Source: a virus (taxonomy: Duplodnaviria; Heunggongvirae; Uroviricota; Caudoviricetes). Taken from it: a stretch of 15,944 nt of DNA. Below are positions 1-15,944 of this stretch, piece by piece. The position numbers were made by a program, and so were the translations under genes. Location: IMG/VR virus record IMGVR_UViG_2713897073_000008. One strand, written 5' to 3'. Within the stretch, counting starts at the first letter, position 1; the number at the start of each line of letters is the position of its first letter. The notes under the pieces were generated by a model. It had not been told where the DNA came from. It did not search any database and worked only from the letters and a program-made list of their open reading frames with translations.

Positions 1-267
1 TTACTCTGCAGGTGAAGTCGGCCACTCAATATCAGGTGCGGTTGATGTATCAACACGGTTCAGCAACACCCGATACTTCTTCCAGGCTTCCAGCAACGAG
101 TTTTCTTCCTCCGTTGCGATCTCCAGATCTACAGCATCCTGAAGTGGCGCAATATGCTCACTGAATTCCTGGATGTAGAACTGTGTGGTGACGGTCTTCC
201 AGCCATTCGGCTCCTGCTGTATCGAAGCATACCAGGCTATTTCAATATCGCTATGCTGCGGCAGCAT
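1..267 (-). CDS. tfa: Tail fiber assembly protein (Tfa), short 88 aa form retaining the conserved C-terminal domain
   Basis: C-terminal ~45 aa ([48 protein letters not shown]) match the conserved C-terminus of lambda-type Tfa as I recall it. The protein is about half the usual Tfa length, so the N-terminal part is replaced or truncated. TAA stop at 1-3. Confidence 0.65.
20..71. repeat. 52-bp conserved core of the tfa 3' end, direct-repeat copy 1 (2 mismatches to 1069..1120)
   Basis: ggccactcaatatcaggtgcGgttgatgtaTcaacacggttcagcaacaccc here versus the same string with A and C at the two capitalised positions at 1069-1120. Flanking sequence is related but more diverged. Confidence 0.8.
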
Positions 268-323
268 TTAACCCCTTGTAATTCATCGCCACAATTGATT
301 TAATTCACAAATAAAACTATAAC

Positions 324-992
324 ATGGTGAAATTAATGAAAAAAAACACAGATGATGGGGCTAAAATTTACACACCACTTACCCTAAAGCTTTATGACTG
401 GTGGGTTTTGGGAGTATCAAATCGGCTTGCATGGGGATGTCCTACAAAGGAACACCTTCTTCCACACTTTCTGGAACATTTAGGTAACAACCATCTGGAT
501 ATTGGTGTTGGAACTGGGTTTTACCTTACTCACGTACCTGAGAGTAGTCTGATATCTTTAATGGATTTGAACGAAGCTAGCCTGAACGCGGCATCGACAA
601 GGGCTGGGGAATCAAAAATTAAACATAAAATTAGCCATGATGTTTTTGAACCTTATCCCGCGGCATTACATGGTCAATTTGATTCCATTTCCATGTTTTA
701 CCTTCTTCACTGCCTGCCTGGAAATATATCTACAAAAAGCTGTGTAATACGCAATGCGGCGCAGGCCTTAACTGACGATGGAACTCTATACGGAGCCACA
801 ATTCTTGGTGACGGCGTTGTGCACAATAGCTTCGGTCAAAAACTGATGCGCATTTACAATCAAAAAGGCATCTTTTCAAACACAAAAGATTCCGAAGAAG
901 GCTTAACACATATACTCTCAGAGCATTTCGAGAATGTTAAAACCAAGATTAAAGGTACTGTAGTAATGTTTTCCGCTTCAGGGAAAAAATAG
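324..992 (+). CDS. Class I SAM-dependent methyltransferase (222 aa); alternative start at 336 has the better SD
   Basis: Glycine-rich motif I (HLDIGVGTGFYL) typical of Rossmann-fold SAM methyltransferases. Visibly AT-rich gene on the opposite strand to the flanking tfa sequences. TGGTGA 5 nt upstream of ATG 336. Confidence 0.6.
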   Translation: MVKLMKKNTDDGAKIYTPLTLKLYDWWVLGVSNRLAWGCPTKEHLLPHFLEHLGNNHLDIGVGTGFYLTHVPESSLISLMDLNEASLNAASTRAGESKIKHKISHDVFEPYPAALHGQFDSISMFYLLHCLPGNISTKSCVIRNAAQALTDDGTLYGATILGDGVVHNSFGQKLMRIYNQKGIFSNTKDSEEGLTHILSEHFENVKTKIKGTVVMFSASGKK

Positions 993-1046
993 CATCCAGC
1001 CGCAGCACGTTCTTGCGCACGACGTGCTGCGGCATAATCTCAATGA

Positions 1047-1163
1047 TTACTCCCTGACAGGGTTCGTAGGCCACTCAATATCAGGTGCAGTTGATGTACC
1101 AACACGGTTCAGCAACACCCTGCATGCCTTCCATGCCGCCAGCAATGATGTTTCCTCCTTCGT
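1047..1163 (-). pseudogene. tfa 3' fragment (about 38 codons of Tfa C-terminus, no start codon, in-frame stop immediately upstream)
   Basis: Minus-strand translation gives [39 protein letters not shown], homologous to the C-terminus of the 1..267 Tfa; homology ends abruptly at about 1163, preceded by TGA in frame. Confidence 0.6.
1069..1120. repeat. 52-bp conserved core of the tfa 3' end, direct-repeat copy 2
   Basis: See copy 1 at 20..71; same orientation, 50/52 identical by eye. Confidence 0.8.
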
Positions 1164-1439
1164 TGCATATACTGCTCACCTTTTTCACCCACGATTAACC
1201 AACAGCCAGATTCGCAGGCACGCCCCACCACGGCATATTCATACGCTTGCCATGTCCGAACATTTCAATCCAGCGATATTATGCCTGGGGTGTTCAAGCG
1301 CAATGAAGTACGTATTGTATCTTCGCGATTTTTTATAGGCTAATTGACGCGCAATTCTGAGCGGGGAGCGCACAATCAAACAGCACAGAATGGATCGCTG
1401 ATATTTATCCTTTTGTCGGTTTATCAAACAACAAGAGAG

Positions 1440-2654
1440 TCAATAGCGGATTGTCCCTACATCCATTTCTGGCGAATCCACTAACCAGAAATTATCTGGC
1501 TTTACAGCCAGAATGATCCAGGCAGTGTTTGTTGTTGATGACCAGGAAGGCAGCACATCGTATGCCGGGTCATCGCAAGAATCACGATAACCGTACTCAT
1601 TAAAAAGTGGAGCCATTGCTGCCACAAGATTCACCGCATTCAGCTCATTACCCAGCTTGCGCTCAAAAAGTGCCACACCTGCCGTTCCTTCCACCCACAC
1701 GCCACGGCTGTGACCACTATAACCATAATCAGGGTGGTACGGTGTGTAACCCGTGGTTTCCCTCGTACCAAATAAAAAACGCCCCATATATTTTCGGCAC
1801 TTAGCCGCTTTCTCAGCATCAATATTGGCAACAAACAATCCGCCCCAGGAAGACTGATCCAGCGCCGCTGCGTTGTCATAGTGGGTTGAATGAACCCCCT
1901 GTCGAAATCGGCCTTCATCTTCCACCCACAGACCTCTGATGATGCTCTTTGCCAGCCTGTCAGCCCGCTCACTGAAACCGTCAAATCCCAGCCGTCCCAT
2001 CAGTTCAAACAAAAACCAGATATCAACGTTATGCTCCAGTGCGCACCATTCGGCGACAAAAGTTTCATCAAAATTGCCGTCCACATAACGCCCCTGCCCC
2101 CCTTTATACAGGCCTTCACGCAGGTCGCCTGGTGTGCTCACCAGAAAAGTATCCAGCCAGGCAATGCCTGCCAATAGCTTTTCTCTGACCCGCGCAGTCT
2201 GAGTACCGTCCGGATACTTCTCCAGATAGAAAGCAAGAGCATAATAAACCCATGCCGCATTGCCCAAGCGGTAATAGGTACGCGGTGACATGGCAGACAG
2301 CCTGTTAACAAAAAACTTTACTCCACCGTTTTCATCAACAAGCGCACACAAGCCCGCAACGTATCTTTCTACAGCCTCATGTCGCTGAACCATCAACGCC
2401 AGTGCTGCCAGCGCCTGGTCATACGTGTAACACCGATCTTTCATCACCCTGATCACTTCGGGGTCTGCGTCCTCCGGCATCCAGTAGCTACGAATGAGCA
2501 GTGGAAACTCCAGCGTTGTGATCCACGCATTATCCTCAATCCGAATAAGACGAAACTGTTTTGCTCCCGTCCAGCAACGTCTGAAATAGAAAGTTCCGTC
2601 ACTATTCAAATTAGCGTCGCCGTTAAAATACTCTCCGGTTGTATAAGCATACAT
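1440..2654 (-). CDS. Hypothetical protein (404 aa), function unknown; may be a frameshifted continuation of the upstream portal-like ORF
   Basis: Long uninterrupted ORF with ordinary-looking codon usage and several antisense shadow ORFs. Its 5' end overlaps the 3' end of the portal-like ORF by about 49 bp in another frame. No motif I can name with confidence. Confidence 0.45.
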   Translation of the reverse strand: MYAYTTGEYFNGDANLNSDGTFYFRRCWTGAKQFRLIRIEDNAWITTLEFPLLIRSYWMPEDADPEVIRVMKDRCYTYDQALAALALMVQRHEAVERYVAGLCALVDENGGVKFFVNRLSAMSPRTYYRLGNAAWVYYALAFYLEKYPDGTQTARVREKLLAGIAWLDTFLVSTPGDLREGLYKGGQGRYVDGNFDETFVAEWCALEHNVDIWFLFELMGRLGFDGFSERADRLAKSIIRGLWVEDEGRFRQGVHSTHYDNAAALDQSSWGGLFVANIDAEKAAKCRKYMGRFLFGTRETTGYTPYHPDYGYSGHSRGVWVEGTAGVALFERKLGNELNAVNLVAAMAPLFNEYGYRDSCDDPAYDVLPSWSSTTNTAWIILAVKPDNFWLVDSPEMDVGTIRY

Positions 2655-3235
2655 ATCGACTTTATACTTTTCAGGTTCAGCCTGTTGCTCTCATCACTGG
2701 TCATGGGAATAAAGTCCGGCTCGAGCGCCTCCAGCCAGAAATGAACACCGGCAGAAGGCGTCAGGCTGTTTATGCGCCCGGAAACCATCTGGGCAAACAC
2801 CTCACCATCGCGCAGCCAGGTACGCAGCATCAGACGTTCCAGCATCGGACGGGTAAACTGCCCGGTGACCTCCGGACTGACAGACCATTCACTCCATCGG
2901 GTGCGTATCTCCGCTGCCAGATCACGGGCAATGGCCCCATTGCGTAATACCGGATGTGGCTCGACAATAATCCCGTTTTTCCCCACCACCCGTTCTTCCA
3001 GCTTGTCAAATACACCAATGACCAGATCGTGGTTGTTATCAAGGTAACGGGCCTGCTCACGTAACGACACGGCCCCGTACTGGCTTAACTGATCGGCAGT
3101 TCGGTTCTCCCGTCGGGCTTTGTGTGTCCGCGTCGTTTTTACGGCCTCATAAGCCTGGATCACCGCACGGGAACGCAGCCTTGCCGCTTTCCATCCTGGT
3201 GAAAAAACGCCAATCACATCATCAAGAATTGCCAT
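2606..3235 (-). CDS. Phage portal protein-like, N-terminal region only (209 aa); apparently truncated or frameshifted
   Basis: Arg-rich N-terminus followed by SLREQARYLDNNHDLVIGVFDKLEERVVGKNGI, resembling the conserved N-terminal motif of lambda-family portal proteins as I recall it. The ORF is far too short for a portal (~500+ aa). Start overlaps the end of the upstream ORF, as is typical of phage head genes. Confidence 0.4.
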   Translation of the reverse strand: MAILDDVIGVFSPGWKAARLRSRAVIQAYEAVKTTRTHKARRENRTADQLSQYGAVSLREQARYLDNNHDLVIGVFDKLEERVVGKNGIIVEPHPVLRNGAIARDLAAEIRTRWSEWSVSPEVTGQFTRPMLERLMLRTWLRDGEVFAQMVSGRINSLTPSAGVHFWLEALEPDFIPMTSDESNRLNLKSIKSICMLIQPESILTATLI

Positions 3236-3557
3236 CAGAACCTCGCCAGCCGGTAATCGAGTTATCAGAACTGTTAATTTTTATGGTATACCGCGCCTCT
3301 GAACAGGGGCGCGTTTCTGGCAACAGCTCGTCCCCTTCACATAACCCGGCAGCAACATCCAGGAAGACCTGTCTGATGCTCCTTCTGGCTGCTGCCTCAT
3401 AAAACTCCAGCGCTGCACCTTCAACACGGTCCAGCGAGATGTCCAGGTCAAAAATTTCACCGTCAAAGCGTTTTTTGTCCCGTAACGCTAAAGTTACCGT
3501 AACTTTATTCTCAAAATTGCGGATCCCTTTCACAATCAGTTCATAGTTTTGAGTCAT
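3222..3557 (-). CDS. Hypothetical phage protein (111 aa), immediately downstream of holin and overlapping the portal-like ORF start
   Basis: ATG at 3557 sits 4 nt after the holin stop with GGAGAG about 10 nt upstream. It occupies the position where endolysin or terminase/head-completion genes would be expected but has no lysozyme-like motif. Confidence 0.5.
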   Translation of the reverse strand: MTQNYELIVKGIRNFENKVTVTLALRDKKRFDGEIFDLDISLDRVEGAALEFYEAAARRSIRQVFLDVAAGLCEGDELLPETRPCSEARYTIKINSSDNSITGWRGSDGNS

Positions 3558-3561
3558 TGAA

Positions 3562-3777
3562 TTACTCTCCCCGTGCAGCCTTACGCTTGTCTTCTCTGAT
3601 TTTGAAGTACAGATTTGTCAGATAAGTCAGGAAGCCCAGAACCAGACTCCCCAGTACACCAATCGCAGCCCACTGTGACGGACTGACCTGATCAAGCCAC
3701 TGTAAAAACCAGTAGCCAGCACTGCCTGCGGAGGTGCCATAGGCAATGCCCGTTGAAATTTTGTCCATGGATTTCAT
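3562..3777 (-). CDS. Pinholin, phage 21 S21 family (71 aa; dual-start motif M1-K-S-M4)
   Basis: [71 protein letters not shown]: two hydrophobic segments (first Gly/Ala/Ser-rich, SAR-like), charged C-terminus, Met1/Met4 dual start as in S21-71/S21-68. Closely matches my recollection of the S21 pinholin. Confidence 0.8.
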
Positions 3778-3835
3778 AGCCTCACCTCCGCAAATAACGG
3801 ATGGCGTAGTTTTACACTGAGAAATGAAAGGGATT

Positions 3836-3862
3836 TGAAAAGAAAAGCCCGCAAAAGCGGGC
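3836..3862 (-). terminator. Putative intrinsic terminator (minus-strand sense): GCCCGC-AAAA-GCGGGC hairpin followed by U-rich tract
   Basis: Plus strand gaaaagaaaaGCCCGCaaaaGCGGGC; on the minus strand the 6-bp GC stem is followed by UUUUCUUUUC. Lies between the tRNA cluster and the holin. Confidence 0.35.
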
Positions 3863-3937
3863 GAAACAATATATACAGTAAGGAAAGCACTCTATCCAAC
3901 AAACCACCCACAGTTAATCGGAATAAAAGCAGAGTGC

Positions 3938-4010
3938 TTATGAATGATCGCCTGCCCGAAGGTTAGTATTTCTGCACAGCAATTTTGCAAAAAAAGGCGA
4001 TCATTCATAA
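3938..4010. repeat. Perfect 15-bp inverted repeat (TTATGAATGATCGCC / GGCGATCATTCATAA) separated by 43 bp
   Basis: Arms at 3938-3952 and 3996-4010 are exact reverse complements. Non-coding region between the tRNAs and the holin. Confidence 0.7.
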
Positions 4011-4069
4011 CTTAAACGTCCTTCAGTCACTCCGGGATTTCCCATCATCGCAGACTGAAAGACTCTGAC

Positions 4070-4144
<75 letters not shown>

Positions 4145-4147
4145 ATA

Positions 4148-4223
<76 letters not shown>

Positions 4224-4225
4224 AC

Positions 4226-4302
4226 TGGACCGCCACCGGGGACTCGAACCTCGCACACTCAACTTAAAGAGTTGACGCTCTTTCCTGATGAGCTAGTGGC
4301 GG
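4226..4302 (-). tRNA. Atypical tRNA-like gene; canonical fold gives anticodon UUU (Lys) with non-canonical C33 (a register shift would give UCU, Arg)
   Basis: Reverse complement CCGCCAC-UA-GCUC-AUCAGGAAA-GAGC-G-UCAAC-UCUUUAA-GUUGA-GUGUG-CGAGG-UUCGAGU-CCCCG-GUGGCGG-U-CCA: 7-bp acceptor stem (C1-G72), 4-bp D-stem with GG in D-loop, 5-bp anticodon stem, T-stem with one A/C mismatch, CCA encoded. Only 2 nt and 1 nt from the neighbouring tRNAs. Confidence 0.55.
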
Positions 4303-4303
4303 T

Positions 4304-4379
4304 TGGTGGCCCTTGCTGGATTTGAACCAGCGACCTGGCGATTATGAGTCGCTCGCTCTCACCACTGAGCTAAAGGGCC
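4304..4379 (-). tRNA. tRNA with anticodon CAU, most like tRNA-Ile2 (lysidine-modified, AUA-decoding; ileX/ileZ type) rather than elongator Met
   Basis: Reverse complement GGCCCUUUAGCUCAGUGGUGAGAGCGAGCGACUCAUAAUCGCCAGGUCGCUGGUUCAAAUCCAGCAAGGGCCACCA; very similar to E. coli ileX as I recall it. Anticodon loop CUCAUAA. Confidence 0.8.
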
Positions 4380-4388
4380 GGGCGCAGG

Positions 4389-4417
4389 ATAATAACGTTA
4401 CGAAATCAATGTTGCAA
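4389..4417 (-). promoter_or_regulatory. Putative sigma70 promoter for the tRNA cluster (-35 TTGCAA, 17-bp spacer, -10 TATTAT), ending about 9 nt upstream of tRNA-Ile 5' end
   Basis: Minus-strand reading TTGCAA(4417-4412) cattgatttcgtaacgt TATTAT(4394-4389) cctgcgccc then the tRNA 5' G. Upstream A/T-rich direct repeats AAAAATCACC x2 at about 4422-4450 could be UP-element-like. Confidence 0.3.
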
Positions 4418-4499
4418 GCATTCAAAAATCACCTGGTTAAAAATCACCCTTATCTCCTCCACCAGCGCATTCACCATGTCTATCCGAGATAAGTGACAC

Positions 4500-4524
4500 A
4501 AAAAAACCCGCTTGATGCGGGTTT
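4500..4524 (-). terminator. Intrinsic terminator on the minus strand (CCCGC-AUCAA-GCGGG + U7); tR'-like, upstream of the tRNA cluster
   Basis: Plus strand aaaaaaaCCCGCttgatGCGGGttt; on the minus strand the hairpin is followed by a 7-U tract. Confidence 0.45.
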
Positions 4525-4644
4525 AAGTTGTGTGGCGAAGCGACCACTCTTAACAGATTAAGATAGTTTTTGCGTACGCGTTAGTGATTTTTTCATAATT
4601 ATCTGTATCCTGTGGCTATTTCTCTTGCGCAAAGGATGCTTTTG

Positions 4645-5523
4645 ATGACGCAGCAACTCGAAAACATGCCAATAACAGAAATCGAAATTGCCTACGGTGG
4701 AGAGGCATACGCAGATAATCAGATCGACGCGAAAACATTAGGCGAAGCCTTAACCTCTCTTAGTGCCCTGATTGAACACGCCGAAAAAATAATTAATGGC
4801 GAAACAGCAGAGCCGAAAGTCAACATCAAGGCAACAAAAGAAGGTTCATTTACTTTGCTTGTTGCTGTGATGGGGAGCATAAAAACTATTAACGCCCTTG
4901 GCCTCGTTGCAGGTGGTGGAGTTGCCGCAGGTGGCGTACTCGGGATAATCGAATGGCTCAAAGGGCGTAAAATCAGCTCCATTGTCGTCGATGAACAAAA
5001 AGATACAGCAGAAATCGAAGTGGATGGTGAGAAGGTTAAATGCAGTAACGACATTCAAAAATTAATAACCAGTCCAATCATCCGAAAAGAACTGGATAAA
5101 TTAATCTATAAACCCCTGCAGACTGAAAAACCATCCACGTTCTCAGTTTCACAGCAGAAGCATAAGGTAGTCAGGGTGACGCAAGCTGAAGCAGTAAGTT
5201 TTAAAACTGCAAAATCCACCTTTGTCGAGAAAACGCACGTAACGACACGCCAAGCTAATGTACATTTTGCTAATGTTCGATTCAAGCAAGGCAAAAGCTG
5301 GGATATCATCCTGCCAAATGGCGAAGAAGTTAGCGCATCTATGAAAGATGAGGCTTTTCTTGAACGGGTTGAACACAACCAAGCAGCATTCTGTAAGGGT
5401 GATCTTTTTGTTGTAGAACTGACAGAAACAACAAAAGAAACAAATGGCGCGCTGTCTAAACCACGCTATAGTATTACTAAGGTTATACGCCACAGAGCGG
5501 CGGCAGATAGGAAACTACTTTAA
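4645..5523 (+). CDS. Hypothetical protein (292 aa from ATG 4645; ORF open from GTG 4612) with central glycine-zipper hydrophobic segment; first gene of AT-rich three-gene operon
   Basis: AAGGA SD 9 nt upstream of ATG 4645. Central FTLLVAVMGSIKTINALGLVAGGGVAAGGVLGIIEWL (GxxxG-rich) flanked by charged, K/T/E-rich soluble regions. Antisense frames carry only short shadow ORFs. No recognisable catalytic motif. Confidence 0.6.
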   Translation: MTQQLENMPITEIEIAYGGEAYADNQIDAKTLGEALTSLSALIEHAEKIINGETAEPKVNIKATKEGSFTLLVAVMGSIKTINALGLVAGGGVAAGGVLGIIEWLKGRKISSIVVDEQKDTAEIEVDGEKVKCSNDIQKLITSPIIRKELDKLIYKPLQTEKPSTFSVSQQKHKVVRVTQAEAVSFKTAKSTFVEKTHVTTRQANVHFANVRFKQGKSWDIILPNGEEVSASMKDEAFLERVEHNQAAFCKGDLFVVELTETTKETNGALSKPRYSITKVIRHRAAADRKLL

Positions 5524-5526
5524 ATC

Positions 5527-5772
5527 ATGTCAATCCTAAGCATTATGCTTTACATCACTGTATTCATGGCTGTCGCAGCGACGGTCAGATATGCTGTGCT
5601 TAGGTTCTTGGTTTGGGTAAAGCCGAATGCGTATATTGAACTAACCTACACCGATCCTGAAGGCAGAACCGCTAAAAGGAAAGTCAGCGTTAGAAACGAA
5701 AATGACGCAGAAGAGTTGGCGCTACTGCTACGCGAACTCAAAACTCGCAACGAAGCAAGTGCAGGAAGGTGA
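5527..5772 (+). CDS. Small membrane protein (81 aa; one N-terminal TM helix, charged C-terminal tail)
   Basis: Starts 4 nt after the upstream stop. ILSIMLYITVFMAVAATVRYAVLRFLVWV hydrophobic helix, then K/R/E-rich tail. Confidence 0.55.
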   Translation: MSILSIMLYITVFMAVAATVRYAVLRFLVWVKPNAYIELTYTDPEGRTAKRKVSVRNENDAEELALLLRELKTRNEASAGR

Positions 5773-6159
5773 ATGGCGAACACTAAATCCTACCTGGCAA
5801 TGCAGGCATGGTTTACCACCCTTATCACTGCGGGATTGAATTTCCTTTTTGACTGGCTTCCTCAATTAGCCTTCTTCAAATCATTGGCGCCTGGAGCTGC
5901 TGTCGGCTTATCTCATGTGGTAATTCTTCTTATCGCTTACATAGGTTTGCCTACGCTTAATGATGTAAGAATGAAAAGGGAAATAAAAACGGCCAGAAAA
6001 TTCATCACGAACTGCCTGGCCAACCCTAACCTAACACCAGACCAAATTGCGCACTACAACCAATGTCTTATCGATCTAGACAATAAGCTATTAAAAAACA
6101 TAAATATTCGTATTGATGCTTTATCTGACGCCGAATCGAAAGCTCAAGCAAACGAGTAG
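5773..6159 (+). CDS. Small membrane protein (128 aa; two predicted TM helices, soluble C-terminal domain)
   Basis: ATG directly abuts the upstream TGA (tgaATG), indicating translational coupling. Hydrophobic helices at about residues 10-32 and 40-62. The stop lies only 13 bp from the convergent Q gene stop. Confidence 0.55.
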   Translation: MANTKSYLAMQAWFTTLITAGLNFLFDWLPQLAFFKSLAPGAAVGLSHVVILLIAYIGLPTLNDVRMKREIKTARKFITNCLANPNLTPDQIAHYNQCLIDLDNKLLKNINIRIDALSDAESKAQANE

Positions 6160-6172
6160 TAACAGTCATAAC

Positions 6173-6529
6173 TTATGATAGAATCAAGCATATACATCCA
6201 TCAATAAAGCCTAATGCAGTTTGCAGCTCCTTTCTTATAGTTCCATCTGAGCACCTGCGTTTCTTCGCGATTGAGCGTAGAGAAACACCAATAACAAAGT
6301 GAGCTATGAGCAGCTCATATTCCTCTGGTTTATACTTTCGCAACCGAGCCACACAACCGTCTATCATGATGCCTTCATCATCATCACACTGGAGACGTGA
6401 CTTTTTGCCATGTGGCAAAAGCCTCTTGAAGCCCGCTGCTATCGGTTGCCAATCGACACCGCTATTTTCTGCTGCAGCCCATGCCCCCCAGCGATCTAAA
6501 ACCTCATACATATCACGCCCCATTACCAT
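6173..6529 (-). CDS. Phage antitermination protein Q (Q82/QuuD-like family)
   Basis: Contains LDRWGAWAA...DW..IAAGFK and the CDDD...C motif I associate with the short Q family of lambdoid prophages. Sits immediately downstream of rusA, the canonical nin-Q arrangement. Start may be an internal Met (6521 or 6511). Confidence 0.7.
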   Translation of the reverse strand: MVMGRDMYEVLDRWGAWAAAENSGVDWQPIAAGFKRLLPHGKKSRLQCDDDEGIMIDGCVARLRKYKPEEYELLIAHFVIGVSLRSIAKKRRCSDGTIRKELQTALGFIDGCICLILS

Positions 6530-6884
6530 CGCCTCTGATTTCGCAAATCTTCACGCCCAGCCGCCCACCAGGAACGAGCTGACCGCGCACAATATTGATT
6601 TCATCAAACTGCTCGTCGTCTATAAGTAGTCCGGCATGCGTCAGCGCATCCAGTGGTGCCTTCAGGATATTGTCCAGGTCGCGGCGGCGCTTATCCGGTG
6701 GCTCTGCAATCACCTTTATCGCCAGCCTTCCGGACAGGCTTAATTTCAGCCGCTGCTGGCGAACAATAAGCGCCACAGCCCGGCGATAACGCTTTCCCTC
6801 CTCCGAGATAAAATATGTGCTGCCACGGCGTCGCCAGTAAGTGTTCACCGTCGGCGGGTAAGGTAAAACCAAATCTATGAGCAT
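6513..6884 (-). CDS. rusA: Crossover junction endodeoxyribonuclease RusA (Holliday junction resolvase)
   Basis: 123 aa with the PDKRRRDLDNILKAPLDALTHAGLLIDD region matching the RusA catalytic core (DxRRRDLDN) and N-terminal PxxNxYWR motif. Position upstream of Q. Confidence 0.85.
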   Translation of the reverse strand: MLIDLVLPYPPTVNTYWRRRGSTYFISEEGKRYRRAVALIVRQQRLKLSLSGRLAIKVIAEPPDKRRRDLDNILKAPLDALTHAGLLIDDEQFDEINIVRGQLVPGGRLGVKICEIRGDGNGA

Positions 6885-6896
6885 CAGTCACCTCTT

Positions 6897-7946
6897 TTAC
6901 CCAAGCACGCCAGTTGCAAAGGCGTGATCAAGAAAACGAAAAATTAAATCAACCTGAGAACCATGCTTTTCTTCGAACGCCAGCGGATCCGCATGAAGCT
7001 CGTTGTGATGCTCCCGACACAGCGGTAGCGTGAAAATATCGTGAGATTTTGTCCCCATTCCGCCCTGACCATGACCAATCAGGTGATGGGGATCGTCGGC
7101 TGGCTTACCACAACACGCACACGGCTGTGTCTTCACCCAGCGAGTGTATTTCTCGTTAACCCAGCGGCGACGTTTAGGTCGTTTCATGAAAGATTCCGGA
7201 GACTCAGGATCAACGGCAATGCTGACCACCGTCTTTTCCTGTGGTGGGTTCTGTTGCTGGTGGGCGTGAGGCAGCGGCGCAAGATTTTTTGTGCGCTGTT
7301 TCAGTATGCTGGTGGCGGTCTGCTCTCCCGGTACGATGTCGCTTTCACGGTACATGGAGCGGATTTTTTCCACACGCAACCCCAGCGAACGACGTAATAC
7401 CGCTTCCGGTAGCGCGTCCGCCACCTGATTGCGGACCGCCCACCAGGATAATTCAGCCAGAGATAATTCACGCTCCTGCGTACCGCTTATTGCGTGACCG
7501 ATGACGTCAATCATCCATGCTGACAGGTTTTGATGAGCAAGTTGCTCGAGTGATTCGGATGTCTGGTCACGCAGCTGGTTGTCGCAGTGCCAGCACAACA
7601 CCATTGCGCCGGTACCATAACGGTGAATGACGGTTTCGCTGTGATGATAATCGCCGTGTGGCCACTGGCAGGATTTAATATGGCGCAACAGCCAGTCAGA
7701 CAATGCACCAGCACCACCAGCAGCACGAATCACCCGCTCATCGCTGAAAAATGGCAGTAATGATTTATCCTCCGCCAGCGGCTGGCGAACGGCAGGAACG
7801 ACCCCGGACGGCAGACCGCGCATGCTTTTTGGCTCCGGTTCAACCAGCACTCTGCCGTTATGGAATACCTGCATGGATTCACGACCTGGCTTAACGATAA
7901 CCACCCCAAGTTCCGGCACCAGAACAGGTCGAAGTAATACCCGCAC
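6897..7946 (-). CDS. Phage nin-region protein, DUF968/YdfU-like with C-terminal Cys/His-rich HNH-like motif (349 aa)
   Basis: C-terminus CACCGKPADDPHHLIGHGQGGMGTKSHDIFTLPLCREHHNELH (CxxC...HH...H...C..HH..H). Size and position upstream of rusA fit the DUF968 proteins of lambdoid prophages. Confidence 0.65.
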   Translation of the reverse strand: MRVLLRPVLVPELGVVIVKPGRESMQVFHNGRVLVEPEPKSMRGLPSGVVPAVRQPLAEDKSLLPFFSDERVIRAAGGAGALSDWLLRHIKSCQWPHGDYHHSETVIHRYGTGAMVLCWHCDNQLRDQTSESLEQLAHQNLSAWMIDVIGHAISGTQERELSLAELSWWAVRNQVADALPEAVLRRSLGLRVEKIRSMYRESDIVPGEQTATSILKQRTKNLAPLPHAHQQQNPPQEKTVVSIAVDPESPESFMKRPKRRRWVNEKYTRWVKTQPCACCGKPADDPHHLIGHGQGGMGTKSHDIFTLPLCREHHNELHADPLAFEEKHGSQVDLIFRFLDHAFATGVLG

Positions 7947-7947
7947 G

Positions 7948-8220
7948 TTACCTCCAGATGCGTTGCTGGAATGTGCGGGACGGACGCGGTGGGCGTTCGG
8001 AATAAGGGAGCCTGACAGAAATTATCCAGTGTCGGAAGTCAGGGCCGAGGTCTTTCTGAAAGTCGTACCCACGCCTGCGGTAGTTCTGAATCAGCCATTC
8101 GGCCTGTTCTTCAGTGCATGGGGCATGCTGGTACCAGTCATATTTGAATGTATGAGAACGCCGCCCGTGCCAGCTGGCAAGGTCGGTATCAGAATTGTGA
8201 TGTTTGGTATTGTGCGCCAT
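7948..8220 (-). CDS. Hypothetical phage protein (90 aa), nin region
   Basis: ORF whose stop overlaps the DUF968 start (ATGA). No motif recognised; start codon choice uncertain (weak SD). Confidence 0.45.
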   Translation of the reverse strand: MAHNTKHHNSDTDLASWHGRRSHTFKYDWYQHAPCTEEQAEWLIQNYRRRGYDFQKDLGPDFRHWIISVRLPYSERPPRPSRTFQQRIWR

Positions 8221-8295
8221 CGGTTTTCTCTGCTGGCGCAGCAGGTGCCAGTTGTTCAGGCTGGCCTGTAGATTGTAAACCAGAATACGTAAAAC

Positions 8296-8317
8296 AAAAA
8301 ACCCGCCGAAGCGGGTT
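8296..8317 (-). terminator. Intrinsic terminator (minus-strand sense) downstream of the HTH-peptidase gene; identical 22-mer to 10131..10152
   Basis: AAAAAACCCGCCGAAGCGGGTT on plus; on the minus strand CCCGC-UUCG-GCGGG followed by UUUUUUGUUUU. Confidence 0.5.
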
Positions 8318-8321
8318 ATGC

Positions 8322-9443
8322 CTAGTGAATTTTGCCTCTAAGAGTTCGGTAAGATTGTAGTGAAACAACATCACCACTTCCTGGCAGTTCATGAACCGCA
8401 GGAAGATCATCTCCTACTAACTCATAAAAAATGTCCACTTCTATATCCATTTCATCAGCTATACGCTGTGGGTCGTATCCTAACTCTTCAAATAAAAACG
8501 ATAAAGCCCGACGGAATAACTCAGGACGCTCATGAGGGATTAGATAATCTTCTTTTTCATCAATAGCTTCCCCTTTCCGTTTCAACCCCATAAATGCAGT
8601 TCTGTACTGCTCATCAGTCAAAAGTCCTAATTGATGAGCCCTGTAAACAATGGCAGCCTTACTTACTTTCCATGTCAACTTAAATTGGCTTAGTCCCTGC
8701 CAATTTATCCTCCCCCCCACAGGTCTTGGAAAATATTTCGCCATCGACGTTCTGGGAAGCAACAGAGCAGAGGCAAAACGGTTTGCCTGGGATTCAGTTA
8801 ATCTATCCCCAGTAGAAATTCCTTCATGAAGAATCAAATGGGCAACCTCATGAGCAATATCAAAGCGTTGCCTACAAGGTGAATTTTTAGCTGTATTTCG
8901 AACAATAAAAGGCCTTCGTAGAGGAACAGACAGTGCATCTACTTCATCCGAAACGGAGTCAAATGAAGTAACAAACGCCCCAAGTTTCTCGGCAAGGCGA
9001 GTCATATTTTCAATTGGGCCAAAGCCTAAGCCCCACTCAATACGACATTTTTCTGCCGCTCGCTCGATATCTTCTTGTGTATGGACACGAAATTCAGGAA
9101 ATCGAACAGGTGACAAATTAAGGTTATCTTCAAATACATCAATAAAACGACGATAAAACTCAGCCTTAGCGAGTGTTGATAGCTTCGTTGACATCCTTGT
9201 CGAGGCGCGTTTACGAAAATGTACAATCTCTTCATTAACAGGAGAATGTTCCTGCCCTTCGAAAAAGGCGGGCTTCACGCGCAAAACCTCGGCTAATTTA
9301 TTTATAAGCTCTGGGGATGGAGTAGCTGAACCAGACTCCAGTCGCTGTACATACTGGCGTGTTTTTTCAACCTTCTCAGCAACCTGCTCCAGAGATAGCT
9401 CGTGATACAGACGAGCAAGTCTTAAATTAGTACCGTTAAACAC
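8322..9443 (-). CDS. XRE-family HTH fused to ImmA/IrrE-type (HExxH) zinc metallopeptidase domain, 373 aa; RosmerTA RmrA-like candidate
   Basis: N-terminal HTH (LSLEQVAEKVEKTRQYVQRLESG) and central HEVAH zinc-binding motif in the context typical of the ImmA/IrrE (M78/DUF955) family. GTG start with GGGTGA upstream, 10 nt after the upstream gene stop. Confidence 0.75.
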   Translation of the reverse strand: MFNGTNLRLARLYHELSLEQVAEKVEKTRQYVQRLESGSATPSPELINKLAEVLRVKPAFFEGQEHSPVNEEIVHFRKRASTRMSTKLSTLAKAEFYRRFIDVFEDNLNLSPVRFPEFRVHTQEDIERAAEKCRIEWGLGFGPIENMTRLAEKLGAFVTSFDSVSDEVDALSVPLRRPFIVRNTAKNSPCRQRFDIAHEVAHLILHEGISTGDRLTESQANRFASALLLPRTSMAKYFPRPVGGRINWQGLSQFKLTWKVSKAAIVYRAHQLGLLTDEQYRTAFMGLKRKGEAIDEKEDYLIPHERPELFRRALSFLFEELGYDPQRIADEMDIEVDIFYELVGDDLPAVHELPGSGDVVSLQSYRTLRGKIH

Positions 9444-9453
9444 ATTTCACCCA

Positions 9454-10047
9454 CTATTTGCTATTTTGTTTCTTTTCCTTCTCAGTCTTAGACGCACTGA
9501 TAGGTTCTAGTTCGATAGGTACCGGTGCTGGAGGTACATCATCGACAGAGTTCAGCATAACAACACGGTCCGCACCATATGTCCAAGTTGACACGATCTC
9601 ACCAAACACGTTATAGCCATTAAAAATGACTCTACCACCCTCGCCTTCAAATTCAGGCTTTTCAACCACAAAGCGATGCATAGTTGGAGTAGTCTCCTCT
9701 GACTCAAAGAGTCGATCAGCATCATTTCTTTTGAAAAAACCGCGTTTCTTGGGGTTATCTGCGTCATCAGTAAAGAAACGAATAGGGACATTCCCAATTG
9801 AAAACGTAAGATCCATGCCAGGATTAAGTAGTCTTAACCAGTCATATGTCTTTCGTACGCACATTTGTAGCAACGCCTGCCGCTGACGCCCAAATGTACA
9901 ACCACCACGAGTGTAATTATCATCATAGGGCGATGACAATAACTCATGAGTAATATCCTGTATCCTGAGCAACTCCTCAGCTATAATGGTTAAACGCACC
10001 TCTGTTAACTCAGGAAAGAACTCCCAAGGGAATGGATGGTTCTGCAT
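9454..10047 (-). CDS. Hypothetical protein (197 aa from ATG 10047; ORF table extends to TTG 10095), upstream partner of the HTH-peptidase; candidate toxin/effector
   Basis: GGAG SD 9 nt upstream of ATG 10047. No TM segment and no recognisable motif. Visibly AT-rich, co-oriented and tightly linked with 8322..9443. Confidence 0.55.
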   Translation of the reverse strand: MQNHPFPWEFFPELTEVRLTIIAEELLRIQDITHELLSSPYDDNYTRGGCTFGRQRQALLQMCVRKTYDWLRLLNPGMDLTFSIGNVPIRFFTDDADNPKKRGFFKRNDADRLFESEETTPTMHRFVVEKPEFEGEGGRVIFNGYNVFGEIVSTWTYGADRVVMLNSVDDVPPAPVPIELEPISASKTEKEKKQNSK

Positions 10048-10082
10048 AGACACTTCTCCGCCTAATCCGTGCAAAAAACGAC

Positions 10083-10128
10083 TTTTGTCAACCAAGATAT
10101 TGGTGCATATTCATAATTTTGTCAACCA
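10083..10128 (-). promoter_or_regulatory. Two direct repeats of TGGTTGACAAAA (each containing a consensus -35 TTGACA) immediately upstream of the 197 aa gene; candidate promoter/operator
   Basis: Minus-strand TGGTTGACAAAA at 10128-10117 and 10094-10083, 34 bp apart, between the upstream terminator and the start codon. Confidence 0.3.
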
Positions 10129-10130
10129 AT

Positions 10131-10152
10131 AAAAAACCCGCCGAAGCGGGTT
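10131..10152 (-). terminator. Intrinsic terminator (minus-strand sense) upstream of the two-gene module; identical 22-mer to 8296..8317
   Basis: AAAAAACCCGCCGAAGCGGGTT; on the minus strand the hairpin is followed by UUUUUUAUU. Would insulate the module from transcription coming from the ParA-like gene. Confidence 0.5.
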
Positions 10153-10497
10153 AAGTGCGGGTGCGTTGAGGATGCCTGACACATCAGAGGTGGCGAGGGA
10201 TTTCTCCCTCGCCTGGTCTCTTACTCCTCAGGTTCGTAAGCTGTGAAGACAGCGACCTCCGTCTGGCCGGTTCGGATTCGTACCTCGCAGAGGTCTTTCC
10301 TCGTTATCAGTACCGCAACAATTTCGTATTCATGATTCATTTCATCTAAAACAGTTCATAAACCTAAATAAATTCAAAAAATCACAACACAAATAAATAT
10401 AAATTATCTCATCCTGAAGAACGATAGGATTATTTAGAATTAATAACAATTAATGTAACAATAATTATCAATCCAGATTATTCAAATAAAATGTCAT

Positions 10498-11544
10498 TTA
10501 CCATATGGAGTTGTGAATGAACTTTAATTCATTTTTTATTTTGTTAACAGATAAATTCACGGATGTCCTAACTCTATTCACAGTCATTGCATCTCCTGGA
10601 TTTAACAACTCTAATGGTTTAGACTTAGCACTTGACATTCTGCCACTACCCAGAAAATCATCAAGAATCACAATGTGATTATTAGGATCATCTGTTGTAA
10701 AATTACTAATATTTTGTCGAATTACCTCTCTTACAGCTTCGATGTACATTTTTGTCTGTTGATTTGGTTTATTCCTTGCTCCTGCCACTGTTGACCATCC
10801 GCAATGGGTAATAACCACCATCTGAATTTTTGGTGTATGGCCATCAGACGGCATTATCTTTCTAAATTCTGATGTTGGTTTAGTCAGAGTATCAATAAGT
10901 AATCTTAATGAATTAATCGATTGCTGATCTGTCCTCACTGGAACTATTAAAGCATCTGTTGCATGCCAAGATAAATGCGTCGCTCCAGAGAAAAAAGGTG
11001 ATGTATCAATTAACGCTTTTGTAGTACCAGTTTCAACCATTTCTCTGGCTATTTCTTTCTTCAGAGAAAAAAGAATTGTATCAATAACAACCTGCTGAGT
11101 AGCCCCAGAAATTGTTCTGGCTTGAGCCAGAGCATTCGCCATTTGCGTAGGTAGAAGATAAAGTTGACTATCAGATTGAATAAAATAGTTATTCTTGCCC
11201 GCAAACCAAGCATTAGTTGATGATACTAGCTTTGCAGCACGCGTTGCAAATCCAAGCCCTGGAACAAAATAAGGCATTAAGAGGTCATTTGCAGTTGTGC
11301 TAGACGAAGATGCATAATTATTGTCAAAAAAATATGATAAATTTCCTTGCGGGCACGTATCCACGATTAATGCGTTATCCGCCAAATATGACAGATTAAA
11401 AGTTAAAGATGTCTTACCAATGCCTCCCCGTAAATTACATACTGTATATTTATCATATTTCGGCAAATTAAGACTTCTTACATTACCGTCAGCAACTTCG
11501 AATTGACGCTCTATCAGAGCATTAACATTTGATTCACTAGTCAT
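10498..11544 (-). CDS. ParA/MinD-superfamily P-loop ATPase-like protein with degenerate signature residues (348 aa)
   Basis: Deviant Walker A-like NLRGGIGKTS (R in place of the signature K of KGGxGKT) followed about 20 aa later by ALIVDTCPQGN (ParA/Soj motif LLIDxDPQGN with D to C), and a later ALIDTSP hydrophobic-D motif. Very AT-rich gene with AT-rich flanks. Confidence 0.6.
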   Translation of the reverse strand: MTSESNVNALIERQFEVADGNVRSLNLPKYDKYTVCNLRGGIGKTSLTFNLSYLADNALIVDTCPQGNLSYFFDNNYASSSSTTANDLLMPYFVPGLGFATRAAKLVSSTNAWFAGKNNYFIQSDSQLYLLPTQMANALAQARTISGATQQVVIDTILFSLKKEIAREMVETGTTKALIDTSPFFSGATHLSWHATDALIVPVRTDQQSINSLRLLIDTLTKPTSEFRKIMPSDGHTPKIQMVVITHCGWSTVAGARNKPNQQTKMYIEAVREVIRQNISNFTTDDPNNHIVILDDFLGSGRMSSAKSKPLELLNPGDAMTVNRVRTSVNLSVNKIKNELKFIHNSIW

Positions 11545-11753
11545 ATCGCCACCATTAGTTTTACACTTTTATTGATGATATGGAAAACTAACCTAGTTGT
11601 CAACAATGGATTAAAAAACAAACACACAAGCGTTTATCAAAAGCACCTTGATTGGTGATACTACCGTGTCTTTCAGCCAAACAGTTCAGTATGTAAAGCG
11701 AATCCAACATCAATTAAGAACGTTTTCAGCGCTCCCCCAGTTGTCTAGATGTC

Positions 11754-11927
11754 AAACTTCATGCGCTCTCCTGTCGAAATAAACGTACTGATTAATCATG
11801 CCCAAGGACATTTCGCGTTTTACAGCGATATCACGGCGGGGAACTCCACACTGATGAAGCTTCCGCACTAGCTCAATATCGCTTTGCGGATGTTTTTTTG
11901 ATTGGTTATAACCCCCCCTCTTAACAT
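11754..11927 (-). pseudogene. Short HTH-like ORF (57 aa from ATG; frame open upstream to about 12018 without a start), probable remnant of a DNA-binding gene; contains a C7/G7 homopolymer
   Basis: Minus-strand translation ...SYAVRAKAQELGINRMLRGGGYNQSKKHPQSDIELVRKLHQCGVPRRDIAVKREMSLGMINQYVYFDRRAHEV*. The GVPRRDIAV...SLGMINQYV segment resembles the C-terminal HTH of serine recombinases or transposase OrfA proteins. Below the 60-aa ORF cutoff. Confidence 0.25.
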
Positions 11928-12028
11928 CCTATTGATACCCAGTTCCTGCGCTTTCGCTCTGACAGCATAACTAGAACGATCAATCAACCCTCCTATGCTT
12001 TCGGCCGTCAACGCGTCTACACAATTGC

Positions 12029-12484
12029 CTAAGCGCCATGATTTCCCTCATGCACAACCTGTTCACCGAATGTCTCTCGAAAACCATTCTGGTAAAATGC
12101 CAGTACACGCTGCATAGCTTCGCTCTTCCGGCACTCGCGACAGATTATGTTCTGACGCCTGTCGTAGCGACGTATTTCTCCGTCAGGTAATGACCAGATA
12201 AGGTCCGGATCAACCGCAGATGGTTTCTTCAGCTTTGCCCTTGAGAGCTTTTTACGGGCATTTTGCCAGTCCTTACGCGCCTGTTCAGACGGGAATAACC
12301 CGTAACCAGAGTTGTATACATCGCCACTGGCAACCAGCTCTCTGGCCAGAACGCTCATCAGATATCTTGTTGCCCCAGTTTTAGTTTCCAGTTGTCGTAA
12401 CGTCTCGCGCCCACTCTGGCGTACGAGTTCAACAACCTGCCCTTTAATTTTTTCCCGCTCTTCTTGTGTAAAAACTTTTGCCAC
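12029..12484 (-). CDS. Hypothetical phage protein (151 aa) in the replication module position downstream of the O-like gene
   Basis: ORF following the initiator gene. Basic, possible winged-helix-like segment (ETLRQLETKTGATRYLMSVLARELV), CxxC pair (CRECRK). No Walker motif, so not a DnaC-type loader. Confidence 0.5.
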   Translation of the reverse strand: MAKVFTQEEREKIKGQVVELVRQSGRETLRQLETKTGATRYLMSVLARELVASGDVYNSGYGLFPSEQARKDWQNARKKLSRAKLKKPSAVDPDLIWSLPDGEIRRYDRRQNIICRECRKSEAMQRVLAFYQNGFRETFGEQVVHEGNHGA

Positions 12485-12524
12485 AAGCCCTCCTGAAAAT
12501 TACCTCATGACCAGAAATTAACAC

Positions 12525-13601
12525 TTACCCCCTGAAGCCCGGCGGAATTTCGTTATCCGGTTCAGAAATATGATTCACACAACGCTGGTTGTTCGTGCCG
12601 CTTACCGGGAGCAACCAGGGGTTCTCAAAATTCCGGTCCGGTCCAAAAAACGTCGTCGCTCGCTGAACAAATTCCGTTCCCGTTTTCCCGGTAGCCGCCA
12701 AGTATCTTGCGTAACGCCTCACGCCATCCAGCATGGCCTCTGGTGGCACCCCCTCGCGTAATCTGGCCTTCCAGGCACTGAAAGCGGATTTCTTCGGGTT
12801 TGCCCCGGCACGCAACGGGTATTCCCGCCAGACCTGTTCGAACACATCAGGATAATCCACTCGTCCCACAGGCTGCCCGGTGTTTTCCGGGACTACCCGA
12901 TCGGCTTCCCGCTGAATGGCGGAATCGGCTTCAGGCTGCTGAAGTTGGTGTGATTGCTCCTGCCTTGCGGTCATCACCTGCTGCACAGCGCCCGAATCGG
13001 CTTTCAGCGCATACGCTGAATCGGCTTCCGGTGTCGTGCCTGCGGGCTGGCCAGGAGTGACGGTCTGAACATCCCCTGCCTGGTTCGTGGCGTTTTTTAC
13101 GCCATGGACCATAGTGTTTTGATCTTCTTGATCTGTATCTTTATCTGTATCTTTATCTGTCGTGACTCGTCGTGACATGTGCGTGACATTTCGTGACTCG
13201 CCGTGACAATCGCCATTTTGTTCCCGCTTTCTTTCCCTCTCTCGCTGCGCCCTCTTGCGCTCTGCCGGAGATTTTGCGGTTTGCGAAATATTGCCGTTGT
13301 CCTCTTTCAGCACCTGGCGTTTTTCCCATCCAGTGATTAAATCACCATCAAGTACCCGCCCCTGCATCGTCTGCAAAATTGAATCAATTACCTCTTCTGT
13401 CACGTCGAGCGCACTTGCCAAATCTTCTGTCGTGACATCAATGTGACCTCGCGTGACATTTCGTGACGCGCTCACCAGGAGGTGGATATACACTGCCATC
13501 ACTGTTGCAATTGGCTGCCCTGACACCCTGGCAATTGTTCGCCACTTAGGGTCATTTGGCATGTCATGCCATAATCTGAGCCAGGCGTTAGCCATACTCA
13601 C
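12525..13601 (-). CDS. Phage replication initiation protein (O-like / replisome organiser), 358 aa, containing ori-like iterons within its coding sequence
   Basis: Position after the Cro/CII-like genes. Low-complexity acidic/KDTD-repeat linker encoded by the iteron and AT-rich repeats. Lambda O similarly contains ori within the gene. Family assignment by synteny and architecture, not by alignment. Confidence 0.55.
   Translation of the reverse strand: MSMANAWLRLWHDMPNDPKWRTIARVSGQPIATVMAVYIHLLVSASRNVTRGHIDVTTEDLASALDVTEEVIDSILQTMQGRVLDGDLITGWEKRQVLKEDNGNISQTAKSPAERKRAQRERERKREQNGDCHGESRNVTHMSRRVTTDKDTDKDTDQEDQNTMVHGVKNATNQAGDVQTVTPGQPAGTTPEADSAYALKADSGAVQQVMTARQEQSHQLQQPEADSAIQREADRVVPENTGQPVGRVDYPDVFEQVWREYPLRAGANPKKSAFSAWKARLREGVPPEAMLDGVRRYARYLAATGKTGTEFVQRATTFFGPDRNFENPWLLPVSGTNNQRCVNHISEPDNEIPPGFRG
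13131..13207. repeat. Ori-like array: 12-bp tandem repeat ATCTGTATCTTT x2.5 followed by five CGTGAC iterons at about 10-bp (one helical turn) spacing
   Basis: CGTGAC at 13161, 13171, 13182, 13192 and 13202. Adjacent A/T-rich 12-mer tandem at 13131-13160. Confidence 0.6.
13399..13467. repeat. Second cluster of CGTGAC / GTCACG iteron-like repeats inside the initiator gene
   Basis: GTCACG at 13399; CGTGAC at 13431, 13452 and 13462; TGTGAC at 13442. TCTGTCGTGAC is shared with the first array. Confidence 0.5.
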
Positions 13602-13666
13602 CTCTTTTGATACCGAATCTTTTTACTCACAAATTGCCGGAAGTGATCCGGTATGAATATTGCGAG

Positions 13667-14092
13667 TCAATGCACAGCCACAATATTTCCTGCAGGGCCA
13701 CCACGATTCATCTGGTTGAAACCAGCGATCGCCACTGCGACAAAATCATCAGCGTCTCTCACCAGTCGTTCCCGCGTCTCCACTAGTTCCCGAAAATACG
13801 CTGAGCTATGACTGCGCATTCGGGCCACCAGCAGAGGTGGCATTGCTTTTTCGATAGCTGGTAACAACGCCTGAATTTTTTTAACCGCATCAGGGGTGTC
13901 TTTCTCCACCCAGCGGAAAATTTTCTGAGTATTGCGAGCCAGGGCTTCCGGATGGCTGTCGTCATACAGTTCCGGGAACGTCATTCCCAGCTCGAAATAC
14001 GCTTTGGTAATTTTCGCAGCCGGTACTTTTTCGCCGTCCGGATGCGCCCAGGCATTCATCGCCATGCGGATGTGTTCATGCTTGATTTTCAT
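13667..14092 (-). CDS. YdaT-like / CII-like phage regulatory protein (141 aa)
   Basis: Second gene of the rightward operon after the Cro-like HTH, overlapping its stop (ATGA). Size and position match Rac YdaT (about 140 aa) and CII-type regulators. No alignment performed. Confidence 0.5.
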   Translation of the reverse strand: MKIKHEHIRMAMNAWAHPDGEKVPAAKITKAYFELGMTFPELYDDSHPEALARNTQKIFRWVEKDTPDAVKKIQALLPAIEKAMPPLLVARMRSHSSAYFRELVETRERLVRDADDFVAVAIAGFNQMNRGGPAGNIVAVH

Positions 14093-14343
14093 GAATCAAC
14101 TCCCATCAGCTTTTTCGTAGTAGTTTTATTCCTGCCAATAGTTAAAATTGCATCGGCAGAAAATAATCCGTTTGATGCAAGAGCGATTTTTTCAGCGTAA
14201 TTTGTTTCGCCGGTATATTCTGTGCGAGGCAATTTTCCGTTATCCATCCATTTATAGATTGCTCTTTGGCTGACACCACAAACGTCGGCCACAACAGCAA
14301 CGCGAACAGTTTTGATTACATCTTCAAGTGTTTTCTGGTTCAT
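14089..14343 (-). CDS. Cro/YdaS-like HTH DNA-binding protein (84 aa from ATG 14343; the longer ORF to 14415 is rejected)
   Basis: GAGGGTG SD immediately upstream of ATG 14343. HTH segment VADVCGVSQRAIYKWMDNGKLP. Divergent from the repressor gene across a 79-bp operator region. Confidence 0.65.
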   Translation of the reverse strand: MNQKTLEDVIKTVRVAVVADVCGVSQRAIYKWMDNGKLPRTEYTGETNYAEKIALASNGLFSADAILTIGRNKTTTKKLMGVDS

Positions 14344-14422
14344 ATCACCCTCACAATGTGAACTTTGAGTACATGCCATAACAGAACTGACAGTACATTC
14401 AAGAGCGAATATCATTGAACTT
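14344..14422. promoter_or_regulatory. Divergent promoter/operator region between Cro-like and repressor genes, with two AGTACAT heptamers 24 bp apart
   Basis: AGTACAT at 14368-14374 and 14392-14398. The repressor ATG has no SD, consistent with a leaderless PRM-type transcript. Confidence 0.4.
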
Positions 14423-14842
14423 ATGGTTCATGAAGATAAAGCGCGTAAAGAGTTCGCCAGTAGGCTTGCGCTAGCCTGTGAAAACGCTGGTTATGAACAA
14501 CATGGAAGGCAGGCAGAAATTGCCCGTCGAATGAAATTAACACCAAAAGCGGTTAGCAAATGGTTTAATGGCGAAACAATTCCTCGCCGGGAGAAATTAA
14601 GGGAATTAGCAACACTAATAGGAACAACACCAACCTATCTTTTGGGAGAGGATACAGAAGAAAGTGGACAGGTACGTTTCTATCAGGAGTTAAATCCAAG
14701 ACAAAAAATCATCATTGACCTTCTGGACGAGCTCCCTGACAGTGAGACAGATGAACTTTTAAAAACTCTTGAAGAGAAAAAACAGAAGTACAATGCAATT
14801 TACGAAGAGTTAGCACGAAAGAAAAAACAAAAAGCCTCTTAA
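14423..14842 (+). CDS. XRE-family HTH prophage repressor (cI/RacR-like, 139 aa) without a recognisable S24 peptidase domain
   Basis: N-terminal HTH (QAEIARRMKLTPKAVSKWFNGETIP), K/E-rich C-terminus. Divergent from the Cro-like gene; no obvious SD (leaderless-like). Confidence 0.7.
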   Translation: MVHEDKARKEFASRLALACENAGYEQHGRQAEIARRMKLTPKAVSKWFNGETIPRREKLRELATLIGTTPTYLLGEDTEESGQVRFYQELNPRQKIIIDLLDELPDSETDELLKTLEEKKQKYNAIYEELARKKKQKAS

Positions 14843-14917
14843 ACCAGCATAAATCCGGTAGCGCCTTCCTCCGGGTTTGTGCTTCACTTTATCCCATCTC
14901 ATTTTTTTACACACAAA

Positions 14918-14958
14918 ATGTACTAAAAGTACTTTACAACAATGAACGCAAAGTACAT
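14918..14958. promoter_or_regulatory. Operator-like cluster downstream of the repressor gene: ATGTACT (inverted), AAGTACT and AGTACAT heptamers; candidate PL/OL-type region
   Basis: aaaATGTACTaaAAGTACTttacaacaatgaacgcaAAGTACATtat; the same heptamer family as in the 14344..14422 region. Confidence 0.35.
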
Positions 14959-15139
14959 TATATGCCTACCACCCACCCCGCCCCACAGAATGCAGGGCAA
15001 TACTTCGAGTTACCAAGCAGTGGTCAGGGGTTAAGTAGCCAGCCCGAGGCGTAAGAACATGACGGCAGGGTTCAACTTTAATAACTATGCAGCAGGTTTT
15101 TGTTCCGCTACCCCGGCGTTAAGGGGAAATGAGGTCAGC

Positions 15140-15295
15140 ATGGATACTATCGATCTTGGCAACAGCGAATCTCTGGTATGTGGCGTGTTCCCCAACCAGG
15201 ACGGTACGTTCACCGCGATGACGTATACCAAAAGCAAAACGTTTAAAACCGAAAATGGTGCCCGTCGCTGGCTGGAAAGAAACTCAGGTGAGTGA
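15140..15295 (+). CDS. Small early-left operon protein (51 aa; Rac YdaF-like position)
   Basis: GAGG SD 5-8 nt upstream of ATG 15140. The longer ORF from 15059 lacks an SD. Confidence 0.5.
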   Translation: MDTIDLGNSESLVCGVFPNQDGTFTAMTYTKSKTFKTENGARRWLERNSGE

Positions 15296-15296
15296 T

Positions 15297-15425
15297 ATGG
15301 ATTTCGACACAATCATGGAAAAGGCTTACGAAGAATACTTCGAAGGCCTTGCCGAAGGCGAAGAAGCTCTCAGCTTCAGCGAATTTAAACGGGCGCTTTC
15401 CAGCTCGGCAAAATCTAACGGCTGA
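15297..15425 (+). CDS. Small acidic protein (42 aa), translationally coupled to the upstream gene
   Basis: tgaTatg junction with GGTGAG SD inside the upstream gene end. MDFDTIMEKAYEEYFEGLAEGEEALSFSEFKRALSSSAKSNG. Below the ORF-table cutoff; the competing 15292..15501 frame is Arg-rich and implausible. Confidence 0.4.
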   Translation: MDFDTIMEKAYEEYFEGLAEGEEALSFSEFKRALSSSAKSNG

Positions 15426-15454
15426 TAAGCGAAACAGCACCGCGAGGAATCAGT

Positions 15455-15673
15455 ATGCAGAAACGAGAACCCGTCATCATCGCGCCAGACTATACCGATG
15501 ATGAGCTTTATGAGTGGATGCGCCAGAAAATTAAGGCCGCGCAGGACCTGAAATGGGCCAATGAAGCCAAGGCTAAGCAGGCTGAAAATCTGTCCGCTCT
15601 GGAGCAGGATATCACCAATTTGGAAAAAGCAGCGGCATTAAGCATTGCCAGAATGATTACATACCCACGTTAA
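15455..15673 (+). CDS. Hypothetical phage early protein (72 aa)
   Basis: GAGGAA SD 4 nt upstream of ATG. Coiled-coil-like K/A/E-rich sequence. Confidence 0.55.
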   Translation: MQKREPVIIAPDYTDDELYEWMRQKIKAAQDLKWANEAKAKQAENLSALEQDITNLEKAAALSIARMITYPR

Positions 15674-15695
15674 TAGCTAACCAACGAGGCTAATA

Positions 15696-15944
15696 ATGGA
15701 ATTTAAAGATTTACCAATGCAATTCCAGGAAATGGCAGCGAATATAGTTCGTTCCCAACTGGCGACTCTTGACCTGAGTACCGTAGAAAAAGAAACCATC
15801 GATACTATATCCGGTAACGTGCGTCGTGCCTTTATCGGTCTGTACGAAGAGAAGCAGCTCTCTGATAACCAGGATTTACATGAAAAATACCTCCTGGAAT
15901 TAATGGATATCATTGATAAGGGGTTTGGCGGTAATGACTCCAAC
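15696..15944 (+). CDS. Hypothetical phage early protein, 5' partial (83 codons, continues beyond window end)
   Basis: ACGAGG SD 6 nt upstream of ATG 15696. Frame open to the window edge. Preferred over the antisense ORF 15677..15943, which is Ser/Cys/Arg-rich. Confidence 0.5.
   Translation, partial: MEFKDLPMQFQEMAANIVRSQLATLDLSTVEKETIDTISGNVRRAFIGLYEEKQLSDNQDLHEKYLLELMDIIDKGFGGNDSN

Follow-up and report, generated by a model that had tools for sequence, protein, structure and literature searches.

How did a gene for a SAM-dependent methyltransferase come to lie between two 3′ ends of tfa genes, and what could its product be doing there? The question is raised by the left end of a 15,944-nt stretch of viral DNA (the window, meaning the whole stretch analyzed). 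In all likelihood, this end of the window carries a decayed version of tfa–ybcY–tfaX, a standard cargo module in Escherichia coli lambdoid prophages, and the two tfa ends are scars. The locus is an ordinary example of phage mosaicism; the repeat in it is real and marks the presence or absence of the cargo. Coordinates of the features are collected in Table 1.

Table 1. Features of the methyltransferase cassette and of the adjoining tail-fiber region (positions in the window)
Feature	Position	Strand	Basis or remark
tfaX-like chimeric ORF, 88 aa	1–267	−	Pfam Caudo_TAP, phrog_2341, phrog_3893
Direct repeat copy A (tfa 3′ end)	17–117	−	52-nt core 20–71; repeat search, alignment
Non-Tfa cassette part (x)	175–323		5′ end of chimeric ORF (175–267) and AT-rich divergent promoter spacer (268–323)
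ybcY-type class I SAM-dependent methyltransferase, 222-aa ORF	324–992	+	Pfam, phrog_2132, AF2 model
13-bp GC-rich hairpin	999–1033		Separates copy B from the methyltransferase gene convergent with it; fold energy
Direct repeat copy B, start-less tfa 3′ fragment	1047–1166	−	Translation, alignment
C-terminal 404 aa of side tail fiber (context, outside the cassette)	1440–2654	−	phrog_13714 tail fiber protein, E 1.8e-249
Portal-gene fragment, fused upstream to the side tail fiber	2606–3235		Phage_portal_2 match

A repeat search of the window returned a direct repeat of 101 nt with 83% identity (17–117 and 1066–1166). The 52-nt core (20–71 and 1069–1120) differs by two mismatches and occurs twice in the 15.9-kb window; a comparable match was obtained in 0 of 200 dinucleotide-preserving shuffles, none being expected by chance. 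Both copies are minus-strand tfa 3′ ends, and the methyltransferase gene between them is read from the plus strand. The initial annotation had described an AT-rich plus-strand gene flanked by direct, diverged copies of the tfa 3′ end, and this description holds in both parts: the GC content is 40.8% in the methyltransferase gene, 50% in the fiber gene, 49–53% in the two tfa pieces and 27.9% in the spacer (268–335). The lambda tfa gene matches both copies at 88%, and in relatives the repeat grows to 227 nt at 88–91% identity. Tfa is composed of a variable N-terminal fiber-binding domain and a conserved C-terminal trimerization domain (PMC9608196, summarizing work on phage Mu Tfa). The tfa 3′ end is similar at the DNA level because it encodes the conserved trimerization domain.

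The upstream copy had also been described as a start-less fragment. This is correct for copy B, which is upstream in the sense of minus-strand transcription: it comprises 39 Tfa-frame codons and a stop, aligned in frame with Tfa (full length about 190 aa), has no start codon and is preceded by an in-frame stop just upstream. The joint 1166|1167 upstream of it leads into a tail-fiber module without a full tfa gene, and is common to phages ev243, 2G7b and PhiR49_1 and to many prophages. The description does not fit copy A, which has an ATG followed by about 30 non-Tfa codons. Homology of copy A with the full-length tfa genes of relatives extends as far as position 174. Codons 31–88 of the tfaX-like ORF correspond to the conserved Tfa C-terminal domain, and codons 1–30 are of the phrog_3893 type. 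Pfam Caudo_TAP matches the ORF at residues 31–87 only (profile positions 75–131 of 131, E 3.5e-26), that is, over the C-terminal (trimerization) domain and not over the N-terminal fiber-binding domain; for comparison, the full-length Tfa of PhiR26_1 (194 aa) covers profile positions 1–130. The family phrog_2341 covers the ORF over its full length (E 2e-59), and phrog_3893 covers residues 3–37; a full-length phrog_3893 protein of 79 aa is found in Klebsiella phage Kp4882-3. By annotation, the K-12 counterpart of the ORF is tfaX. Judged from these alignments, TfaX is chimeric, combining an N-terminus of the phrog_3893 family with the C-terminal domain of Tfa.

Such a chimera could be a working protein instead of a scar, which might modulate or poison the fiber assembly of resident or superinfecting phages, the methyltransferase being merely its divergent neighbor. 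This reading is improbable. TfaX does belong to a recognized family (phrog_2341), its ORF is intact (86–101 aa) in 66 of 83 loci, and pN/pS is about 0.36 over the non-Tfa N-terminal part (31 codons). A predicted tfaX promoter is listed in a SELEX study (PMC3946193), and the Tfa C-terminal domain mediates oligomerization (PMC9608196). However, about one fifth of the loci, including that of the isolated phage 2G7b, carry truncated or frameshifted versions of 7–68 aa, and the N-terminal part covers 30 codons of what is elsewhere a 79-aa protein. The Tfa part is wholly missing in phage Ayreon (internal deletion, with part x kept beside a methyltransferase remnant and without the copy-A repeat), and RefSeq labels the ORF of the window an incomplete pseudogene.

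The reading of both tfa ends as scars of a cargo module can be set beside the known relatives of the locus. By sequence comparison, the unit is the already known tfaD–ybcY–tfaX module (b0561–b0563) of the E. coli K-12 cryptic prophage DLP12, annotated in K-12 in the order tfaD–ybcY–tfaX–appY–ompT. Order and orientation of the three elements are shared with DLP12, in which the methyltransferase DNA is about 98% identical and the tfaX-like ORF and the repeat are present; the K-12 locus (L003) aligns with window positions 21–1166 at 95%. The DLP12 copy of ybcY is annotated as a pseudogene, and the tfaD ORF there has 187 aa, whereas here the methyltransferase is intact and the tfaD counterpart is cut to 39 codons and joined to another fiber module. 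As for location, the prophage of the closest complete genomes lies beside potB and not at the DLP12 site. The arrangement is not a local oddity: it is an annotated DLP12 module, and of 5426 complete E. coli genomes 3831 (about 71%) carry the methyltransferase gene at 95% identity or more, some of them in up to four places. The ybcY gene is among the commonest cargo genes of E. coli prophages; K-12, the most-studied strain, has a pseudogene only.

The isolated lambdoid phages PhiR26_1, ev243 and 2G7b (Nesevirus) are 95–97% identical to window positions 43–1166/1229. The gene order in these phages is as here: J–lom–stf–(tfa or small ORFs)–methyltransferase (opposite strand)–tfaX-like ORF–cargo–int, where the cargo between the tfaX-like ORF and int consists of an alpha/beta hydrolase and ompT. 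The genomes of these phages are complete and have more cargo in the b region, whereas the window represents a defective remnant that contains a portal::tail-fiber deletion fusion; RefSeq marks both the side tail fiber and the portal fragment as incomplete.

Morons are extra genes between conserved genes, with their own promoter and stop, an atypical base composition, and presence or absence among relatives. For lambdoid phages the concept is reportedly due to Hendrix and colleagues, who compared HK97 and HK022. The methyltransferase gene, which had been proposed to be a moron, fits this definition: it is present or absent at one position in close relatives, its low GC content is unlike that of the flanks, and it lies on the strand opposite to the tail genes; a published RpoD-bound promoter and a strong hairpin are candidates for a promoter and stop of its own. 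A genomic SELEX study with RpoD (K-12, in vitro; PMC3946193) lists the hexamers TTGATT/TATAAC of the ybcY/tfaX spacer as the ybcY promoter and places an H-NS site in the same spacer. The same element, TTGATT-17-TATAAC, is read in the spacer of the window at 295–323, and the −10 hexamer of the SELEX-listed promoter abuts the first ATG. Consensus scanning of positions 1–1500 detected no sigma-70 promoter and no terminator of the canonical type. The hairpin (−27.7/−28.7 kcal/mol, z −5.7/−4.2) is likely a transcription stop without the canonical T-tract. It is part of the 227-nt repeat in relatives, and in many loci a further copy lies left of tfaX. A sigma-70 promoter of its own in the H-NS-bound, AT-rich spacer, together with the 3′ hairpin, would allow transcription of the gene in the prophage independently of the late operon. 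The morons of lambdoid phages share with ybcY the extra gene, the atypical composition and the presence/absence pattern. Unlike them, ybcY is bracketed by a duplicated piece of a neighboring gene, which provides a homologous route for loss or transfer.

The gene is not a fixed component of this prophage family, and its polymorphism is associated with the repeat; a gene conserved in all relatives without such polymorphism would have spoken against the initial annotation. The predicted empty allele is carried as one 577-nt piece by 20 genomes, against 816 genomes with the occupied allele (one flank type); one empty allele is found at the potB site. Empty alleles carry a single hybrid repeat, composed of the left part of copy A and the right part of copy B, whose SNP pattern switches within the identical core, and they are 3–6% diverged from the occupied reference. 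With the full right flank of the window itself, no genome covered at least 80% of the empty-allele query (one reached the breakpoint at 1229), and with the PhiR26_1 flank a search of isolated phages yielded no empty allele. The suggested comparison with related prophage tail-fiber regions gave the same picture: mosaic breakpoints of 85 related loci cluster within the two repeats, at 19–21, 43, 1120 and 1166/7, and the cassette core (43–1032) adjoins at least five different right-hand neighbors.

The hybrid SNP pattern is equally compatible with a deletion from one repeat to the other and with an insertion through a single crossover. In the latter case, of the Campbell type, a circular or concatemeric donor carrying a tfa 3′ end and the methyltransferase would have entered a recipient tfa 3′ end, creating the direct repeat, and the empty alleles would be ancestral. 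Such an event also predicts the hybrid repeat of the empty alleles, and is in keeping with the variety of right-hand neighbors. It is likewise in keeping with a locus (L039) where the cassette lies in a myovirus-like invertible fiber region between other direct repeats (297 nt, 97% identical), although an N is located exactly at one junction of this locus and misassembly is possible. However, copy A is joined to non-Tfa DNA at 174|175, and a purely homologous insertion cannot make such a joint; the rarity of the empty alleles and their divergence from the occupied reference also speak against their being ancestral. Campbell-type insertion is a candidate, though an unlikely one.

The same joints bear on the original proposal that the methyltransferase was captured by recombination between conserved tfa 3′ ends. 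This proposal applies to later loss, spread and re-assortment of the cassette. It does not account for its origin by a simple crossover of two tfa ends, because the founding joints (174|175, 1166|1167 and the hairpin edge at about 1032) are non-homologous and copy A is fused to an unrelated phrog_3893-type N-terminus. According to the preferred reading, that of a decayed tfa–ybcY–tfaX module, a methyltransferase gene of a host family would have been placed, in opposite orientation, downstream of the side-tail-fiber and tfa genes. Both tfa 3′ ends would be scars left by the exchange of tail-fiber modules, and the order of events given here is a proposed one. Copy A could have arisen by a non-homologous joint between the 5′ end of a neighboring gene of the phrog_3893 type and the tfa gene of another phage, of which the last ~58 codons and the terminator were retained. 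Copy B would be the remnant of the tfa gene that once preceded the methyltransferase, left after a fiber module lacking Tfa was joined at 1166|1167. Homologous recombination across the two scars could then remove the cassette or transfer it to other tail-fiber modules.

Conserved 3′ segments of tfa and tail-fiber genes were reportedly described as recombination linkers between the fibers of lambda, P2, Mu and P1 by Haggard-Ljungquist et al. in 1992 and by Sandmeier in 1994. The conserved tfa 3′ end of those systems is also the segment shared here, with mosaic breakpoints inside it. In those systems the segment occurs once at a module boundary, whereas here it occurs twice, in direct orientation, around cargo. 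The locus is a clean, countable case in which non-homologous joints make scars and the scars then act as homology for loss and transfer. Current concepts are left unchanged by it; the practical value is that strains with intact alleles and natural empty alleles have been identified for a functional test.

The tfa ends could also be considered as remains of an invertible tail-fiber segment (Mu G, P1 C or e14 P type) that trapped the methyltransferase. A Pin/Gin-like serine invertase (Resolvase and HTH_7) is located between the methyltransferase and tfa in some relatives (L021), and in others (L039) an invertase of this kind adjoins the cassette. However, in an invertible segment the tfa genes would converge and the crossover sites would be inverted, while the repeats here are direct; the sole inverted repeat in positions 1–1500 is 14 nt long with an 86% match, and no invertase was found in the window by tblastn. 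With the repeats in direct orientation and no invertase in the window, this origin was rejected as extremely improbable.

The real start of the methyltransferase gene is probably the ATG at 336, giving 218 aa, since the homologues are 218 aa long and align from M5. Its classification as a methyltransferase is borne out by four Pfam families above threshold: Methyltransf_12 (37.6 bits, cut-off 30), Methyltransf_23 (28.8, cut-off 27), Methyltransf_25 (27.6, cut-off 27) and Methyltransf_11 (24.6, cut-off 21.2). The ORF also matches phrog_2132. SAM motif I reads LDIGVGTG; D59-x-G61-x-G63-T-G65 and D81, the acidic residue ending strand 2, are invariant in 31 homologues. The AF2 model (pLDDT 90) has the Rossmann-like alpha/beta fold with a seven-stranded sheet characteristic of class I enzymes, preceded by an N-terminal helix. 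Fold neighbors are small-molecule and lipid methyltransferases, the best Foldseek match being phosphatidylethanolamine N-methyltransferase. YbcY shares the fold and a similar size with 8ys9 (bacterial PE N-methyltransferase), 7ec0 (juvenile hormone acid methyltransferase), UbiG and Coq5, but merely 12–21% identity. Membership in the phospholipid N-methyltransferase PmtA, RquA or CpaM families was rejected, as the NCBIfam scores remained below the whole-protein cut-offs (15.7 vs 390, 16.9 vs 175 and 17.4 vs 180 bits, respectively).

As modeled, YbcY most likely methylates a small molecule or lipid rather than DNA. The catalytic motifs of DNA methyltransferases ((D/N/S)PP(Y/F/W), or PCQ with ENV) and a target-recognition domain were not found in the protein. 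That it could be a phage enzyme modifying DNA (or RNA) for protection against restriction is highly improbable. The comparison of methylomes that had been proposed for this gene is unlikely to inform, because of the missing DNA methyltransferase motif and the small-molecule and lipid enzymes among the fold neighbors. PADLOC defense models gave just a weak mad2 match (E 0.004), which was rejected as evidence of a defense role.

Relatives of YbcY at 50–75% identity are encoded in Citrobacter, Enterobacter, Salmonella, Yersinia, Erwinia, Pseudomonas and others, where they stand alone among chromosomal genes with no Tfa within 4 kb. From this distribution the methyltransferase appears to be a host-family gene. 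Neighbor clustering of 72 non-Escherichia loci revealed no universal gene partner, only synteny at the genus level, and gave no pathway hint. A conserved methyltransferase–hydrolase pair was considered and rejected: the three alpha/beta hydrolases encoded near the gene (in the phages, Erwinia and Enterobacter) are from different families (BLASTP E 0.82).

No functional study of ybcY, tfaX or tfaD was found in the literature. It is conceivable, albeit a long shot, that YbcY is a lysogenic-conversion enzyme methylating a host membrane lipid or small molecule, that the tfa ends make the unit a homology-guided cassette traveling with fiber swapping, and that TfaX serves as a decoy trimerization domain. 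If true, any of these would supply a role for a gene that about 70% of E. coli strains carry. The gene itself is under clear purifying selection, with 84 of the 85 copies in related loci intact and a pN/pS of 0.12.

The methyltransferase gene of the window lies between two minus-strand tfa 3' ends, copy A and copy B, which form a direct repeat of 101 nt with 83% identity (17–117 and 1066–1166, repeat search). Within the 15.9-kb window, its 52-nt core is found at exactly two places, which differ by two mismatches, and none of 200 shuffled sequences gave any match. Copy A is the 3' part of the tfaX-like ORF, where the Pfam Caudo_TAP match is limited to residues 31–87 (profile positions 75–131 of 131). 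Copy B comprises 39 Tfa-frame codons and a stop, preceded by an in-frame stop and having no start codon. The GC content is 40.8% in the methyltransferase ORF, 49–53% in the tfa pieces and 27.9% in the spacer ahead of the methyltransferase. By the repeat, Pfam and GC data, the initial annotation (an AT-rich methyltransferase gene between tfa 3'-end repeats sharing a 52-nt core) is correct throughout, and its start-less tfa fragment is borne out for copy B.

Features of window positions 1–1500 and points where homology to the window ends in 85 related loci
Feature	Position	Strand	Basis, location or count
tfaX-like ORF, 88 aa	1–267	minus	sequence reading
Methyltransferase ORF, 222 aa	324–992	plus	sequence reading, Pfam
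GC-rich hairpin, 13 bp	999–1033		downstream of methyltransferase gene
tfa-like fragment (copy B)	1047–1166	minus	translation
Side-tail-fibre gene, 3' part	from 1440	minus	
Breakpoint, left side	19–21		46 loci
Breakpoint, left side	43		20 loci
Breakpoint, right side	1032		20 loci
Breakpoint, right side	1120		10 loci
Breakpoint, right side	1166/1167		28 loci
Breakpoint, right side	1178		4 loci
Breakpoint, right side	1229		3 loci
Breakpoint, right side	1252–1260		12 loci

The methyltransferase gene and the two tfa pieces make up a module that is already known and not new: tfaD-ybcY-tfaX, which K-12 annotation places in the cryptic E. coli prophage DLP12. The K-12 module has ybcY as a pseudogene and is followed by appY and ompT. 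The isolated lambdoid phages PhiR26_1, ev243 and 2G7b share the arrangement of the window (J, lom, stf, tfa or small ORFs, methyltransferase on the opposite strand, tfaX-like ORF, more cargo, int). The depositors of PhiR26_1 labelled the gene 'putative uncharacterized protein YbcY'. Of 5426 complete E. coli genomes, 3831 carry the gene at ≥95% identity, with a maximum of four sites in one genome; the gene defines phrog_2132. Several enterotoxigenic-type E. coli chromosomes carry nucleotides 1–3255 of the window unchanged; there potB lies 231 bp from position 1, and the annotation marks each of the two tfa pieces as incomplete.

The methyltransferase ORF exceeds the Pfam thresholds for Methyltransf_12, _23, _25 and _11. 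ATG 336 is its likely start, since homologues have 218 aa and align from M5. The gene and the tail genes are encoded on opposite strands. In K-12, the ybcY/tfaX spacer is among the in vitro binding sites of RpoD holoenzyme, and a predicted ybcY promoter (TTGATT-17-TATAAC) is listed alongside an H-NS site (PMC3946193); its hexamers are also found at window 295–323. Consensus scans of window 1–1500 found no canonical promoter or terminator, so the promoter assignment depends on that study. The downstream hairpin has a folding energy of -28 kcal/mol (z about -5). In 84 of 85 related loci the gene is intact, and its 33 distinct alleles give a pooled pN/pS of 0.12, showing that selection maintains it. 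By the features tested, the locus is a phage moron.

Relatives at 50–75% identity occur in Citrobacter, Enterobacter, Klebsiella, Salmonella, Yersinia, Erwinia, Pantoea and Proteus, as well as in Pasteurellaceae, Pseudomonas, Xanthomonadales and Oxalobacteraceae. Tfa-like sequence was found within 4 kb at none of 72 such loci; those with gene calls are surrounded by ordinary chromosomal genes and have no neighbour in common. This distribution suggests that the phage gene was captured from a gene family of the hosts. Two short contigs in GTDB records of a Bacillus sp. MAG and a Planococcaceae MAG carry the E. coli methyltransferase at 99–100% identity with Tfa adjoining; these Firmicutes copies most likely come from E. 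coli DNA contaminating the bins.

The AlphaFold2 model of the methyltransferase is confident (pLDDT 90.2). The top Foldseek match in the PDB is a bacterial phosphatidylethanolamine N-methyltransferase, followed by juvenile hormone acid methyltransferase, phosphoethanolamine methyltransferases and natural-product methyltransferases; PDB sequence searches gave only weak matches, to juvenile hormone acid methyltransferase and UbiG. Scores against NCBIfam CpaM, RquA and PmtA are far under the cut-offs, and the enzyme stands outside every characterised family tested. A motif search of the protein found no DNA methyltransferase catalytic motif, and the enzyme is judged not to be a DNA methyltransferase. 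Taken together, these results predict that the enzyme is probably a small-molecule or lipid methyltransferase, and the methylome sequencing suggested by the initial annotation is unlikely to help. A search of one literature library found no functional report for ybcY. What remains of interest is how a prophage gene this common and under selection functions; its occupied and empty alleles provide natural test material.

Repeat-associated polymorphism, the absence of which was to count against capture at the repeats, is present: empty alleles carry a single repeat. An empty allele predicted from the related locus L035 (a single repeat between 150 nt of left and 200 nt of right unique flank) was found as one 577-nt piece at 94–97% identity in 20 genomes, and the occupied junction of this type in 816. 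One empty allele, L096 (Rha, DUF4376 remnant, tfa, stf, lom, J; methyltransferase absent), has left-copy SNPs up to an identical core and right-copy SNPs beyond it in a three-way alignment, this core being the 52-nt one. The prophage of strain T309.Ta3, adjoining potB with the same 231-bp flank as the window, has one tfa 3' fragment followed by the sequence after window 1166, and no methyltransferase. The hybrid SNP pattern fits deletion and single-crossover insertion alike; the rarity of empty alleles leads us to lean towards deletion.

In many related loci the flanking repeat is 227 nt long (88–91% identity) and spans the hairpin, the tfa stop and the ~58 codons preceding that stop; the window repeat is a version trimmed at both sides. 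Clustering of the breakpoints shows a constant core (~43–1032) and much reshuffling inside the two tfa ends. On its right side the core is followed by a full tfa or, in the window and relatives, by a truncated tfa that runs into a fibre module lacking Tfa. In other variants, inserts separate the methyltransferase from tfa: a 547-aa LRR and NEL E3-ligase type III effector (L010 5985–7628), a Pin-like serine invertase with an 88-aa ORF (L021 1546–2721) or a DUF892/DUF892/Mn-catalase block (L036 1790–3742), the last resembling host yciF-yciE plus catalase. In L039 (4264–6180; IMG/VR UViG_2695420708_000013) the cassette (window 282–1120 equivalent) lies within a myovirus-like invertible fibre region, next to a Gin/Pin-like invertase, and is flanked by another direct repeat (297 nt, 97% identity; invertase 5' end and gix-like site); an N exactly at one junction makes misassembly possible. 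An invertible segment is ruled out for the window, where the repeats are direct and invertase is absent.

The proposed capture by recombination between tfa ends holds for the role of these ends in the polymorphism and fails for the founding of the arrangement, as non-homologous joints bound the tfa homology. TfaX matches phrog_3893 over its first ~36 residues. Klebsiella phages have a full-length member of this family (79 aa), encoded ahead of a UmuD-like gene; in Klebsiella phage Kp4882-3 (L180 3504–4071) it overlaps the start of that gene, hinting at a link of the family to SOS or translesion functions. In phage Ayreon, window 181–297 is joined directly to 957–1178, so that the TfaX N-terminal piece adjoins a 36-nt methyltransferase remnant, the copy-A repeat being absent. 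In the simplest history, the ancestor would have had the order stf, tfa, hairpin, methyltransferase (antisense), phrog_3893 gene. One illegitimate crossover could then have fused the phrog_3893 gene at codon ~30 with the tfa of another phage at codon ~136, producing both TfaX and the direct repeat. Later, stf and most of tfa would have given way to a Tfa-less fibre module joined at 1166|1167; ev243, 2G7b and many prophages have this joint too. Tfa has a conserved C-terminal trimerisation domain and a variable N-terminal domain that binds the fibre (PMC9608196); because the repeat encodes the conserved domain, the two scars are still similar enough for recombination.

The window prophage is defective, since an N-terminal portal-gene fragment (2606–3235) runs straight into the last 404 codons of the side-tail-fibre gene (1440–2654; joint near 2680); nearly all head and tail genes are therefore deleted. 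Homology to the window ends at 2680 in four relatives (L007, L008, L049, L051) and continues in L006 and L009. Downstream of the fibre gene, a small ORF (1167–1440) that has 97 aa in ev243 and T309.Ta3 appears disrupted in the window, which is ~56 nt shorter around 1221–1252 than ev243, L049 and L051. At ~3247–3255 the window is without ~5.4 kb found in all eight best-listed complete genomes, annotated in strain 99-3165 as terminase large subunit, DUF1441, lysis genes and lysozyme. These genomes match the window at 100% in two pieces spanning ~21.3 kb, whose 9-nt overlap in the query suggests a short-repeat deletion. Just past the holin and YdfR-family genes (3222–3777) lie four tandem minus-strand tRNA genes (4070–4379): Gly-TCC, Thr-TGT, Lys-TTT and one with a CAT anticodon, assigned to Met by ARAGORN but to Ile in RefSeq for the 99-3165 equivalent.

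Follow-up and report, generated by a model that had tools for sequence, protein, structure and literature searches.

The region described here is very probably the late end of a cryptic lambdoid prophage lying between potB and potC, an ordinary decaying E. coli prophage that would have been shortened by two successive illegitimate, microhomology-mediated deletions, deletion A first and deletion B thereafter. What these events would have left 3' of the Q and late promoter block are four tRNA genes, an intact pinholin gene, a near-intact ydfR, a portal stub and a tail-fibre fragment. Hereafter, the window denotes the whole stretch of DNA that was analysed (15,944 nucleotides), and its features at and around the late end are as follows.

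1-174, minus strand: tfa remnant 1, 3' end only, within an 88-aa ORF at 1-267 (PF02413 Caudo_TAP)
324-992, plus strand: class I SAM-dependent methyltransferase, a moron between the tfa remnants (Pfam, PHROGs)
1047-1166, minus strand: tfa remnant 2, 3' end only (PGAP pseudogene in locus L001)
1440-2680, minus strand: 3' two-thirds of a side tail-fibre gene, codons ~198-609 of 609 (phrog_13714, phiSTEC1575-Stx2k)
2606-3235, minus strand: truncated portal ORF, 209 aa (PF05136, nucleotide alignment)
2676-2680, no strand: junction A, 5-bp microhomology TTCAG (three-way alignment)
3222-3557, minus strand: ydfR (DUF1327) with an altered 3' end, 111 aa (PF07041)
3235-3255, minus strand: final 21 nt of the gene for the W/Ad1 head-tail adaptor (alignment to loci L001 and L005, in which the 70-aa W ends there)
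3247-3255, no strand: junction B, imperfect 9-bp microhomology CA[G/A]CC[G/C]GTA (alignment to strain 99-3165)
3562-3777, minus strand: S21-type class II holin (pinholin), intact, 71 aa (PF04971)
3847-3862, minus strand: terminator-like GC hairpin followed by a T-run (consensus scan only)
4070-4379, minus strand: four phage tRNA genes, Gly-TCC, Thr-TGT, Lys-TTT and one with a CAT anticodon (ARAGORN, Rfam, PGAP)
4497-4584, minus strand: conserved block ending in a strong hairpin and T-run (alignment and hairpin scan)
6173-6529, minus strand: late-gene antiterminator Q, apparently intact (PF06530, E=1.1e-44)

The ORF listing of the window places all four ORFs of the region, encoding the holin and the 111-, 209- and 404-aa products, at 3562-3777, 3222-3557, 2606-3235 and 1440-2654 on the minus strand. 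Neither endolysin nor spanin nor terminase was found anywhere in the window by ORF list, Pfam and PHROGs, and TerS, TerL, capsid, tail tube, tape measure, J, endolysin and spanin were all absent between Q and potB. The window does not hold the complete terminase, portal, capsid, tail and lysis set of an inducible, particle-forming lambdoid prophage, and the earlier sequence-only reading of the lysis and morphogenesis region as decayed is borne out: the pinholin stands without endolysin, spanin or terminase, and the portal is truncated. That reading had also considered that an intact terminase, head and tail gene set might lie just outside the window, which is not the case, since on the window's own contig potB lies 232 bp from the left end of the prophage, and in a sister strain the early region continues to int and then potC. 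The proposal that the prophage is unable to lyse or package holds for the element on its own; a median E. coli genome has five places matching this region, and an endolysin, spanin or terminase from other prophages of the same genome could act in trans.

Junction B and the lost lysis and terminase genes

Over 1-3255 and 3256-15944 the window and strain 99-3165 are 100% identical, the sole difference being a segment of 5,393 bp present in that strain and missing here (deletion B). The exact crossover falls within the GTA at 3253-3255, with a 7-of-9 match around it, and ydfR now runs from its codon 103 straight into the final 21 nt of the gene for the W adaptor. Deletion B took the SAR-type lysozyme gene rrrQ, two small ORFs, Rz/Rz1, a pseudogene, TerS (DUF1441), TerL and W, and PGAP and Pfam agree on this content in 99-3165 (PF00959 lysozyme, PF03245 Rz, PF06085 Rz1, PF07278 DUF1441 and a GpA_ATPase plus GpA_nuclease TerL). 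With 100% identity to 99-3165 over 15.9 kb, deletion B must be very recent.

The gene abutting junction B encodes the 111-aa protein that had been noted for its lack of lysozyme features beside a pinholin. This lack was confirmed in Pfam, PHROGs and NCBIfam, but the gene is not out of place, as ydfR regularly occupies the position between S and R in this phage lineage. The product matches PF07041/DUF1327 with 132.5 bits (cut-off 25) over profile positions 1-90 of 93, and comparison with native YdfR, a protein of 104 aa, revealed that it consists of native residues 1-103 followed by eight foreign residues (WRGSDGNS) that replace Cys104 and the stop codon. The order S-YdfR-lysozyme is found at loci L001 and L002 and in phage vB_EcoM-606R7, which has the canonical gene order Q-tRNAs-S-YdfR-R-Rz-TerS-TerL. 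The same three databases returned DUF1327/YdfR as the only match, and the 111-aa protein is therefore no compact endolysin or spanin in disguise. No function for YdfR/DUF1327 is reported in the searchable literature, and the protein should be annotated as YdfR with a changed C-terminus.

Junction B is very unlikely to be an error of assembly or collapse behind which the real genome still has the lysozyme-to-terminase segment. Lambdoid lysis and terminase genes do recur between prophages and can confuse short-read assemblers, and junction B occurs in none of 5,426 complete, mostly long-read E. coli genomes. However, junction B and the chimeric 111-aa ORF were recovered on four draft or read-assembly contigs, including a 34-kb contig of an NCBI draft (GCA_012387515.1) and the Logan assembly of SRR6077271, although these may not all be independent isolates, as the Logan assembly and GCA_012387515.1 could share reads. 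Moreover, the junction lies in unique sequence with an exact overlap of 3 bp and no long repeat of the collapse-prone kind, and both of its flanks are perfectly colinear with 99-3165. Neither a direct-repeat family nor IS ends were found across junction A or B, the exact overlaps amounting to just 5 bp and 3 bp, and we infer RecA-independent slippage or illegitimate recombination as the mechanism of both deletions.

The pinholin and its late promoter

Upstream of the deletion the holin gene is intact. Its product matches PF04971 ('Bacteriophage P21 holin S') over positions 1-63 of 64 (E=1.4e-35, 121.5 bits, cut-off 26) as well as the 'holin' families phrog_20 and phrog_9876, and it begins with MKSMDK, a predicted dual-start motif in which Met1 would give the antiholin form and Met4 the holin form. 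By eye, residues ~8-27 are Gly/Ala/Ser-rich and residues ~36-58 strongly hydrophobic, followed by a 13-residue tail. The holin DNA is identical to the copy in 99-3165, where PGAP names the product 'class II holin family protein'. The usual partner of a pinholin is a SAR endolysin, which is set free once the pinholin has dissipated the proton motive force (PMC9636201). The expectation that a SAR endolysin and Rz/Rz1 should accompany an S21-type pinholin proved correct, for exactly these genes reside in 99-3165 within the 5,393 bp that the window is missing. The absence of these partners is a loss from the cassette and no argument against membership of the holin in the P21 family.

The regulatory sequences of the late operon also appear to be in place. 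Q is 85-91% identical at the amino-acid level to Q of Stx1 phages and of mEp460_4F5, and the block at 4497-4584 is 88% identical to the equivalent place in phages mEp460_4F5 and Stx1_499, and probably represents the late promoter/qut/tR' region that belongs with this type of Q, with the promoter itself predicted from the alignment. Between Q and the tRNA genes lies a 1.6-kb cassette on the opposite strand (4612-6159). The idea that it cuts the late operon off from Q was dropped, because the viable phages mEp460_4F5 and Stx1_499, in which the same Q type is likewise followed by morons on the opposite strand, share this layout and carry the 4584-4517 block beyond their cassettes. The CAT-anticodon tRNA is called Met by ARAGORN and Ile by PGAP, and the putative terminator hairpin at 3847-3862 is located 70 nt upstream of the holin start. 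If the late operon were switched on, the pinholin would be predicted to depolarise and kill the cell in the absence of lysis or particle release. It is mildly interesting that a lethal pinholin outlasts its partners, apparently still wired to Q.

That the holin may be retained for another reason, as had been suggested, finds no support. The window differs from 99-3165 by deletion B only, with no substitution over 15.9 kb relative to this endolysin-bearing sister; the surviving holin therefore needs no special explanation, there having been no time for it to decay, and its retention says nothing about selection. We thus regard it as very improbable that selection has maintained a domesticated role for the pinholin, alone or together with YdfR, and that endolysin loss was adaptive tuning instead of plain decay. 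Candidate roles would be a switch for suicide without lysis or for abortive infection, or a module that permeabilises membranes or promotes vesicles. Several observations speak for such a role: Q, the late promoter/terminator block and the dual-start holin are all intact, so that the holin is probably still expressible; the endolysin gene was put out of action on two independent occasions in this lineage, through deletion B and through insertion of ISEc62 into rrrQ (see below), the holin surviving each time; and anti-phage genes (RosmerTA and a PDC-S42 candidate) are part of the same prophage. A lysis module of the cryptic prophage DLP12 that influences vesicle production has also been reported (PMC7918800). 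Against it, two events on a 534-bp gene in a decaying region of ~8 kb are an anecdote rather than a statistic, deletion B also took the terminase genes and W, as expected of a random rather than a targeted event, and no holin-dependent cargo gene lies nearby. The most specific version, in which an orphan pinholin, possibly together with YdfR, has stayed under the control of an intact Q and late promoter and been recruited as a switch for suicide without lysis, is just as doubtful. If it were true, induction or the Q of a superinfecting lambdoid phage would lead to loss of the membrane potential and an aborted infection with nothing released, the switch would complement RosmerTA and PDC-S42, and repeated endolysin loss would reflect selection for a holin-only state.

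The portal stub, junction A and the order of events

Comparison of translations revealed that the 209-aa ORF comprises residues 1-187 of a 502-residue portal followed by 22 out-of-frame residues from tail-fibre DNA. It covers positions 3-149 of 354 of PF05136 (lambda-family portal) and scores 132 bits on TIGR01539, under the full-length cut-off of 172.7, and it does not match a portal profile over its full length; it is a fragment of a portal family member rather than a functional member. At the nucleotide level the stub is 99.5% identical to the mEp460_ev081 portal gene over 2676-3255, and it keeps its own ribosome-binding site: the 21 nt at 3235-3255 hold the native GAGG of the portal gene together with the overlapping TGATG stop/start.

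We aligned the window with the mEp460_ev081 portal gene and with the tail-fibre genes of phiSTEC1575 and strain 214-4 and found that portal homology ends abruptly at 2676 and tail-fibre homology begins at 2680. At junction A, codon 187 of the portal gene is thus followed, out of frame, by codon 198 of the tail-fibre gene. As the sequence-only reading had it, the portal ORF ends prematurely and overlaps the 404-aa ORF in another frame, by 49 nt. The discontinuity is, however, not a frameshift near 2606-2654 but the junction of a deletion of ~16.7 kb at 2676-2680. Although the 49-nt overlap in different frames is what a frameshift would give, the chance that the 404-aa ORF represents the rest of the portal in another frame is vanishingly small, as its product lacks any portal match, belongs from end to end to tail-fibre PHROGs (E=1.8e-249) and differs considerably from the C-terminal sequence of the 502-aa full-length portal, and as homology switches abruptly from portal to tail fibre at 2676-2680.

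The 404-aa ORF (1440-2654) corresponds to residues 206-609 of a side tail-fibre protein, starting at the internal Met206, and matches phrog_13714 ('tail fiber protein') over positions 228-631 of 631. The fragment is promoterless in the window and 98.6% identical at the nucleotide level to the gene for the 609-aa tail protein of phage phiSTEC1575-Stx2k. It is not a full-length side tail fibre with an N-terminal virion-attachment domain, its N-terminal 197 codons having been deleted. Sequence searches of Pfam, NCBIfam, PADLOC and PDB returned no domain family or fold for the 404-aa product; one PGAP record names a homologue 'glucosidase family protein'. An ORF 3' of the tail fibre (1239-1427) is doubtful, with a TTG start and a frameshift relative to a 99-aa phiSTEC1575 gene.

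Beyond the tail-fibre fragment, the tfa remnants that had been recognised next in order are present at 1047-1166 and 1-174, on either side of the methyltransferase gene. Remnant 1 covers positions 75-131 of 131 of PF02413, marks the left end of the prophage and is a PGAP pseudogene 'missing N-terminus' in 99-3165, and the 39-aa translation of remnant 2 parallels it. The methyltransferase, which matches several Pfam methyltransferase domains and phrog_2132 (E=8e-156), is flanked by a 101-nt direct repeat, 83% identical, at 17-117 and 1066-1166.

Deletion A, with its crossover at TTCAG, would be the older event and would have taken the rest of the portal along with the protease, capsid, connector, tube, tape-measure, tip, J and lom genes and the tail-fibre N-terminus. 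Its size of ~16.7 kb and the list of lost genes are estimates from synteny with strain 214-4, which also has a prophage at this potB site; the head module of that prophage is only 76% identical to the window's portal, and it is not a direct ancestor. Junction A is present in 10 of the 5,426 complete E. coli genomes, and the 209-aa chimera in 203 index blocks. All junction-A loci examined retain TerL and Rz, and this nesting in the population would place deletion A before deletion B.

Relatives of the window have continued to decay. In TW10598 an IS21-family element, ISEc62, lies inside rrrQ, knocking out the same lysozyme independently, and identical spacing between its two search matches suggests that B2C has this insertion too. 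Locus L008 has a further deletion running into pepT. The host lineage of the potB|potC prophage includes ETEC strains such as TW10598 and B2C. Base-resolved stepwise erosion can thus be followed in one lineage, from the head-tail deletion to either an IS in the endolysin gene or a lysis-terminase deletion and, in some strains, to a further deletion into pepT. The locus may be of use in teaching or as a marker of the lineage. The 209- and 404-aa ORFs are already annotated by PGAP as pseudogene fragments in sister strains and the same annotation is due here; the importance of the locus beyond annotation is little.

Relation to known prophages and phages

The locus represents routine prophage decay of an already known kind. 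The general phenomenon of cryptic or 'grounded' lambdoid prophages in E. coli has reportedly been reviewed (PMC6379469). Like the cryptic lambdoid prophages Qin, DLP12, Rac and e14 of K-12, the element is fixed in the chromosome, has large internal deletions, IS insertions and retained moron cargo, and contains pseudogene fragments of portal, tail-fibre and tfa genes. In K-12 the gene order of Qin is essQ-ydfR-rrrQ-rzpQ, an order that the related elements compared here bear out, and e14 has a portal pseudogene next to tail-fibre remnants. Unlike these prophages, the element resides at potB|potC, living sister strains give relative dates for both of its junctions, and its lysis cassette is reduced to holin and YdfR, without the endolysin and spanin genes that Qin and DLP12 retain beside their holin genes.

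The cassette resembles that of phage 21 (pinholin S21 68/71, R21, Rz/Rz1) in the P21 holin family match over 63 of 64 positions, the MKSM dual start and, as far as the holin sequence reads by eye, a first segment rich in Gly/Ala/Ser and a second one that is strongly hydrophobic. The resemblance extends to the partners in 99-3165, where a lysozyme (PF00959) whose N-terminus carries a hydrophobic segment rich in Ala and Gly precedes Rz with an embedded Rz1. It departs from phage 21 in the extra ydfR between S and R and in the loss of endolysin and spanin from the window, where only the membrane-depolarising step could remain. The portal stub is of the mEp460/cdtI-type head module, with 98-99.5% nucleotide identity to the first 560 nt of these portal genes, and the tail-fibre fragment shares 98.6% identity with 1.46 kb at the 3' end of the phiSTEC1575-Stx2k tail region. 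In contrast to mEp460 and phiSTEC1575-Stx2k, the window has kept just 187 of the 502 residues of the portal and ~412 of the 609 of the tail fibre, fused out of frame.

Gene content of the late region

All four late ORFs described in the sequence-only reading are present on the minus strand at the same coordinates, downstream of four tRNA genes and of the gene for antiterminator Q.

Features of the late region of the window (tfa, tail-fibre assembly)
1-174 and 1047-1166: tfa remnants, either side of an opposite-strand methyltransferase gene
1440-2654, minus: tail-fibre ORF, 404 aa (phrog_13714 positions 228-631 of 631, E=1.8e-249)
2606-3235, minus: truncated portal ORF, 209 aa (lambda-family portal profile, only positions 3-149 of 354)
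3222-3557, minus: YdfR family (DUF1327), 111 aa (132.5 bits against a cut-off of 25)
3562-3777, minus: class II holin, 71 aa (PF04971 'Bacteriophage P21 holin S', E=1.4e-35, 63/64 profile positions)
4070-4379, minus: four tRNA genes, upstream of the late ORFs
6173-6529, minus: antiterminator Q, intact, upstream of the late ORFs

The holin begins with MKSMDK, a Met1/Met4 dual-start arrangement, and the 111-aa YdfR product, already thought to lack lysozyme features, showed no sign of a lysozyme or spanin in searches of Pfam, PHROGs and NCBIfam. The 209-aa portal product scores under the full-length TIGR01539 cut-off, and PHROG tail-fibre families cover the 404-aa product end to end. No endolysin, spanin or terminase was found in the window, and ORF coordinates and profile searches thus confirm the proposed combination of a pinholin devoid of these partners with a truncated portal.

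The C-terminal domain of the tail-fibre product (1440-2654) matched nothing in Pfam, NCBIfam or PDB sequence searches. In one PGAP record a homologue is called 'glucosidase family protein', and the domain may bind the receptor enzymatically. An Rfam IS009 (RF02111) match at 41-244 on the minus strand (129 bits, gathering score 117) overlaps the first tfa remnant. The CAT-anticodon tRNA (4304-4379, minus), called Met by ARAGORN and Ile by PGAP in sister genomes, is probably a lysidine-modified tRNA-Ile2.

Two deletion junctions

When window 1000-4600 was compared by megablast with complete E. coli genomes and also searched against the phage collection, it split into three sharp-edged blocks, the edges being the same from both sources. 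Block 1221-2680 matches the phiSTEC1575-Stx2k tail protein (98.6%), block 2676-3255 the portal gene start and the end of the preceding gene in mEp460-type and cdtI-type phages (98-99.5%), and the block from 3253 on the ydfR, holin and tRNA regions of several induced E. coli phages. The potB-adjacent prophage is also found in the sister strain 99-3165 (NZ_CP029981.1), and all 15,944 bases of the window are 100% identical to it, except for 5,393 bp found in 99-3165 only. The overall diagnosis of decay was right, comparison with sister strain and phages resolving it into two deletion junctions.

At the portal-to-tail-fibre join (junction A, 2676-2680), TTCAG is the overlap between the two homologies. 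The 209-aa ORF comprises native portal residues 1-187 of 502 followed by 22 wrong-frame tail-fibre residues and a stop at 2606. From codon 198 onward the tail-fibre frame stays open, and the first ATG in it, Met206 of a 609-aa protein, starts the 404-aa ORF. Junction A marks a deletion rather than a frameshift, and the 404-aa ORF is unrelated to the portal; the suggestion that it might be the frameshifted portal remainder was wrong. E. coli strain 214-4 carries a more complete prophage at the same potB site, in the order holin-DUF1327-rrrQ-Rz-TerS-TerL-W-portal-protease/capsid-connectors-tail tube-G/T-tape measure-M-L-K-I-J-Lom-tail fibre. By synteny with it, some 16.7 kb are missing at junction A, a figure that is an estimate because identity between the head genes of 214-4 and those of the window is only 76%. 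Of 5,426 complete genomes, 10 carry junction A, the ETEC strains TW10598 and B2C among them, and the assembly index lists the 209-aa chimera in 203 blocks.

The ydfR-to-W/portal join (junction B, 3253-3255) corresponds to the 5,393-bp segment of 99-3165, which encodes, in minus-strand order, the rrrQ lysozyme (PF00959), two small ORFs, Rz (PF03245) with embedded Rz1 (PF06085), a pseudogene, TerS (DUF1441), TerL (GpA_ATPase and GpA_nuclease) and a 70-aa W/Ad1 adaptor. For 99-3165 the left flank is CAGCCGGTA|CCCGGG and the right flank CAACCCGTA|ATCGAG, and the window has CAGCCGGTA|ATCGAG. The crossover thus falls within GTA, itself part of a 7-of-9 match. On the coding strand, ydfR codon 103 is fused to the final 21 nt of W, such that YdfR retains native residues 1-103 and then carries WRGSDGNS in place of Cys104 and the stop. 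The native GAGG ribosome-binding site and the TGATG stop/start overlap are still in place at the portal start codon, and the retention of this end of W explains the 14-nt overlap of the ydfR and portal ORFs. Junction B is absent from all 5,426 complete genomes; exact-sequence lookup placed the chimeric 111-aa protein on 4 contigs, among them a 34-kb contig of GCA_012387515.1 and one from a Logan assembly of SRR6077271, both of which agree with the window at 100% wherever they overlap it. We take deletion B as real, with the caveat that the contigs do not necessarily represent independent isolates.

The endolysin partner expected for the pinholin thus existed and was lost in the 5,393-bp deletion. 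The rrrQ lysozyme of 99-3165 begins MSAKIKYGLSAAVLALIAAGASAPQIL; this N-terminus, weakly hydrophobic and rich in Ala and Gly, is what a signal-anchor-release (SAR) endolysin should have, and we would tentatively assign the enzyme to that type. The right end of the window (15944) coincides exactly with an IS1B element of 99-3165 (22175-22872 of its locus L005), and is probably an assembly break at an IS copy.

Order of events and fate of the holin

TerL and Rz are still present in every inspected locus with junction A, and deletion A therefore came first, with B following later in a small sub-lineage. In TW10598 (NZ_CP035846.1, locus 8353-11009), rrrQ is split by ISEc62, an IS21-family element, a second independent endolysin knockout within the lineage sharing the portal/tail-fibre deletion. 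The spacing between search matches in B2C (9,769 bp) is the same as in TW10598, suggesting that B2C carries the insertion too; whether or not it does, the endolysin has been inactivated at least twice independently. In the draft genome GCA_049987985.1 (locus 7582-9523), homology to the reference prophage breaks off partway through the tail-fibre fragment, with pepT as the gene called next. This is a further deletion, apparently with loss of the methyltransferase, the tfa remnants, potB and potA. This pattern is the familiar stepwise erosion of a grounded prophage.

Zero substitutions separate the window from its endolysin-bearing sister over 15.9 kb; deletion B is therefore too recent for holin survival to be informative on selection. 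The proposed special reason for holin retention is thus unsupported, and a domesticated role, which nothing supports, is no more than a remote possibility. Pinholin channels (~2 nm) collapse the proton motive force, and peptidoglycan degradation then needs the SAR endolysin (PMC9636201). Were the late operon switched on, the likely outcome would be pinholin depolarisation and death, with no lysis.

The holin is probably still expressible. Q is intact, and the idea that the 1.6-kb opposite-strand cassette lying between Q and the tRNA genes cuts off the late operon was considered and rejected, as the viable phages mEp460_4F5 and Stx1_499, of the same Q type, have the same layout. Block 4584-4517, common to both phages at 88% identity, ends in a strong hairpin and T-run (4524-4497) and is probably the late promoter/qut/terminator region that belongs to this Q. 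Between tRNA-Gly and the holin gene lies a perfect 16-nt inverted repeat (3938-3953 / 3995-4010, TTATGAATGATCGCCT / AGGCGATCATTCATAA, 41-nt loop), followed by a GC hairpin and T-run at 3862-3847; these may be regulatory or terminator structures of the late leader.

Other cargo and relation to known systems

The window also encodes a RosmerTA anti-phage toxin-antitoxin pair (8322-10095, minus), comprising RmrA (373 aa, HTH and M78 peptidase, PADLOC PDLC03943, E=4e-201) and RmrT (213 aa, PDLC03929, E=7e-92), defence cargo that may account for the persistence of the gutted prophage. The three-gene plus-strand cassette at 4612-6159, which separates Q from the probable late promoter block, encodes a protein of 303 aa with a LAPAL motif (NCBIfam NF053583; PADLOC candidate system PDC-S42, E=3e-53), along with two short products (81 and 128 aa) that appear to be membrane proteins. 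Phages of the same Q type differ in the opposite-strand cargo they carry here, so the site looks like a moron hotspot. In the early region, a gene for a 348-aa ParA-family ATPase (10498-11544, minus) adjoins a Hok/Gef pseudogene, which the sister-strain annotation places at L005 16451-16552 (window ~10221-10322).

There is no new kind of system at this locus. The holin and YdfR are ordinary members of their families, the ORFs for portal and tail fibre are fragmentary and failed full-length family tests, and the element falls short on every requirement of a particle-forming prophage. Cryptic lambdoid prophages of E. coli, together with the lysis cassette of phage 21, are its closest known counterparts.

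Follow-up and report, generated by a model that had tools for sequence, protein, structure and literature searches.

A predicted structured RNA trailer behind a prophage tRNA array: the inverted repeat ahead of the holin gene in a lambdoid remnant of Escherichia coli as the probable closing helix of its central domain

The late leaders of lambdoid phages hold regulatory RNAs that rewire the host, among them StxS, AsxR and AgvB, STnc100 and the Pas sRNAs. The E. coli operon glyW-cysT-leuZ gives rise to 3'ETS-leuZ, an RNA of about 50 nt that consists mostly of the terminator, and the tRNA cluster of phage T4 yields the stable "species 1" and "species 2" RNAs (rnaC and rnaD), which are structured non-tRNA molecules co-transcribed with the cluster and processed from it. 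To our knowledge, the function of the two T4 RNAs is still unexplained. 3'ETS-leuZ is listed in the RIL-seq tables of EPEC (PMC8550237), and STnc100 (RF02076) and the related PasD have been described as sRNAs of lambdoid prophages (preprint 10.64898/2026.05.13.724894; PMC8550237). The anti-sRNAs AsxR and AgvB are found at the moron site downstream of PR'; each measures 51-60 nt and is transcribed from a start site of its own, and AsxR runs antisense to the stx2 transcript (PMC4104026).

The DNA analyzed here (the window, 15,944 nt in its whole length) is a decayed lambdoid prophage remnant of E. coli. Strain 99-3165, in which the prophage adjoins potB, matches the 291 bp around the inverted repeat studied at 100% identity. 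A sequence-only reading of the window had described a perfect 15-bp inverted repeat with a 43-bp spacer at 3938-4010, between a tRNA cluster and the holin gene. The repeat and its position were correctly described (tRNAs at 4070-4379, holin at 3562-3777), and only its size was slightly understated. The sequence TTATGAATGATCGCC occupies 3938-3952 and its exact reverse complement 3996-4010, and the match runs one base further inward, which gives perfect arms of 16 nt (3938-3953 and 3995-4010) separated by 41 nt. This is the longest perfect inverted repeat of the window. In 300 dinucleotide-preserving shuffles, with spacers of 3-60 nt allowed, 16 nt were never reached and the maximum of 15 nt was seen once; the 15-mer TTATGAATGATCGCC is unique within the window. 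The repeat is confirmed as real and not a product of chance. The tRNAs, the repeat and the holin gene all lie on the minus strand, a point that the sequence-only reading did not mention, so that the RNA in question reads as the window's reverse complement. Its remark that Stx phages carry stx at this place was apt, as the site is the moron-insertion zone of the late leader.

Read along the minus strand, the locus begins with the gene of the Q antiterminator (6529-6173, Pfam PF06530), followed by two inserted ORFs on the plus strand and by an intrinsic terminator, AAACCCGC...GCGGGTTT with a T-run, which a terminator scan placed at 4504-4524 on the minus strand. This is likely a tR'-type terminator preceding the promoter of the tRNAs. 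A consensus scan predicted the latter at 4389-4417 of the same strand, as a sigma-70-type promoter (TTGCAA-17 nt-TATTAT) with the GC-rich discriminator CCTGCGCCC, ending about 9 nt before the first tRNA. The array itself (4070-4379, minus strand) comprises four genes recognized by ARAGORN, by Rfam tRNA matches of 44-74 bits and by PGAP, in the order CAT anticodon, Lys(UUU), Thr(UGU) and Gly(UCC). The CAT-anticodon tRNA was called Met by ARAGORN and Ile by PGAP, the latter in the identical region of strain 99-3165. Between the array and the holin gene, on the minus strand, lie three hairpins: HP1 (4018-4063; from the fold and as inverted repeat I3), HP2 (3938-4010; the repeat under study, from the repeat search and the fold) and HP3 (3885-3937; from the fold and as inverted repeat I5). 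They are followed by a second intrinsic terminator on this strand (3837-3862, stem 3862-3847; terminator scan and fold), GCCCGC-UUUU-GCGGGC and then UUUUCUUUU, which is the predicted end of the transcript of tRNAs and trailer and is located about 60 nt upstream of the holin start. The first downstream gene encodes a class II (phage 21 S) holin (3562-3777, minus strand; Pfam PF04971, E = 1.4e-35). Ten ORFs of the window were scanned against Pfam, and no integrase was found among them.

The non-coding region between the array and the terminator thus has the position of a 3' external transcribed spacer of a tRNA operon: tRNA-Gly ends at 4070, the region with HP1, HP2 and HP3 spans 4069-3863, the terminator comes after it, and all are on one strand. 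We refer to this region, of about 220-230 nt, as the trailer. Folding, which had been suggested as a check of the repeat, turned the minus strand from 4069 to 3838 into three consecutive long hairpins and the terminator, with an energy of -84.5 kcal/mol (z = -5.9) that none of 200 shuffles matched. HP1 consists of an 11-bp stem, GUCUUUCAGUC/GACUGAAGGAC, which encloses a small GGG-AAAU-CCC hairpin. HP2 is a three-way junction of 73 nt (-29 kcal/mol, z = -4.3). Its outer stem of 16 bp, formed by 4010-3995 and 3953-3938, is the inverted repeat itself, and inside it are the 8-bp hairpin P2a (3993-3986 with 3976-3969, loop AAAUUGCUG at 3985-3977) and the mini-hairpin P2b (CC-UUCG-GG, 3962-3955). 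With one unpaired U between them, the outer stem and P2a could stack into a near-continuous helix of about 24 bp. HP3 has the basal stem GCACUCU/AGAGUGC and an apical wobble-rich hairpin, CCGAUUAACU-GUGGGU-GGUUUGUUGG; in other phage contigs the same apical hairpin turned up on different basal stems and with no HP2. The terminator hairpin, with its U-tail and the U-rich stretch that precedes it, resembles an Hfq module by eye only.

Several known identities for HP2 were considered and rejected. It is no intrinsic terminator, as its stem is A+U-rich, its loop measures 41 nt and GCACUCUGC, not a U-run, comes after the 3' arm; the terminator scan reported only 3862-3847 and 4524-4504. It is no tRNA-like cloverleaf either, given that ARAGORN and the Rfam tRNA model find only the four tRNAs and that HP2 is a three-way junction with a 16-bp closing helix. 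The arm starts GTTATGA and GTTTTGA do not, by eye, fit the GTTRRRY of an integron attC site, and no integrase was annotated in the late-leader neighbourhoods inspected. A pairing of P2b (CGGGC) with the 5' strand of the terminator, of the antiterminator kind, is possible in the window by eye and is not conserved in the diverged copies related to phage HK639. No conserved alternative pairing with the downstream terminator was found, which leaves the attenuation site proposed by the sequence-only reading without support.

Searches against described RNA families gave no identity for the element. In a permissive Rfam 15 cmscan of positions 3300-4800 of the window (E <= 10), HP2 and HP3 had no match of any kind, HP1 matched only mir-1827 (15 bits against a gathering score of 82), and three weak matches overlapped the terminator (17-20 bits, with gathering scores of 35-55). 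Nothing on the element matched the Rfam models of AgvB and AsxR (RF02702 and RF02703), STnc100, Esr41 or isrK, nor those of tRNA-like elements, hammerheads and other ribozymes. At gathering thresholds, six related loci showed tRNA, STnc100, isrJ and ALIL, and nothing on the element. Four regions of E2348/69 (NC_011601) that hold the pas loci, with coordinates taken from PMC8550237, were compared by blastn (word size 7) with the window and HK639 elements and gave chance-level matches only; our covariance model of the element (R1) had no match in them. In that genome, PasB is located between tail genes, PasA is antisense to the late operon and PasD1 lies upstream of a holin gene. Literature searches for the loop sequences that are conserved, in DNA and RNA letters and for either strand, returned no match, and neither did searches for sRNAs from the 3'ETS of prophage tRNAs or for HK639. 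The structured RNA predicted here is apparently undescribed, and it is absent from Rfam and unannotated in RefSeq.

On sequence and position, the predicted trailer belongs among the RNAs of prophage late leaders and tRNA spacers, and it combines traits of the systems described above. Like 3'ETS-leuZ, it lies directly after the last tRNA, ends at the intrinsic terminator of the unit and would be freed by the cleavages that mature the tRNAs. However, it is about 220 nt long, has three long covarying hairpins, is carried by a prophage and shows no sequence similarity to 3'ETS-leuZ. Like STnc100 and PasD, it is a structured cassette on the sense strand between Q and the holin gene with its own predicted terminator. 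STnc100 cassettes are present in the late leaders of HK639, Fels-1 and PhiR49_2 in the same orientation, and in HK639 and Fels-1 they stand beside the element. Yet the trailer has no match to the STnc100 model at E <= 10 and is joined to a tRNA array, which STnc100 is not. The element shares the sRNA-dense zone of lambdoid phages with AsxR and AgvB, from which it differs in being sense, much longer and joined to tRNAs. The likeness to the T4 species 1 and 2 RNAs is drawn by description only, and these come from a virulent myophage, unlike the trailer.

The element is widespread. Near-identical copies (95-100% identity) were found in 529 of 5426 complete E. coli genomes (about 10%), always on the chromosome, and nothing except tRNA was annotated under them. 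With the HK639-type copies included the total is 535 of 5426, the HK639 type being present in only about 10 genomes and the window type dominant. About 100 IMG/VR contigs and four deposited E. coli phages also carry it, and an IMG/VR scan with a 16-nt loop motif, from which the window type was excluded, added about 50 further distinct HK639-type copies. A scan with GGGTGGTTTGTTGGB gave mostly chance matches and gained little, and a longer HP3 anchor was used instead. In GTDB, with one genome per species, real copies were restricted to Enterobacteriaceae (Enterobacter hormaechei, Citrobacter sedlakii, Yokenella regensburgei, Phytobacter ursingii, Shigella flexneri and E. coli), whose genomes scored 155-164 bits with covariance model R1. 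Salmonella prophage Fels-1 carries a copy of HP2. The late region of the K-12 prophage DLP12, where the IpeX sRNA lies upstream of essD, gave no match to the covariance model of the element. Comparison of related prophages, including HK639 and Fels-1, thus showed the repeat with a conserved structure in many lambdoid prophages. The copy of HK639 itself, at 75-79% identity, is located between the Q gene and the holin genes and keeps all three hairpins through compensatory changes; in its HP2, positions 3, 11, 15 and 16 differ from the window on both sides, one pair has become G·U and another A·C. Close copies differ in the length of the T-run next to the 5' arm (T6 to T9) and in one or two pairs at the top of the stem. 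Some copies do without HP1 and some without HP3; HP1 is missing where HP2 abuts the CCA end of a tRNA.

This distribution bears on the proposal that the repeat is the scar of an excised element. A transposable-element scar or miniature remnant (MITE or IS) would account for 73 bp bounded by 16-bp inverted repeats, and a small protein-coding gene might be seen in an ORF of 38 codons that starts in the arm and is annotated as "hypothetical protein" in phage vB_EcoM-606R7. Yet there is one copy per prophage, every homologous copy stands in the constant context of a late leader, the interior is usually conserved, and the flanks (AAG and GCA) form no direct repeat such as a target-site duplication. 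A search with the 15-mer in other genomes, which the sequence-only reading had recommended, did recover the homologous copies in late leaders; the 21 non-homologous matches elsewhere were unrelated, solitary single arms at chance level. As for the ORF, indels in the T-run shift its frame in many near-identical copies, so the region is non-coding. Both the scar and the gene are scarcely credible on this evidence.

Conserved pairing was analyzed in an alignment (A1) of 67 distinct sequences, on which RNAalifold, used for the consensus structure, recovered HP3 and HP2 with its outer stem, P2a and P2b. Standard pairs were formed in 97.8% of the cells of this alignment, against 32.8-46.7% when the 3' partners were slid by 1-3 columns. 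Changes on both sides were present in 12 pairs (163 cells), which trace to few independent events, mainly to the separation of the window-type and HK639-type clades; they affect 5 of the 14 outer-stem pairs and 5 of the 6 basal pairs of HP3. The observed percentage of paired cells, two counts of double changes and the covariation score were not reached by any of 500 column shuffles. HP1, aligned in 34 rows that include two tRNA rows (L159 and L205), showed covariation at two basal pairs (UA<->CG and CG<->UA) among its 32 distinct copies. The structural part of the earlier suggestion, an RNA stem-loop in the late transcript, is therefore supported, since compensatory changes maintain the stem in diverged copies.

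The strand of the RNA was judged from wobble pairs. The alignment holds 323 G·U cells, and pairing reaches 97.8% on the late-sense strand vs 86.2% on the antisense strand, the values being 99.8 vs 83.4% for P2a and 97.2 vs 80.5% for HP3. The outer stem alone is about equally paired on the two strands (about 94% sense vs 92.5% antisense, with position 6 counted, which is A·C on the sense strand in 31 of the 67 copies and would be G·U on the antisense), so the strand call rests on P2a and HP3. These two hairpins pair well only in the late-sense direction, in which the element is always co-oriented with the tRNAs and the lysis genes. A further suggestion had been that the palindrome binds a protein, as an operator or other DNA site for a dimeric regulator. 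The symmetry is indeed perfect in the window and the arm sequence is fairly conserved (TTWTGAATGRKCGC). However, the half-sites are 41 nt apart (57 nt from centre to centre), the arm bases change in complementary pairs (the 5 of 14 outer pairs mentioned), the A·C at position 6 (31/67) and the G·U pairs that are tolerated break the symmetry of the DNA, and the site is inside the predicted transcribed trailer and not at a promoter. We consider such a site highly improbable.

Most HK639-type copies were gathered by means of the 16-nt motif of P2a, which runs from the 3' part of the hairpin's 5' strand through the loop into the first bases of the 3' strand, so the invariance of this motif in the alignment is partly by construction. 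A second scan was anchored on HP3 to counter this ascertainment, and 15 further copies were scored. Fourteen of them keep 14-16 of the 16 outer pairs, and the remaining one (L423) keeps 10, counting in each case the better-pairing strand. Their P2a region differs by one or two substitutions; in two copies (L418 and L428) the interior is replaced and in another (L419) P2a is deleted, with 15-16 of the 16 pairs of the outer stem still formed. The P2a loop can thus vary, be replaced or be deleted, which argues against a sequence-specific seed inside HP2. No other feature of the element persists as well as the helix made by the inverted repeat. In general, inverted repeats in DNA can also be "corrected" by template switching, with no selection on an RNA.

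The second line of evidence is the association with tRNA arrays. Of 82 distinct loci, 58 have a tRNA array on the same strand that ends no more than 100 nt before HP2. Array and HP2 are 53-61 nt apart in 48 loci, 47 of which have HP1 in between (L233 was left out of this check), starting about 6 nt past the CCA end of the tRNA; in the other 10 loci the gap is 1-8 nt and HP2 abuts the CCA end. Where no array is nearby, there is mostly a degenerate tRNA-Gly, a contig end or a moron in its place. A predicted promoter with the pattern TTGCAn-17 nt-TAT(T/C)AT and a GC-rich discriminator precedes the first tRNA in 47 distinct loci, and the DNA further upstream is unrelated among them. Relatives likewise have a terminator some 100-130 nt ahead of the tRNA promoter. 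Terminator-like hairpins with U-runs follow HP3, or HP2 if HP3 is missing, in the window, in HK639 (where the terminator is annotated) and in the divergent copies inspected, and the element lies on the strand of the lysis genes in every locus inspected. A scan for a promoter of its own just upstream of HP1 or HP2 found none, and by eye the hexamers there were poor and wrongly spaced. The element is not a general property of prophage tRNA arrays, because the Met-Arg-Arg array of PhiR49_2 has no such trailer and is directly followed by a terminator and then by STnc100. Taken together, these parts, from the predicted promoter through the array and the trailer to the terminator, give the impression of a self-contained insert in the late leader, placed beyond a tR'-type terminator. 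Given that terminator, present upstream of the unit in HK639 and probably in the window, expression in the lysogen would depend entirely on the predicted tRNA promoter.

We therefore favor, at a probability of about 0.6, the reading that the repeat of HP2 is the closing helix of a structural domain in the 3' trailer of an autonomous prophage tRNA operon, and that the trailer is probably processed into a stable RNA. The trailer would be the 3' external transcribed spacer of this operon, placed in the late leader between Q, PR' and tR' on one side and the lysis genes on the other. In the lysogen, the unit would be transcribed from its own predicted sigma-70 promoter and transcription would stop at 3862-3847, which would insulate the holin gene from the tRNA promoter and keep it silent. 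During lytic growth, the Q-modified polymerase would pass through this terminator. Maturation of the tRNAs, by RNase P at their 5' ends and by RNase E just past the CCA, would free the trailer, whose long stems and terminator hairpin may confer resistance to nucleases and let it accumulate as a stable small RNA.

The main rival of this reading is a role in cis for the late mRNA. 5'-terminal stem-loops stabilize E. coli mRNAs, as in the ompA leader, and RNase III sites punctuate the polycistronic RNAs of phages (T7; the N leader and sib of lambda). In the same manner, the stem might shield from RNase E the 5'-monophosphate end left after tRNA excision from the Q-antiterminated transcript, or might be an RNase III site that splits the tRNA precursor from the lysis mRNA. 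The preference for stem over loop content would agree with this, as 15-16 of 16 pairs are kept in spite of replacement or deletion of the interior. So would the placement of the stem 1-8 nt past the CCA end (10 loci) or of HP1 about 6 nt past it (47 loci), the near-continuous helix of about 24 bp that the outer stem could build on P2a, and the strand shared with the lysis genes. Yet a terminator follows the trailer, and other phages have STnc100 and more terminators before the holin gene; with such cassettes between trailer and holin, the lysis mRNA often does not start with the hairpin. End protection alone also gives no reason for the conservation of the arm sequence, or for the P2a loop and the apical motif of HP3, and 16 bp is short for a classical RNase III substrate. 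A cis role thus appears to us somewhat unlikely.

An origin in DNA rearrangement has also to be weighed against the trailer. The repeat could be a module boundary or recombination junction of the lambdoid mosaic, where morons and tRNA cassettes are exchanged and where the palindrome is kept by template-switch "correction". In fact, the upstream DNA differs between copies exactly up to the start of the 5' arm and may be the CCA end of a tRNA, HP1 or the ends of unrelated ORFs. A moron of 551 bp separates a degenerate copy of the 5' arm from the true one in Fels-1 and in one further locus (L172), with L158 as the uninserted form. The equal pairing of the outer stem on both strands would also be expected of such a junction. 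However, the many G·U pairs restrict good pairing of P2a and HP3 to the late-sense strand, and HP1 and HP3, which are different sequences and not the same palindrome, covary nonetheless. Moreover, no recombinase or other gene travels along with the element, and its orientation to the tRNAs and the lysis genes is fixed. As a full explanation we find the junction unlikely, and a junction role and a role of the RNA are not mutually exclusive.

Beyond a processed trailer, we tentatively entertain a broader proposal: the trailer may be a new functional family of non-coding RNA on prophage tRNA arrays that acts in trans (as an sRNA, a sponge or a protein decoy), and the stem may, in addition or instead, serve lambdoid phages as a junction, defined by its structure, for trading morons and tRNA cassettes with one another. 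A role in trans would go with constitutive expression in the lysogen, for example in a phage-host conflict that would drive the hypervariable second tRNA of the array.

The element would add a widespread RNA to the set known from lambdoid late leaders, one carried by about 10% of the complete E. coli genomes and by several other enteric genera. What makes it interesting is that it is coupled to a tRNA array with a predicted promoter of its own. Covariance model R1 offers a direct handle for its annotation. The finding would be conceptually surprising only if a trans-acting or recombination role proved true. If the trailer only serves processing or stabilization, it would explain how a strong constitutive tRNA unit can stand just upstream of a holin gene without death of the lysogen. 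If it accumulates, it would be a prophage counterpart of the regulators derived from tRNA spacers and of the stable RNAs of the T4 tRNA cluster.

The first tRNA of the four-gene array lies about 9 nt 3' of a sigma-70-type promoter motif, predicted in the window at 4389-4417 on the minus strand (TTGCAn-17-TAT(T/C)AT, followed by a GC-rich discriminator). This promoter is kept in 47 distinct loci that otherwise share no related DNA further upstream; judged by that conservation, the array appears to be self-promoted and more than a segment of the PR' transcript. Just upstream of the -35 element, AAAAATCACC (minus strand: GGTGATTTTT) occurs twice as a direct repeat with 15-nt spacing (window 4424-4448); some close relatives have a single copy.

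The layout of the array is CAT - X - Thr UGU - Gly UCC, where the second slot, X, is hypervariable and the other slots are conserved. In the window this slot holds a tRNA-Lys (4226-4302), and across loci it contains Lys UUU, Arg UCU, Phe AAA or GAA, a 'Stop' UUA anticodon or one of several tRNAs with an anticodon loop that ARAGORN could not read ('???'). The variation was found in L129, L133, L134, L145, L148, L178, L180, L215, L220, L222 and other compared loci. Such variability suggests diversifying selection acting on one tRNA, possibly driven by an anticodon nuclease conflict.

Q and the late leader are separated by two inserted plus-strand ORFs that are convergent with Q. The first (window 4645-5523) matched PDC-S42, a candidate defence family in PADLOC (E 3e-53), and showed no Pfam domain in a Pfam search; the second (5773-6159) had no match in Pfam or PADLOC searches. 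Beside these ORFs, PGAP annotates a 36-aa 'antiterminator' ORF in E. coli strain 99-3165 (equivalent window position 4437-4547) that is possibly a Q fragment. Downstream, the minus-strand YdfR/DUF1327 gene (window 3222-3557) directly adjoins a minus-strand fragment of a lambda-type portal gene (2606-3235, PF05136), and therefore the lysozyme, spanin and terminase genes are absent from the window. These genes are still present in strain 99-3165, which is identical to the window around the repeat. The window prophage is more decayed, and it has retained the holin, the tRNA array and the trailer.

The apical hairpin of HP3, the last trailer hairpin, consists of CCGAyNAACC - NNGGGU - GGUUUGUUGG (10 bp, three G·U). 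It is present in other phage contigs without tRNAs or HP2, the perfect inverted-repeat hairpin (L323, L337, L406, L411, L412, L414, L416 at 5567-5656, L420-L423 and L425). The basal stems under these stand-alone copies are quite different, for example a 15-bp TTCAGGCATGCAyAC/GTGTGCATGCCTGAA, and in L421 and L423 a terminator lies shortly 5' of the hairpin. These occurrences suggest that the hairpin could be an RNA motif in its own right, with a wider distribution.

In Fels-1 (L352, 2584-3165) and L172 a 551-bp moron is bordered on one side by the true 5' arm of HP2 and on the other by a degenerate version of that arm (GTTTGCATGAGTGCTG); L158 represents the form without the insertion. The arrangement looks as if 16 nt had been duplicated where the moron inserted. 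The moron carries STM0906.1n, whose product was read by eye as a putative secreted protein. An Rfam search of window region 3300-4800 found no STnc100 (RF02076) copy. Copies sense to the late leader occur in HK639 (L125, 2206-2411, minus strand), where an annotated terminator is the end of the copy, in PhiR49_2 (L405, 1884-2083, minus strand) and, three times, in Fels-1 (1920-2133, 2334-2456 and 3457-3675, plus strand). Late leaders appear to be mosaics built from sRNA cassettes.

Follow-up and report, generated by a model that had tools for sequence, protein, structure and literature searches.

What does an AT-rich group of three genes contribute when it lies head-on against the Q gene of a lambdoid prophage, and why is it found at that place? 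The window studied here, by which we mean the whole analysed stretch of 15,944 nucleotides, is an Escherichia coli lambdoid prophage read on the minus strand, with cI, cro, replication genes, DUF968, RusA, a Q antiterminator of the PF06530 family (1e-44), four tRNAs and a holin gene; RosmerTA is present in the same prophage. A survey of 5,426 complete E. coli genomes found positions 4400-6200, at 99% identity or above, in 37, intact prophages among them. Morons downstream of Q are familiar from lambdoid phages, including stx in Stx phages and nmpC in DLP12, and on the K-12 map nmpC is also oriented against Q. A first-pass annotation of the window had placed the three genes in the same class and proposed that they form an uncharacterised abortive-infection, exclusion or toxin-immunity module. 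The reading that we favour, on balance, is that the cassette is a prophage-borne anti-phage defence operon, acting by abortive infection or exclusion, and that it represents a three-gene, Gram-negative variant of the gp29/gp30 system of mycobacteriophage MichelleMyBell.

The gene organisation is largely as first described, with three tightly linked plus-strand genes, here called P1, P2 and P3, between Q and a tR'-like terminator and tRNA cluster; the reading frames, the terminator and the tRNAs were all recovered, the tRNA cluster lying beside the cassette (Table 1). The cassette extends over about 4585-6159, its promoter region beginning at about 4570, and its genes are on the strand opposite to that of the holin gene (3562-3777). 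Its GC content of 43.0%, against 52.7% in Q-RusA-DUF968, agrees with the AT-richness claimed for it, and so does the count of 13 bp between P3 and Q, the P3 stop ending at 6159 and the convergent Q stop codon beginning at 6173. Two details needed amendment. The length of P1 had been given as 292-303 residues, of which the shorter value stands: translation starts at ATG 4645, which follows a ribosome-binding site, is identical to the PGAP start and marks the point at or after which homologues start, while the 303-residue form beginning at GTG 4612 falls, that extension not being conserved and containing an in-frame TAA in the Plesiomonas orthologue. Likewise, of the gaps reported as 4 and 0 nt, the second is correct (P2 and P3 are joined as tgaATG), and the distance from the P1 stop to the P2 ATG is 3 rather than 4 nt. 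PGAP leaves P2 unannotated in some genomes; despite these missing calls, P2 is, on sequence grounds, a real gene.

Table 1. Features of the cassette and its flanks (window coordinates)
Feature	Position	Strand	Remarks
Intrinsic terminator, AAACCCGCATCAAGCGGGTTT then T-run	4504..4524	-	tR'-like; left boundary of the cargo site
Conserved flank of the cargo site	4525..4584		common to PF06530-Q phages with different cargo
Promoter-like site TTGCGT-18-CATAAT	4570..4599	+	inferred, read from the sequence
Cassette-specific leader	4585..4644	+	invariant TTATCTGTATCCT at 4599-4611; RBS AAAGGA at 4631-4636
P1	4645..5523	+	292 aa; PADLOC PDC-S42, NCBIfam NF053583, phrog_3243
P2	5527..5772	+	81 aa, one TM; phrog_27630
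P3	5773..6159	+	128 aa, two TM; phrog_26468
Q antiterminator (PF06530 family)	6173..6529	-	right boundary of the cargo site; convergent with the cassette

General domain resources say little about the three proteins. Pfam returned sub-threshold matches only for P1-P3, and searching PDB sequences by profile produced nothing but noise. An EACC1 match (E 0.016-0.018) was dropped, being seen in one of 29 family members, and DUF7946, matched by 11 of 29 remote members, was set aside as a functional lead in that the domain carries no functional information. A literature search found nothing on PDC-S42, the LAPAL motif, DUF7946 or WP_000193722. The PADLOC scan suggested at first pass was more productive, P1 matching the defence-candidate family PDC-S42 over nearly its whole length (model PDLC05015, 3.3e-53, residues 22-299 against profile positions 4-294 of 302). 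The same model recovers ORF19 of Lactobacillus phage A2 (7e-77), ORF27 of a Listeria phage (6e-71), a homologue in a Vibrio element (1e-29) and MichelleMyBell gp29 (1.6e-16). The PDC families are candidates that were picked out because they occur inside BREX, DISARM or type I RM loci (Payne et al. 2024 preprint). The close relatives of P1 form 33 clusters, all from Enterobacterales or Orbales where the source names the organism, and a profile search extends the family to 2,907 clusters at 50% identity (E<=0.001), the best 150 of which have lengths mostly near 290-310 aa and can be aligned from one end to the other. The gp29-like family as a whole spans phages of Actinobacteria, Firmicutes and Proteobacteria.

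MichelleMyBell (KF986246; PMC4939774) offers the one member of this family with a described phenotype. Its gp29 has 310 residues, against 292 for P1, and hhalign of the P1-family profile with gp29 gave a probability of 98.8% (E 7.6e-17) across 270 aligned columns that span the two proteins from one end to the other. In hmmsearch, gp29 was matched at E 2.7e-21 by the profile of the distant alignment A4 and at 3e-8 by the A1 profile, and the matches among 491 ORFs were gp29 and three other known P1 homologues only. Negative controls run by the same hhalign method remained low, at 0.1% for RexA, 2.4% for RexB and 0.2% for gp30 against P3, this last value coming from a kind of sequence test that is weak for TM proteins of 60-130 aa. 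By these profile comparisons, P1 is a full-length homologue of gp29. The two proteins are about 20% identical, a distance over which function can drift, which tells against the defence reading. The next gene, overlapping gp29, is gp30, for a protein of 67 aa with two TM helices. PMC6426606, a secondary source, describes the MichelleMyBell system as abortive-infection-like and as acting after adsorption and DNA injection, and PMC11856565, likewise secondary, presents gp29 as toxic, gp30 as a putative membrane protein and the mechanism as not established.

The three genes are real and co-inherited, and all of them are under strong purifying selection. Their dN/dS ratios fall between 0.03 and 0.10 per gene (Nei-Gojobori; four comparisons, dS 0.5-1.6), with 0.03-0.06 for P1 and 0.06-0.10 for each of P2 and P3. 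The order P1-P2-P3 is retained in about 50 loci, and in every sufficiently long Gram-negative locus that we fetched P1 is directly followed by P2-like ORFs (79-84 aa, with an N-terminal TM helix) and P3-like ORFs (126-161 aa, with a two-helix hairpin and a helical tail). This linkage persists while P1 identity declines from 100% to 37% in Enterobacterales and Orbales and to about 26% in a Vibrio element, and it takes in Escherichia, Citrobacter, Plesiomonas, Enterobacter, Orbaceae and Vibrio. A scan of genome contigs yielded three loci only; A4 is too diverse an alignment to scan loci with.

The three genes travel together, turning up in a variety of accessory slots in prophages and on a satellite-like island. 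In Citrobacter prophages it is convergent with the same Q family across the same 13-bp junction, with different replication modules, and an E. coli version, 52% identical, lies between hokD and DUF968-RusA-Q in the nin region, co-directional with the early genes. In Plesiomonas, cI is followed by the cassette and then by an operator-like site and an N-like ORF, an arrangement that corresponds to the rexAB slot of lambda. Orbaceae prophages carry the trio beside repressor and lipoprotein genes, before the lysis genes, and in Enterobacter it occupies the cargo end of a serine-recombinase/VapE island that has no structural genes; ParE/PaaA2 toxin-antitoxin genes are near the cassette in some contexts. 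Among more distant P1 homologues, ORF19 of phage A2 lies between endolysin and integrase, ORF27 of Listeria phage vB_LmoS_188 belongs to a lysogeny module and adjoins a gene annotated "superinfection immunity" (sie), in a sie-integrase slot, and the homologue in the Vibrio prophage-like element was labelled "MMB_gp29_gp30__gp29" by its depositors. In Firmicutes phages the P1 homologue is solo, with no partner genes. Such contexts are typical of lysogen-expressed accessory genes.

Mobility of the trio, together with other convergent cargo after the same Q family, bears out the moron-type position downstream of Q that had been proposed, and the boundaries of that position can be followed in other phages. 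The terminator at 4524-4504, a strong one, is best read as tR', because it is common to PF06323-Q phages, to which 4400-4524 is 95-98% identical, and lies downstream of an end-of-Q promoter-like site. In the cargo-free phage vB_EcoM-606R7, the same terminator is found about 50 nt (about 70 nt to the T-run) downstream of TTGCAA-17-TATATT, a promoter-like site that overlaps the end of the PF06323 Q. A block of about 81 nt (4504-4584) is 86-92% identical (blastn) to Stx1a phage Stx1_499 and to mEp460, where it lies just beyond their cargo, and it accompanies the cassette in Citrobacter and Plesiomonas. In these PF06530-Q phages the corresponding position is taken by convergent cargo unrelated to the cassette, three genes in Stx1_499 and one in mEp460, with no Pfam or PADLOC match in either set, and where PF06530-Q phages differ in cargo their homology breaks off at the Q stop. 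One pair of conserved flanks encloses at least three unrelated sets of cargo, and this points to a cargo-exchange site in lambdoid phages.

The shared block may also contribute to expression on either strand. On the plus strand, TTGCGT at 4570-4575, within the flank, is a possible -35 for the cassette, and equivalent sites read TTGCGT-17-TATATT in Stx1_499, TTGCGT-17-TAAACT in mEp460 and TTGCGT-18-TATGGT in Citrobacter, so that the block 4504-4584 may supply the -35 of the cargo promoter, each cargo bringing its own -10. The cassette's promoter-like site matches at three of six -35 positions and scores below the threshold of a consensus scan. Alignment of the upstream regions from the window, Citrobacter and Plesiomonas revealed a conserved leader; a wholly cassette-owned leader at 4523-4644 was ruled out, 4504-4584 being flank common to other cargo. 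On the minus strand, the same block may be the late-promoter-proximal leader (qut) of the PF06530 Q family, in which case the earlier inference that the late promoter PR' and qut lie beyond the insert would be right. That inference is likely, given the tR'-like terminator with a Q-family block just upstream, and unproven, a search of the minus strand near the flank block having found no convincing -35/-10. A promoter-like site overlapping the Q stop (6204-6175) was considered as PR' and not adopted, because it is not conserved in Citrobacter.

AlphaFold2 models P1 (pLDDT 78, pTM 0.62) with an alpha/beta N-terminal domain, a middle domain and a C-terminal beta-barrel. Comparison of the fold with solved structures gave no whole-protein match, only OB-like domains being matched, and the fold offers no enzymatic or pore clue, in keeping with the earlier remark that P1 has no recognisable enzymatic motif. 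The same annotation had pointed to a glycine zipper of the kind found in membrane-permeabilising proteins. A glycine-rich segment is indeed present at about residues 77-105, but the pore idea is unsupported because the segment is a low-confidence linker that is not reliably hydrophobic across the family: in the model it is a loop between two short helices, and its hydropathy does not reach a TM-like threshold in many members of the family. Lying by a conserved WLKGRK motif, it possibly has a membrane-docking or partner-docking role. P1 is probably a cytoplasmic or peripheral toxic effector or sensor with one or more OB-like beta-barrel domains. P2 and P3 are predicted to span the membrane with one and two TM helices, respectively, as first proposed. 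Hydropathy assigns P2 a single hydrophobic N-terminal helix and a charged C-terminal tail, and P3 two helices, the second clearly hydrophobic and the first weaker, with a helical C-terminal half; the AlphaFold2 model of P3 (pLDDT 71) is all-helical, with helices at 4-28, 39-57, 62-82 and 89-127.

Since P1 is a distant relative of gp29, the cassette is most likely an E. coli version of the gp29 defence. The proposal of an abortive-infection, exclusion or toxin-immunity module has gained from the PDC-S42 match, from gp29 homology, from the mobility of the trio, which includes the rexAB slot, and from the other convergent cargo; the word "uncharacterised" was only partly right because its distant relative had already been tested. 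By analogy with the mycobacteriophage system, the operon would be expressed in the lysogen from its own promoter, and P1 would be a latent toxic effector or sensor restrained by P2 and P3 at the inner membrane, these two proteins taking the role of gp30. This partner logic is an analogy, the P3 profile having no detectable similarity to gp30. When a sensitive heterologous phage infects the cell, the complex would be released or activated, with the C-terminal OB-like barrel of P1 as a candidate trigger-binding domain, and cell arrest or membrane compromise would follow before progeny appear, amounting to abortive infection in the manner of RexAB. Early rightward transcription through Q would cross the cassette antisense up to the terminator at 4524-4504, and this crossing could, speculatively, turn the system down while the prophage itself grows lytically.

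Set against known systems, the cassette shares with MichelleMyBell gp29/gp30 (cluster N mycobacteriophage; MMB_gp29_gp30 in DefenseFinder) a full-length homologous large protein, one or more small membrane genes directly after or overlapping the large gene, and a place in a prophage accessory region away from structural genes. The two differ in that a single two-TM gp30 stands where the present cassette has P2, with one TM helix, and P3, with two TM helices and a helical tail, and in that one system is mycobacterial while the host of the other is Gram-negative; P2 and P3 would be analogues of gp30 by position and topology only. PDC-S42, in turn, is defined as a single-gene candidate whose model is closest to the solo Firmicutes-phage type, whereas P1 here always occurs with P2 and P3. 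RexA/RexB, as well as Sbash gp30/31 and CarolAnn gp44/43, present a similar plan by analogy, with a soluble protein of about 280-290 aa, one or more small polytopic membrane proteins, expression from the prophage and a proposed abortive outcome via the membrane, and it is the rexAB slot, between cI and the PL/N region, that the cassette fills in Plesiomonas. RexAB differs in lacking homology in the hhalign controls, and P1 has no DUF4747 match in Pfam; RexB has four TM helices in one protein, against three distributed over P2 and P3. Post-Q morons resemble the cassette as variable cargo between Q and the lysis genes with their own expression signals, and differ from it in that the cassette lies between Q and the tR'-like terminator, convergent with Q.

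This is not a new kind of system, one member of the family having been characterised in an actinobacteriophage and PADLOC already listing the family as a candidate, while the P2/P3 partners and the recurrent PF06530-Q/tR' cargo site were not found in the databases and literature that we searched. With a leader of its own and two membrane partners, an E. coli member of the gp29-like family would lend itself well to studying how phage is sensed and growth arrested, and the cargo-exchange site could be mined for more defence genes. We also put forward, tentatively, a more specific possibility, namely that P1, P2 and P3 form an abortive-infection machine of three components, acting at the membrane, whose origin is independent of RexAB and which fills the same niche, as in the rexAB slot of Plesiomonas. 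Its OB-barrel sensor, whose fold arrangement is not represented among solved structures, would recognise a nucleic acid or protein of the phage and work through two small membrane proteins unrelated to gp30, and the stretch from a PF06530-type Q to the late promoter/terminator would be a general hotspot, undescribed until now, at which lambdoid phages hold defence cargo in convergent orientation.

Other roles have been weighed against this defence operon. In a toxin-immunity or addiction module, P1 would be the toxin and P2/P3 a membrane antidote, and the only effect would be to stabilise the prophage or island. Such a role would agree with the toxicity attributed to gp29 and its pairing with a membrane protein in PMC11856565, with a tight translational coupling that suits fixed stoichiometry and with the toxin-antitoxin neighbours seen in some contexts (hokD, ParE/PaaA2, RosmerTA). 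We nevertheless consider it unlikely, because the tested relative is described as giving an abortive-type defence phenotype (PMC6426606), the family has been picked up inside BREX, DISARM or RM loci, and the solo P1 homologues of Firmicutes phages misfit an obligatory toxin-antidote pair. Addiction and defence roles are not mutually exclusive.

Superinfection exclusion, in which P2 and P3 with P1 would block DNA entry at the inner membrane in the manner of SieA, Imm or HK97 gp15 and the cell would survive, strikes us as a little less plausible again. Two small predicted inner-membrane proteins, positions in lysogeny modules and the annotated superinfection-immunity gene adjoining the Listeria phage homologue all fit this idea, but the MichelleMyBell system is described in PMC6426606 as acting after adsorption and DNA injection; besides, the largest and best conserved component is a mostly soluble protein of about 290 aa, and homologues exist without membrane partners.

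A lysis accessory, whether a lysis-timing regulator, an antiholin or a membrane-disrupting helper, comes into question because the cassette often lies beside lysis genes, adjoining holin or endolysin genes in the window, Citrobacter, Orbaceae, phage A2 and MichelleMyBell, and because it includes small TM proteins. We regard this role as very improbable for a cassette that runs on the strand opposite to the lysis genes of the window with its own leader and that elsewhere occupies the rexAB slot, the nin region or an island without lysis genes; P2 and P3 match no holin or spanin family in Pfam or phrog, and the lysin-integrase junction is a general cargo site.

Hardly credible at all is a virion structural role for P1, which the name of NCBIfam NF053583 ("LAPAL motif-containing putative phage structural protein"; 225.3 bits, cutoff 60) would imply, for P1 lacks the LAPAL motif and its gene is antisense to the late operon in the window, lies outside head and tail modules in all the loci examined, and is present on a small island without structural genes and in lysogeny modules. 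The family name, which is probably misleading, counts as an item against the defence reading. The LAPAL motif itself is carried by 28 of 150 relatives.

In PF06530-Q phages, the Q 3' end and a block of about 81 nt ending in the tR'-like terminator form two conserved flanks around cargo. Between them, the Stx1a phage Stx1_499 carries three convergent genes and mEp460 a single one, unrelated cargo for which searches against Pfam and PADLOC returned no match. The interval from the Q 3' end to the tR' block looks like a cargo-exchange hotspot in these phages. A 36-aa "antiterminator" that PGAP annotates in related genomes looks spurious; its reading frame passes across the terminator hairpin without a break.

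Two direct repeats, GGTGATTTTT, stand before a promoter-like site, and mEp460 has two copies of CTGGCTTTTTA as their counterpart; the repeats and the promoter-like site could form either a promoter for tRNA or an element connected with Q. The tRNA at 4304-4379 is called tRNA-Met (CAT) by ARAGORN, whereas PGAP annotates an identical gene in strain E66 as tRNA-Ile. It is probably a lysidine-dependent tRNA-Ile2, a tRNA type that Stx phages carry.

Features of the window outside the trio
Feature	Position	Strand	Remarks
IS009 RNA	41-244	-	Rfam RF02111, 129 bits
DUF1327 ORF	3222-3557		left of holin
tRNA	4304-4379	-	ARAGORN: tRNA-Met (CAT)
Promoter-like TTGCAA-17-TATTAT	4389-4417	-	few bases ahead of first tRNA
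Two direct repeats GGTGATTTTT	4421-4446	-	spaced 16 nt
36-aa "antiterminator" ORF	4437-4547	-	PGAP, related genomes
Conserved flank block (~81 nt)	4504-4584		comparison loci: L024, about 5037-5126; L025, about 4372-4461
HTH and M78-peptidase protein	8322-9443	-	PADLOC RmrA, 4e-201
Upstream neighbour of HTH/M78-peptidase gene	9454-10095	-	PADLOC RmrT, 7e-92
ParA/AAA_31-like ATPase ORF, 348 aa	10498-11544	-	inside AT-rich stretch

A second version of the whole trio, 52% identical, lies in other E. coli prophages (comparison loci L007-L012, 8001-9507), flanked by hokD on one side and DUF968 on the other, a region known for variable accessory genes. Besides, the nin region of the trio's own prophage holds what the PADLOC matches identify as a defence pair, RmrA and RmrT, of the RosmerTA type. 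Within the early region, positions 10200-11800 are very AT-rich (GC 31-38%), and the ParA/AAA_31-like ATPase ORF inside this stretch may be a further acquired accessory gene.

The IS009 RNA match lies at the window's left end and overlaps an 88-aa ORF (1-267). To the left of the holin (3562-3777), the prophage does not run on into a normal lysis and packaging module; positions 324-3557 hold instead, besides the DUF1327 ORF, a 209-aa ORF, a 404-aa ORF for which no family match was found, and a plus-strand methyltransferase. Because the intact relative in E66 has endolysin, terminase and portal in the corresponding place, the window's prophage seems truncated or rearranged.

Follow-up and report, generated by a model that had tools for sequence, protein, structure and literature searches.

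The window analysed here, a stretch of 15,944 nucleotides, is the nin region of a Qin-like lambdoid prophage of Escherichia coli 99-3165. In this window a two-gene RosmerTA cassette is bracketed by identical copies of a predicted terminator hairpin, and the corresponding position in related prophages is either empty, with a single hairpin, or occupied by one of seven small cassette types with a hairpin or its remnant at each end. The anatomy of the site, the pairs of empty and loaded loci and the positions of the crossovers are established. On this basis it is probable that cassettes are inserted at the hok terminator by short-homology recombination within the hairpin, with the two hairpins as the joints.

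The repeated hairpin and its locus

The first-pass annotation of the window had described identical 22-bp hairpins in the same orientation, 1835 bp apart. The identity is in fact one base longer, giving an exact 23-bp direct repeat, AAAAAACCCGCCGAAGCGGGTTA, at 8296-8318 and 10131-10153 (period 1835 bp). The 22-mer occurs exactly twice on the plus strand (8296-8317 and 10131-10152), with no further occurrence at up to three mismatches, and two matches to it were obtained in none of 200 dinucleotide-preserving shuffles. The core of the repeat is a 14-bp perfect palindrome (5 + 4 + 5). Read on the minus strand, both copies consist of AACCCGCTTCGGCGGGTT followed by TTTTTT, and the consensus scan gives a 7-bp stem with five G-C pairs and a UUCG loop. 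This hairpin also dominates when either copy is folded as RNA, in the minimum-free-energy and the centroid structure alike. The G+C-rich stem, short loop and U-run expected of an intrinsic terminator are present in each copy, and the earlier proposal that both are minus-strand intrinsic terminators agrees with what the scan and the folds predict. Since only two T residues follow the stem on the plus strand, termination is predicted for the minus strand only. The features of the locus are as follows.

ydfU, 6897-7946, minus strand: left-hand anchor gene; DUF968, with a weak HNH-like match
ORF90, 7948-8220, minus strand: left-hand anchor gene; no family matched
Resident left context, 8221-8295: intergenic DNA upstream of ORF90; directly adjoins the single hairpin in empty-site prophages
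Left repeat copy, 8296-8318: predicted minus-strand terminator ending the rmrTA operon (stem-loop 8317-8300, U-run 8299-8294)
rmrA, 8322-9443, minus strand: RosmerTA antitoxin-type protein of 373 aa (PADLOC RmrA, E = 4e-201, profile positions 1-368 of 370)
rmrT, 9454-10047, minus strand: toxin-type protein of 197 aa from the ATG at 10047 (PADLOC RmrT, E = 5e-92, profile positions 1-197 of 198)
Putative promoter/operator region of the cassette, 10048-10130, minus strand: directly after the U-run of the right hairpin
Right repeat copy, 10131-10153: predicted resident hok terminator (stem-loop 10152-10135, U-run 10134-10129)
Conserved hok 3' block, 10154-10322, minus strand: right-hand anchor, common to thousands of E. 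coli prophages
hok ORF, 10221-10340: 5'-truncated remnant; a pseudogene in RefSeq, with Pfam HOK_GEF covering only profile positions 14-42 of 42

The hok of the window is of the hokD/relF type, and the hairpin with its TTAAGTGCGGG flank follows hok in all related loci. In an Rfam search of the window no family covered the hairpin or the hok remnant, the sole matches being tRNAs and IS009. The site has no adjoining integrase; the nearest int gene is the prophage's own, approximately 9 kb past the window. The annotation of the prophage includes an 823-aa `exonuclease' and lists no annealing protein.

The RosmerTA cargo

The operon between the repeats had been called RosmerTA-like. With PADLOC E values as low as those listed above it classifies as RosmerTA proper under the gene definition of PADLOC/DefenseFinder, and an anti-phage role is suggested by homology only. 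The rmrA product has an XRE HTH and an M78/ImmA-IrrE peptidase domain (Pfam HTH_3 and Peptidase_M78), and an identical rmrT CDS is annotated in RefSeq. The repeats bracket the module as tightly as had been noted: the end of the left copy is separated by 3 nt from the rmrA stop codon at 8322, with the right copy upstream of the rmrT ATG at a distance of 83 nt. The putative promoter region contains two 25-nt direct repeats of the form GGTTGACAAAA-N9-TGCAC (at 10103-10127 and 10069-10093), a putative operator that is kept upstream of rmrT in relatives from at least five genera. The left junction of this allele, RosmerTA-1, is the same in 22 of 22 E. coli carrier genomes, all of which match positions 7900-10400 over at least 80% of the length.

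Empty and loaded sites in related prophages

Modular exchange by recombination at conserved terminators had been suggested for this locus, together with a comparison of related prophages for alternative cargo between the same hairpins. This comparison was made over 130 hok-terminator loci, 111 of which are anchored on ORF90/ydfU, and its outcome supports the suggestion, with one hairpin at empty sites, two at loaded sites and seven cassette types between them. A single hairpin was present in each of 50 empty loci and in each of approximately 45 loci with proximal cargo only (for example rem). The second copy was present in 19 of the 19 loci with a spacing of at least 690 bp, a count in which the window and L005 are one and the same locus. 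The cassette types and the loci at which they occur are listed below.

RosmerTA-1: the window
RosmerTA-2: L020 and L127
RosmerTA-3: Tritos and L196
Doc/Fic toxin-antitoxin: L124, L114, L299 and L302
ImmA/IrrE + HTH: L006
ImmA/IrrE + HTH, second allele: L304
130-aa lipoprotein: L008, L009 and L143

The cassettes are 0.6-1.85 kb in length with one or two genes each, and there is no DNA similarity between the cargos of different types. Every locus with one of these seven types has the hairpin or a decayed remnant at both ends of the cassette, with the left copy always in the resident context and the right copy always in the hok context. The left hairpin is intact; the copy beside hok is in some cases decayed, as in the L008, L300 and L304 types. 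A search of 5,426 complete E. coli genomes found no other genomic context for the cassettes of the window, of L006 or of the Doc type, every copy being next to hok or to what remains of it. Donors outside the hok locus were not found for most of the cassettes.

Matched empty sites, in which the same flanks enclose a single hairpin, are provided by phage Evi (L002), L007, L303 and L305. The last two share the left haplotype of the window, GAATACGTAAAACAAAAAA, followed by one hairpin and then hok; comparison of 56 nt of their left flank with that of the window gave one mismatch, and the 48 nt next to the hairpin are identical. Other left haplotypes also occur at empty sites. The idea that the cassette had brought in the left haplotype specific to the window, ACGTAAAAC, was rejected, because these two empty loci have it.

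Position of the joints

All crossover points map inside the hairpin. In every case the U-run that follows the left hairpin is that of the resident context and never that of the cassette; the left copy was therefore not brought in by the cassette. The Doc cassette has a constant sequence, TTTTCATTRGAAGCA, just inside the left hairpin, and five different left contexts, each with its own U-run, meet it at the hairpin. These five contexts are unrelated to one another and include non-ydfU nin regions. The view of the two copies as equivalent boundary elements has to be revised: the right copy belongs to hok as its resident terminator, and every insertion leaves one more hairpin at the site.

Promoter regions vary from cassette to cassette, and the shared exact repeat is confined to 16-23 bp. 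The length of the duplication varies from 16 to approximately 28 bp: that of L006 is 23 bp and reaches into the target-specific A-run sequence (ACAA), and that of L008 was approximately 28 bp before a later 7-nt deletion and reaches into the target-specific A-run sequence GGAAAAAAC. The left copy of Tritos and L196 has a loop variant, CGAG, with only about 8 nt of identity left on one side.

The cassette outside E. coli

The repeats had also been viewed as portable boundary elements of the cassette, a view that is supported only in part, by its close relatives. A 92% identical cassette from Enterobacter sp. (L297) has hairpins at both ends and the same 5' junction, GCGGGTTTTTTTATTGGTTGACAAAA. 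At its 3' end the hairpin recurs and there adjoins another nin-region context. In an Enterobacter relative a third, near-identical hairpin lies 130 bp past the cassette. In an 88% relative (L298) a comparable hairpin is present at the 3' end, and the upstream side has at most a degenerate remnant. In relatives of RmrA at 67-77% amino-acid identity (from Pectobacterium, Klebsiella, Yersinia, Photorhabdus and others) the operator repeats are retained and the terminators are varied, and the upstream hairpin, which was looked for in these RosmerTA relatives of other genera, is absent. Boundary elements owned by the cassette in general were rejected on this evidence.

Proposed mechanism

In the mechanism that we favour, the resident site is ORF90, an A-run with the hairpin, and hok, with a single terminator, and the RosmerTA cassette comprises a U-run, its own putative promoter/operator, rmrT and rmrA. 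The cassette would enter, and could leave, via recombination within the approximately 16-23 bp of hairpin sequence, at the cost of one extra hairpin per insertion. Following insertion, the U-run and context at the left copy would be those of the resident site, and at the right copy the hok flank would be followed by a cassette-specific U-run. Homology-guided recombination by RecA or by phage annealing proteins of the Rad52 type is the most likely route, and it could take two forms: a circle carrying the cassette and one hairpin may integrate in the manner of Campbell, or an unequal or double crossover may take place between two prophages with cassettes bounded by the same hairpin. The direct repeats would also permit precise deletion to give an empty site. 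For RosmerTA-1 the circle form predicts the junction ...CAACCAATAAAAAA-CCCGCCGAAGCGGG-TTATGCCTAG.... Exact-pattern scans of IMG/VR, in assembled contigs where such molecules are hardly to be expected, returned no predicted circle junction of RosmerTA-1 or Doc and no tandem cassettes. Efficient pairing is reported to need at least 23-27 bp with Red-beta and 31-34 bp with RecA (PMC3945230); the exact repeats here, at 16-23 bp, reach the minimum for Red-beta at best, so that such events would be rare. Once the cassette is in place, the right hairpin is predicted to halt transcription from the hok/ParA side, with the cassette then transcribed from a promoter of its own as far as the left hairpin, which is predicted to stop this transcription before ORF90-ydfU-rusA-Q.

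Alternative explanations

The same joints could in principle arise by site-specific or structure-specific insertion, in which an enzyme acting in trans would cut the extruded hairpin or cruciform and leave a target-site duplication of variable length (16-28 bp), with no role for homology. We consider this unlikely. Candidate enzymes would be an integrase, an HUH or DEDD-type transposase, or a junction-resolving or HNH nuclease such as RusA or YdfU/DUF968, and both rusA and the DUF968 gene, with its weak HNH-like match, lie 1-2 kb from the hairpin site. The whole palindrome is always within the duplication, the target-specific extensions in L006 and L008 would fit a staggered-cut target duplication equally well as homology, and the 22-30 extra nt found inside the loop of variant hok terminators could be footprints. 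However, none of the cassettes contains a recombinase or transposase gene, and their ends share no inverted repeats or motifs except the hairpin and the A-run. Typical recombinase core sites are longer than a 5 + 4 + 5 palindrome, and we know of no system that makes target duplications of such variable length. An explanation by deletion only, with an ancestral array of hairpin-separated cassettes from which the present loci derive by hairpin-to-hairpin deletion and into which nothing was ever inserted, has a low probability in our estimation. Direct repeats readily promote deletion, flank haplotypes are common to empty and loaded sites, and the third hairpin of an Enterobacter relative looks as though an adjoining cassette had been lost. 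Yet two serial hairpin-bounded cassettes, with three hairpins, were found in none of the approximately 130 loci surveyed, and the seven cassettes would imply an ancestral array of at least 9 kb that is never seen. The Doc cassette at five unrelated left contexts, moreover, requires joining events and not deletions alone.

The repeats might also have no role in mobility, each cassette merely ending in a common UUCG-tetraloop terminator that happens to match that of hok. This coincidence is strongly disfavoured and we regard it as very improbable. The 18-mer core is indeed widespread, with at least 120 matches in IMG/VR and approximately 95 in unrelated contexts among the matches listed, and the RosmerTA relatives of Yersinia and K. 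oxytoca end in CCCGCTTCGGCGGG or a version with one mismatch. Nevertheless, in 1.15 Mb of prophage DNA around these loci the exact 14-mer core has 0 occurrences, compared with 130 inside the ORF90-hok interval, and the second copy is therefore not there by chance. The resident origin of the left U-run in every case and the recurrence of the pattern in all seven cassette types point in the same direction. A generic terminator was thus rejected for the hok locus, although the core is common in unrelated phages. Of the concern that the 22-mer might be ubiquitous and have no association with cargo boundaries, the first part applies to the hairpin core; the tie to cargo boundaries at the hok locus holds.

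A transposon or IS was rejected as there is no transposase, the ends have no common motif and the duplication length is not constant. Integrons combine IntI and attI with attC sites of approximately 57-141 bp and mostly promoterless cassettes in one orientation. An integron cassette was rejected here on the lack of an adjoining integrase, the 14-bp palindrome and the predicted promoters that the cassettes carry themselves.

Beyond short-homology insertion at the hok terminator lies a more speculative proposal, which we hold to be improbable: that in Qin/Rac-type prophages the hairpin is a dedicated integrase-less capture site, with cassettes circulating as hairpin-bearing circles or linear fragments across genera (E. 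coli and Enterobacter). Nin-region functions (RusA, YdfU/HNH-like and an Orf/Rap analogue) might then help on the extruded palindrome. If true, this would constitute a minimal integron-like system for swapping anti-phage genes.

Comparison with known systems

In the literature searched, no earlier account was found of a hotspot at hok/nin or of lambdoid prophages swapping cassettes through terminators, and a precedent was identified in T4-type phages. The promoter-early stem-loop (PeSL) of these phages is present in two copies at loaded sites and one at empty sites, and mini-circles have been detected (Arbiol et al., 2010, PMC2839356; follow-up study, PMC4122927). The hok locus similarly has a terminator stem-loop adjoining a promoter at the cassette borders, with the same motif at both borders and a single one at the empty site of a close relative. 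In both systems exchange is proposed to occur via recombination between the copies, possibly with mini-circles, and the insertions occupy harmless intergenic positions and have their own transcription signals. PeSL is, however, a composite motif of approximately 100 bp (a sigma-70 promoter and a stem-loop) with about 50 copies per lytic T4-like genome. The hok site does not have such a composite motif in many copies in hyperplastic regions; only the 16-23 bp terminator is shared, the promoters are cassette-specific and there is essentially one site per temperate lambdoid prophage. The cargo at the hok site also differs from that of PeSL in consisting of defence or toxin-antitoxin genes, and whereas mini-circles have been demonstrated for PeSL, circles at the hok site are a proposed intermediate.

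Morons and exchange at linker or boundary sequences in lambdoid phages are reportedly the subject of the modular theory of Susskind and Botstein and of work by Juhala et al. in 2000 and Clark et al. in 2001. Like morons, the hok-site cassettes are extra genes with a predicted promoter and terminator of their own, lodged between genes that related phages have side by side, and short conserved border sequences are the proposed crossover points, as in the boundary-sequence model. To our knowledge classic morons generally have no flanking direct repeats. Unlike in these models, the border at the hok site is known to the nucleotide, is duplicated and is common to seven families with matched empty sites.

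Anti-phage systems are swapped at a fixed position in the hotspots of P2-like prophages and P4-like satellites (Rousset et al., 2022, PMC9122126; NAR 2026, PMC13586616). The mechanism of swapping was left open in these studies, with the remark that homologous recombination would need homologous flanking genes (PMC9122126, PMC13586616), and the 2026 survey reports transposons to be nearly absent from the hotspots and makes no mention of terminators or hairpins (PMC13586616). The hok site likewise has rapidly swapped defence cargo at a fixed position between conserved phage genes, but it belongs to another phage family and locus and its joints are visible as hairpin duplications. Plausible enzymology for hok-site exchange is offered by the Rad52-like phage recombinases, through which lambdoid phages exchange DNA with defective prophages, Qin and Rac among them, where the shared homology is short or diverged (De Paepe et al., 2014, PMC3945230). 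Those homologies extend over hundreds of bp with short perfect segments, whereas the total at the hok site is approximately 16-23 bp.

The rapid swapping of defence genes at prophage hotspots is still regarded as unresolved. At the hok locus the joints can be read at nucleotide resolution, with the hairpin duplicated per insertion, matched empty sites and seven cargo families, and the general idea of modular exchange at boundary sequences becomes a directly testable model in E. coli. A practical rule also follows, namely that new accessory and defence genes of lambdoid prophages should be sought between repeated copies of the hok terminator.

Setting and structure of the repeat pair

The window matches E. 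coli 99-3165 (NZ_CP029981) at 100% identity and represents the nin region of a lambdoid, Qin-like prophage. Along the minus strand, a ParA-like gene is followed by a hok remnant truncated at its 5' end, the right hairpin, rmrT, rmrA, the left hairpin, ORF90, ydfU, rusA, Q and the lysis genes; the right hairpin directly follows hok and is therefore the resident hok (hokD/relF-type) terminator. Four tRNA genes (RefSeq: Ile, Lys, Thr and Gly; 4073-4379, minus strand) lie downstream of Q and before the lysis genes, and an Rfam IS009 match (41-244, minus strand) lies close to the window's left end.

Features of the cassette and its surroundings
6897-7946, minus: YdfU (DUF968), with a weak HNHc_6 match (putative HNH nuclease family; E=1e-4, under the cutoff)
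8296-8318, minus: left repeat copy, predicted terminator (consensus scan, RNA fold)
8322-9443, minus: rmrA (PADLOC RmrA, E=4e-201; Pfam HTH_3 and Peptidase_M78)
9454-10047, minus: rmrT (PADLOC RmrT, E=5e-92)
10069-10093 and 10103-10127, minus: two 25-nt direct repeats, GGTTGACAAAA-N9-TGCAC, within the 83 nt from the right hairpin to the rmrT start codon
10131-10153, minus: right repeat copy, predicted terminator (consensus scan, RNA fold)
10154-10322, minus: conserved hok 3' block, similar to other prophages
10221-10340, minus: hok remnant (39-aa ORF; HOK_GEF profile positions 14-42 only)
10498-11544: ParA-like gene, in a different module beyond the break in hok

The 22-mer pair AAAAAACCCGCCGAAGCGGGTT described in the first-pass annotation is real: it occurs exactly twice in the window, in the same orientation (8296-8317 and 10131-10152), with no additional site in the window when up to three mismatches are allowed, and none of 200 dinucleotide-preserving shuffles contained two matches. 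One further base is also identical, so that the repeat measures 23 bp; its period is 1835 bp. Read on the minus strand, each copy is AACCCGCUUCGGCGGGUU followed by U6, with a 7-bp stem and a UUCG loop. Both copies are terminator-like in the consensus scan and the hairpin dominates the RNA folds; because just two T residues trail the stem on the plus strand, termination is predicted for the minus strand only. The proposed RosmerTA-like operon between the repeats was also borne out, with two minus-strand ORFs that match the PADLOC RosmerTA models over their full length. The direct repeats upstream of rmrT are 34 bp apart and are kept in relatives from Pectobacterium, Klebsiella, Enterobacter, Providencia, Photorhabdus and Yersinia; they are probably an operator for the RmrA HTH domain that overlaps the promoter.

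Similarity to other prophages ends near 10322, within hok, where a different module starts. The hok 3' fragment of approximately 190 bp and its hairpin form a conserved island flanked by two variable regions, and this island may therefore serve as a recombination anchor on the ParA side too. YdfU, with its weak HNH match, adjoins rusA, and the cassette site therefore has genes for recombination-related nucleases 1-2 kb away.

Empty and loaded sites in related prophages

Only the two flanks of the window have similarity to other phages and to prophages of E. coli. In phage Evi and the related loci L007, L303 and L305 the site is empty, with the left context, one hairpin and TTAAG(T/C)GCGGG...hok. 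L303 and L305 share the rare left haplotype of the window (...CCAGAATACGTAAAACAAAAAA-hairpin) and are therefore matched unloaded versions of its locus. We surveyed 130 loci containing the hok flank, 111 of which could be anchored on ORF90/ydfU. Fifty of these 111 are empty (spacing 93-94 bp, one hairpin), and in approximately 45 the sole cargo is a proximal gene, for example rem, and the single hairpin is on the hok side. Where the spacing is at least 690 bp, a second hairpin copy is present at the far cassette end in all 19 anchored loci, a count that takes the window and L005 separately although they are the same locus. The same pattern is seen in several loci that could not be anchored. A comparison of relatives for alternative cargo between the same hairpins gave seven bracketed cassette types, with no DNA similarity between them.

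Cassette families bracketed by the hairpin
RosmerTA-1: window and 22 of 5,426 complete E. coli genomes, with an identical left junction in all
RosmerTA-2: L020, L127
RosmerTA-3: phage Tritos, L196
Doc/Fic toxin and small partner: 125 genomes
ImmA/IrrE+HTH: L006; 48 genomes
ImmA/IrrE+HTH, second allele: L304
130-aa lipoprotein: L008, L009, L143

No DNA similarity is detectable between RosmerTA-1 and RosmerTA-2 (blastn, E<=1e-5), although their hairpin-to-hairpin periods are exactly equal at 1835 bp.

Position of the joints

All loaded loci share one arrangement: the left copy retains the resident A-run/U-run and left context, while the right copy retains the hok flank and then has a cassette-specific U-run. 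A loaded locus is in effect an unloaded one plus the cassette and one hairpin, a rule that is also valid where rem or a different proximal gene is already part of the resident context (L127, L124). The pattern is plainest in the Doc cassette, which has a constant sequence, TTTTCATTRGAAGCA, just within the left hairpin that is joined to five unrelated left contexts: two of ydfU type, each with a different proximal gene, one of empty type, one RelE/HTH (O104:H4 HUSEC2011) and one DUF1367/1364/1133 nin region (O121). In all five the U-run at the joint is the context's own, which together with the constant inner sequence places the joints inside the hairpin or at most 2 nt away. Where both copies are intact, their exact identity is 16-23 bp.

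The second hairpin might instead be a generic terminator present by chance. The 18-mer hairpin core is indeed widespread, with at least 120 IMG/VR matches, approximately 95 of those listed lying in unrelated, often environmental, phage contexts. However, at the 128 surveyed hok loci other than the window and L005, the exact 14-mer core occurs 130 times inside the ORF90-hok interval and not once in 1.15 Mb of flanking DNA outside it, and chance is strongly disfavoured. The U-run that trails the left hairpin belongs to the resident sequence and not to the cassette, so that the left copy is not merely a terminator supplied by the cassette. The concern raised in the first-pass annotation, that the repeat might be a ubiquitous terminator, is thus correct for the core sequence, but the core is still tied to cassette joints at the hok locus.

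In approximately 40 of the IMG/VR loci among the matches listed (e.g. L043, L071 and L024), the 18-mer hairpin is followed on the other strand by TTTTATTGCC or TTTTTATGCC, a GGAG-type RBS and ATG; in these unrelated, mostly environmental, viral contigs an identical terminator therefore lies directly upstream of the start of the next gene. Separately, variant hok terminators in the IMG/VR loci L153, L184, L211 and L190 have 22-30 extra nucleotides within the loop, e.g. CCCGCCGAA-ACGCTGAGAGATCACAGCGATG-GGCGGG, and form a longer composite hairpin. These could be an alternative allele or the footprint of an event at the loop.

Proposed mechanism of insertion and loss

Recombination within the repeat predicts two copies in loaded sites, one in empty sites and hybrid flanks, and the sequences of the surveyed loci are consistent with this. 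On these grounds we infer that modules are exchanged by recombination at the terminators, as first proposed from the window. A circle with one hairpin could integrate in a Campbell-type event at the resident hairpin, or a crossover could occur between phages whose cassettes share the same bounding hairpin; the reverse reaction would be precise cassette loss. An exact-pattern scan of IMG/VR, whose assembled contigs are a poor place for such molecules, gave no matches to the two predicted circle junctions. Efficient pairing reportedly needs a segment of at least 23-27 bp with Red-beta and 31-34 bp with RecA (PMC3945230). A homology of 16-23 bp is short, and recombination at the hairpin would seldom occur; selection for the defence cargo would bring it to light.

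A possible alternative is that the palindrome is cut by a structure-specific activity and then filled in, which would fit L006 and L008, where the duplication reaches into target-specific sequence. A history of deletion only is less likely, because no surveyed locus has two hairpin-bounded cassettes in series and one cassette, Doc, meets five different left contexts.

Association of the boundaries with RosmerTA

The closest non-E. coli relative, L297 (Enterobacter sp. CGMCC 5087; 92% RmrA identity), is on a contig that starts inside the hairpin, with the 5' junction GCGGGTTTTTTTATTGGTTGACAAAA as in the window; its cassette ends 3' in the same hairpin, fused to a different nin-type context. L298 (88%) has a similar 3' hairpin and, upstream, a possible degenerate hairpin remnant. 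More distant relatives (67-77% RmrA identity; Pectobacterium, Klebsiella, Enterobacter, Yersinia, Photorhabdus and others) keep the operator repeats, whereas their terminators vary and the upstream hairpin is absent; two of them (Yersinia and K. oxytoca) end in the 14-nt core, exactly or with one mismatch. The boundaries are therefore shared in the close RosmerTA-1 lineage and not familywide. The suggested portable boundary elements hold as a hairpin-bounded unit in more than one prophage background of that lineage, but are not owned by the RosmerTA family overall.

L297 also contains, at 1825-1975, a second hairpin approximately 130 bp past the RosmerTA terminator with one loop base different (AACCCGCTACGGCGGGTTT), and a third related hairpin at ~3644. 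This suggests that the nin region of this prophage has a run of similar terminators.

Predicted transcriptional role

The right hairpin is predicted to halt transcription coming from the ParA/hok side, the cassette to use its own promoter for expression in the lysogen, and the left hairpin to end the cassette transcript before ORF90-ydfU-rusA-Q. The hok-side copy is damaged in three cassette lineages (L008/L009/L143, at ~2076 in L008; L300, ~2330; L304, ~4390), once by a 7-nt deletion (AAAACCC) and otherwise by several point changes; none of the three has damage in the distal copy. Damage to the hok-side hairpin may let read-through from hok reach cargo with a weak promoter.

Relation to known systems

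RosmerTA, intrinsic terminators, morons and exchange at boundary sequences are already known. The PeSL promoter/stem-loop motifs of T4-type phages, for which an identical model has been put forward together with physical evidence of mini-circles (PMC2839356), are a close mechanistic precedent, although PeSL is a longer, composite and highly repeated motif of a different phage group. The literature searched did not describe the hok terminator as a joint for cassettes in lambdoid prophages. How defence systems are swapped at P2/P4 hotspots is left open in a 2026 analysis, in which terminators are not mentioned (PMC13586616). The main value of the finding is that a mechanism of defence-cassette turnover becomes testable in E. 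coli.

Follow-up and report, generated by a model that had tools for sequence, protein, structure and literature searches.

A region of the 15,944-nt stretch of viral DNA analysed here (IMG/VR record IMGVR_UViG_2713897073_000008, hereafter the window) is a RosmerTA cassette of the Vmi480/Vmi470 subfamily, which standard defence finders would label as RosmerTA. The overall picture, which we consider likely, is of a self-contained RosmerTA cassette that forms a moron within the nin-equivalent region of a Qin-like Escherichia coli prophage; our confidence in the individual steps of its proposed mechanism is much lower. The cassette is already catalogued, and its antitoxin has the same sequence as the one in a module whose genetics have been published. 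As the outcome of a genome scan it is a true positive, correctly delimited, and not a discovery. The two genes of the module are as follows.

rmrT, 9454..10047, minus strand: 197-aa toxin of the Vmi480 / PADLOC PDLC03929 family (RefSeq WP_001179382.1, V17 allele)
rmrA, 8322..9443, minus strand: 373-aa antitoxin/repressor (RefSeq WP_000481765.1)

The toxin gene comes first, starting with an ATG at 10047 that follows a GGAG Shine-Dalgarno sequence at 10056–10059, and rmrA begins with a GTG at 9443, 10 nt past the rmrT stop on the same strand. In accordance with the initial annotation, which had read the downstream gene as a fusion of an XRE HTH with an HEVAH zinc-peptidase motif, RmrA matched Pfam HTH_3 at residues 7–61 (E 1.5e-12) and Peptidase_M78 (ImmA/IrrE, IrrE N-terminal-like) at residues 151–269 (E 8.4e-17, profile positions 1–122 of 123). 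The HEVAH (HExxH) motif occupies residues 198–202, inside the M78 match on which that reading had been staked, and the peptidase residues are H198, E199, H202 and E217; the C-terminal tail of RmrA is variable. The 197-aa upstream protein had been described as lacking any recognisable motif, and as far as Pfam and NCBIfam are concerned this is the case: RmrT had no match to either, and 62 of its relatives compared with the same collections gave nothing consistent. The module is also AT-rich as first described, with a GC content of 42.8% versus 54–55% in the flanking DUF968 and RusA genes and 46.6% across the whole window.

The profile comparisons that assign the family were stronger than the term ‘RosmerTA-like’, used at the outset for the architecture, had implied. 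RmrT matched the PADLOC RmrT model PDLC03929 over positions 1–197 of 198 (E 5.1e-92), and RmrA matched the PADLOC RmrA model PDLC03943 over positions 1–368 of 370 (E 4.3e-201). Every other RmrA model also matched RmrA, though less strongly, as did the capP (E 2.8e-17) and capH (E 5e-10) profiles. Both proteins also belong to PHROGs families, RmrT to 5786 (E 1.6e-91) and RmrA to 2439. The features that characterise RosmerTA are found together: an HTH and an M78 domain with HExxH in RmrA, a partner that matches a catalogued RmrT profile, and an adjacent, co-oriented operon with the toxin first, one promoter region and one terminator. The initial annotation had further suggested that the 197-aa protein may be a new toxin family. 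This idea is refuted by the PDLC03929 and PHROG 5786 matches together with the E101 and Vmi480/Vmi470 modules already characterised in the literature (see below), and the match of the protein is to a toxin family rather than to a harmless phage function.

The closest published system is a prophage module that makes clpP essential in E. coli E101 (Rousset et al., bioRxiv 10.1101/2020.05.25.114553; Nat Microbiol 2021). It consists of the toxin E101_02645 (WP_001179380.1) and E101_02644 (WP_000481765.1), and since the RefSeq accession of the latter is the same as that of RmrA in the window, the two antitoxins are identical in sequence. Compared by accession only, the toxins differ (WP_001179380.1 versus WP_001179382.1); both modules are prophage-borne. 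The E101 module is harmless in wild-type cells and toxic on ClpP depletion, growth is rescued by repression of the toxin gene, and suppressors of clpP essentiality had either excised the prophage (three of four) or acquired the toxin mutation T46S (bioRxiv 10.1101/2020.05.25.114553). When moved to K-12, the module made clpP essential there as well, unless the toxin carried T46S; the authors gave its biological role as unknown (bioRxiv 10.1101/2020.05.25.114553). The 197-aa toxin of the window has T46, within an invariant D42-D-N-Y-T-R loop. A module with an identical antitoxin has therefore already been published as the reason for clpP essentiality in some E. coli strains.

Rousset et al. described the E101 pair as homologous to Vmi480/Vmi470 of the Vibrio mimicus element MGIVmi1, with 33% and 42% identity (bioRxiv 10.1101/2020.05.25.114553). 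In that system the toxin gene is likewise first, encoding 198 aa with no known domain, and is followed 5 nt on by the gene for a 362-aa HTH and Zn-peptidase antitoxin; expressed by itself, the toxin kills E. coli, co-expression rescues, and the antitoxin gene could not be deleted alone (Luo et al. 2015, PMC4671572). Unlike in the window, the element that carries Vmi480/Vmi470 is a mobilisable genomic island and not a prophage, and by the figures of Rousset et al. it is a distant homologue. In the definition of Millman et al. (2022), RosmerTA pairs a Zn-peptidase antitoxin with a toxin whose function is unknown; they named Luo 2015 and Rousset 2021 as previous cases of the configuration, and a ΔrmrA mutant proved unobtainable in their hands. 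Their phage-defence-verified E. coli OLC-716 system shares the operon layout and an HTH and M78 RmrA, which is 31% identical to the window RmrA over 311 residues (E 2e-38). In contrast, BLASTP detected no similarity between the window RmrT and the 239-aa OLC-716 RmrT (best E 7.1), and kinship with the toxin verified by Millman et al. was accordingly rejected.

Phage protection has been shown for RosmerTA systems with other toxins, namely OLC-716 (Millman) and the system of Gordonia phage Kita (Ernits 2023); a search of the literature found no phage-challenge report for the toxin subfamily of the window. The Kita RmrT depolarises membranes, whereas the window RmrT lacks a predicted transmembrane segment. 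Several other systems resemble the module in part. In ImmR/ImmA (ICEBs1), DdrO/IrrE and CapH/CapP, an XRE HTH repressor is cleaved, in response to a damage signal, by a partner M78 metallopeptidase; RmrA differs from such pairs in that HTH and M78 are fused in one polypeptide and an obligate toxin gene lies upstream. In SocAB (type VI, Caulobacter) and RipAB (Streptococcus pneumoniae), ClpXP holds the toxin down and the protease is essential when the module is present, as with the E101 module. SocA, however, is a small adaptor without an HTH or peptidase domain, unlike RmrA. RosmerTA-carrying Pectobacteriaceae require rmrA, and ClpX/ClpP dependence recurs there as it does in RipAB.

Comparison with related genomes placed the borders of the cassette. 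A 2.2-kb query (window 8200–10400) was 100% identical to E. coli chromosomes such as that of strain 99-3165, and DNA of the 99-3165 type is annotated in RefSeq as a Qin-like lambdoid prophage. In the direction of transcription, this prophage carries upstream of the module repressor/cro-like genes, YdaT, an O-like gene, DUF977, a ParA-like gene and a truncated hok, and past rmrT-rmrA a 90-aa gene, DUF968, RusA, Q, four tRNAs, holin and lysozyme. The module therefore occupies the nin-equivalent region, with the replication genes on one side and RusA/Q on the other, and its earlier placement in the nin region is a fair description. Relative to phage Evi, window positions 8319–10132 are an indel: window 7900–8318 and 10133–10322 match adjacent Evi DNA with a 21-nt overlap. 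The limits first proposed from the letters of the window, 8318–10130, are a nearly exact match to this indel. Its two edges carry the copies of a 26-nt direct repeat.

26-nt repeat, upstream copy, 10128..10153, minus strand: intrinsic terminator of the hok remnant, with a stem–loop at 10135–10152 and then a T-run; upstream cassette edge
26-nt repeat, downstream copy, 8293..8318, minus strand: terminator of the cassette, with a stem–loop at 8300–8317, beginning 4 nt past the rmrA stop

The two copies are 96% identical and lie 1835 nt apart, and a terminator scan identified the repeat as the hok intrinsic terminator, AACCCGCTTCGGCGGGTTTTTT. In phage Evi the empty site contains one copy only. Since the cassette is bordered by hok-terminator repeats and is present as an indel relative to Evi, the unit comprises a promoter region, two genes and a terminator, and is a discrete ‘moron’; this is a new detail of the present analysis. 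Because the indel holds two genes only, a third component as in PD-λ-2 is ruled out. The cassette is present or absent among otherwise collinear prophages, and in strain 504239 the same cassette stands beside an intact hokD without a ParA gene. The ParA-like gene and hok therefore lie outside the cassette, and a functional tie to either neighbour is ruled out.

Upstream of rmrT, an exact 13-nt direct repeat, TTGGTTGACAAAA, recurs with a 34-nt period. It belongs to two larger boxes of the form GGTTGACAAA-N8-TTTGCAC, about 34 nt apart, whose conservation over the promoter is also newly described here.

Operator-like box O1, 10103..10129, minus strand: TTGGTTGACAAAATTATGAATATGCAC, overlapping the -35 hexamer TTGACA (10120–10125)
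Operator-like box O2, 10069..10095, minus strand: TTGGTTGACAAAAGTCGTTTTTTGCAC, just past the putative -10 and over the expected transcription start

The putative -10, CAATAT at 10097–10102, is separated from the -35 by a 17-nt spacer. A consensus promoter scan did not flag this promoter because CAATAT is a weak match to the -10 consensus; the promoter was instead placed by comparing homologous loci. Across these loci the consensus of the repeated unit is tGGTTGACAAA-N8-aTtTGCAc. Seven divergent loci share a common layout with two boxes, GTTGACAAA-N7–9-TTTGCA(C/A), in which the first box supplies a perfect -35, a -10 (CAATAT or GATAAT) follows 17–18 nt on, and the second box comes directly after the -10. 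In the full set of fetched homologous loci, two TTGACA hexamers 31–35 nt apart were present in 58/66 distinct upstream regions, compared with 65/5000 control windows (1.3%). This pattern suggests that the two boxes are operators through which the HTH of RmrA may repress its own operon, and the conserved pair offers a handle on autoregulation.

To describe the toxin we considered its alleles, its predicted fold and its conserved residues. The window allele has V17 and differs by this one residue from the commonest allele, WP_001179381.1, which has E17. An AlphaFold2 model built from a deep alignment (pLDDT 91.3, pTM 0.79) has long helices at residues 16–36 and 44–64 and a six-stranded sheet with one short helix, followed by a disordered C-terminal tail of lower confidence over about residues 160–197. 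On this model RmrT is predicted to be a soluble alpha+beta protein. No transmembrane segment was predicted, the highest 19-residue Kyte-Doolittle mean being 0.82, and a membrane toxin is ruled out for that reason. The conserved polar residues are D42, Y45, R54, R90, D94/D95, K101, R125 and E129. The best fold match was to a restriction endonuclease, a weak resemblance that was not significant. A PD-(D/E)XK restriction-endonuclease-like fold finds neither a significant match nor a conserved catalytic motif: D79, the residue that would have to be catalytic, varies over the wide family, and a proline occupies the (D/E) position. Searches for relatives with solved structures, using the single sequence and two profiles, found none for RmrT, and for RmrA found generic HTH proteins only.

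The family is widespread and tightly paired with its antitoxin. Among 5.8 billion proteins a search recovered 80 relatives of RmrT, all about 200 aa and nearly all unannotated, and an exhaustive HMMER search of cluster representatives returned 419 relatives at E ≤ 1e-3. Almost all full-length HMMER matches were about 190–230 aa, and these lengths give no sign of recurrent domain fusions. The relatives span Gamma- and Betaproteobacteria, and every one of a diverse set (85/85) matches PDLC03929. An rmrA homologue lies directly downstream on the same strand in 79/83 fetched loci; of the other four, three hold toxin fragments and one lies at the end of a contig. Among full-length rmrT loci with downstream DNA, 79/79 carry rmrA directly downstream, a further new detail.

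The antitoxin is better conserved than the toxin. Across 63 distinct RmrA sequences, H198, E199, H202 and E217 and the motif A220/N221/F223/A226/P230 are at least 97% conserved, and because the active-site residues are kept to this degree, catalysis by RmrA appears to be under selection. Homologous pairs occur in a lambdoid nin region in Phytobacter and, in Proteus, in the slot between gpA and the portal gene of P2-like prophages, which Rousset and co-workers are said to have described in 2022 as a defence hotspot. An Aeromonas locus is flanked by HNH, methyltransferase and large-helicase genes, and some pairs lie outside prophages at plain or fixed chromosomal sites.

If the cassette acts as a RosmerTA defence system, it would be transcribed from its own promoter in the lysogen, and the HTH of RmrA would bind the two boxes over the -35 and the transcription start, leading to autorepression of the operon. 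Free RmrT would be kept low by the zinc-peptidase site of RmrA together with ClpXP/ClpAP proteolysis; the candidate routes are that the toxin is processed or handed over, or that RmrA cleaves itself as in ImmA/ImmR and CapP/CapH. Phage infection may then upset this balance and free RmrT, whereupon the infected cell would stop growing (abortive infection) and the lysogen population would be protected. We infer this phage-triggered release from the membership of the family and the hotspot locations of its loci. A more specific proposal, unlikely in our estimation, is that the subfamily is protease-gated: instead of simply binding the toxin, RmrA would use its M78 site to process RmrT or itself and hand it to ClpXP, the infection sensor would be the Clp proteolytic capacity of the cell or an M78-activating signal, and RmrT would be a degenerate restriction-endonuclease-fold protein acting on DNA or a replication factor. 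If true, this could explain why ClpX/ClpP is essential across RosmerTA hosts with unrelated toxins.

Three other explanations are less likely than RosmerTA defence. The pair could be a classical addiction module with a labile antitoxin and a stable toxin, whose main role would lie in stabilising the prophage by post-segregational killing rather than in phage defence. Its toxin–antitoxin organisation on a mobile element would suit such a role, as would the location of Vmi480/Vmi470 on a mobilisable island with an antitoxin that could not be deleted alone (PMC4671572) and the essentiality of rmrA in RosmerTA-carrying Pectobacteriaceae. We nevertheless regard it as quite improbable. Loss of the module is not lethal, since the three E101 suppressors that had lost the prophage by excision survived, and toxicity on ClpP depletion points to a protease-limited toxin, the opposite of the protease-labile antitoxin of the classical scheme. 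Moreover, members of the family also occupy fixed sites on the chromosome.

We give each of the remaining two explanations very little credence. RmrA could be mainly a damage-responsive regulator of the prophage or its neighbours, of the ImmR/ImmA or CapH/CapP type, with the 197-aa protein as an effector or co-factor and not a toxin. Prophages that are otherwise collinear may have or lack the cassette, which also occurs outside prophages, always and only with the 197-aa gene, and the genetics of E101 and Vmi480/Vmi470 mark that protein as the toxic component. These observations speak against such a regulator; in its favour are the capP and capH matches of RmrA, the proposal by Ernits et al. 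that HTH cleavage regulates Rosmer-like toxin–antitoxin pairs, and the conserved operators, which point to a real transcriptional role. Alternatively, the pair could be a stress-signalling toxin–antitoxin system like RipAB that, without any anti-phage role, produces an arrested ‘sentinel’ sub-population when cells face proteotoxic or replication stress. RipAB, a Rosmer-family pair of S. pneumoniae, has the DnaN clamp as its target and drives competence when ClpX is depleted, and ClpP dependence has been shown for the E101 module of E. coli. However, no relation has been shown between RipA and the window RmrT, and the phage-cargo and defence-hotspot sites, in a family with verified anti-phage members, favour defence.

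The whole cassette is present in 23/5426 complete E. coli genomes (∼0.4%), many of them labelled ETEC or of diarrhoeal source, and it marks these as genomes where ClpP-targeting drugs or clpP mutations would be lethal. None of the records in the isolated-phage collection contains it. Among IMG/VR prophage contigs, eleven encode toxins with 98–100% identity to the window RmrT. A frameshift divides rmrA in E. coli ETEC4090, where rmrT is intact, and either the N-terminal 245 residues of RmrA suffice or the toxin is tolerated in this strain.

Among the rmrT alleles, codon 17 of the toxin gene (window position 9997) encodes valine in the window, whereas the commonest E. coli allele encodes glutamate, with E17 present on 597 contigs and V17 on 145. 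Because residue 17 is variable across the wider RmrT family, the difference between the two alleles is probably neutral. The E17 allele is also the one found in E. coli ETEC4090, where the match falls 1 base short of the query and the annotation divides rmrA into two ORFs of 245 aa and 118 aa:

Locus L005 (ETEC4090, NZ_CP122620.1), 323-1443: rmrA split, rmrT intact

The persistence of an intact toxin gene beside a split antitoxin gene suggests that in this strain either a truncated RmrA may suffice or the toxin may be tolerated.

Upstream of the cassette lie a hok remnant and, farther upstream, an orphan ATPase gene:

10221-10322, minus strand: hok/gef-family pseudogene with its N-terminus missing
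10498-11544, minus strand: ParA/MinD-like ATPase, 348 aa (AAA_31, PHROG 164)

The hok 3′ UTR and terminator are retained and serve as the repeat that bounds the RosmerTA cassette on its upstream side. Homology with prophages whose hokD is intact ends at 10315, where the AT-rich segment carrying the ParA-like gene begins. The ATPase matches AAA_31 at E 8e-10 and PHROG 164, 'ParA-like partition protein', at E 2.8e-30, and no ParB partner for it is evident. DNA around the gene is very AT-rich, at 36.5% GC with a sliding-window minimum of 32%, and the gene is missing from strain 504239, whose locus is otherwise identical.

A further pair of genes lies between Q and a tRNA cluster downstream of Q, on the opposite strand, in the slot where Stx phages carry stx as cargo:

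4070-4379, minus strand: four phage-borne tRNA genes (Gly-TCC, Thr-TGT, Lys-TTT and one with a CAT anticodon)
4645-5523, plus strand: 292-aa protein matching PADLOC PDC-S42
5773-6159, plus strand: 128-aa ORF accompanying the PDC-S42-like gene

The 292-aa protein has no Pfam domain. It matches PDLC05015, the PADLOC model for the candidate defence family PDC-S42, over nearly its full length at E 2.8e-53 and may represent another defence candidate of the prophage, a second one. Within the tRNA cluster, the CAT-anticodon gene is assigned to Met by ARAGORN versus Ile by RefSeq.

One other ORF lies close to the lysis/terminase end of the window, at a position where RefSeq annotation of identical E. 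coli DNA has no gene:

324-992, plus strand: SAM-dependent methyltransferase-domain protein, 222 aa (Methyltransf_12, E 3.9e-09)

Follow-up and report, generated by a model that had tools for sequence, protein, structure and literature searches.

ATPases of the ParA/MinD family are the textbook partner-dependent positioning machines. Type Ia ParA proteins such as P1 ParA and F SopA also repress their own promoters by binding an operator, and a type Ib par centromere can also serve as the operator. Orphan ParA proteins have been described as well: ParI (PP_3700), encoded without ParB by a gene of ~1.1 kb on a genomic island of P. putida KT2440, destabilises IncP-7 plasmids in a Walker A-dependent manner. 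BcsQ, another relative, is a weak ATPase that forms an ATP-bound sandwich dimer by default and carries a cysteine, numbered C39, in its active site (PMC7840130). The closest characterised relative of the protein described here is GiPD474 (STM474_RS13505), a single-gene phage defence of the Gifsy-1 prophage (Bosma, Noireaux and Bowden, AEM 2025, PMC12724215). GiPD474 alone lowers the plating of T4, Alf5 and FO1, by ~5 logs for T4 and Alf5, and its family, delimited by those authors at a minimum of 70% identity and coverage, has been reported in Enterobacteriaceae (PMC12724215).

By contrast with the partner-dependent machines, the RGG-CPQ clade of ParA/MinD-like ATPases does without a partner and travels via prophages, islands and small plasmids. 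Its member in the window (the whole 15,944-nt stretch of DNA analysed here) is encoded by an intact ORF (Table 1), the product of which matches the Pfam family AAA_31 above threshold (39.3 bits, cut-off 27) and PHROG_164, ‘ParA-like partition protein’, at 2.8e-30. An earlier note on this DNA had recognised ParA-family landmarks in the translation, and these stand, the first of them reading NLRGGIGKTS when residues 37 and 38 are included. An AlphaFold model (pTM 0.83) has McdA, Soj and ParA as its top Foldseek matches, with probability 1.00 to McdA, Soj, ParA, BcsQ and FlhG. TM-scores against McdA and Soj/ParA are only 0.42–0.53 (on query) because of insertions at residues 70–125 and 225–265 together with a C-terminal hairpin. 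As modelled, the protein carries the alpha/beta fold of the ParA/MinD (SIMIBI) P-loop ATPase superfamily. About 30 residues, forming one helix, precede the P-loop strand in the model, and a Pfam search found no HTH family and no recognisable HTH or RHH domain in the 348 residues. Curated models of characterised relatives fell well below threshold, both for partition ParA (NF041546, 25.6 against a cut-off of 180) and for the BcsQ equivalog of NCBIfam (TIGR03371, 31.4 against 157.85, through the N-terminal motif only). The accession WP_000200161 does not occur in the literature searched, nor does ‘ParA’ in the text of the P2/P4 hotspot paper.

The active site departs from the ParA consensus at two positions, as the earlier note had proposed. 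An HMMER alignment with T. thermophilus Soj pairs R39 with K15, K44 with K20, D62 with D42 and C64 with D44, which places both substitutions at catalytically relevant positions and shows that the motifs are not mis-assigned. The canonical signature lysine (xKGGxGK[ST]) is absent from the sequence LRGGIGKT, and the water-activating aspartate (Soj D44, MinD D40) is absent from VDTCPQGN; Soj D44 is the residue mutated (D44A) in the hydrolysis-dead 2bek structure. Arg39 and Cys64 are both invariant in 28/28 diverse homologues, the IDTSPFFSG block containing Walker B is likewise invariant in the clade alignment, and the RGG motif and the cysteine are retained down to ~30% identity. Because the two residues do not vary among such diverse homologues, the substituted active site is, by these alignments, an invariant hallmark of the clade and not a one-off degeneration.

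The search for relatives recovered 706 homologues; a single-protein search of genome contigs found one locus, and the viral and metagenome scans were run with an alignment instead. The clade is compact, with the signature xLRGGxGK[TS] plus DxCPQ and 55–65% identity kept between phyla. At E≤1e-30 its profile retrieves only 44 representative clusters, and PDB chains of ParA, Soj and McdA score between 1e-3 and 1e-6 with the same profile. On these comparisons and the substitution rates that follow, the RGG-CPQ clade is a discrete, uncharacterised group on which purifying selection is very strong, matching that on a housekeeping gene. Between the window gene and an Enterobacter allele, dN/dS is ~0.02 at a dS of ~1.4, and none of the 13 E. 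coli genomes that carry the gene has a broken reading frame. A dN/dS of 0.02 combined with 60% cross-phylum identity is unusually conservative for an immune gene and would be compatible with a protein that interacts with a universal host component.

Across the clade, the gene keeps no constant company. For the window gene, RefSeq has no ParB annotation within 26 kb. Over 56 lineages, no neighbour family recurs (clustered ORFs of at least 60 aa, ±4 kb), and Pfam annotation of the immediate neighbours and of all ORFs within ±5 kb gives a heterogeneous set with no recurring partner. Conserved small ORFs are likewise absent within ±800 nt (stop-to-stop segments of at least 25 aa), and no bcs genes lie nearby. 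Neither the window nor a 5.9-kb Aeromonas plasmid carrying the gene contains a centromere-like repeat array; each has only two boxes, which overlap the promoter. Plasmid carriage is rare (5 of 72,556 plasmids), and the two plasmids examined each have, besides this gene, a separate small parA next to a gene of 80 aa. The earlier note described a ParA-like NTPase that is divergent and stands alone, a piece of prophage cargo with neither a ParB-like partner nor, in essence, a plasmid context. This description survives the comparison, in which homologues are not consistently paired with ParB or centromere repeats. Judged by its sequence and surroundings, the window protein is not a partition ATPase.

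The elements that carry the gene are varied. Many copies occupy small chromosomal islets without a replicon, and many loci sit on elements with a circular phase. The latter include integrase-bearing islands that also encode NikA and TrbL, with the gene beside proA on the side away from the integrase, loci with relaxase, TraG and replicase neighbours, and the 5.9-kb Aeromonas plasmid. In phage RsoM1USA the gene adjoins attP and the integrase, and in a phage-borne branch at ~35% identity it closely follows a cI/LexA-type repressor, a placement shared by GiPD474. In its summary output, PADLOC identified Gabija, type III CRISPR-Cas, type IIG R-M, MADS, PDC-S05 and PDC-S13 as defence neighbours at individual loci, which lends weak support to a defence role. 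A recognised defence gene lies within 5 kb at a minority of loci, and many copies are found among ordinary chromosomal genes. Searches of the protein against PADLOC-DB 2.0 models gave no credible match, with marginal partial matches to PRTase and ShosT (E 1e-4 to 4e-3). The scarcity of defence-flanked loci, the want of a PADLOC 2.0 model match and the distance to GiPD474 (24% identity) count against a defence reading.

What does accompany the gene is its own promoter with a pair of palindromic boxes, overlooked by the earlier note. Two convergent copies of about AATTAGTTTTACA, 11–14 bp long, bracket the promoter at fixed spacing. A pair is present in 24 of 49 lineages, 17 with a spacing of 27 bp and 7 with one of 48/49 bp. 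The expectation from shuffled sequences averages 0.05, and no such pair is seen in flanks lying downstream or further upstream. The 15.9-kb window contains two perfect copies only, plus one site with a single mismatch that is within chance expectation. The same arrangement is found on the Aeromonas plasmid. Conservation of the box pair suggests, at the level of sequence, that the gene represses itself. The two arms of a pair resemble each other more than they resemble the arms of other lineages (0 of 10,000 permutations reach the observed value). We down-weighted this covariation as proof of protein–DNA co-evolution, since box flavour tracks the GC content of the gene and mutational bias could account for part of it. 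Homology with the Enterobacter allele at the DNA level sets in precisely with the –35 hexamer (11603) and goes no further than the stop codon. Because the homology has these limits, the mobile unit is, on this alignment, promoter plus ORF: a one-gene cassette with its own putative operator.

Table 1. Position of the ATPase gene, its active-site motifs, its control signals and the surrounding insert (window coordinates)
Feature	Position	Strand	Basis
ParA/MinD-fold ATPase gene, RGG-CPQ clade, 348 aa	10498..11544	(-)	Intact ORF, ATG start
Deviant Walker A, RGGIGKTS, residues 39–46	11407..11430	(-)	Alignment to Soj K15/K20; Arg39 for signature lysine, cis lysine K44 retained
Walker A'/switch I, ALIVDTCPQGN, residues 58–68	11341..11373	(-)	D62 retained, Cys64 for water-activating Asp
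Walker B, ALIDTSPF, residues 176–183	10996..11019	(-)	D180 invariant; aligned with Soj and McdA Walker B segments
Sigma-70-type promoter, TTGACA-17-TATCAT	11575..11603	(-)	Promoter scan; 11/12 consensus matches
Putative left operator box TTAGTTTTCCA, within promoter spacer	11581..11591	(-)	Inverted-repeat pair I2
Putative right operator box TTAGTTTTACA (+ strand reading), between –10 hexamer and RBS	11555..11565	(+)	Convergent with left box
Shine-Dalgarno-like GGTGG	11549..11553	(-)	4 nt upstream of ATG; direct sequence reading
AT-rich cargo insert, ~1.4 kb, holding the cassette	10341..11750		GC profile; stretch only in 13 genomes

In E. coli, the cassette resides in an integrated lambdoid prophage that adjoins potC and encodes cI/cro, a replisome organiser, DUF977, DUF968, RusA, Q, an integrase and an excisionase. 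Among the 5,426 complete genomes of E. coli, 13 have this prophage stretch, which is carried by some enterotoxigenic strains. GC content falls to 0.32–0.39 across ~10250–11750, compared with 0.48–0.57 in the flanks, in agreement with the AT-rich island described earlier. The insert is bordered by a frameshifted remnant of a phage DNA-binding-protein gene and a 5'-truncated hokD; positions 11768–12010 resemble a phage DNA-binding gene at 67–78% identity. A sibling prophage has QueH and an intact hokD in the same slot. The gene thus occupies a variable cargo slot of the lambdoid prophage, one that adjoins the RosmerTA defence system (rmrT, 9454–10095; rmrA, 8322–9443). An Rfam scan of the gene and its surroundings found nothing, neither a Sok/hok RNA nor a riboswitch.

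We propose that the window protein is an autoregulated, slowly hydrolysing ATP switch that serves as a one-gene anti-phage or anti-element factor, a reading drawn from sequence and analogy to which we give a little less than an even chance. By homology, ATP binding would bring two subunits together in a sandwich dimer, and hydrolysis would either be slow by nature or need a partner to set it off, given Arg in place of the trans-acting signature lysine and Cys in place of the water-activating Asp, as in BcsQ. The protein would bind both boxes and repress its own promoter, and could thereby hold its level constant in any host; we infer that it is the protein itself that binds because the boxes accompany the gene across phyla and no other gene does. 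That neither an HTH nor an RHH domain can be recognised counts against the proposal. Its service to the prophage or host would be the exclusion of incoming phages and, more broadly, of foreign replicons, as suggested by the nearest characterised relative, GiPD474, and by the positions of the gene in moron or immunity regions. The defence or exclusion role raised in the earlier note thereby gains a published precedent, though in a distant relative. By the same analogy, an exclusion or defence factor appears more likely than a DNA-segregation protein.

A segregation role could nevertheless take the form of a one-protein maintenance module, in which the protein would bind its boxes as a minimal centromere and, as an ATP-bound dimer attached non-specifically to the nucleoid, would tether an excised or episomal element for inheritance. 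Such a device would make sense of boxes that always accompany the gene in a fixed geometry and of the many loci on elements with a circular phase (the NikA/TrbL/integrase islands, the loci with relaxase, TraG and replicase neighbours, and the Aeromonas plasmid), and the type Ib par loci offer a precedent for a combined centromere and operator. Yet the boxes number only two and overlap the promoter, neither the window nor the small plasmid having any more; the few plasmids that bear the gene include two, those examined, already equipped with parA and a small adjacent gene; and the many copies in chromosomal islets have no replicon to segregate. We therefore regard this module as unlikely; were it correct, a DNA tether of this kind would be a one-protein segregation device. 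Slightly less probable is an incompatibility factor in the manner of ParI, an orphan ParA interfering with the ParABS systems of plasmids or phage-plasmids that enter the cell. ParI shares the stand-alone, island-borne layout and does destabilise IncP-7 plasmids, but the likeness is one of description, the Walker A motif of ParI is the canonical KGGVGKS, disturbance of a single partition system would leave near-identical proteins across phyla unaccounted for, and E. coli has no chromosomal ParABS. We consider improbable, too, an ATP-dependent transcription factor that regulates prophage or host genes and has its own operator as one target among several: the window holds no further good copy of the box beyond the chance-level site with one mismatch, and the hosts share no common regulon.

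Two other accounts seem to us extremely improbable. The position of rmrT and rmrA, just downstream and on the same strand, could make the ParA-like protein a third component or regulator of RosmerTA; however, the truncated hokD and an intrinsic terminator separate the gene from rmrT, the Enterobacter homology ends at the ParA-like stop codon, and RmrT/RmrA are neighbours in 1 of 56 lineages, in E. coli only, so that a third-component role is not supported. The deviation of two catalytic-site residues from the ParA consensus might equally be expected of a decaying parAB remnant with an inactivated ATPase, but both residues are clade-invariant at a dN/dS of 0.02, no E. coli copy has lost its frame, and the promoter and putative operator are conserved; these conservation data effectively refute decay.

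If the protein is instead, as we favour, an anti-phage or anti-plasmid factor, there would be several implications. It would be a very compact, host-independent addition to the defence catalogue, would give leverage on the mode of action of GiPD474, and would account for the recurrence of a BcsQ-like ‘locked’ active site among ParA relatives. More broadly, the RGG-CPQ clade might be a one-gene module for immunity or exclusion that is new and spans phyla, and might form, with GiPD474, a hitherto unrecognised ParA/MinD defence branch marked by the Asp-to-Cys change, an extension by analogy that we regard as possible but doubtful. Part of the same reading, and put forward with equal diffidence, is the idea of an ATP switch that, without a classical DNA-binding domain, would read the palindromic site to set its own level and would block invading phages or replicons unaided.

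Several known systems bear comparison with the window protein. McdA and Soj/ParA, the type Ib-like positioning ATPases, are its best structural and profile matches, and McdA also lacks the signature lysine (SGGQGKT); these proteins need McdB or ParB/Spo0J partners, whereas the window gene has no partner gene. Type Ia ParA proteins have an N-terminal HTH domain of ~100 aa and always occur with ParB and a centromere, all three of which are missing here. Were the window protein to bind the box pair that brackets its promoter, it would resemble type Ia proteins in repressing its own gene. ParI resembles the window gene, by description, in being a stand-alone gene on a horizontally acquired island or prophage, but has KGGVGKS where the window protein has RGGIGKTS. 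The two active-site substitutions recur in BcsQ, where R10 takes the place of the signature lysine and C39 that of the water-activating Asp, the aligned segments being RGGVGTT...VDACPDN in BcsQ and RGGIGKT...VDTCPQGN in the window protein. In contrast to the window protein with its K44, BcsQ has no cis Walker lysine (T15), its turnover is raised by the R156E change, and it is a 250-aa, BcsR-dependent regulator of enterobacterial cellulose secretion encoded in the bcs operon, as against 348 aa here.

GiPD474 scores 50 bits, compared with 22 bits for a canonical small ParA. The two proteins align at 24% identity over the N-terminal 210 residues, the C-terminal third remaining unaligned, and hhalign gives 97.7% probability for the N-terminal two thirds only. 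This identity is far below that used to delimit the GiPD474 family, and the two fall into separate clades in a bit-score matrix; the window protein is therefore not a member. A GiPD474 knock-out primer arm matched IMG/VR prophages and had no match in E. coli genomes or isolated phages. Anti-phage activity is reported for GiPD474 only. GiPD474 also retains the signature lysine (WNNKGGVGKT) where the window protein has Arg; the window clade has putative operator boxes and none are known for GiPD474; and the window clade spans several phyla, whereas the GiPD474 family is reported within Enterobacteriaceae. Nevertheless, both are AAA_31 proteins of ~350 aa with a ParA/Soj/MinD fold, carried as prophage cargo without a partner gene, and GiPD474 adjoins a cI-type repressor, as does the 35% branch of the window clade. 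Finally, the two proteins share the Asp-to-Cys change in DxCPQxN, together with similar IDxxPxF...T.L and IIP..D..SI blocks.

The ParA-like ORF encodes a protein of 348 residues that contains NLRGGIGKTS and ALIVDTCPQGN. In the ParA-type profile search suggested by the earlier note, this protein matches Pfam AAA_31 (39.3 bits; cut-off 27) and scores below the thresholds of the CbiA and BcsQ models; PHROG_164, annotated as ‘ParA-like partition protein’, is also hit, at 2.8e-30. When the protein is aligned to T. thermophilus Soj with HMMER, R39 falls opposite K15 (the signature lysine), K44 opposite K20, D62 opposite D42 and C64 opposite D44. The ParA motifs were therefore correctly assigned, and Arg does replace the signature lysine and Cys the Asp, as proposed from the sequence alone. 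Soj structure 2bek is a D44A mutant, with VDLAPQGN at the position aligned with C64. An AlphaFold model built with 28 homologues as input (pTM 0.83) has the ParA fold. Foldseek ranks McdA, Soj, ParA and BcsQ as its closest structures; TM-scores on the query reach only 0.42–0.53, owing to insertions around residues 70–125 and 225–265 and to a C-terminal hairpin plus helix.

Almost all of the 706 homologues are 342–350 residues long, and those from Burkholderia, Massilia, Desulfovibrio, Sulfurovaceae, Mariprofundales and Magnetococcales share 62–65% identity with the E. coli protein. Among 28 diverse members, R39, G40–T45, D62, T63, C64, P65, Q66 and D180 are invariant, as are several longer stretches, among them IDTSPFFSG, PVRTD and residues C248, W250 and T252 of the THCGWST segment. 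When 1.84 billion representatives were searched with a profile, just 44 clusters reached E ≤ 1e-30, and many of these were fragments; the same profile matches ParA, Soj and McdA chains in the PDB no better than E 1e-3 to 1e-6. The group is thus a discrete clade, which we call RGG-CPQ after its RGG Walker A motif and the Cys of DxCPQ. Members as distant as ~30% identity still have this motif and the Cys, and an Enterobacter allele that is 83.7% identical to the window gene in nucleotides and 95.7% in amino acids gives a dN/dS of 0.020 (dS ~1.4). Given this invariance and strong purifying selection, R39 and C64 are constrained hallmarks of the clade rather than products of decay.

In its E. coli host, the gene resides in a lambdoid prophage adjoining potC, and the interval 10100–12030, comprising the gene and its flanks, is 99.8–100% identical in 13 of 5,426 complete E. 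coli genomes, mainly human and porcine ETEC. Both the AT-rich island (GC 0.32–0.39 versus ~0.50–0.57 in the flanks) and the status as prophage cargo were correctly recognized earlier: a sibling prophage carries QueH and an intact hokD in the same place, so this is a variable cargo slot in which the cassette (ORF, own promoter and two convergent boxes) is an insert of ~1.4 kb. A phage DNA-binding gene remnant, 67–78% identical to intact genes of other E. coli prophages and phage-plasmids, marks the insert's right edge. At the truncated hokD, an Rfam scan detected neither Sok nor hok RNA; a complete RosmerTA anti-phage system (8322–10095, −) lies directly downstream of the cassette.

Features of the cargo slot, listed in minus-strand order
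Feature	Coordinates	Strand	Remarks
cro / YdaT, then replisome organiser, then DUF977		−	
Phage DNA-binding gene remnant (‘DNA-binding protein / sigma-70 region 4-like’)	~11768–12010	−	Frameshifted; two short ORFs, 47 and 38 aa
Left box TTAGTTTTCCA	11591–11581	−	Convergent pair around the −10 hexamer
Right box TTAGTTTTACA	11555–11565	+	Convergent pair around the −10 hexamer
ParA-like gene	10498..11544	−	Between the remnant and hokD
hokD, 5′-truncated	10221–10340	−	Intrinsic terminator 10135–10152 kept; RefSeq pseudogene; peptide end ...LITRKDLCEVRIRTGQTEVAVFTAYEPEE
RmrT of RosmerTA	9454–10095	−	PADLOC 7e-92
RmrA of RosmerTA	8322–9443	−	HTH and M78 peptidase; PADLOC 4e-201
DUF968, then RusA, then Q		−	

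Several other features of the window deserve mention. A perfect 13-bp direct repeat, TTTTGTCAACCAA (TTGGTTGACAAAA on the minus strand), occurs at 10083–10095 and 10117–10129, 34 bp apart, in the gap separating the hok terminator from the start of rmrT; it could serve as the promoter of RosmerTA or as an operator bound by RmrA, the HTH antitoxin. Four prophage tRNA genes (Gly/Thr/Lys/Ile in RefSeq) cluster at 4073–4379 (−) between holin and the Q region, and an Rfam IS009 match at 41–244 (−; 129 bits, gathering score 117) overlaps a tail-fibre-assembly-like ORF at 1–267. The ten closest complete genomes match the window in two pieces spanning ~21.3 kb. In strain 99-3165, 3247–15944 is collinear and 1–3246 maps ~5.4 kb further off (break ~3246/3247), so a terminase-to-lysozyme segment present in those genomes is absent from the window.

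The gene is solitary. In the assemblies that were read, it sits within a ParE/PaaA2 islet in B. pseudomallei and near small ORFs and HicA in Desulfovibrio; Enterobacter copies adjoin CbtA/CbeA or proA, the latter next to NikA-like, TrbL and integrase genes. For the neighbour analysis, 134 homologue loci were grouped into 56 lineages at 90% identity. Pfam searches of the nearest neighbours and all ORFs within ±5 kb returned a mixture of housekeeping, integrase, transposase, conjugation, toxin–antitoxin and phage genes and no ParB, and a ParG- or omega-like partner is excluded because stop-to-stop segments of at least 25 residues within ±800 nt hold no common small protein. No neighbour family recurs except a cI/LexA-type repressor (HTH_3 plus Peptidase_S24) just upstream in seven lineages, a phage-borne branch at ~35% identity. 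In this branch (L033–L054, IMG/VR prophages; L135, Ralstonia phage RsoM1USA), the gene lies directly 3′ of the repressor and lacks the TAGTT boxes described below; RsoM1USA is the only one of 50,697 phage genomes with a relative, which adjoins attP and an integrase gene, with a DUF3800 gene next. On plasmids the gene is rare (five of 72,556, every one from Aeromonas), and the two that we looked at encode, in addition, a distinct parA of 214 aa with an 80-aa gene behind it. On Aeromonas veronii plasmid AP022266.1 (L138; 5,942 bp, six genes), the ParA-like gene (345 aa) has its own promoter, flanked by boxes, and lies on the strand opposite the canonical 214-aa parA and 80-aa gene. The earlier statements that there is no ParB-like partner and essentially no plasmid context thus hold, the search for conserved neighbours proposed in the earlier note yields the repressor alone, and a partition role is not supported.

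The earlier note missed the promoter–operator cassette. The E. coli and Enterobacter alleles are homologous at the DNA level from 11603 to the stop codon, and a promoter scan shows that 11603 opens a near-consensus promoter, TTGACA-17-TATCAT. The box motif, ~(A/T)A(T/C)TAGTT(T/C)(T/C)(A/C)C, is found again 5′ of the gene in lineages of different phyla. Convergent boxes are separated by exactly 27 bp in 17 of 49 lineages; in seven others the distance is 48 or 49 bp, longer by two helical turns, and there the left box is 5′ of the −35 hexamer. Shuffled sequences gave a mean of 0.05 lineages with such pairs, and downstream and further-upstream flanks gave none. In the window, and in the 27-bp lineages whose promoters were read (L067 and the Aeromonas plasmid), the left box overlaps the −35 hexamer or sits in the spacer of the promoter; it is untranscribed there and is therefore a DNA site rather than an RNA hairpin. 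The Aeromonas copy has the same layout as the window, with no further boxes on that plasmid. Arms match at 11.0 of 16 positions within a lineage versus 9.4 of 16 between lineages, a result reached in 0 of 10,000 permutations; variable positions track gene GC content, and arm-to-arm similarity may partly reflect mutational bias. Because no other gene travels with the ParA-like gene and its boxes, the most economical proposal is that it would bind these candidate sites as a protein and repress its own gene; a domain search recognized no HTH domain in it.

At 24 operator-pair loci (for example, L117, L006, L065, L103 and L113), the gene usually exceeds its surroundings in AT content (for instance, GC 0.33 versus 0.59, or 0.40 versus 0.61–0.65), with the reverse at a few (L125, L122 and L124), a pattern that fits either repeated transfer in recent times or an AT-richness inherent to the gene.

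Our favoured but tentative reading, at slightly less than even odds, is that the cassette would encode an autoregulated ATP-dimer switch that hydrolyses slowly, binds its own boxes and works on behalf of its mobile element as a single-gene factor against phages or replicons. Defence genes (Gabija, type III CRISPR-Cas, type IIG R-M, MADS, PDC-S05 and PDC-S13) lie near several other loci, and many loci are without a recognized defence neighbour. Extreme conservation and many plain chromosomal contexts fit an immune gene poorly, leaving room for a protein that acts on some universal component of its hosts or that tethers DNA. The earlier interpretation is partly supported: the stand-alone, divergent ParA-like cargo without a partner survives, and the ‘substituted’ residues are not signs of decay. 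The cassette is a cheap, well-defined experimental target.

The possible defence role of an autoregulated switch finds its closest parallel in GiPD474, a single 361-aa gene of the Gifsy-1 immunity region with a ParA/Soj/MinD fold and AAA_31 domain, which reduces T4 and Alf5 plating by ~5 logs and also restricts FO1, in Salmonella and E. coli (PMC12724215). Its sequence, taken from an IMG/VR prophage found by a published knock-out primer arm, contains WNNKGGVGKT...VVIDACPQSN, and thus shares the Asp-to-Cys change with the window protein but keeps the signature lysine. The two are 24% identical over 210 residues (E 3e-11), and hhalign pairs the N-terminal two thirds with 97.7% probability. In all-against-all comparisons, the WNNKGG (GiPD474-like) and RGG groups match each other at 40–85 bits, versus just 18–32 bits for both against canonical small ParA; they are sister groups in a ‘CPQ’ branch, not one family. 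GiPD474 also lies directly 3′ of a CI-type repressor, as does the 35% branch of the window clade. The cellulose secretion regulator BcsQ has the same Arg and Cys pair (RGGVGTT...VDACPDN); its Cys replaces the catalytic water-activating Asp, its Arg turns away from ATP, and it is a weak ATPase whose default state is an ATP-bound sandwich dimer (PMC7840130). The window protein could likewise be a slow ATPase; it keeps the cis lysine, which BcsQ lacks. Finally, ParI, an orphan island-borne ParA of P. putida with a canonical Walker A, destabilises IncP-7 plasmids and is a second functional analogue.

Follow-up and report, generated by a model that had tools for sequence, protein, structure and literature searches.

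A probable replication origin carried within the initiator gene of a common Escherichia coli lambdoid prophage

Background

Within the predicted replication initiator gene of a lambdoid phage sequence (IMG/VR record IMGVR_UViG_2713897073_000008; 15,944 nucleotides, the whole of which is referred to below as the window), a short hexamer recurs in two groups, one of them next to an A/T-rich tract. Do these repeats mark the origin at which the phage starts replication, do they serve control, or are they a by-product of the protein that they encode? The question concerns many strains: of 5426 complete E. coli genomes, 1646 (about 30%) carried the initiator at full length, yet the searchable literature, outside which most subscription-journal papers lie, gave no description of the origin of this family or of its binding, melting or replication. 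An origin inside an initiator gene is a textbook kind of element and is already known. In this family, two arrays, an A/T tract and one residue of the protein change together from one related phage to another.

Results and discussion

The initiator gene and its product

The gene was taken from the ORF list and its translation. The mechanically called ORF begins at a GTG at 13601, and the ATG at 13595 was taken as the initiator start. The gene and the parts of its product are:

12525-13595, minus strand: initiator gene, 356 aa, ATG at 13595
13311-13595, minus strand: predicted N-terminal winged-helix DNA-binding domain, residues ~1-95 (AF2 model)
13221-13265, minus strand: basic helix AERKRAQRERERKRE, residues 111-125 (helix 110-127 in the AF2 model)
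13245-13247, minus strand: codon of Gln117, candidate specificity residue (from covariation with motif class)
12600-12863, minus strand: helical domain at the C-terminus, residues 245-332, exchangeable as an adaptor module (pLDDT 85-94)
12528-12587, minus strand: last 20 residues, QRCVNHISEPDNEIPPGFRG, almost the same as the C-terminal tail of the host primosomal protein DnaT

The product is named phage replisome organizer by NCBI, as is its cluster P0001 with 5786 members, and it matched PHROG 3729, named replication initiation protein, at E = 7e-257. The family is also found in phages of Pseudomonas, Aeromonas and Ralstonia. Cro/cII-like genes lie upstream of the initiator gene, and a DUF977/LygF gene follows it in the window. 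The gene directly downstream in relatives encodes a DnaC-like protein or a DnaB helicase, and in those with the same C-terminal domain it is DnaC/IstB-like; no P-like or DnaC-like loader gene was found in the window.

The AF2 model of the N-terminal domain (pLDDT 46-70, moderate confidence) has helices at residues 3-11, 16-25, 29-48, 56-62 and 67-77 and a beta hairpin at 81-88. The winged-helix topology of this model would be compatible with membership of Phage_rep_org_N. Profile matches of the initiator stayed below threshold, both for TIGR01714 (15.5 bits, cut-off 49.8, E 0.015, over the full profile, 1-119) and for PF09681 (Phage_rep_org_N; 12.8 bits, cut-off 23.3, E 0.12), as did a weak match of the N-terminal part to HTH_Crp_2. 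A Foldseek search of the initiator domains against the PDB gave nothing significant, the best E being 1.9 and the matches weak winged-helix regulators only.

The C-terminal domain is common to Stx phages with an unrelated N-terminal domain, at 82% nucleotide identity. The tail was matched by phmmer to DnaT in the PDB (6aep, 2ru8 and 9zbt), the only other match of the initiator in that search being a designed repeat protein, and it corresponds to positions 156-179 of the NCBIfam DnaT profile. Membership of the DnaT family was rejected: the initiator has no PF17948 match, and its likeness to DnaT is limited to the last ~24 residues. PF17948 is present in relatives that share the N-terminal module, in an Aeromonas phage (E 1e-16) and in E. 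coli O157 variants. A 2026 paper on the preprimosome assigns no role to the C-terminal tail of DnaT.

Two hexamer arrays and an A/T-rich tract

The repeat region comprises the following features, in the direction of transcription:

13431-13467, minus strand: array A, four sense copies (repeat search; kept in homologues)
13399-13404, plus strand: single inverted hexamer
13161-13207, minus strand: array B, five sense copies of GTCACG, the proposed iterons proper (repeat search; kept in homologues)
13117-13160, minus strand: A/T-rich, purine-asymmetric tract, the proposed DNA unwinding element, sense strand ACAGATAAAGATACAGATAAAGATACAGATCAAGAAGATCAAAA
13081-13111, no strand assigned: GC-rich palindrome TGGTTCGTGGCGT-TTTTT-ACGCCATGGACCA with 13-nt arms, directly past the A/T tract

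The copies of array B lie at 13202, 13192, 13182, 13171 and 13161 (spacing 10/10/11/10; reading frames 1, 2, 0, 2, 0) and read CGTGAC on the plus strand; Tandem Repeats Finder reported a 10-bp-period array at 13159-13208. The first-pass annotation had described five CGTGAC repeats phased at about 10 bp, and the plus-strand spacings of 10, 11, 10 and 10 bear it out. The 12-bp A/T-rich tandem repeat that it placed alongside was recovered as 2.9 copies of TCTTTATCTGTA at 13126-13160, and its second cluster was found as well. This is array A, about 260 bp upstream of array B in the sense direction, with GTCACG at 13462-13467, GTCACG at 13452-13457, the variant GTCACA at 13442-13447 and GTCACG at 13431-13436 (spacing 10/10/11; frames 2, 0, 1, 0), together with the inverted copy 33 bp past it, which reads CGTGAC on the sense strand and encodes D-V-T. 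The repeat unit is 10-11 bp long with a conserved core of 6-7 bp and lacks internal inverted symmetry. Five hexamers fall within 50 bp and nine within 310 bp, more than in any of 2000 dinucleotide-preserving shuffles of the whole window (maxima 3 and 4).

Array B encodes CHGESRNVTHMSRRVTT, the beginning of a disordered linker, and the peptide across the repeat region runs ...CHGESRNVTHMSRRVTT DKDTDKDTDQED...; array B and the A/T tract together make up residues 130-160, between the winged-helix and C-terminal domains. The earlier statement that the iterons encode a low-complexity KDTD/VTT linker is thus right for the first cluster and the tract, but not for the second cluster, which encodes residues 43-56 of the DNA-binding domain, a loop modelled with low confidence that joins helix 3 to the HTH (pLDDT <50 at residues 43-52).

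The tract adjoins array B, has a GC content of 0.30 (13120-13159) and contains two GATC sites, at 13121 and 13130. No DnaA box was found in or near the element, the nearest being at 12465-12473 and the count in the window being at chance level. Known RNA families overlapping the element were not found either. Internal sigma-70 promoter matches occurred at chance-level counts, and the one weak match, at 13183-13210, consists of the iterons themselves.

Conservation and motif classes among homologues

The survey covered about 55 homologous genes from Gamma- and Betaproteobacteria and their phages, the main survey comprising 52 genomic loci plus phages. About 45 of the 55 genes have arrays A and B and the A/T tract at matching positions, in many genera and down to 38% protein identity, with three to six copies in array B. 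The first-pass annotation had stated that a lack of these repeats in homologous initiator genes would speak against its reading; the opposite was found.

The hexamers fall into four classes, GTCACG (GTCACR), GTAACG, GAACGC and GCAACG. All 43 genes having both arrays carry the same class in A and B (27 GTCACR, 5 GTAACG and 11 GAACGC), and two phage genes fetched later are also concordant, with GCAACG in both arrays of Ralstonia phage Firinga and GAACGC in both arrays of ct2G2228. The two arrays switch motif in concert. The GTAACG class arises at no fewer than four separate places in a neighbour-joining tree built from 79 residues at positions outside the arrays. The class goes with initiator lineage and not with host taxon: Enterobacterales carry GTCACR and GTAACG, and Betaproteobacteria GTCACR and GAACGC. 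The inverted hexamer is present in most homologues of the GTCACG class, where its Val codon is GTG in 20/20; no counterpart was seen in homologues of the GAACGC class.

The arrays are inherited together with the N-terminal domain. Genes of Pseudomonas and Aeromonas phages that have the same N-terminal domain and other C-termini contain both arrays, and GTCACG is missing from a Stx phage gene in which the C-terminal module is shared but the N-terminal domain is unrelated. Nine members have no recognisable arrays at one or both positions (L032, L034, L046-48, L051, L055, L042 for array A, and Microcystis phage Mwe-JY25). Copy number differs naturally among members, and array B, tract and palindrome can be cleanly deleted as a block (P0002, P0003 and P0019).

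Motif class covaries with residue 117 of the initiator, which is Gln in 26 of 27 GTCACR genes and in L042, Tyr or Phe in all five GTAACG genes, Trp in 11 of 12 GAACGC genes and Arg in the GCAACG-class phage Firinga, counts that are inflated by shared ancestry. Since residue 117 is encoded only ~40 bp from array B, linkage within one recombination tract could explain part of this covariation. Motif and initiator thus vary together across four concordant classes and at residue 117, with ancestry and linkage as confounders.

Selection at the DNA level

Are the hexamers kept for the DNA or for the peptide? They sit in all three reading frames and encode the unrelated peptides VT, SR and CH/GH. Among 22 homologues with a mean nucleotide identity of 70%, the entropy of codons overlapping the hexamers was 0.165 bits, while codons of other conserved residues reached 1.52 bits (Mann-Whitney p=1.2e-6), with Val GTC, Thr ACG, Gly GGT and His CAC each invariant in 22/22. 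The synonymous sites of array A are under DNA-level selection in their own right. Because all three frames are used and synonymous sites are frozen, the repeat is a feature of the DNA and not of the protein, and a protein-level repeat was ruled out. At least three direct repeats, conserved at the DNA level beyond coding needs as in an iteron-type origin, are evident from the shuffles, the synonymous sites and the frames.

The GTAACG class adds a further mark of dual coding. Frame 1 has 15 copies of its hexamer and frame 0 has eight, but frame 2, in which a TAA stop would be read, has none; the frame-2 copies in these arrays are GAAACG or GTCACG.

Purifying selection at the DNA level acts on the tract as well. 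The 40 nt past array B average 31% GC compared with 55% for the gene, in 42/42 homologues (p=1.6e-8); this low GC is unrelated to that of the host and holds in genes of 62-69% GC. Across homologues the tract is 75% purine. The hexamer AGATAA has 125 occurrences in 11.7 kb of tract regions as against eight in 40 kb from other parts of these genes, a ~53-fold enrichment, and uses two reading frames.

A proposed intragenic origin and its alternatives

The best reading of these data is an origin in the style of lambda and SPP1, with iterons plus an unwinding element inside a gene; we put at roughly 0.78 the probability that this common E. coli lambdoid prophage has its replication origin in the element, inside its own initiator gene. 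An intragenic origin is supported by position, which matches that of lambda ori in gene O and of SPP1 oriL in gene 38. The likeness to a lambda-type origin proposed in the first-pass annotation gains from the conserved arrays and tract, the frozen synonymous sites and the concerted motif change. Its term "O-like" for the initiator suits position and analogy alone, the protein not being a homologue of lambda O: no Phage_rep_O match was found with the whole protein (E<=0.01) or its N-terminal part (E<=5), and PHROG 3729 was matched instead.

Under the origin reading, the initiator would be expressed from the early rightward operon, after the Cro-like and cII/YdaT-like genes. Its winged-helix domain and basic helix (residues ~111-125) would bind the GTCACG hexamers, Gln117 being the likely base-reading residue; as the hexamers recur every 10-11 bp, they lie on one face of the helix. 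Cooperative filling of array B with its five copies, and probably of the four-copy array A as well, may build an O-some-like complex that destabilises the adjoining purine-asymmetric tract (13117-13160), the putative unwinding element, with the palindrome (13081-13111) perhaps bounding the melted region. The C-terminal domain and the DnaT-like tail would then recruit the helicase-loading machinery of the host, the present phage, unlike its relatives, apparently having no DnaC-like loader of its own.

The arrays could instead be genuine initiator sites that are mainly regulatory, array A above all, with the unwinding site perhaps elsewhere; autorepression by a transcriptional roadblock within the initiator gene and copy control by handcuffing are the candidates. 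Array A lies 260 bp from the A/T tract and early in the coding region, where bound protein could block elongation, and its synonymous sites are selected independently; in the iteron plasmids P1 and F, second iteron arrays serve control. Against this stand array B, which abuts a low-GC purine-asymmetric tract in 42/42 genes, the classical layout of iterons plus DUE, and the replication module, in which no second A/T-rich repeat element was seen. A regulatory array A would moreover be compatible with an origin function of array B and would not replace it, and we regard a mainly regulatory role, by either route, as unlikely. It is less likely still that the hexamers are read by a host protein or by some phage product other than the initiator, for instance the Cro-like or cII/YdaT-like regulator. 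In its favour, residues specific to a class occur within the winged-helix fold only where array A encodes them, which follows trivially from the difference in the DNA motif itself. Yet the same host orders carry different classes, the class tracks initiator lineage, and residue 117 covaries with it; the arrays also go wherever the N-terminal domain does in Pseudomonas, Aeromonas and Ralstonia phages with different neighbour genes, and they are absent from a gene in which neighbours and C-terminus match but the N-terminal domain differs.

Least credible is that the repeats are a by-product, either of a linker selected as protein or of slippage or recombination "junction" sequences at module boundaries. 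In favour of this are the disordered linker encoded there, a copy number that differs between strains, and the breakpoint of the mosaic, where the N-terminal module meets the C-terminal one, which adjoins the A/T tract. It fails to account for hexamers in three frames with unrelated peptides and frozen synonymous positions, for an array inside a folded domain, for the maintained 10-11 bp helical phasing, for concerted motif change in arrays 260 bp apart, and for a tract that resists host GC pressure. The synonymous sites, the frames, the avoidance of TAA and the GC content of the tract largely refute it.

A further idea concerns the origin reading itself. Should the loop encoded by array A (residues 43-56) contact DNA, the iteron sequence may encode part of its own reader, which we consider a long shot. 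The array A and B strings are near-identical in L045 and P0103, suggesting gene conversion between the two arrays; if the loop reads DNA, such conversion would change site and protein in one step, and new origin specificities, incompatible with one another, could arise by an inbuilt mechanism.

The comparative data amount to a precise predicted map of the origin, with iterons, unwinding element and palindrome. They also offer a small, natural candidate "recognition code", in which Gln, Tyr/Phe, Trp and Arg at residue 117 go with GTCACG, GTAACG, GAACGC and GCAACG, respectively. This code could be used for studying the evolution of initiator-origin specificity, for predicting replication incompatibility or cross-activation of co-resident prophages and for building orthogonal phage-derived replicons. 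The avoidance of the TAA stop makes the element a clean case of dual-coding DNA, in which coding needs visibly shape a predicted protein-binding array.

Comparison with known origins

The ori of lambda lies within gene O, and Stx-phage variants have six iterons (PMC7466680). As in lambda, the proposed origin occupies the middle of an initiator gene that belongs to the early rightward operon, direct repeats are followed by an AT-rich tract along the direction of transcription, and the repeats are bound (here by prediction) by the N-terminal domain of the initiator. Lambda-type iterons encode the inter-domain linker, so that extra iterons add residues to the protein, and specificity is exchanged as a single module of N-terminal domain plus ori, next to a swappable, partner-binding C-terminal domain (PMC7466680), as here. 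The iterons of lambda are, however, ~19 bp long with dyad symmetry, and classical iterons measure 17-22 bp, whereas the cores here are only 6-7 bp and have no dyad. Further differences from lambda are the second array, within the coding region of the DNA-binding domain, and the want of a P-like or DnaC-like loader gene in the window, with a tail that mimics host DnaT.

In SPP1, oriL is inside gene 38, which encodes the replisome organizer G38P, and separate repeat sets form oriL and oriR (PMC6316719). Repeats in direct orientation plus an AT-rich DUE within the initiator's own gene, and two initiator-binding repeat sets (predicted ones here), are common to both systems, and Gram-positive phages have similar origins within replisome-organizer genes. 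The repeat sets are 13 kb apart in SPP1 but 260 bp apart in one gene here, where only one of them adjoins an A/T tract.

Gene 18 of Salmonella phage L contains six imprecise 11-bp repeats (TGTCCAACGGA), a proposed origin (PMC8022706). Both are cases of short iterons, one per helical turn, in a lambdoid initiator gene, with the origin inferred from sequence, and the phage L repeat has the AACG core common to the GTAACG, GAACGC and GCAACG classes. A single array is described in phage L, compared with two here. Homology to gp18 of phage L was rejected, as tblastn with the N-terminal domain gave no phage L or P22 match.

The Rac prophage of E. coli K-12 has an active origin, oriJ (PMC3945230), in a neighbourhood like that of the window, with the order repressor, Cro-like YdaS, cII-like YdaT, initiator. 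Identity with oriJ was likewise rejected: the initiator here has no DUF1376 match and precedes the DUF977/LygF gene. The K-12 protein in this place, YdaU, belongs to the DUF1376 type and differs in its N-terminal domain; the DnaC-like YdaV comes after it, and the present element is therefore of a different origin specificity.

The palindrome past the A/T tract

GC-rich inverted repeats are enriched at the position of the palindrome family-wide (p=1e-6) and missing in ~1/3 of the genes, as judged by a rough detection with perfect stems and a crude tract end. As detection was rough and the palindrome is not universal, we keep it as a secondary feature only. It could also be an intrinsic terminator of an antisense (plus-strand) transcript or follow from a peptide conserved at the protein level (LVHGEKxA), which we find possible but doubtful. 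On the plus strand it does look like a terminator, with 13 pairs and a T-containing tail, and the peptide NTLVHGEK encoded there is conserved among proteins with the same C-terminal module. Its placement directly past the A/T tract, however, is that of the palindrome of lambda ori, which lies past the AT-rich tract, and the enrichment involves unrelated GC-rich inverted repeats that genes with other C-terminal modules have in this place. Stx phage 75/02 and L139-L141 keep the palindrome itself, and one change between its arms looks compensatory there.

Anatomy of the putative origin

The initiator gene lies in a lambdoid early-right operon and carries two arrays of a hexamer whose sense-strand form is GTCACG, followed by an A/T tract and a palindrome.

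Genes of the early-right operon and elements of the putative origin
14423-14842 (+): CI-like repressor, first in the lambdoid early-right order
14089-14415 (-): Cro/HTH protein, between the CI-like repressor and the cII/YdaT-like gene
13667-14092 (-): cII/YdaT-like protein, directly before the initiator gene in order
12525-13595 (-): initiator gene, 356 aa from ATG (the mechanical ORF starts at GTG 13601)
12029-12484 (-): DUF977/LygF-Ren-like gene, next after the initiator gene
13462, 13452, 13442 (GTCACA) and 13431 (-): array A, four copies
13399-13404 (+): single inverted hexamer
13202, 13192, 13182, 13171 and 13161 (-): array B, five GTCACG, spacing 10/10/11/10
13117-13160 (-): A/T tract directly after array B, ACAGATAAAGATACAGATAAAGATACAGATCAAGAAGATCAAAA, a 12-bp unit x2.9, 30% GC
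13081-13111: palindrome with 13-nt arms, after the A/T tract

None of 2000 dinucleotide-preserving shuffles reached the observed clustering, their maxima being 3 hexamers per 50 bp and 4 per 310 bp versus 5 and 9 in the window. The five phased CGTGAC repeats beside a 12-bp A/T tandem repeat reported in the first-pass annotation are thus borne out as array B and its tract, and the second CGTGAC/GTCACG cluster as array A with the inverted hexamer. The statement that the iterons encode a linker holds for array B and the tract; the second cluster encodes N-terminal residues 43-56.

The nine sense hexamers use all three reading frames and encode the peptides VT, SR, CH and GH. Among 22 GTCACG-class genes with a mean pairwise nucleotide identity of 0.70, codon entropy at conserved residues was 0.165 bits inside the hexamers (10 codons) versus 1.52 outside (42 codons); Val GTC, Thr ACG, Gly GGT and His CAC were frozen inside them in 22/22 genes each (Mann-Whitney p=1.2e-6). 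Judged from this codon use, the repeat is a DNA feature and not a protein feature.

Conservation and concerted switching of the motif

Homologues were sampled from 52 genomic loci with the same N-terminal domain (43-99% identity, Gamma- and Betaproteobacteria) plus phage genes, and the repeats proved to be conserved among them. About half have GTCACG/A at both +128..159 and +386..430 from the start codon, and distant homologues have CGAACGC or GTAACG(C) at the same two places. In every two-array gene the motif class was identical in A and B (27 GTCACR, 5 GTAACG and 11 GAACGC), with no discordant case. The GTAACG class occupies at least four separate positions, within both other clades, of a neighbour-joining tree built on 79 residues outside the array-encoded loop; this scatter suggests that A and B switched jointly and repeatedly, although the tree is not strong. 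In L045 (a homologous locus) and P0103 (a family protein) the array A string is almost that of array B, which suggests homogenisation by gene conversion.

In frame 2, GTAACG reads xxG TAA CGx, a stop codon. In genes of this class the motif stands in frame 1 in 15 cases and in frame 0 in eight; it is absent from frame 2, where the copies are GAAACG or GTCACG. Some of their arrays are spaced 10/11/10, skipping frame 2.

As an out-of-sample test of concerted switching, still more distant phage genes were fetched afterwards. In Ralstonia phage Firinga (38% identity), both arrays (5+4 copies) are built from a fourth motif, GCAACG(C), and a purine-rich tract, a GC palindrome and a dnaB helicase gene come after them. 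Podovirus ct2G2228 has GAACGC in both arrays and cyanophage Cy-LDV1 retains a reduced version, while no arrays were found in the initiator homologue of Microcystis phage Mwe-JY25. Initiator lineage, not host order, predicts the motif class, which argues that the reader of the motif is phage-encoded.

Two loci, L047 and L055 (Serratia, Pantoea), have the same N-terminal domain fused to another C-terminal part with a GIY-YIG-like 'GISxNPWAR' motif, and periodic CTACG/CGTAG repeats in place of the ACG-core arrays. P0019, a natural E. coli variant of 302 aa found on 4 contigs, one a 5.1-Mb chromosome, has a clean in-frame deletion that takes out 4/5 array-B hexamers together with the A/T tract and palindrome, and may represent a domesticated prophage copy whose origin is dead.

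A/T tract and palindrome

The 40 nt past array B average 31% GC versus 55% for the whole gene, in 42/42 genes (Wilcoxon p=1.6e-8), and across these 42 genes, with GC contents of up to 69%, tract GC showed no significant correlation with gene GC. Purines make up 75% of the tract's sense strand. There are 125 copies of the core AGATAA in 11.7 kb of tract sequence, against 8 in 40 kb from other parts of these genes, and they are translated in two frames, giving D-K or I-K/I-R, which indicates that the tract is selected as DNA. The window tract has two GATC (Dam/SeqA) sites, at 13121 and 13130, 9 bp apart; the + strand there reads GATCTGTATCTTT, which resembles the GATCTnTTnTTTT 13-mers of oriC. 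Several of the distant homologues (L004, L011, L018, L025 and L045) share a conserved ...AAAGATCTAAAAGATAAAACC string past the tract.

The palindrome, GGTyCATGGCG-A5-CGCCAsnGAACC, follows the tract in 5/5 genes with the C-terminal module of the window gene, one of which has a foreign N-terminal domain; a single change among them appears to be compensatory. Many genes with other C-termini have unrelated GC-rich inverted repeats at the same place (enrichment p=1e-6); the hairpin criteria are crude, and about a third of genes have no such repeat by them. The palindrome is also terminator-like on the + strand. It is a probable part of the element, of secondary rank.

Mosaic structure of the initiator gene

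The initiator gene is a mosaic. Over its C-terminal 480 nt it shares 82% identity with Stx phages 75/02 and POCJ13, whose initiators have an unrelated N-terminal domain, no GTCACG, and (GAACAG)n in the linker. At ~70%, the N-terminal ~450 nt, which include both arrays plus the tract, match genes of Pseudomonas and Aeromonas phages that differ in their C-termini and keep both arrays (4+4 and 4+3 copies). The arrays thus travel with the N-terminal domain. In phage 75/02 (L005, 3100-3170, -), the equivalent linker position has (GAACAG)x5, then GATAAAACC and then the same palindrome, a stretch that may be a corresponding origin of different specificity. The disordered linker of the window gene also contains a 36-nt direct repeat, ATCGGCTTC..., with copies 96 bp apart (12900-13031, -) that encode PEADSA peptides; P0004, a common E. 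coli variant of 324 aa, is without one copy, so linker length is polymorphic.

Protein domains and a candidate specificity residue

An AF2 model from a 12-sequence alignment (mean pLDDT 56) gave an N-terminal winged-helix domain with three helices, HTH and a beta hairpin (pLDDT 46-70), a basic helix at 110-127, disorder at 128-243 and a confident helical C-terminal domain at 245-332 (pLDDT 85-94). Array A codes for a low-confidence loop between helix 3 and the HTH (residues 43-52), and array B with the tract for the start of the disordered linker. Class-discriminating residues of the winged-helix fold are confined to those encoded by array A. Position 117 in the basic helix tracks the motif class: Q in 26/27 GTCACR genes, Y/F in 5/5 GTAACG genes, W in 11/12 GAACGC genes and R in Firinga of the GCAACG class. 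Locus L042 has Q117 and GTCACR iterons, yet is placed in the GAACGC clade. Residue 117 is a concrete candidate for a base-reading residue, though its codon and array B are ~40 bp apart and the two may move together in co-transfer.

Proposed helicase recruitment

Relatives with the same C-terminal domain (L005, L139, L140 and L141) have a DnaC/IstB-like loader gene overlapping the initiator stop codon, and helicase genes come next in relatives with other C-termini. Neither a DnaC-like nor a helicase gene follows the window initiator gene, where the DUF977 gene is directly next; phages Tritos and Evi likewise have the DUF977/LygF (Ren-like) gene there and no DnaC/IstB-like gene. The window phage presumably relies on the host helicase loader. 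The last 20 residues, QRCVNHISEPDNEIPPGFRG (12528-12587, -), are nearly identical in sequence to the tail that ends DnaT, the replication-restart protein of the host. Many homologues whose C-termini otherwise diverge share the ...IPPGFRG ending, and other family members have the full DnaT ssDNA-binding domain. This tail looks like a short host-mimicking docking motif. Where the helicase is loaded, the C-terminal domain of DnaT assembles into filaments on ssDNA (PMC13377028). From these features we infer that the initiator passes the melted origin on to DnaB/DnaC loading by the host, via its C-terminal domain and DnaT-like tail.

Relation to known systems

Strong comparative evidence backs the lambda-ori-like reading, in which binding, melting and replication at the element are inferred functions. 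Lambda ori in gene O (PMC7466680) and SPP1 oriL in gene 38 (PMC6316719) work likewise, and phage L gene 18, with 11-bp repeats (PMC8022706), resembles the window gene in its short helically phased repeats. What sets this element apart from the well-known kind is the concerted evolution of its motif, a second array located where the DNA-binding domain is encoded and, as a candidate, a one-residue specificity code. No earlier account of an origin in this family turned up in a literature search with little coverage of older subscription papers.

The initiator was called O-like, which is apt by position and analogy only; it is not a member of the lambda O family. It has no detectable homology to phage L gp18 and is distinct from Rac oriJ/YdaU, YdaU being DUF1376; Phage_rep_org_N profiles match it below threshold. 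It belongs to PHROGs family 3729 'replication initiation protein' (E=7e-257) and to an NCBI cluster named 'phage replisome organizer' (5786 members). E. coli phages Tritos, Evi and vB_EcoS-640R1 carry near-identical genes, and full-length copies occur in 1646/5426 complete E. coli genomes.

Other features of the window

Possible accessory or defence cargo sits between the nin/Q region and the replication module: an HTH + ImmA/IrrE metallopeptidase gene (8322-9443, -), a 213-aa ORF without assignment (9454-10095, -) and a gene for a ParA-like ATPase (10498-11544, -). A truncated lambda-type portal fragment (2606-3235, -; 209 aa, profile positions 3-149 of 354) was found, and the late region of the prophage appears disrupted. 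The window also has an Rfam IS009 RNA match (41-244, -) and a class I methyltransferase gene (324-992, +). Four tRNA genes are clustered at 4073-4379 (-), adjoining the Q antiterminator region (Q at 6173-6529, -); a tRNA cluster beside Q is also found in many Stx-like and lambdoid prophages.

Follow-up and report, generated by a model that had tools for sequence, protein, structure and literature searches.

A putative HK022-type operator array around the gene of a short repressor with a DicA-like C-terminus in a tailed-phage sequence

Introduction

The operators of coliphages HK022 and HK75 are annotated in GenBank, and HK022 CI is described in PMC8053113 to bind neighbouring operators cooperatively (citing Carlson and Little 1993) and to loop OL to OR. 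Comparable arrays are known from lambda, where three 17-bp operators lie between the divergent promoters PR and PRM with a spacing of 24 bp between OR1 and OR2, a further set of operators is located at PL, and cI is transcribed from PRM as a leaderless mRNA. Phage 933W likewise has three OR and two OL operators, with OR3 on the cI start codon; its repressor, which is reportedly non-cooperative at adjacent sites, uses residues K42 and K46 to contact the A-C that is invariant at positions 4-5 of the half-site (PMC3317979). Besides that, a class of short prophage repressors of ~135–160 aa has been described as non-cleavable (PMC3121763). Members such as DicA, RacR, PaaR2 and the Gifsy repressors GfoR/GtgR have operators on both sides of the repressor gene, and DicA, RacR and PaaR2 are accompanied by divergent cro-like and ydaT genes. 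For example, O3 of RacR overlaps the ATG of its own gene (PMC9638921), and the leaderless PaaR2 exerts control at OR as well as at OL (PMC8630535).

Here, we analyzed an immunity region in a Caudoviricetes sequence of 15,944 nucleotides (IMG/VR record IMGVR_UViG_2713897073_000008; hereafter "the window"), where the initial annotation had described recurrent AGTACAT-family heptamers on both sides of a repressor gene. RefSeq labels the repressor and the cro-like gene merely as "helix-turn-helix" proteins, repressors and operators being otherwise unannotated, and the record of phage Tritos lists no operators. A literature search for phage Tritos and for the 139-aa repressor retrieved no paper on either.

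Results

The repressor gene (14423-14842, plus strand, 139 aa, Pfam HTH_3) is flanked by a divergent cro/ydaS-ydaT operon on one side and by an early-left operon of the ydfABC/dicF/dicB or kil type on the other. Its DNA-binding domain shares 58% identity with HK022 CI over residues 4-75 (tblastn), and the two recognition helices, TPKAVSKW here and TPKAISKW in HK022 CI, are one residue apart. At the same time, the protein is homologous to DicA of Qin over its whole length and has the same architecture (29% identity over residues 30-137, E 5e-15). No Pfam match to Peptidase_S24 was obtained for the repressor, and in the alignments the protein ends in a short tail resembling that of DicA. Judged from these comparisons, the repressor is an HK022-CI-type helix-turn-helix followed by a DicA-type helical C-terminus without an S24 domain; the helical segment comprises ~55 aa, in contrast to the S24 peptidase and oligomerisation domain of HK022 CI. 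An N-terminal helix-turn-helix, a short C-terminus of helical type and the lack of an S24 domain are hallmarks of the short non-cleavable class, and the 139-aa protein combines all of them. The sequence search against solved structures returned only remote helix-turn-helix matches (P22 C2, E 0.006) and no structure match for the C-terminal domain.

The DNA-binding domain of 933W CI is 51% identical to that of the window repressor, and the contact residues K42 and K46 are both retained in the alignment; however, the 933W helix reads SSKGVSKW, its half-sites are mostly CGTAC, and 933W CI carries an S24 C-domain. RacR gives a weak match restricted to the helix-turn-helix, and the recognition helix differs between the window repressor and the DicA class. 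The gene order of the DicA locus (repressor, ydfA/B/C-like genes, dicF-dicB) and the divergent cro-like and ydaT genes of its class recur here. The surrounding phage is Rac/Qin-like, unlike HK022, whose cII is replaced here by a YdaT-family protein and whose nun and put region is absent.

The cro-like gene (14089-14343, minus strand, 84 aa) is preceded by a GAGG Shine-Dalgarno sequence upstream of its ATG at 14343, and the same start is used in the RefSeq annotation of strain EDL933. Its product is 60% identical to HK022 Cro (E 1e-33).

Next to these genes, all heptamers of the initial annotation were found again at their positions when each was rechecked in the sequence. A motif search located AGTACAT at 14368-14374, 14392-14398 and 14952-14958 on the plus strand and at 14918-14924 on the minus strand (ATGTACT on the plus strand), as well as AGTACTT/AAGTACT at 14927-14934. 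The bare count of AGTACAT is weak evidence, with four copies in the window versus 1.39 expected and at least four in 12/200 shuffles. The placement is stronger evidence, as all four copies fall into the two intergenic regions around the repressor gene, which span ~300-380 nt or ~2% of the window; from this share we calculate a chance of about 1e-7. These heptamers are half-sites of 17-bp dyads of the form ATGWACT-N3-AGTWCAT (core TGWAC-N5-GTWCA). Allowing at most one mismatch, the core has eight matches in the window versus 1.52 expected, a number reached by 0/200 shuffles, and five of the eight are located in the two regions around the repressor gene. Compared with the HK022-type core TGAAC-N5-GTWCA, the array contains five dyads with 0 or 1 mismatch and falls within this operator family. 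A weight matrix trained on related loci only, with the lineage of the window excluded, recovered exactly five sites at 15.0-22.9 bits, while the next site in the window scored 8.2 bits and the best match in shuffled sequences averaged 9.6 bits. Dyad enrichment and weight matrix thus identify the 17-bp dyad rather than the heptamer as the unit. Of the ten half-sites, five had been noticed; the third operator of the right region, which contains no AGTACAT, had been overlooked.

The right region contains three sites rather than the two initially proposed. OR1 (GTGAACTTTGAGTACAT, 14358-14374, 18.7 bits) has no mismatch to TGWAC-N5-GTWCA, adjoins cro at the same position as HK022 oR1 and covers the region of the predicted PR start. 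OR2 (CAGAACTGACAGTACAT, 14382-14398, 16.6 bits; GGAACTGATAGTACA in HK022) lies in the PR spacer and includes the PRM -35 hexamer; the loci agree in the TGAnA at its centre, whereas the centres of the other sites are not conserved. The newly recognized OR3 (TTGAACTTATGGTTCAT, 14415-14431) obtained the highest matrix score (22.9 bits) and includes the repressor ATG at 14423, and its 15-bp core (TGAACTTATGGTTCA, 14416-14430) is identical to HK022 oR3. OR1 and OR2 are 24 bp apart and OR2 and OR3 33 bp; these spacings, the position of OR3 over the cI ATG and that of pR over OR1/OR2 are common to HK022 and the window. The annotated HK75 operators likewise share the cores, the 24/33-bp and 24-bp spacings and the overlap with pR and pL. 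The five-site layout with OR3 on the start codon is shared with 933W, the 24-bp step and the divergent promoters with lambda, the overlap of the repressor's own ATG with RacR O3, and the presence of operators on both sides of the gene with the DicA class. The sequences themselves set the locus apart: the lambda operators have no sequence similarity to those of the window, and neither DicA Oc (TTGTTAGTCATAACTAACAA; PMC3441716), nor the RacR sites (WTAGGC-N3-GCCTAW; PMC9638921), nor the PaaR2 repeat (GTTTAGTAA; PMC8630535) is related to its dyads.

Two divergent promoters are predicted within the OR region. The PRM-like promoter CTGACA-17-TATCAT (14387-14415, plus strand) was detected in a promoter scan with 10/12 consensus matches, and in the OR alignment the -10 column of relatives reads TATAAT, TATGAT, TACAAT or TATAGT. 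Based on promoter geometry, transcription would start at ~14422-14423, with 7 nt between the end of the TATCAT -10 and the repressor ATG, a geometry conserved in relatives. No Shine-Dalgarno sequence precedes this ATG and no in-frame start lies upstream, leaving 14423 as the sole possible start; the repressor mRNA is predicted to be leaderless, with the start codon at the predicted transcript start as in lambda cI. In Pasteurellaceae relatives, a repressor leader with a Shine-Dalgarno sequence is present. The PR-like promoter of cro (TTGAAT-16-TATGGC, 14375-14402, minus strand; -35 at 14402-14397, -10 at 14380-14375) was placed by column alignment using the annotated HK022 pR (TTGACT-16-CATAAT) as template. 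Its -10 is preceded by TGt (extended -10); the consensus promoter scan did not detect it, and its match to the consensus is poor. Relative to lambda, the array is displaced toward the repressor gene. OR3 coincides with +1, and OR2, whose centre is at about -33 relative to the ATG (-42 for the lambda equivalent), falls on the predicted PRM -35.

The left region, about 560 bp from OR and downstream of the repressor gene, contains two sites 24 bp apart. OL2 (ATGTACTAAAAGTACTT, 14918-14934, 18.1 bits; TGTACTATTGGTACT in HK022) ends with a T that is the first base of the PL -35 hexamer, and OL1 (ATGAACGCAAAGTACAT, 14942-14958, 15.0 bits; TGAACTTTAAGTACA in HK022) lies between the PL -35 and -10. 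The PL-like promoter itself (TTTACA-17-CATTAT, 14933-14961, plus strand) was found by promoter scan; its hexamers are conserved in relatives and match those of the annotated HK022 pL exactly or almost exactly, so that HK022 and the window have in common two sites at a 24-bp distance interleaved with a TTTACA-17-CATnAT promoter. Operators at PL are also a feature of lambda, but here there are only two. PL is followed by ydfA/ydfB/ydfC-like small genes and, in phage Tritos, by dicF-dicB, and directly past OL1 there is a mosaic junction to phages of different immunity. The window lacks counterparts of two further HK022 operators, OL3, located upstream of OL2, and OFR, located downstream of cro; the weight-matrix scan of the whole sequence gave no further site above 8.2 bits. 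In relatives, extra sites do exist, 53 bp ahead of OL2 and around -331 to -344.

Ahead of OL2, right after the repressor stop codon, a plus-strand stem-loop is located at 14846-14883 (-19.2 kcal/mol, z -4.67, 0/200 shuffles as stable), and its stem is preserved in strain RM10740. It is a possible terminator between the repressor transcript and PL.

The same layout recurs in ~40 loci of Enterobacterales, Vibrionaceae, Pasteurellaceae and Pseudomonas. The heptamers, whose conservation in related immunity regions had been left to be checked, are conserved there. The OR triple is present in 42/59 loci examined, and 33 distinct OR regions share the same ungapped columns, with 1.81 bits in half-site columns versus 0.81 bits in the other columns. 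The OL pair together with PL was found in 29/36 loci; its distance to the repressor stop varies between 61 and 2419 bp, whichever genes are inserted, and the pair stays with the early-left operon. At the corresponding OL positions, upstream of a common leader, Rac carries RacR-type dyads and Qin a different sequence, and this comparison supports a natural swapping of operators along with the repressor. Altogether, 1046/5426 complete E. coli genomes contain the module, including the Rac-like prophage of O157:H7 EDL933.

Throughout these loci, the operator type tracks the repressor DNA-binding domain irrespective of the C-domain attached to it, which argues against a reading in which the dyads are recognised mainly by Cro alone or by the CII analogue YdaT. 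Cro is, to be sure, conserved with the operators in every locus examined, PaaR2 and YdaS of CP-933P both protect overlapping DNA (PMC8630535), and YdaT of Rac also binds the intergenic region (PMC11879457). However, the homologous repressors of HK022 and 933W bind such sites (PMC8053113, PMC3317979). YdaT was rejected as the heptamer binder because its known motif (TTGATT-N6-AATCAA) differs from the dyads and lies elsewhere, at 14082-14099. Sharing of the dyads with Cro is expected and compatible with control by the repressor, and we regard recognition mainly by one of the other two proteins as very unlikely.

The Pasteurellaceae loci also bear on the question of whether promoter hexamers and the N-terminal codons of the repressor (Met-Val-His/Gln), instead of operators, account for the conservation. 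OR3 indeed overlaps ATG GTT CAT, OR2 includes a -35-like hexamer, and the two OL sites overlap the PL hexamers (-35 and -10). In Pasteurellaceae, however, the dyad and the 33-bp spacing are kept even though OR3 (TGAACCGTTAGTTCA) is part of a non-coding leader there and precedes the Shine-Dalgarno sequence. In addition, the OR1 half-sites lie outside every promoter hexamer, promoters need no dyad symmetry, and the HK022 sites are annotated as repressor-binding, leaving this explanation with very little credibility.

For the left region, a stem on the minus strand (14956-14929) with a T run behind it was flagged by the terminator scan. This would fit a reading of the OL repeats as a hairpin of RNA or DNA, for instance a terminator on the minus strand, in place of operators. 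This stem is built from OL2/OL1 half-sites (AAAGTACTTT and AAAGTACATT) with G-C in 3/10 pairs, no minus-strand gene ends there, and both dyads are annotated operators in HK022. We therefore rejected it as a terminator and consider it a by-product of the operator half-sites; that the OL repeats are a hairpin and not operators is highly improbable.

Finally, a functionless chance recurrence of heptamers in AT-rich intergenic DNA, with which the non-significant bare count would agree, is refuted to near certainty by the enrichment and conservation tests, given the confinement of the copies to two short intergenic regions, the strongly enriched dyad extension, the recovery of the sites by an independent weight matrix and their conserved positions across ~40 divergent loci.

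Discussion

The homology of sites, repressor and Cro to HK022, along with the conservation, supports the initial proposal of OR-like and OL-like operators for a single repressor. In our view, the locus is very probably an HK022-type lambdoid lysis-lysogeny switch whose five dyads serve as binding sites for dimers of the 139-aa repressor and probably also for Cro. The switch as such is an ordinary lambdoid one, and the domain-swapped repressor is its sole unusual feature.

In such a switch, repressor dimers would bind the dyads via the HK022-CI-type helix-turn-helix, and the Cro homologue would probably use the same five sites. Occupancy of OR1 and OR2 on PR is expected to silence cro and ydaT as well as the replication genes, and the early-left operon of the ydfABC/dicF/dicB type would be silenced by occupancy of OL1 and OL2 on the PL -35/-10. 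At high levels, the repressor would limit its own synthesis, because OR3 covers the predicted start of its transcript and OR2 the PRM -35. A more doubtful possibility, which would be an unusual geometry of autoregulation, is that the repressor and the sigma subunit of RNA polymerase occupy opposite faces of the OR2 DNA, since the central major groove is not blocked by a helix-turn-helix dimer. By analogy with HK022, pairwise cooperativity and OR-OL looping are expected. In HK022, these are properties of a protein with an S24-type C-domain, which the window repressor does not have, and here they would need to run through the DicA-type helical C-terminal domain.

The lack of an S24 domain also makes it probable that induction proceeds by an antirepressor and not by RecA-stimulated self-cleavage. 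In the class of short repressors, induction runs via antirepressors that are often LexA-controlled. Neither a LexA box (CTGT-N8-ACAG), sought as a marker of such a locus, nor a recognisable antirepressor is present within the 15.9-kb window, and an antirepressor gene could be located beyond the 16 kb.

Across the loci compared, DNA-binding domain, operators and Cro move together, over a range that extends from Enterobacterales to Vibrio and Haemophilus, and the C-terminal domain of the repressor, which determines the mode of induction, is exchanged between loci. The assignment to the HK022 operator family leads to testable predictions on the repression of toxic early genes of the dicF/dicB and kil types and on cross-immunity with phages of HK022 immunity. 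A combination of HK022 CI specificity with a C-terminus that RecA would not cleave, present in about one fifth of complete E. coli genomes, could even allow the repressor to act in trans on any phage of HK022 immunity, conferring SOS-proof superinfection immunity and repressing co-resident, SOS-inducible HK022-type prophages. We consider this possible but rather doubtful; if true, it would represent prophage cross-talk via common operators and differently regulated repressors.

As a separate observation, an Rfam scan of the whole window gave no match in or near the operator region; its only matches were an IS009 RNA (41-244) and four tRNAs (4073-4379).

Probable dyad operators on both sides of the repressor gene

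The immunity region of the window comprises a repressor gene (14423-14842, + strand; 139 aa, HTH_3, no S24 domain) and, on the minus strand, genes for an 84-aa Cro-like protein (14343 to 14089), a YdaT-family CII analogue (14092 to 13667) and a replication protein (13601 to 12525). Downstream of the repressor gene follow small DUF1391/ydfA-like, ydfB-like and ydfC-like genes (+). Across this region, the window is 99.5% identical to Escherichia phage Tritos, in which dicF, dicB and ydfD come after the small genes, reproducing the Qin prophage gene order.

The initial annotation had noted AGTACAT-family heptamers on both sides of the repressor gene. Their positions are correct: AGTACAT lies at 14368 (+), 14392 (+), 14918 (minus; ATGTACT on +) and 14952 (+), and AGTACTT/AAGTACT at 14927-14934. 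The count of AGTACAT is unremarkable by itself (four copies versus 1.39 expected; 12/200 shuffles reach four); all four copies sit within the two intergenic stretches either side of ORF 14423-14842. Repeat finding revealed a unit larger than the heptamer, with pairs of 15-20 nt recurring at a 24-bp interval on either side of the gene, plus an additional copy at 14416-14432. The core shared by these repeats is the dyad TGWAC-N5-GTWCA, which, at up to one mismatch, matches the window eight times versus 1.52 expected (0/200 shuffles). Five of the eight matches, starting at 14359, 14383, 14416, 14919 and 14943, fall in the flanking regions of the repressor gene. As the enrichment in the window vanishes at two mismatches, these five sites form a sharply bounded set. 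With one further flanking base per side, the consensus becomes the 17-bp palindrome ATGAACT-N3-AGTTCAT, so that the heptamer is a complete half-site. The initial annotation had captured five of the ten half-sites and overlooked one whole operator. We refer to the sites between cro and the repressor gene as OR1 (14358-14374), OR2 (14382-14398) and OR3 (14415-14431), and to those downstream as OL2 (14918-14934) and OL1 (14942-14958).

Match to the operators and promoters of HK022

Over its first 80 residues, the repressor is 58% identical to HK022 CI and 51% to 933W CI. The sites were set against the repressor-binding sites and promoters that GenBank annotates for HK022 (X16093) and HK75, with all cores read in repressor orientation. 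The OR3 core is identical in HK022 and the window (TGAACTTATGGTTCA). The remaining cores, HK022 first, read TGAACTTATGGTTCA and TGAACTTTGAGTACA at OR1, GGAACTGATAGTACA and AGAACTGACAGTACA at OR2, TGAACTTTAAGTACA and TGAACGCAAAGTACA at OL1, and TGTACTATTGGTACT and TGTACTAAAAGTACT at OL2. In both phages, sites start 24 and 33 bp apart at OR and 24 bp apart at OL, and OR3 overlaps the repressor ATG. The annotated HK022 pL (TTTACA-17-CATCAT) aligns column for column with TTTACA-17-CATTAT at 14933-14961 (PL), and pR (TTGACT-16-CATAAT) with the minus-strand sequence TTGAAT-16-TATGGC (14402 to 14375; PR). The Cro proteins are 60% identical, and the recognition helix reads TPKAVSKW in the window and TPKAISKW in HK022. 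The two lysines with which the 933W repressor contacts the invariant half-site A-C, K42 and K46 (PMC3317979), are both retained here. We assign the set to the HK022 type on the strength of its operator sequences, the repressor's DNA-binding domain, Cro and the arrangement of the promoters. The window differs from HK022 in the repressor C-domain, OL3/OFR and cII.

Conservation across related loci

Conservation of the heptamers in related immunity regions had been proposed as a check, and we examined it using homologues of the DNA-binding domain drawn from metagenomes and one genome per species. The OR triple (three dyads spaced by 24 (±1) and 33 (±1) bp) is present in 42/59 loci, from Escherichia, Shigella, Salmonella, Klebsiella, Enterobacter, Kluyvera, Brenneria, Pantoea and Providencia to Photobacterium, Vibrio, Haemophilus and relatives, Pseudomonas and Salinicola. 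It is absent from the four weakest matches (Firmicutes and Ignavibacteria metagenome-assembled genomes), which served as negative controls. Among 33 distinct ungapped OR regions, half-sites carry 1.81 bits, N5 centres 1.26 and the remaining columns 0.81; in E. coli variants, substitutions are located in the N5 centres and inter-operator spacers. Unlike those of OR1, OL1 and OL2, the centre of OR2 is conserved (TGAnA); it coincides with a promoter -35, CTGAnA. The paired -10 (TATCAT in the window; TATAAT, TATGAT, TACAAT or TATAGT in relatives) ends 7 nt before the ATG.

Outside the Pasteurellaceae, the right half-site of OR3 encodes Val-His or Val-Gln, which accounts for the invariant MVH/MVQ N-terminus. 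Conservation of OR3 merely as coding sequence is ruled out, as in Pasteurellaceae OR3 keeps its 33-bp distance inside a leader, upstream of the Shine-Dalgarno sequence. In these loci (Haemophilus and relatives, L035-L044; positions about -30 to -1 relative to the repressor ATG), the OR1-OR2-OR3 array is retained, and the leader spans ~20 nt with the Shine-Dalgarno sequence AAGGTG.

The OL pair with PL hexamers at fixed offsets was found in 29/36 loci, 61-2419 bp from the repressor stop, and remains ahead of the early-left operon regardless of any genes inserted between the repressor gene and OL. In Salmonella (L003/L004, 3053-3720) this cargo is a HigB/HigA toxin-antitoxin pair, in Raoultella (L006, 3308-4750) an AAA ATPase of 480 aa. 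This position corresponds to that of rexAB in lambda.

The module is common (1046/5426 complete E. coli genomes, EDL933 among them) and unannotated. Enterobacterial-type copies under the labels Streptomyces (L021, a 1-kb contig) and Pseudooceanicola (L043, a metagenome-assembled genome) probably reflect contamination or mis-binning.

A natural operator swap at OL

We compared the sequence that follows the repressor gene with Rac and Qin of K-12 by alignment. A leader common to all three starts directly after OL1 and the PL -10. At the OL2/OL1 positions, Rac carries two RacR-type dyads, TTAGGCATAGCCTAT and TTAGGCATTACCTAT, identified by the RacR consensus (PMC9638921), and Qin unrelated sequence; phages of other immunity align to the window only from ~14958 onward. 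The dyads therefore switch together with the repressor DNA-binding domain, as expected of operators. Taken with the HK022 match and the conservation across loci, this swap argues for the initial reading of the sites as OR-like and OL-like operators of one repressor.

Phages and prophages of other immunity types (Rac, Evi and others) share, at 92-98% identity, the leader that separates PL from the ydfA-like gene (14958-15140, ~170 nt). This stretch lacks both an annotation and an Rfam match; it could have a conserved regulatory role, e.g. in termination/antitermination control of a dicBF-type operon.

A chimeric repressor

By sequence, the repressor is a chimera of an HK022-CI-type DNA-binding domain and a DicA-like tail. 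Most loci pair this DNA-binding domain with an S24 peptidase domain (GDSM motif in about two-thirds of the loci examined); in the window lineage and a Salmonella lineage its partner is instead a ~55-aa helical tail. The tail shows homology to DicA (29% identity over residues 30-137, E 5e-15), and the match to RacR is confined to the helix-turn-helix. The operators of DicA (PMC3441716), RacR (PMC9638921) and PaaR2 (PMC8630535) are all unlike those in the window. The phage that carries the module is Rac/Qin-like, with a repressor in the DicA class by C-terminus and context. In Gifsy prophages, short non-cleavable repressors are inactivated by LexA-controlled antirepressors, and the authors' class includes DicA and RacR (PMC3121763). 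No LexA box was found within the window.

Promoters and proposed switch

In the proposed switch, repressor dimers at OR1, over the predicted start, and OR2, filling the spacer, would block PR, and dimers at OL1 and OL2 would block PL. The predicted repressor promoter PRM would be limited by OR3, on its transcript start, and by OR2, on its -35. According to PMC8053113, which cites Carlson and Little (1993), HK022 CI shows cooperative binding at neighbouring operators and forms OL-OR loops in vivo. The 24-bp spacing and the ~560-bp OR-OL distance could permit similar cooperativity and looping, provided that the DicA-type tail can oligomerise; for PaaR2, octamers have been reported (PMC8630535). 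Two points call for caution over the mechanism: PR is a poor consensus match, and the operator array is displaced relative to that of lambda, so that the repressor could either activate or only repress its own promoter.

Based on promoter geometry, the lack of a Shine-Dalgarno sequence and the lack of an upstream in-frame start, the repressor message is predicted to be leaderless, as demonstrated for PaaR2 (PMC8630535). Given the Shine-Dalgarno leader in Pasteurellaceae, this arrangement is not universal in the repressor family. A hairpin at 14846-14883 (-19.2 kcal/mol, z -4.67) may terminate the repressor transcript ahead of PL.

The predicted PR -10 of the window carries C at 14377, a position at which Tritos, a Shigella locus (L012), phage 666R9 and EDL933 have T. 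The minus-strand -10 thus reads TATGGC instead of TATAGC (TATATT in strain RM10740), the weakest of its lineage. The cro start codon (ATG, 14343) is served by a GAGG Shine-Dalgarno sequence and agrees with the HK022 Cro start; RefSeq uses the same start in EDL933. The 108-aa cro annotated in Tritos (TRITO_34) would cross the operators and, like the gene calls P0015, P0021 and P0025, begins too far upstream, which looks like start-codon mis-annotation. The extra length of some database repressor ORFs stems from an ATG complementary to the PR -10.

Positions 14082-14099 form a perfect YdaT box, TTGATTTTCATGAATCAA (TTGATT-N6-AATCAA). Its spacer contains the ydaT start codon, exactly as in Rac, and its sequence fits the CP-933P consensus (PMC11879457, PMC9986795). 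This suggests that YdaT activates repressor synthesis in a lambda-PRE-like circuit.

Other features of the window

A RosmerTA anti-phage defence pair occupies 8322-10095 (-), comprising RmrT (9454-10095, -, E 7e-92) and RmrA (8322-9443, -, E 4e-201), the latter combining a helix-turn-helix with an M78 peptidase; the corresponding site in Tritos has another allele of the pair. In PADLOC, ORF 4612-5523 (+) hits PDC-S42, a candidate defence family (E 3e-53); Pfam gives no match for it. The left part (1-4400) has a gene layout unlike that of Tritos, which suggests that it is rearranged or a different mosaic. Located here are an IS009 RNA match (41-244, -), a methyltransferase gene (324-992), an apparent truncated lambda-type portal fragment (2606-3235, -) and four tandem tRNA genes (4073-4379, -).
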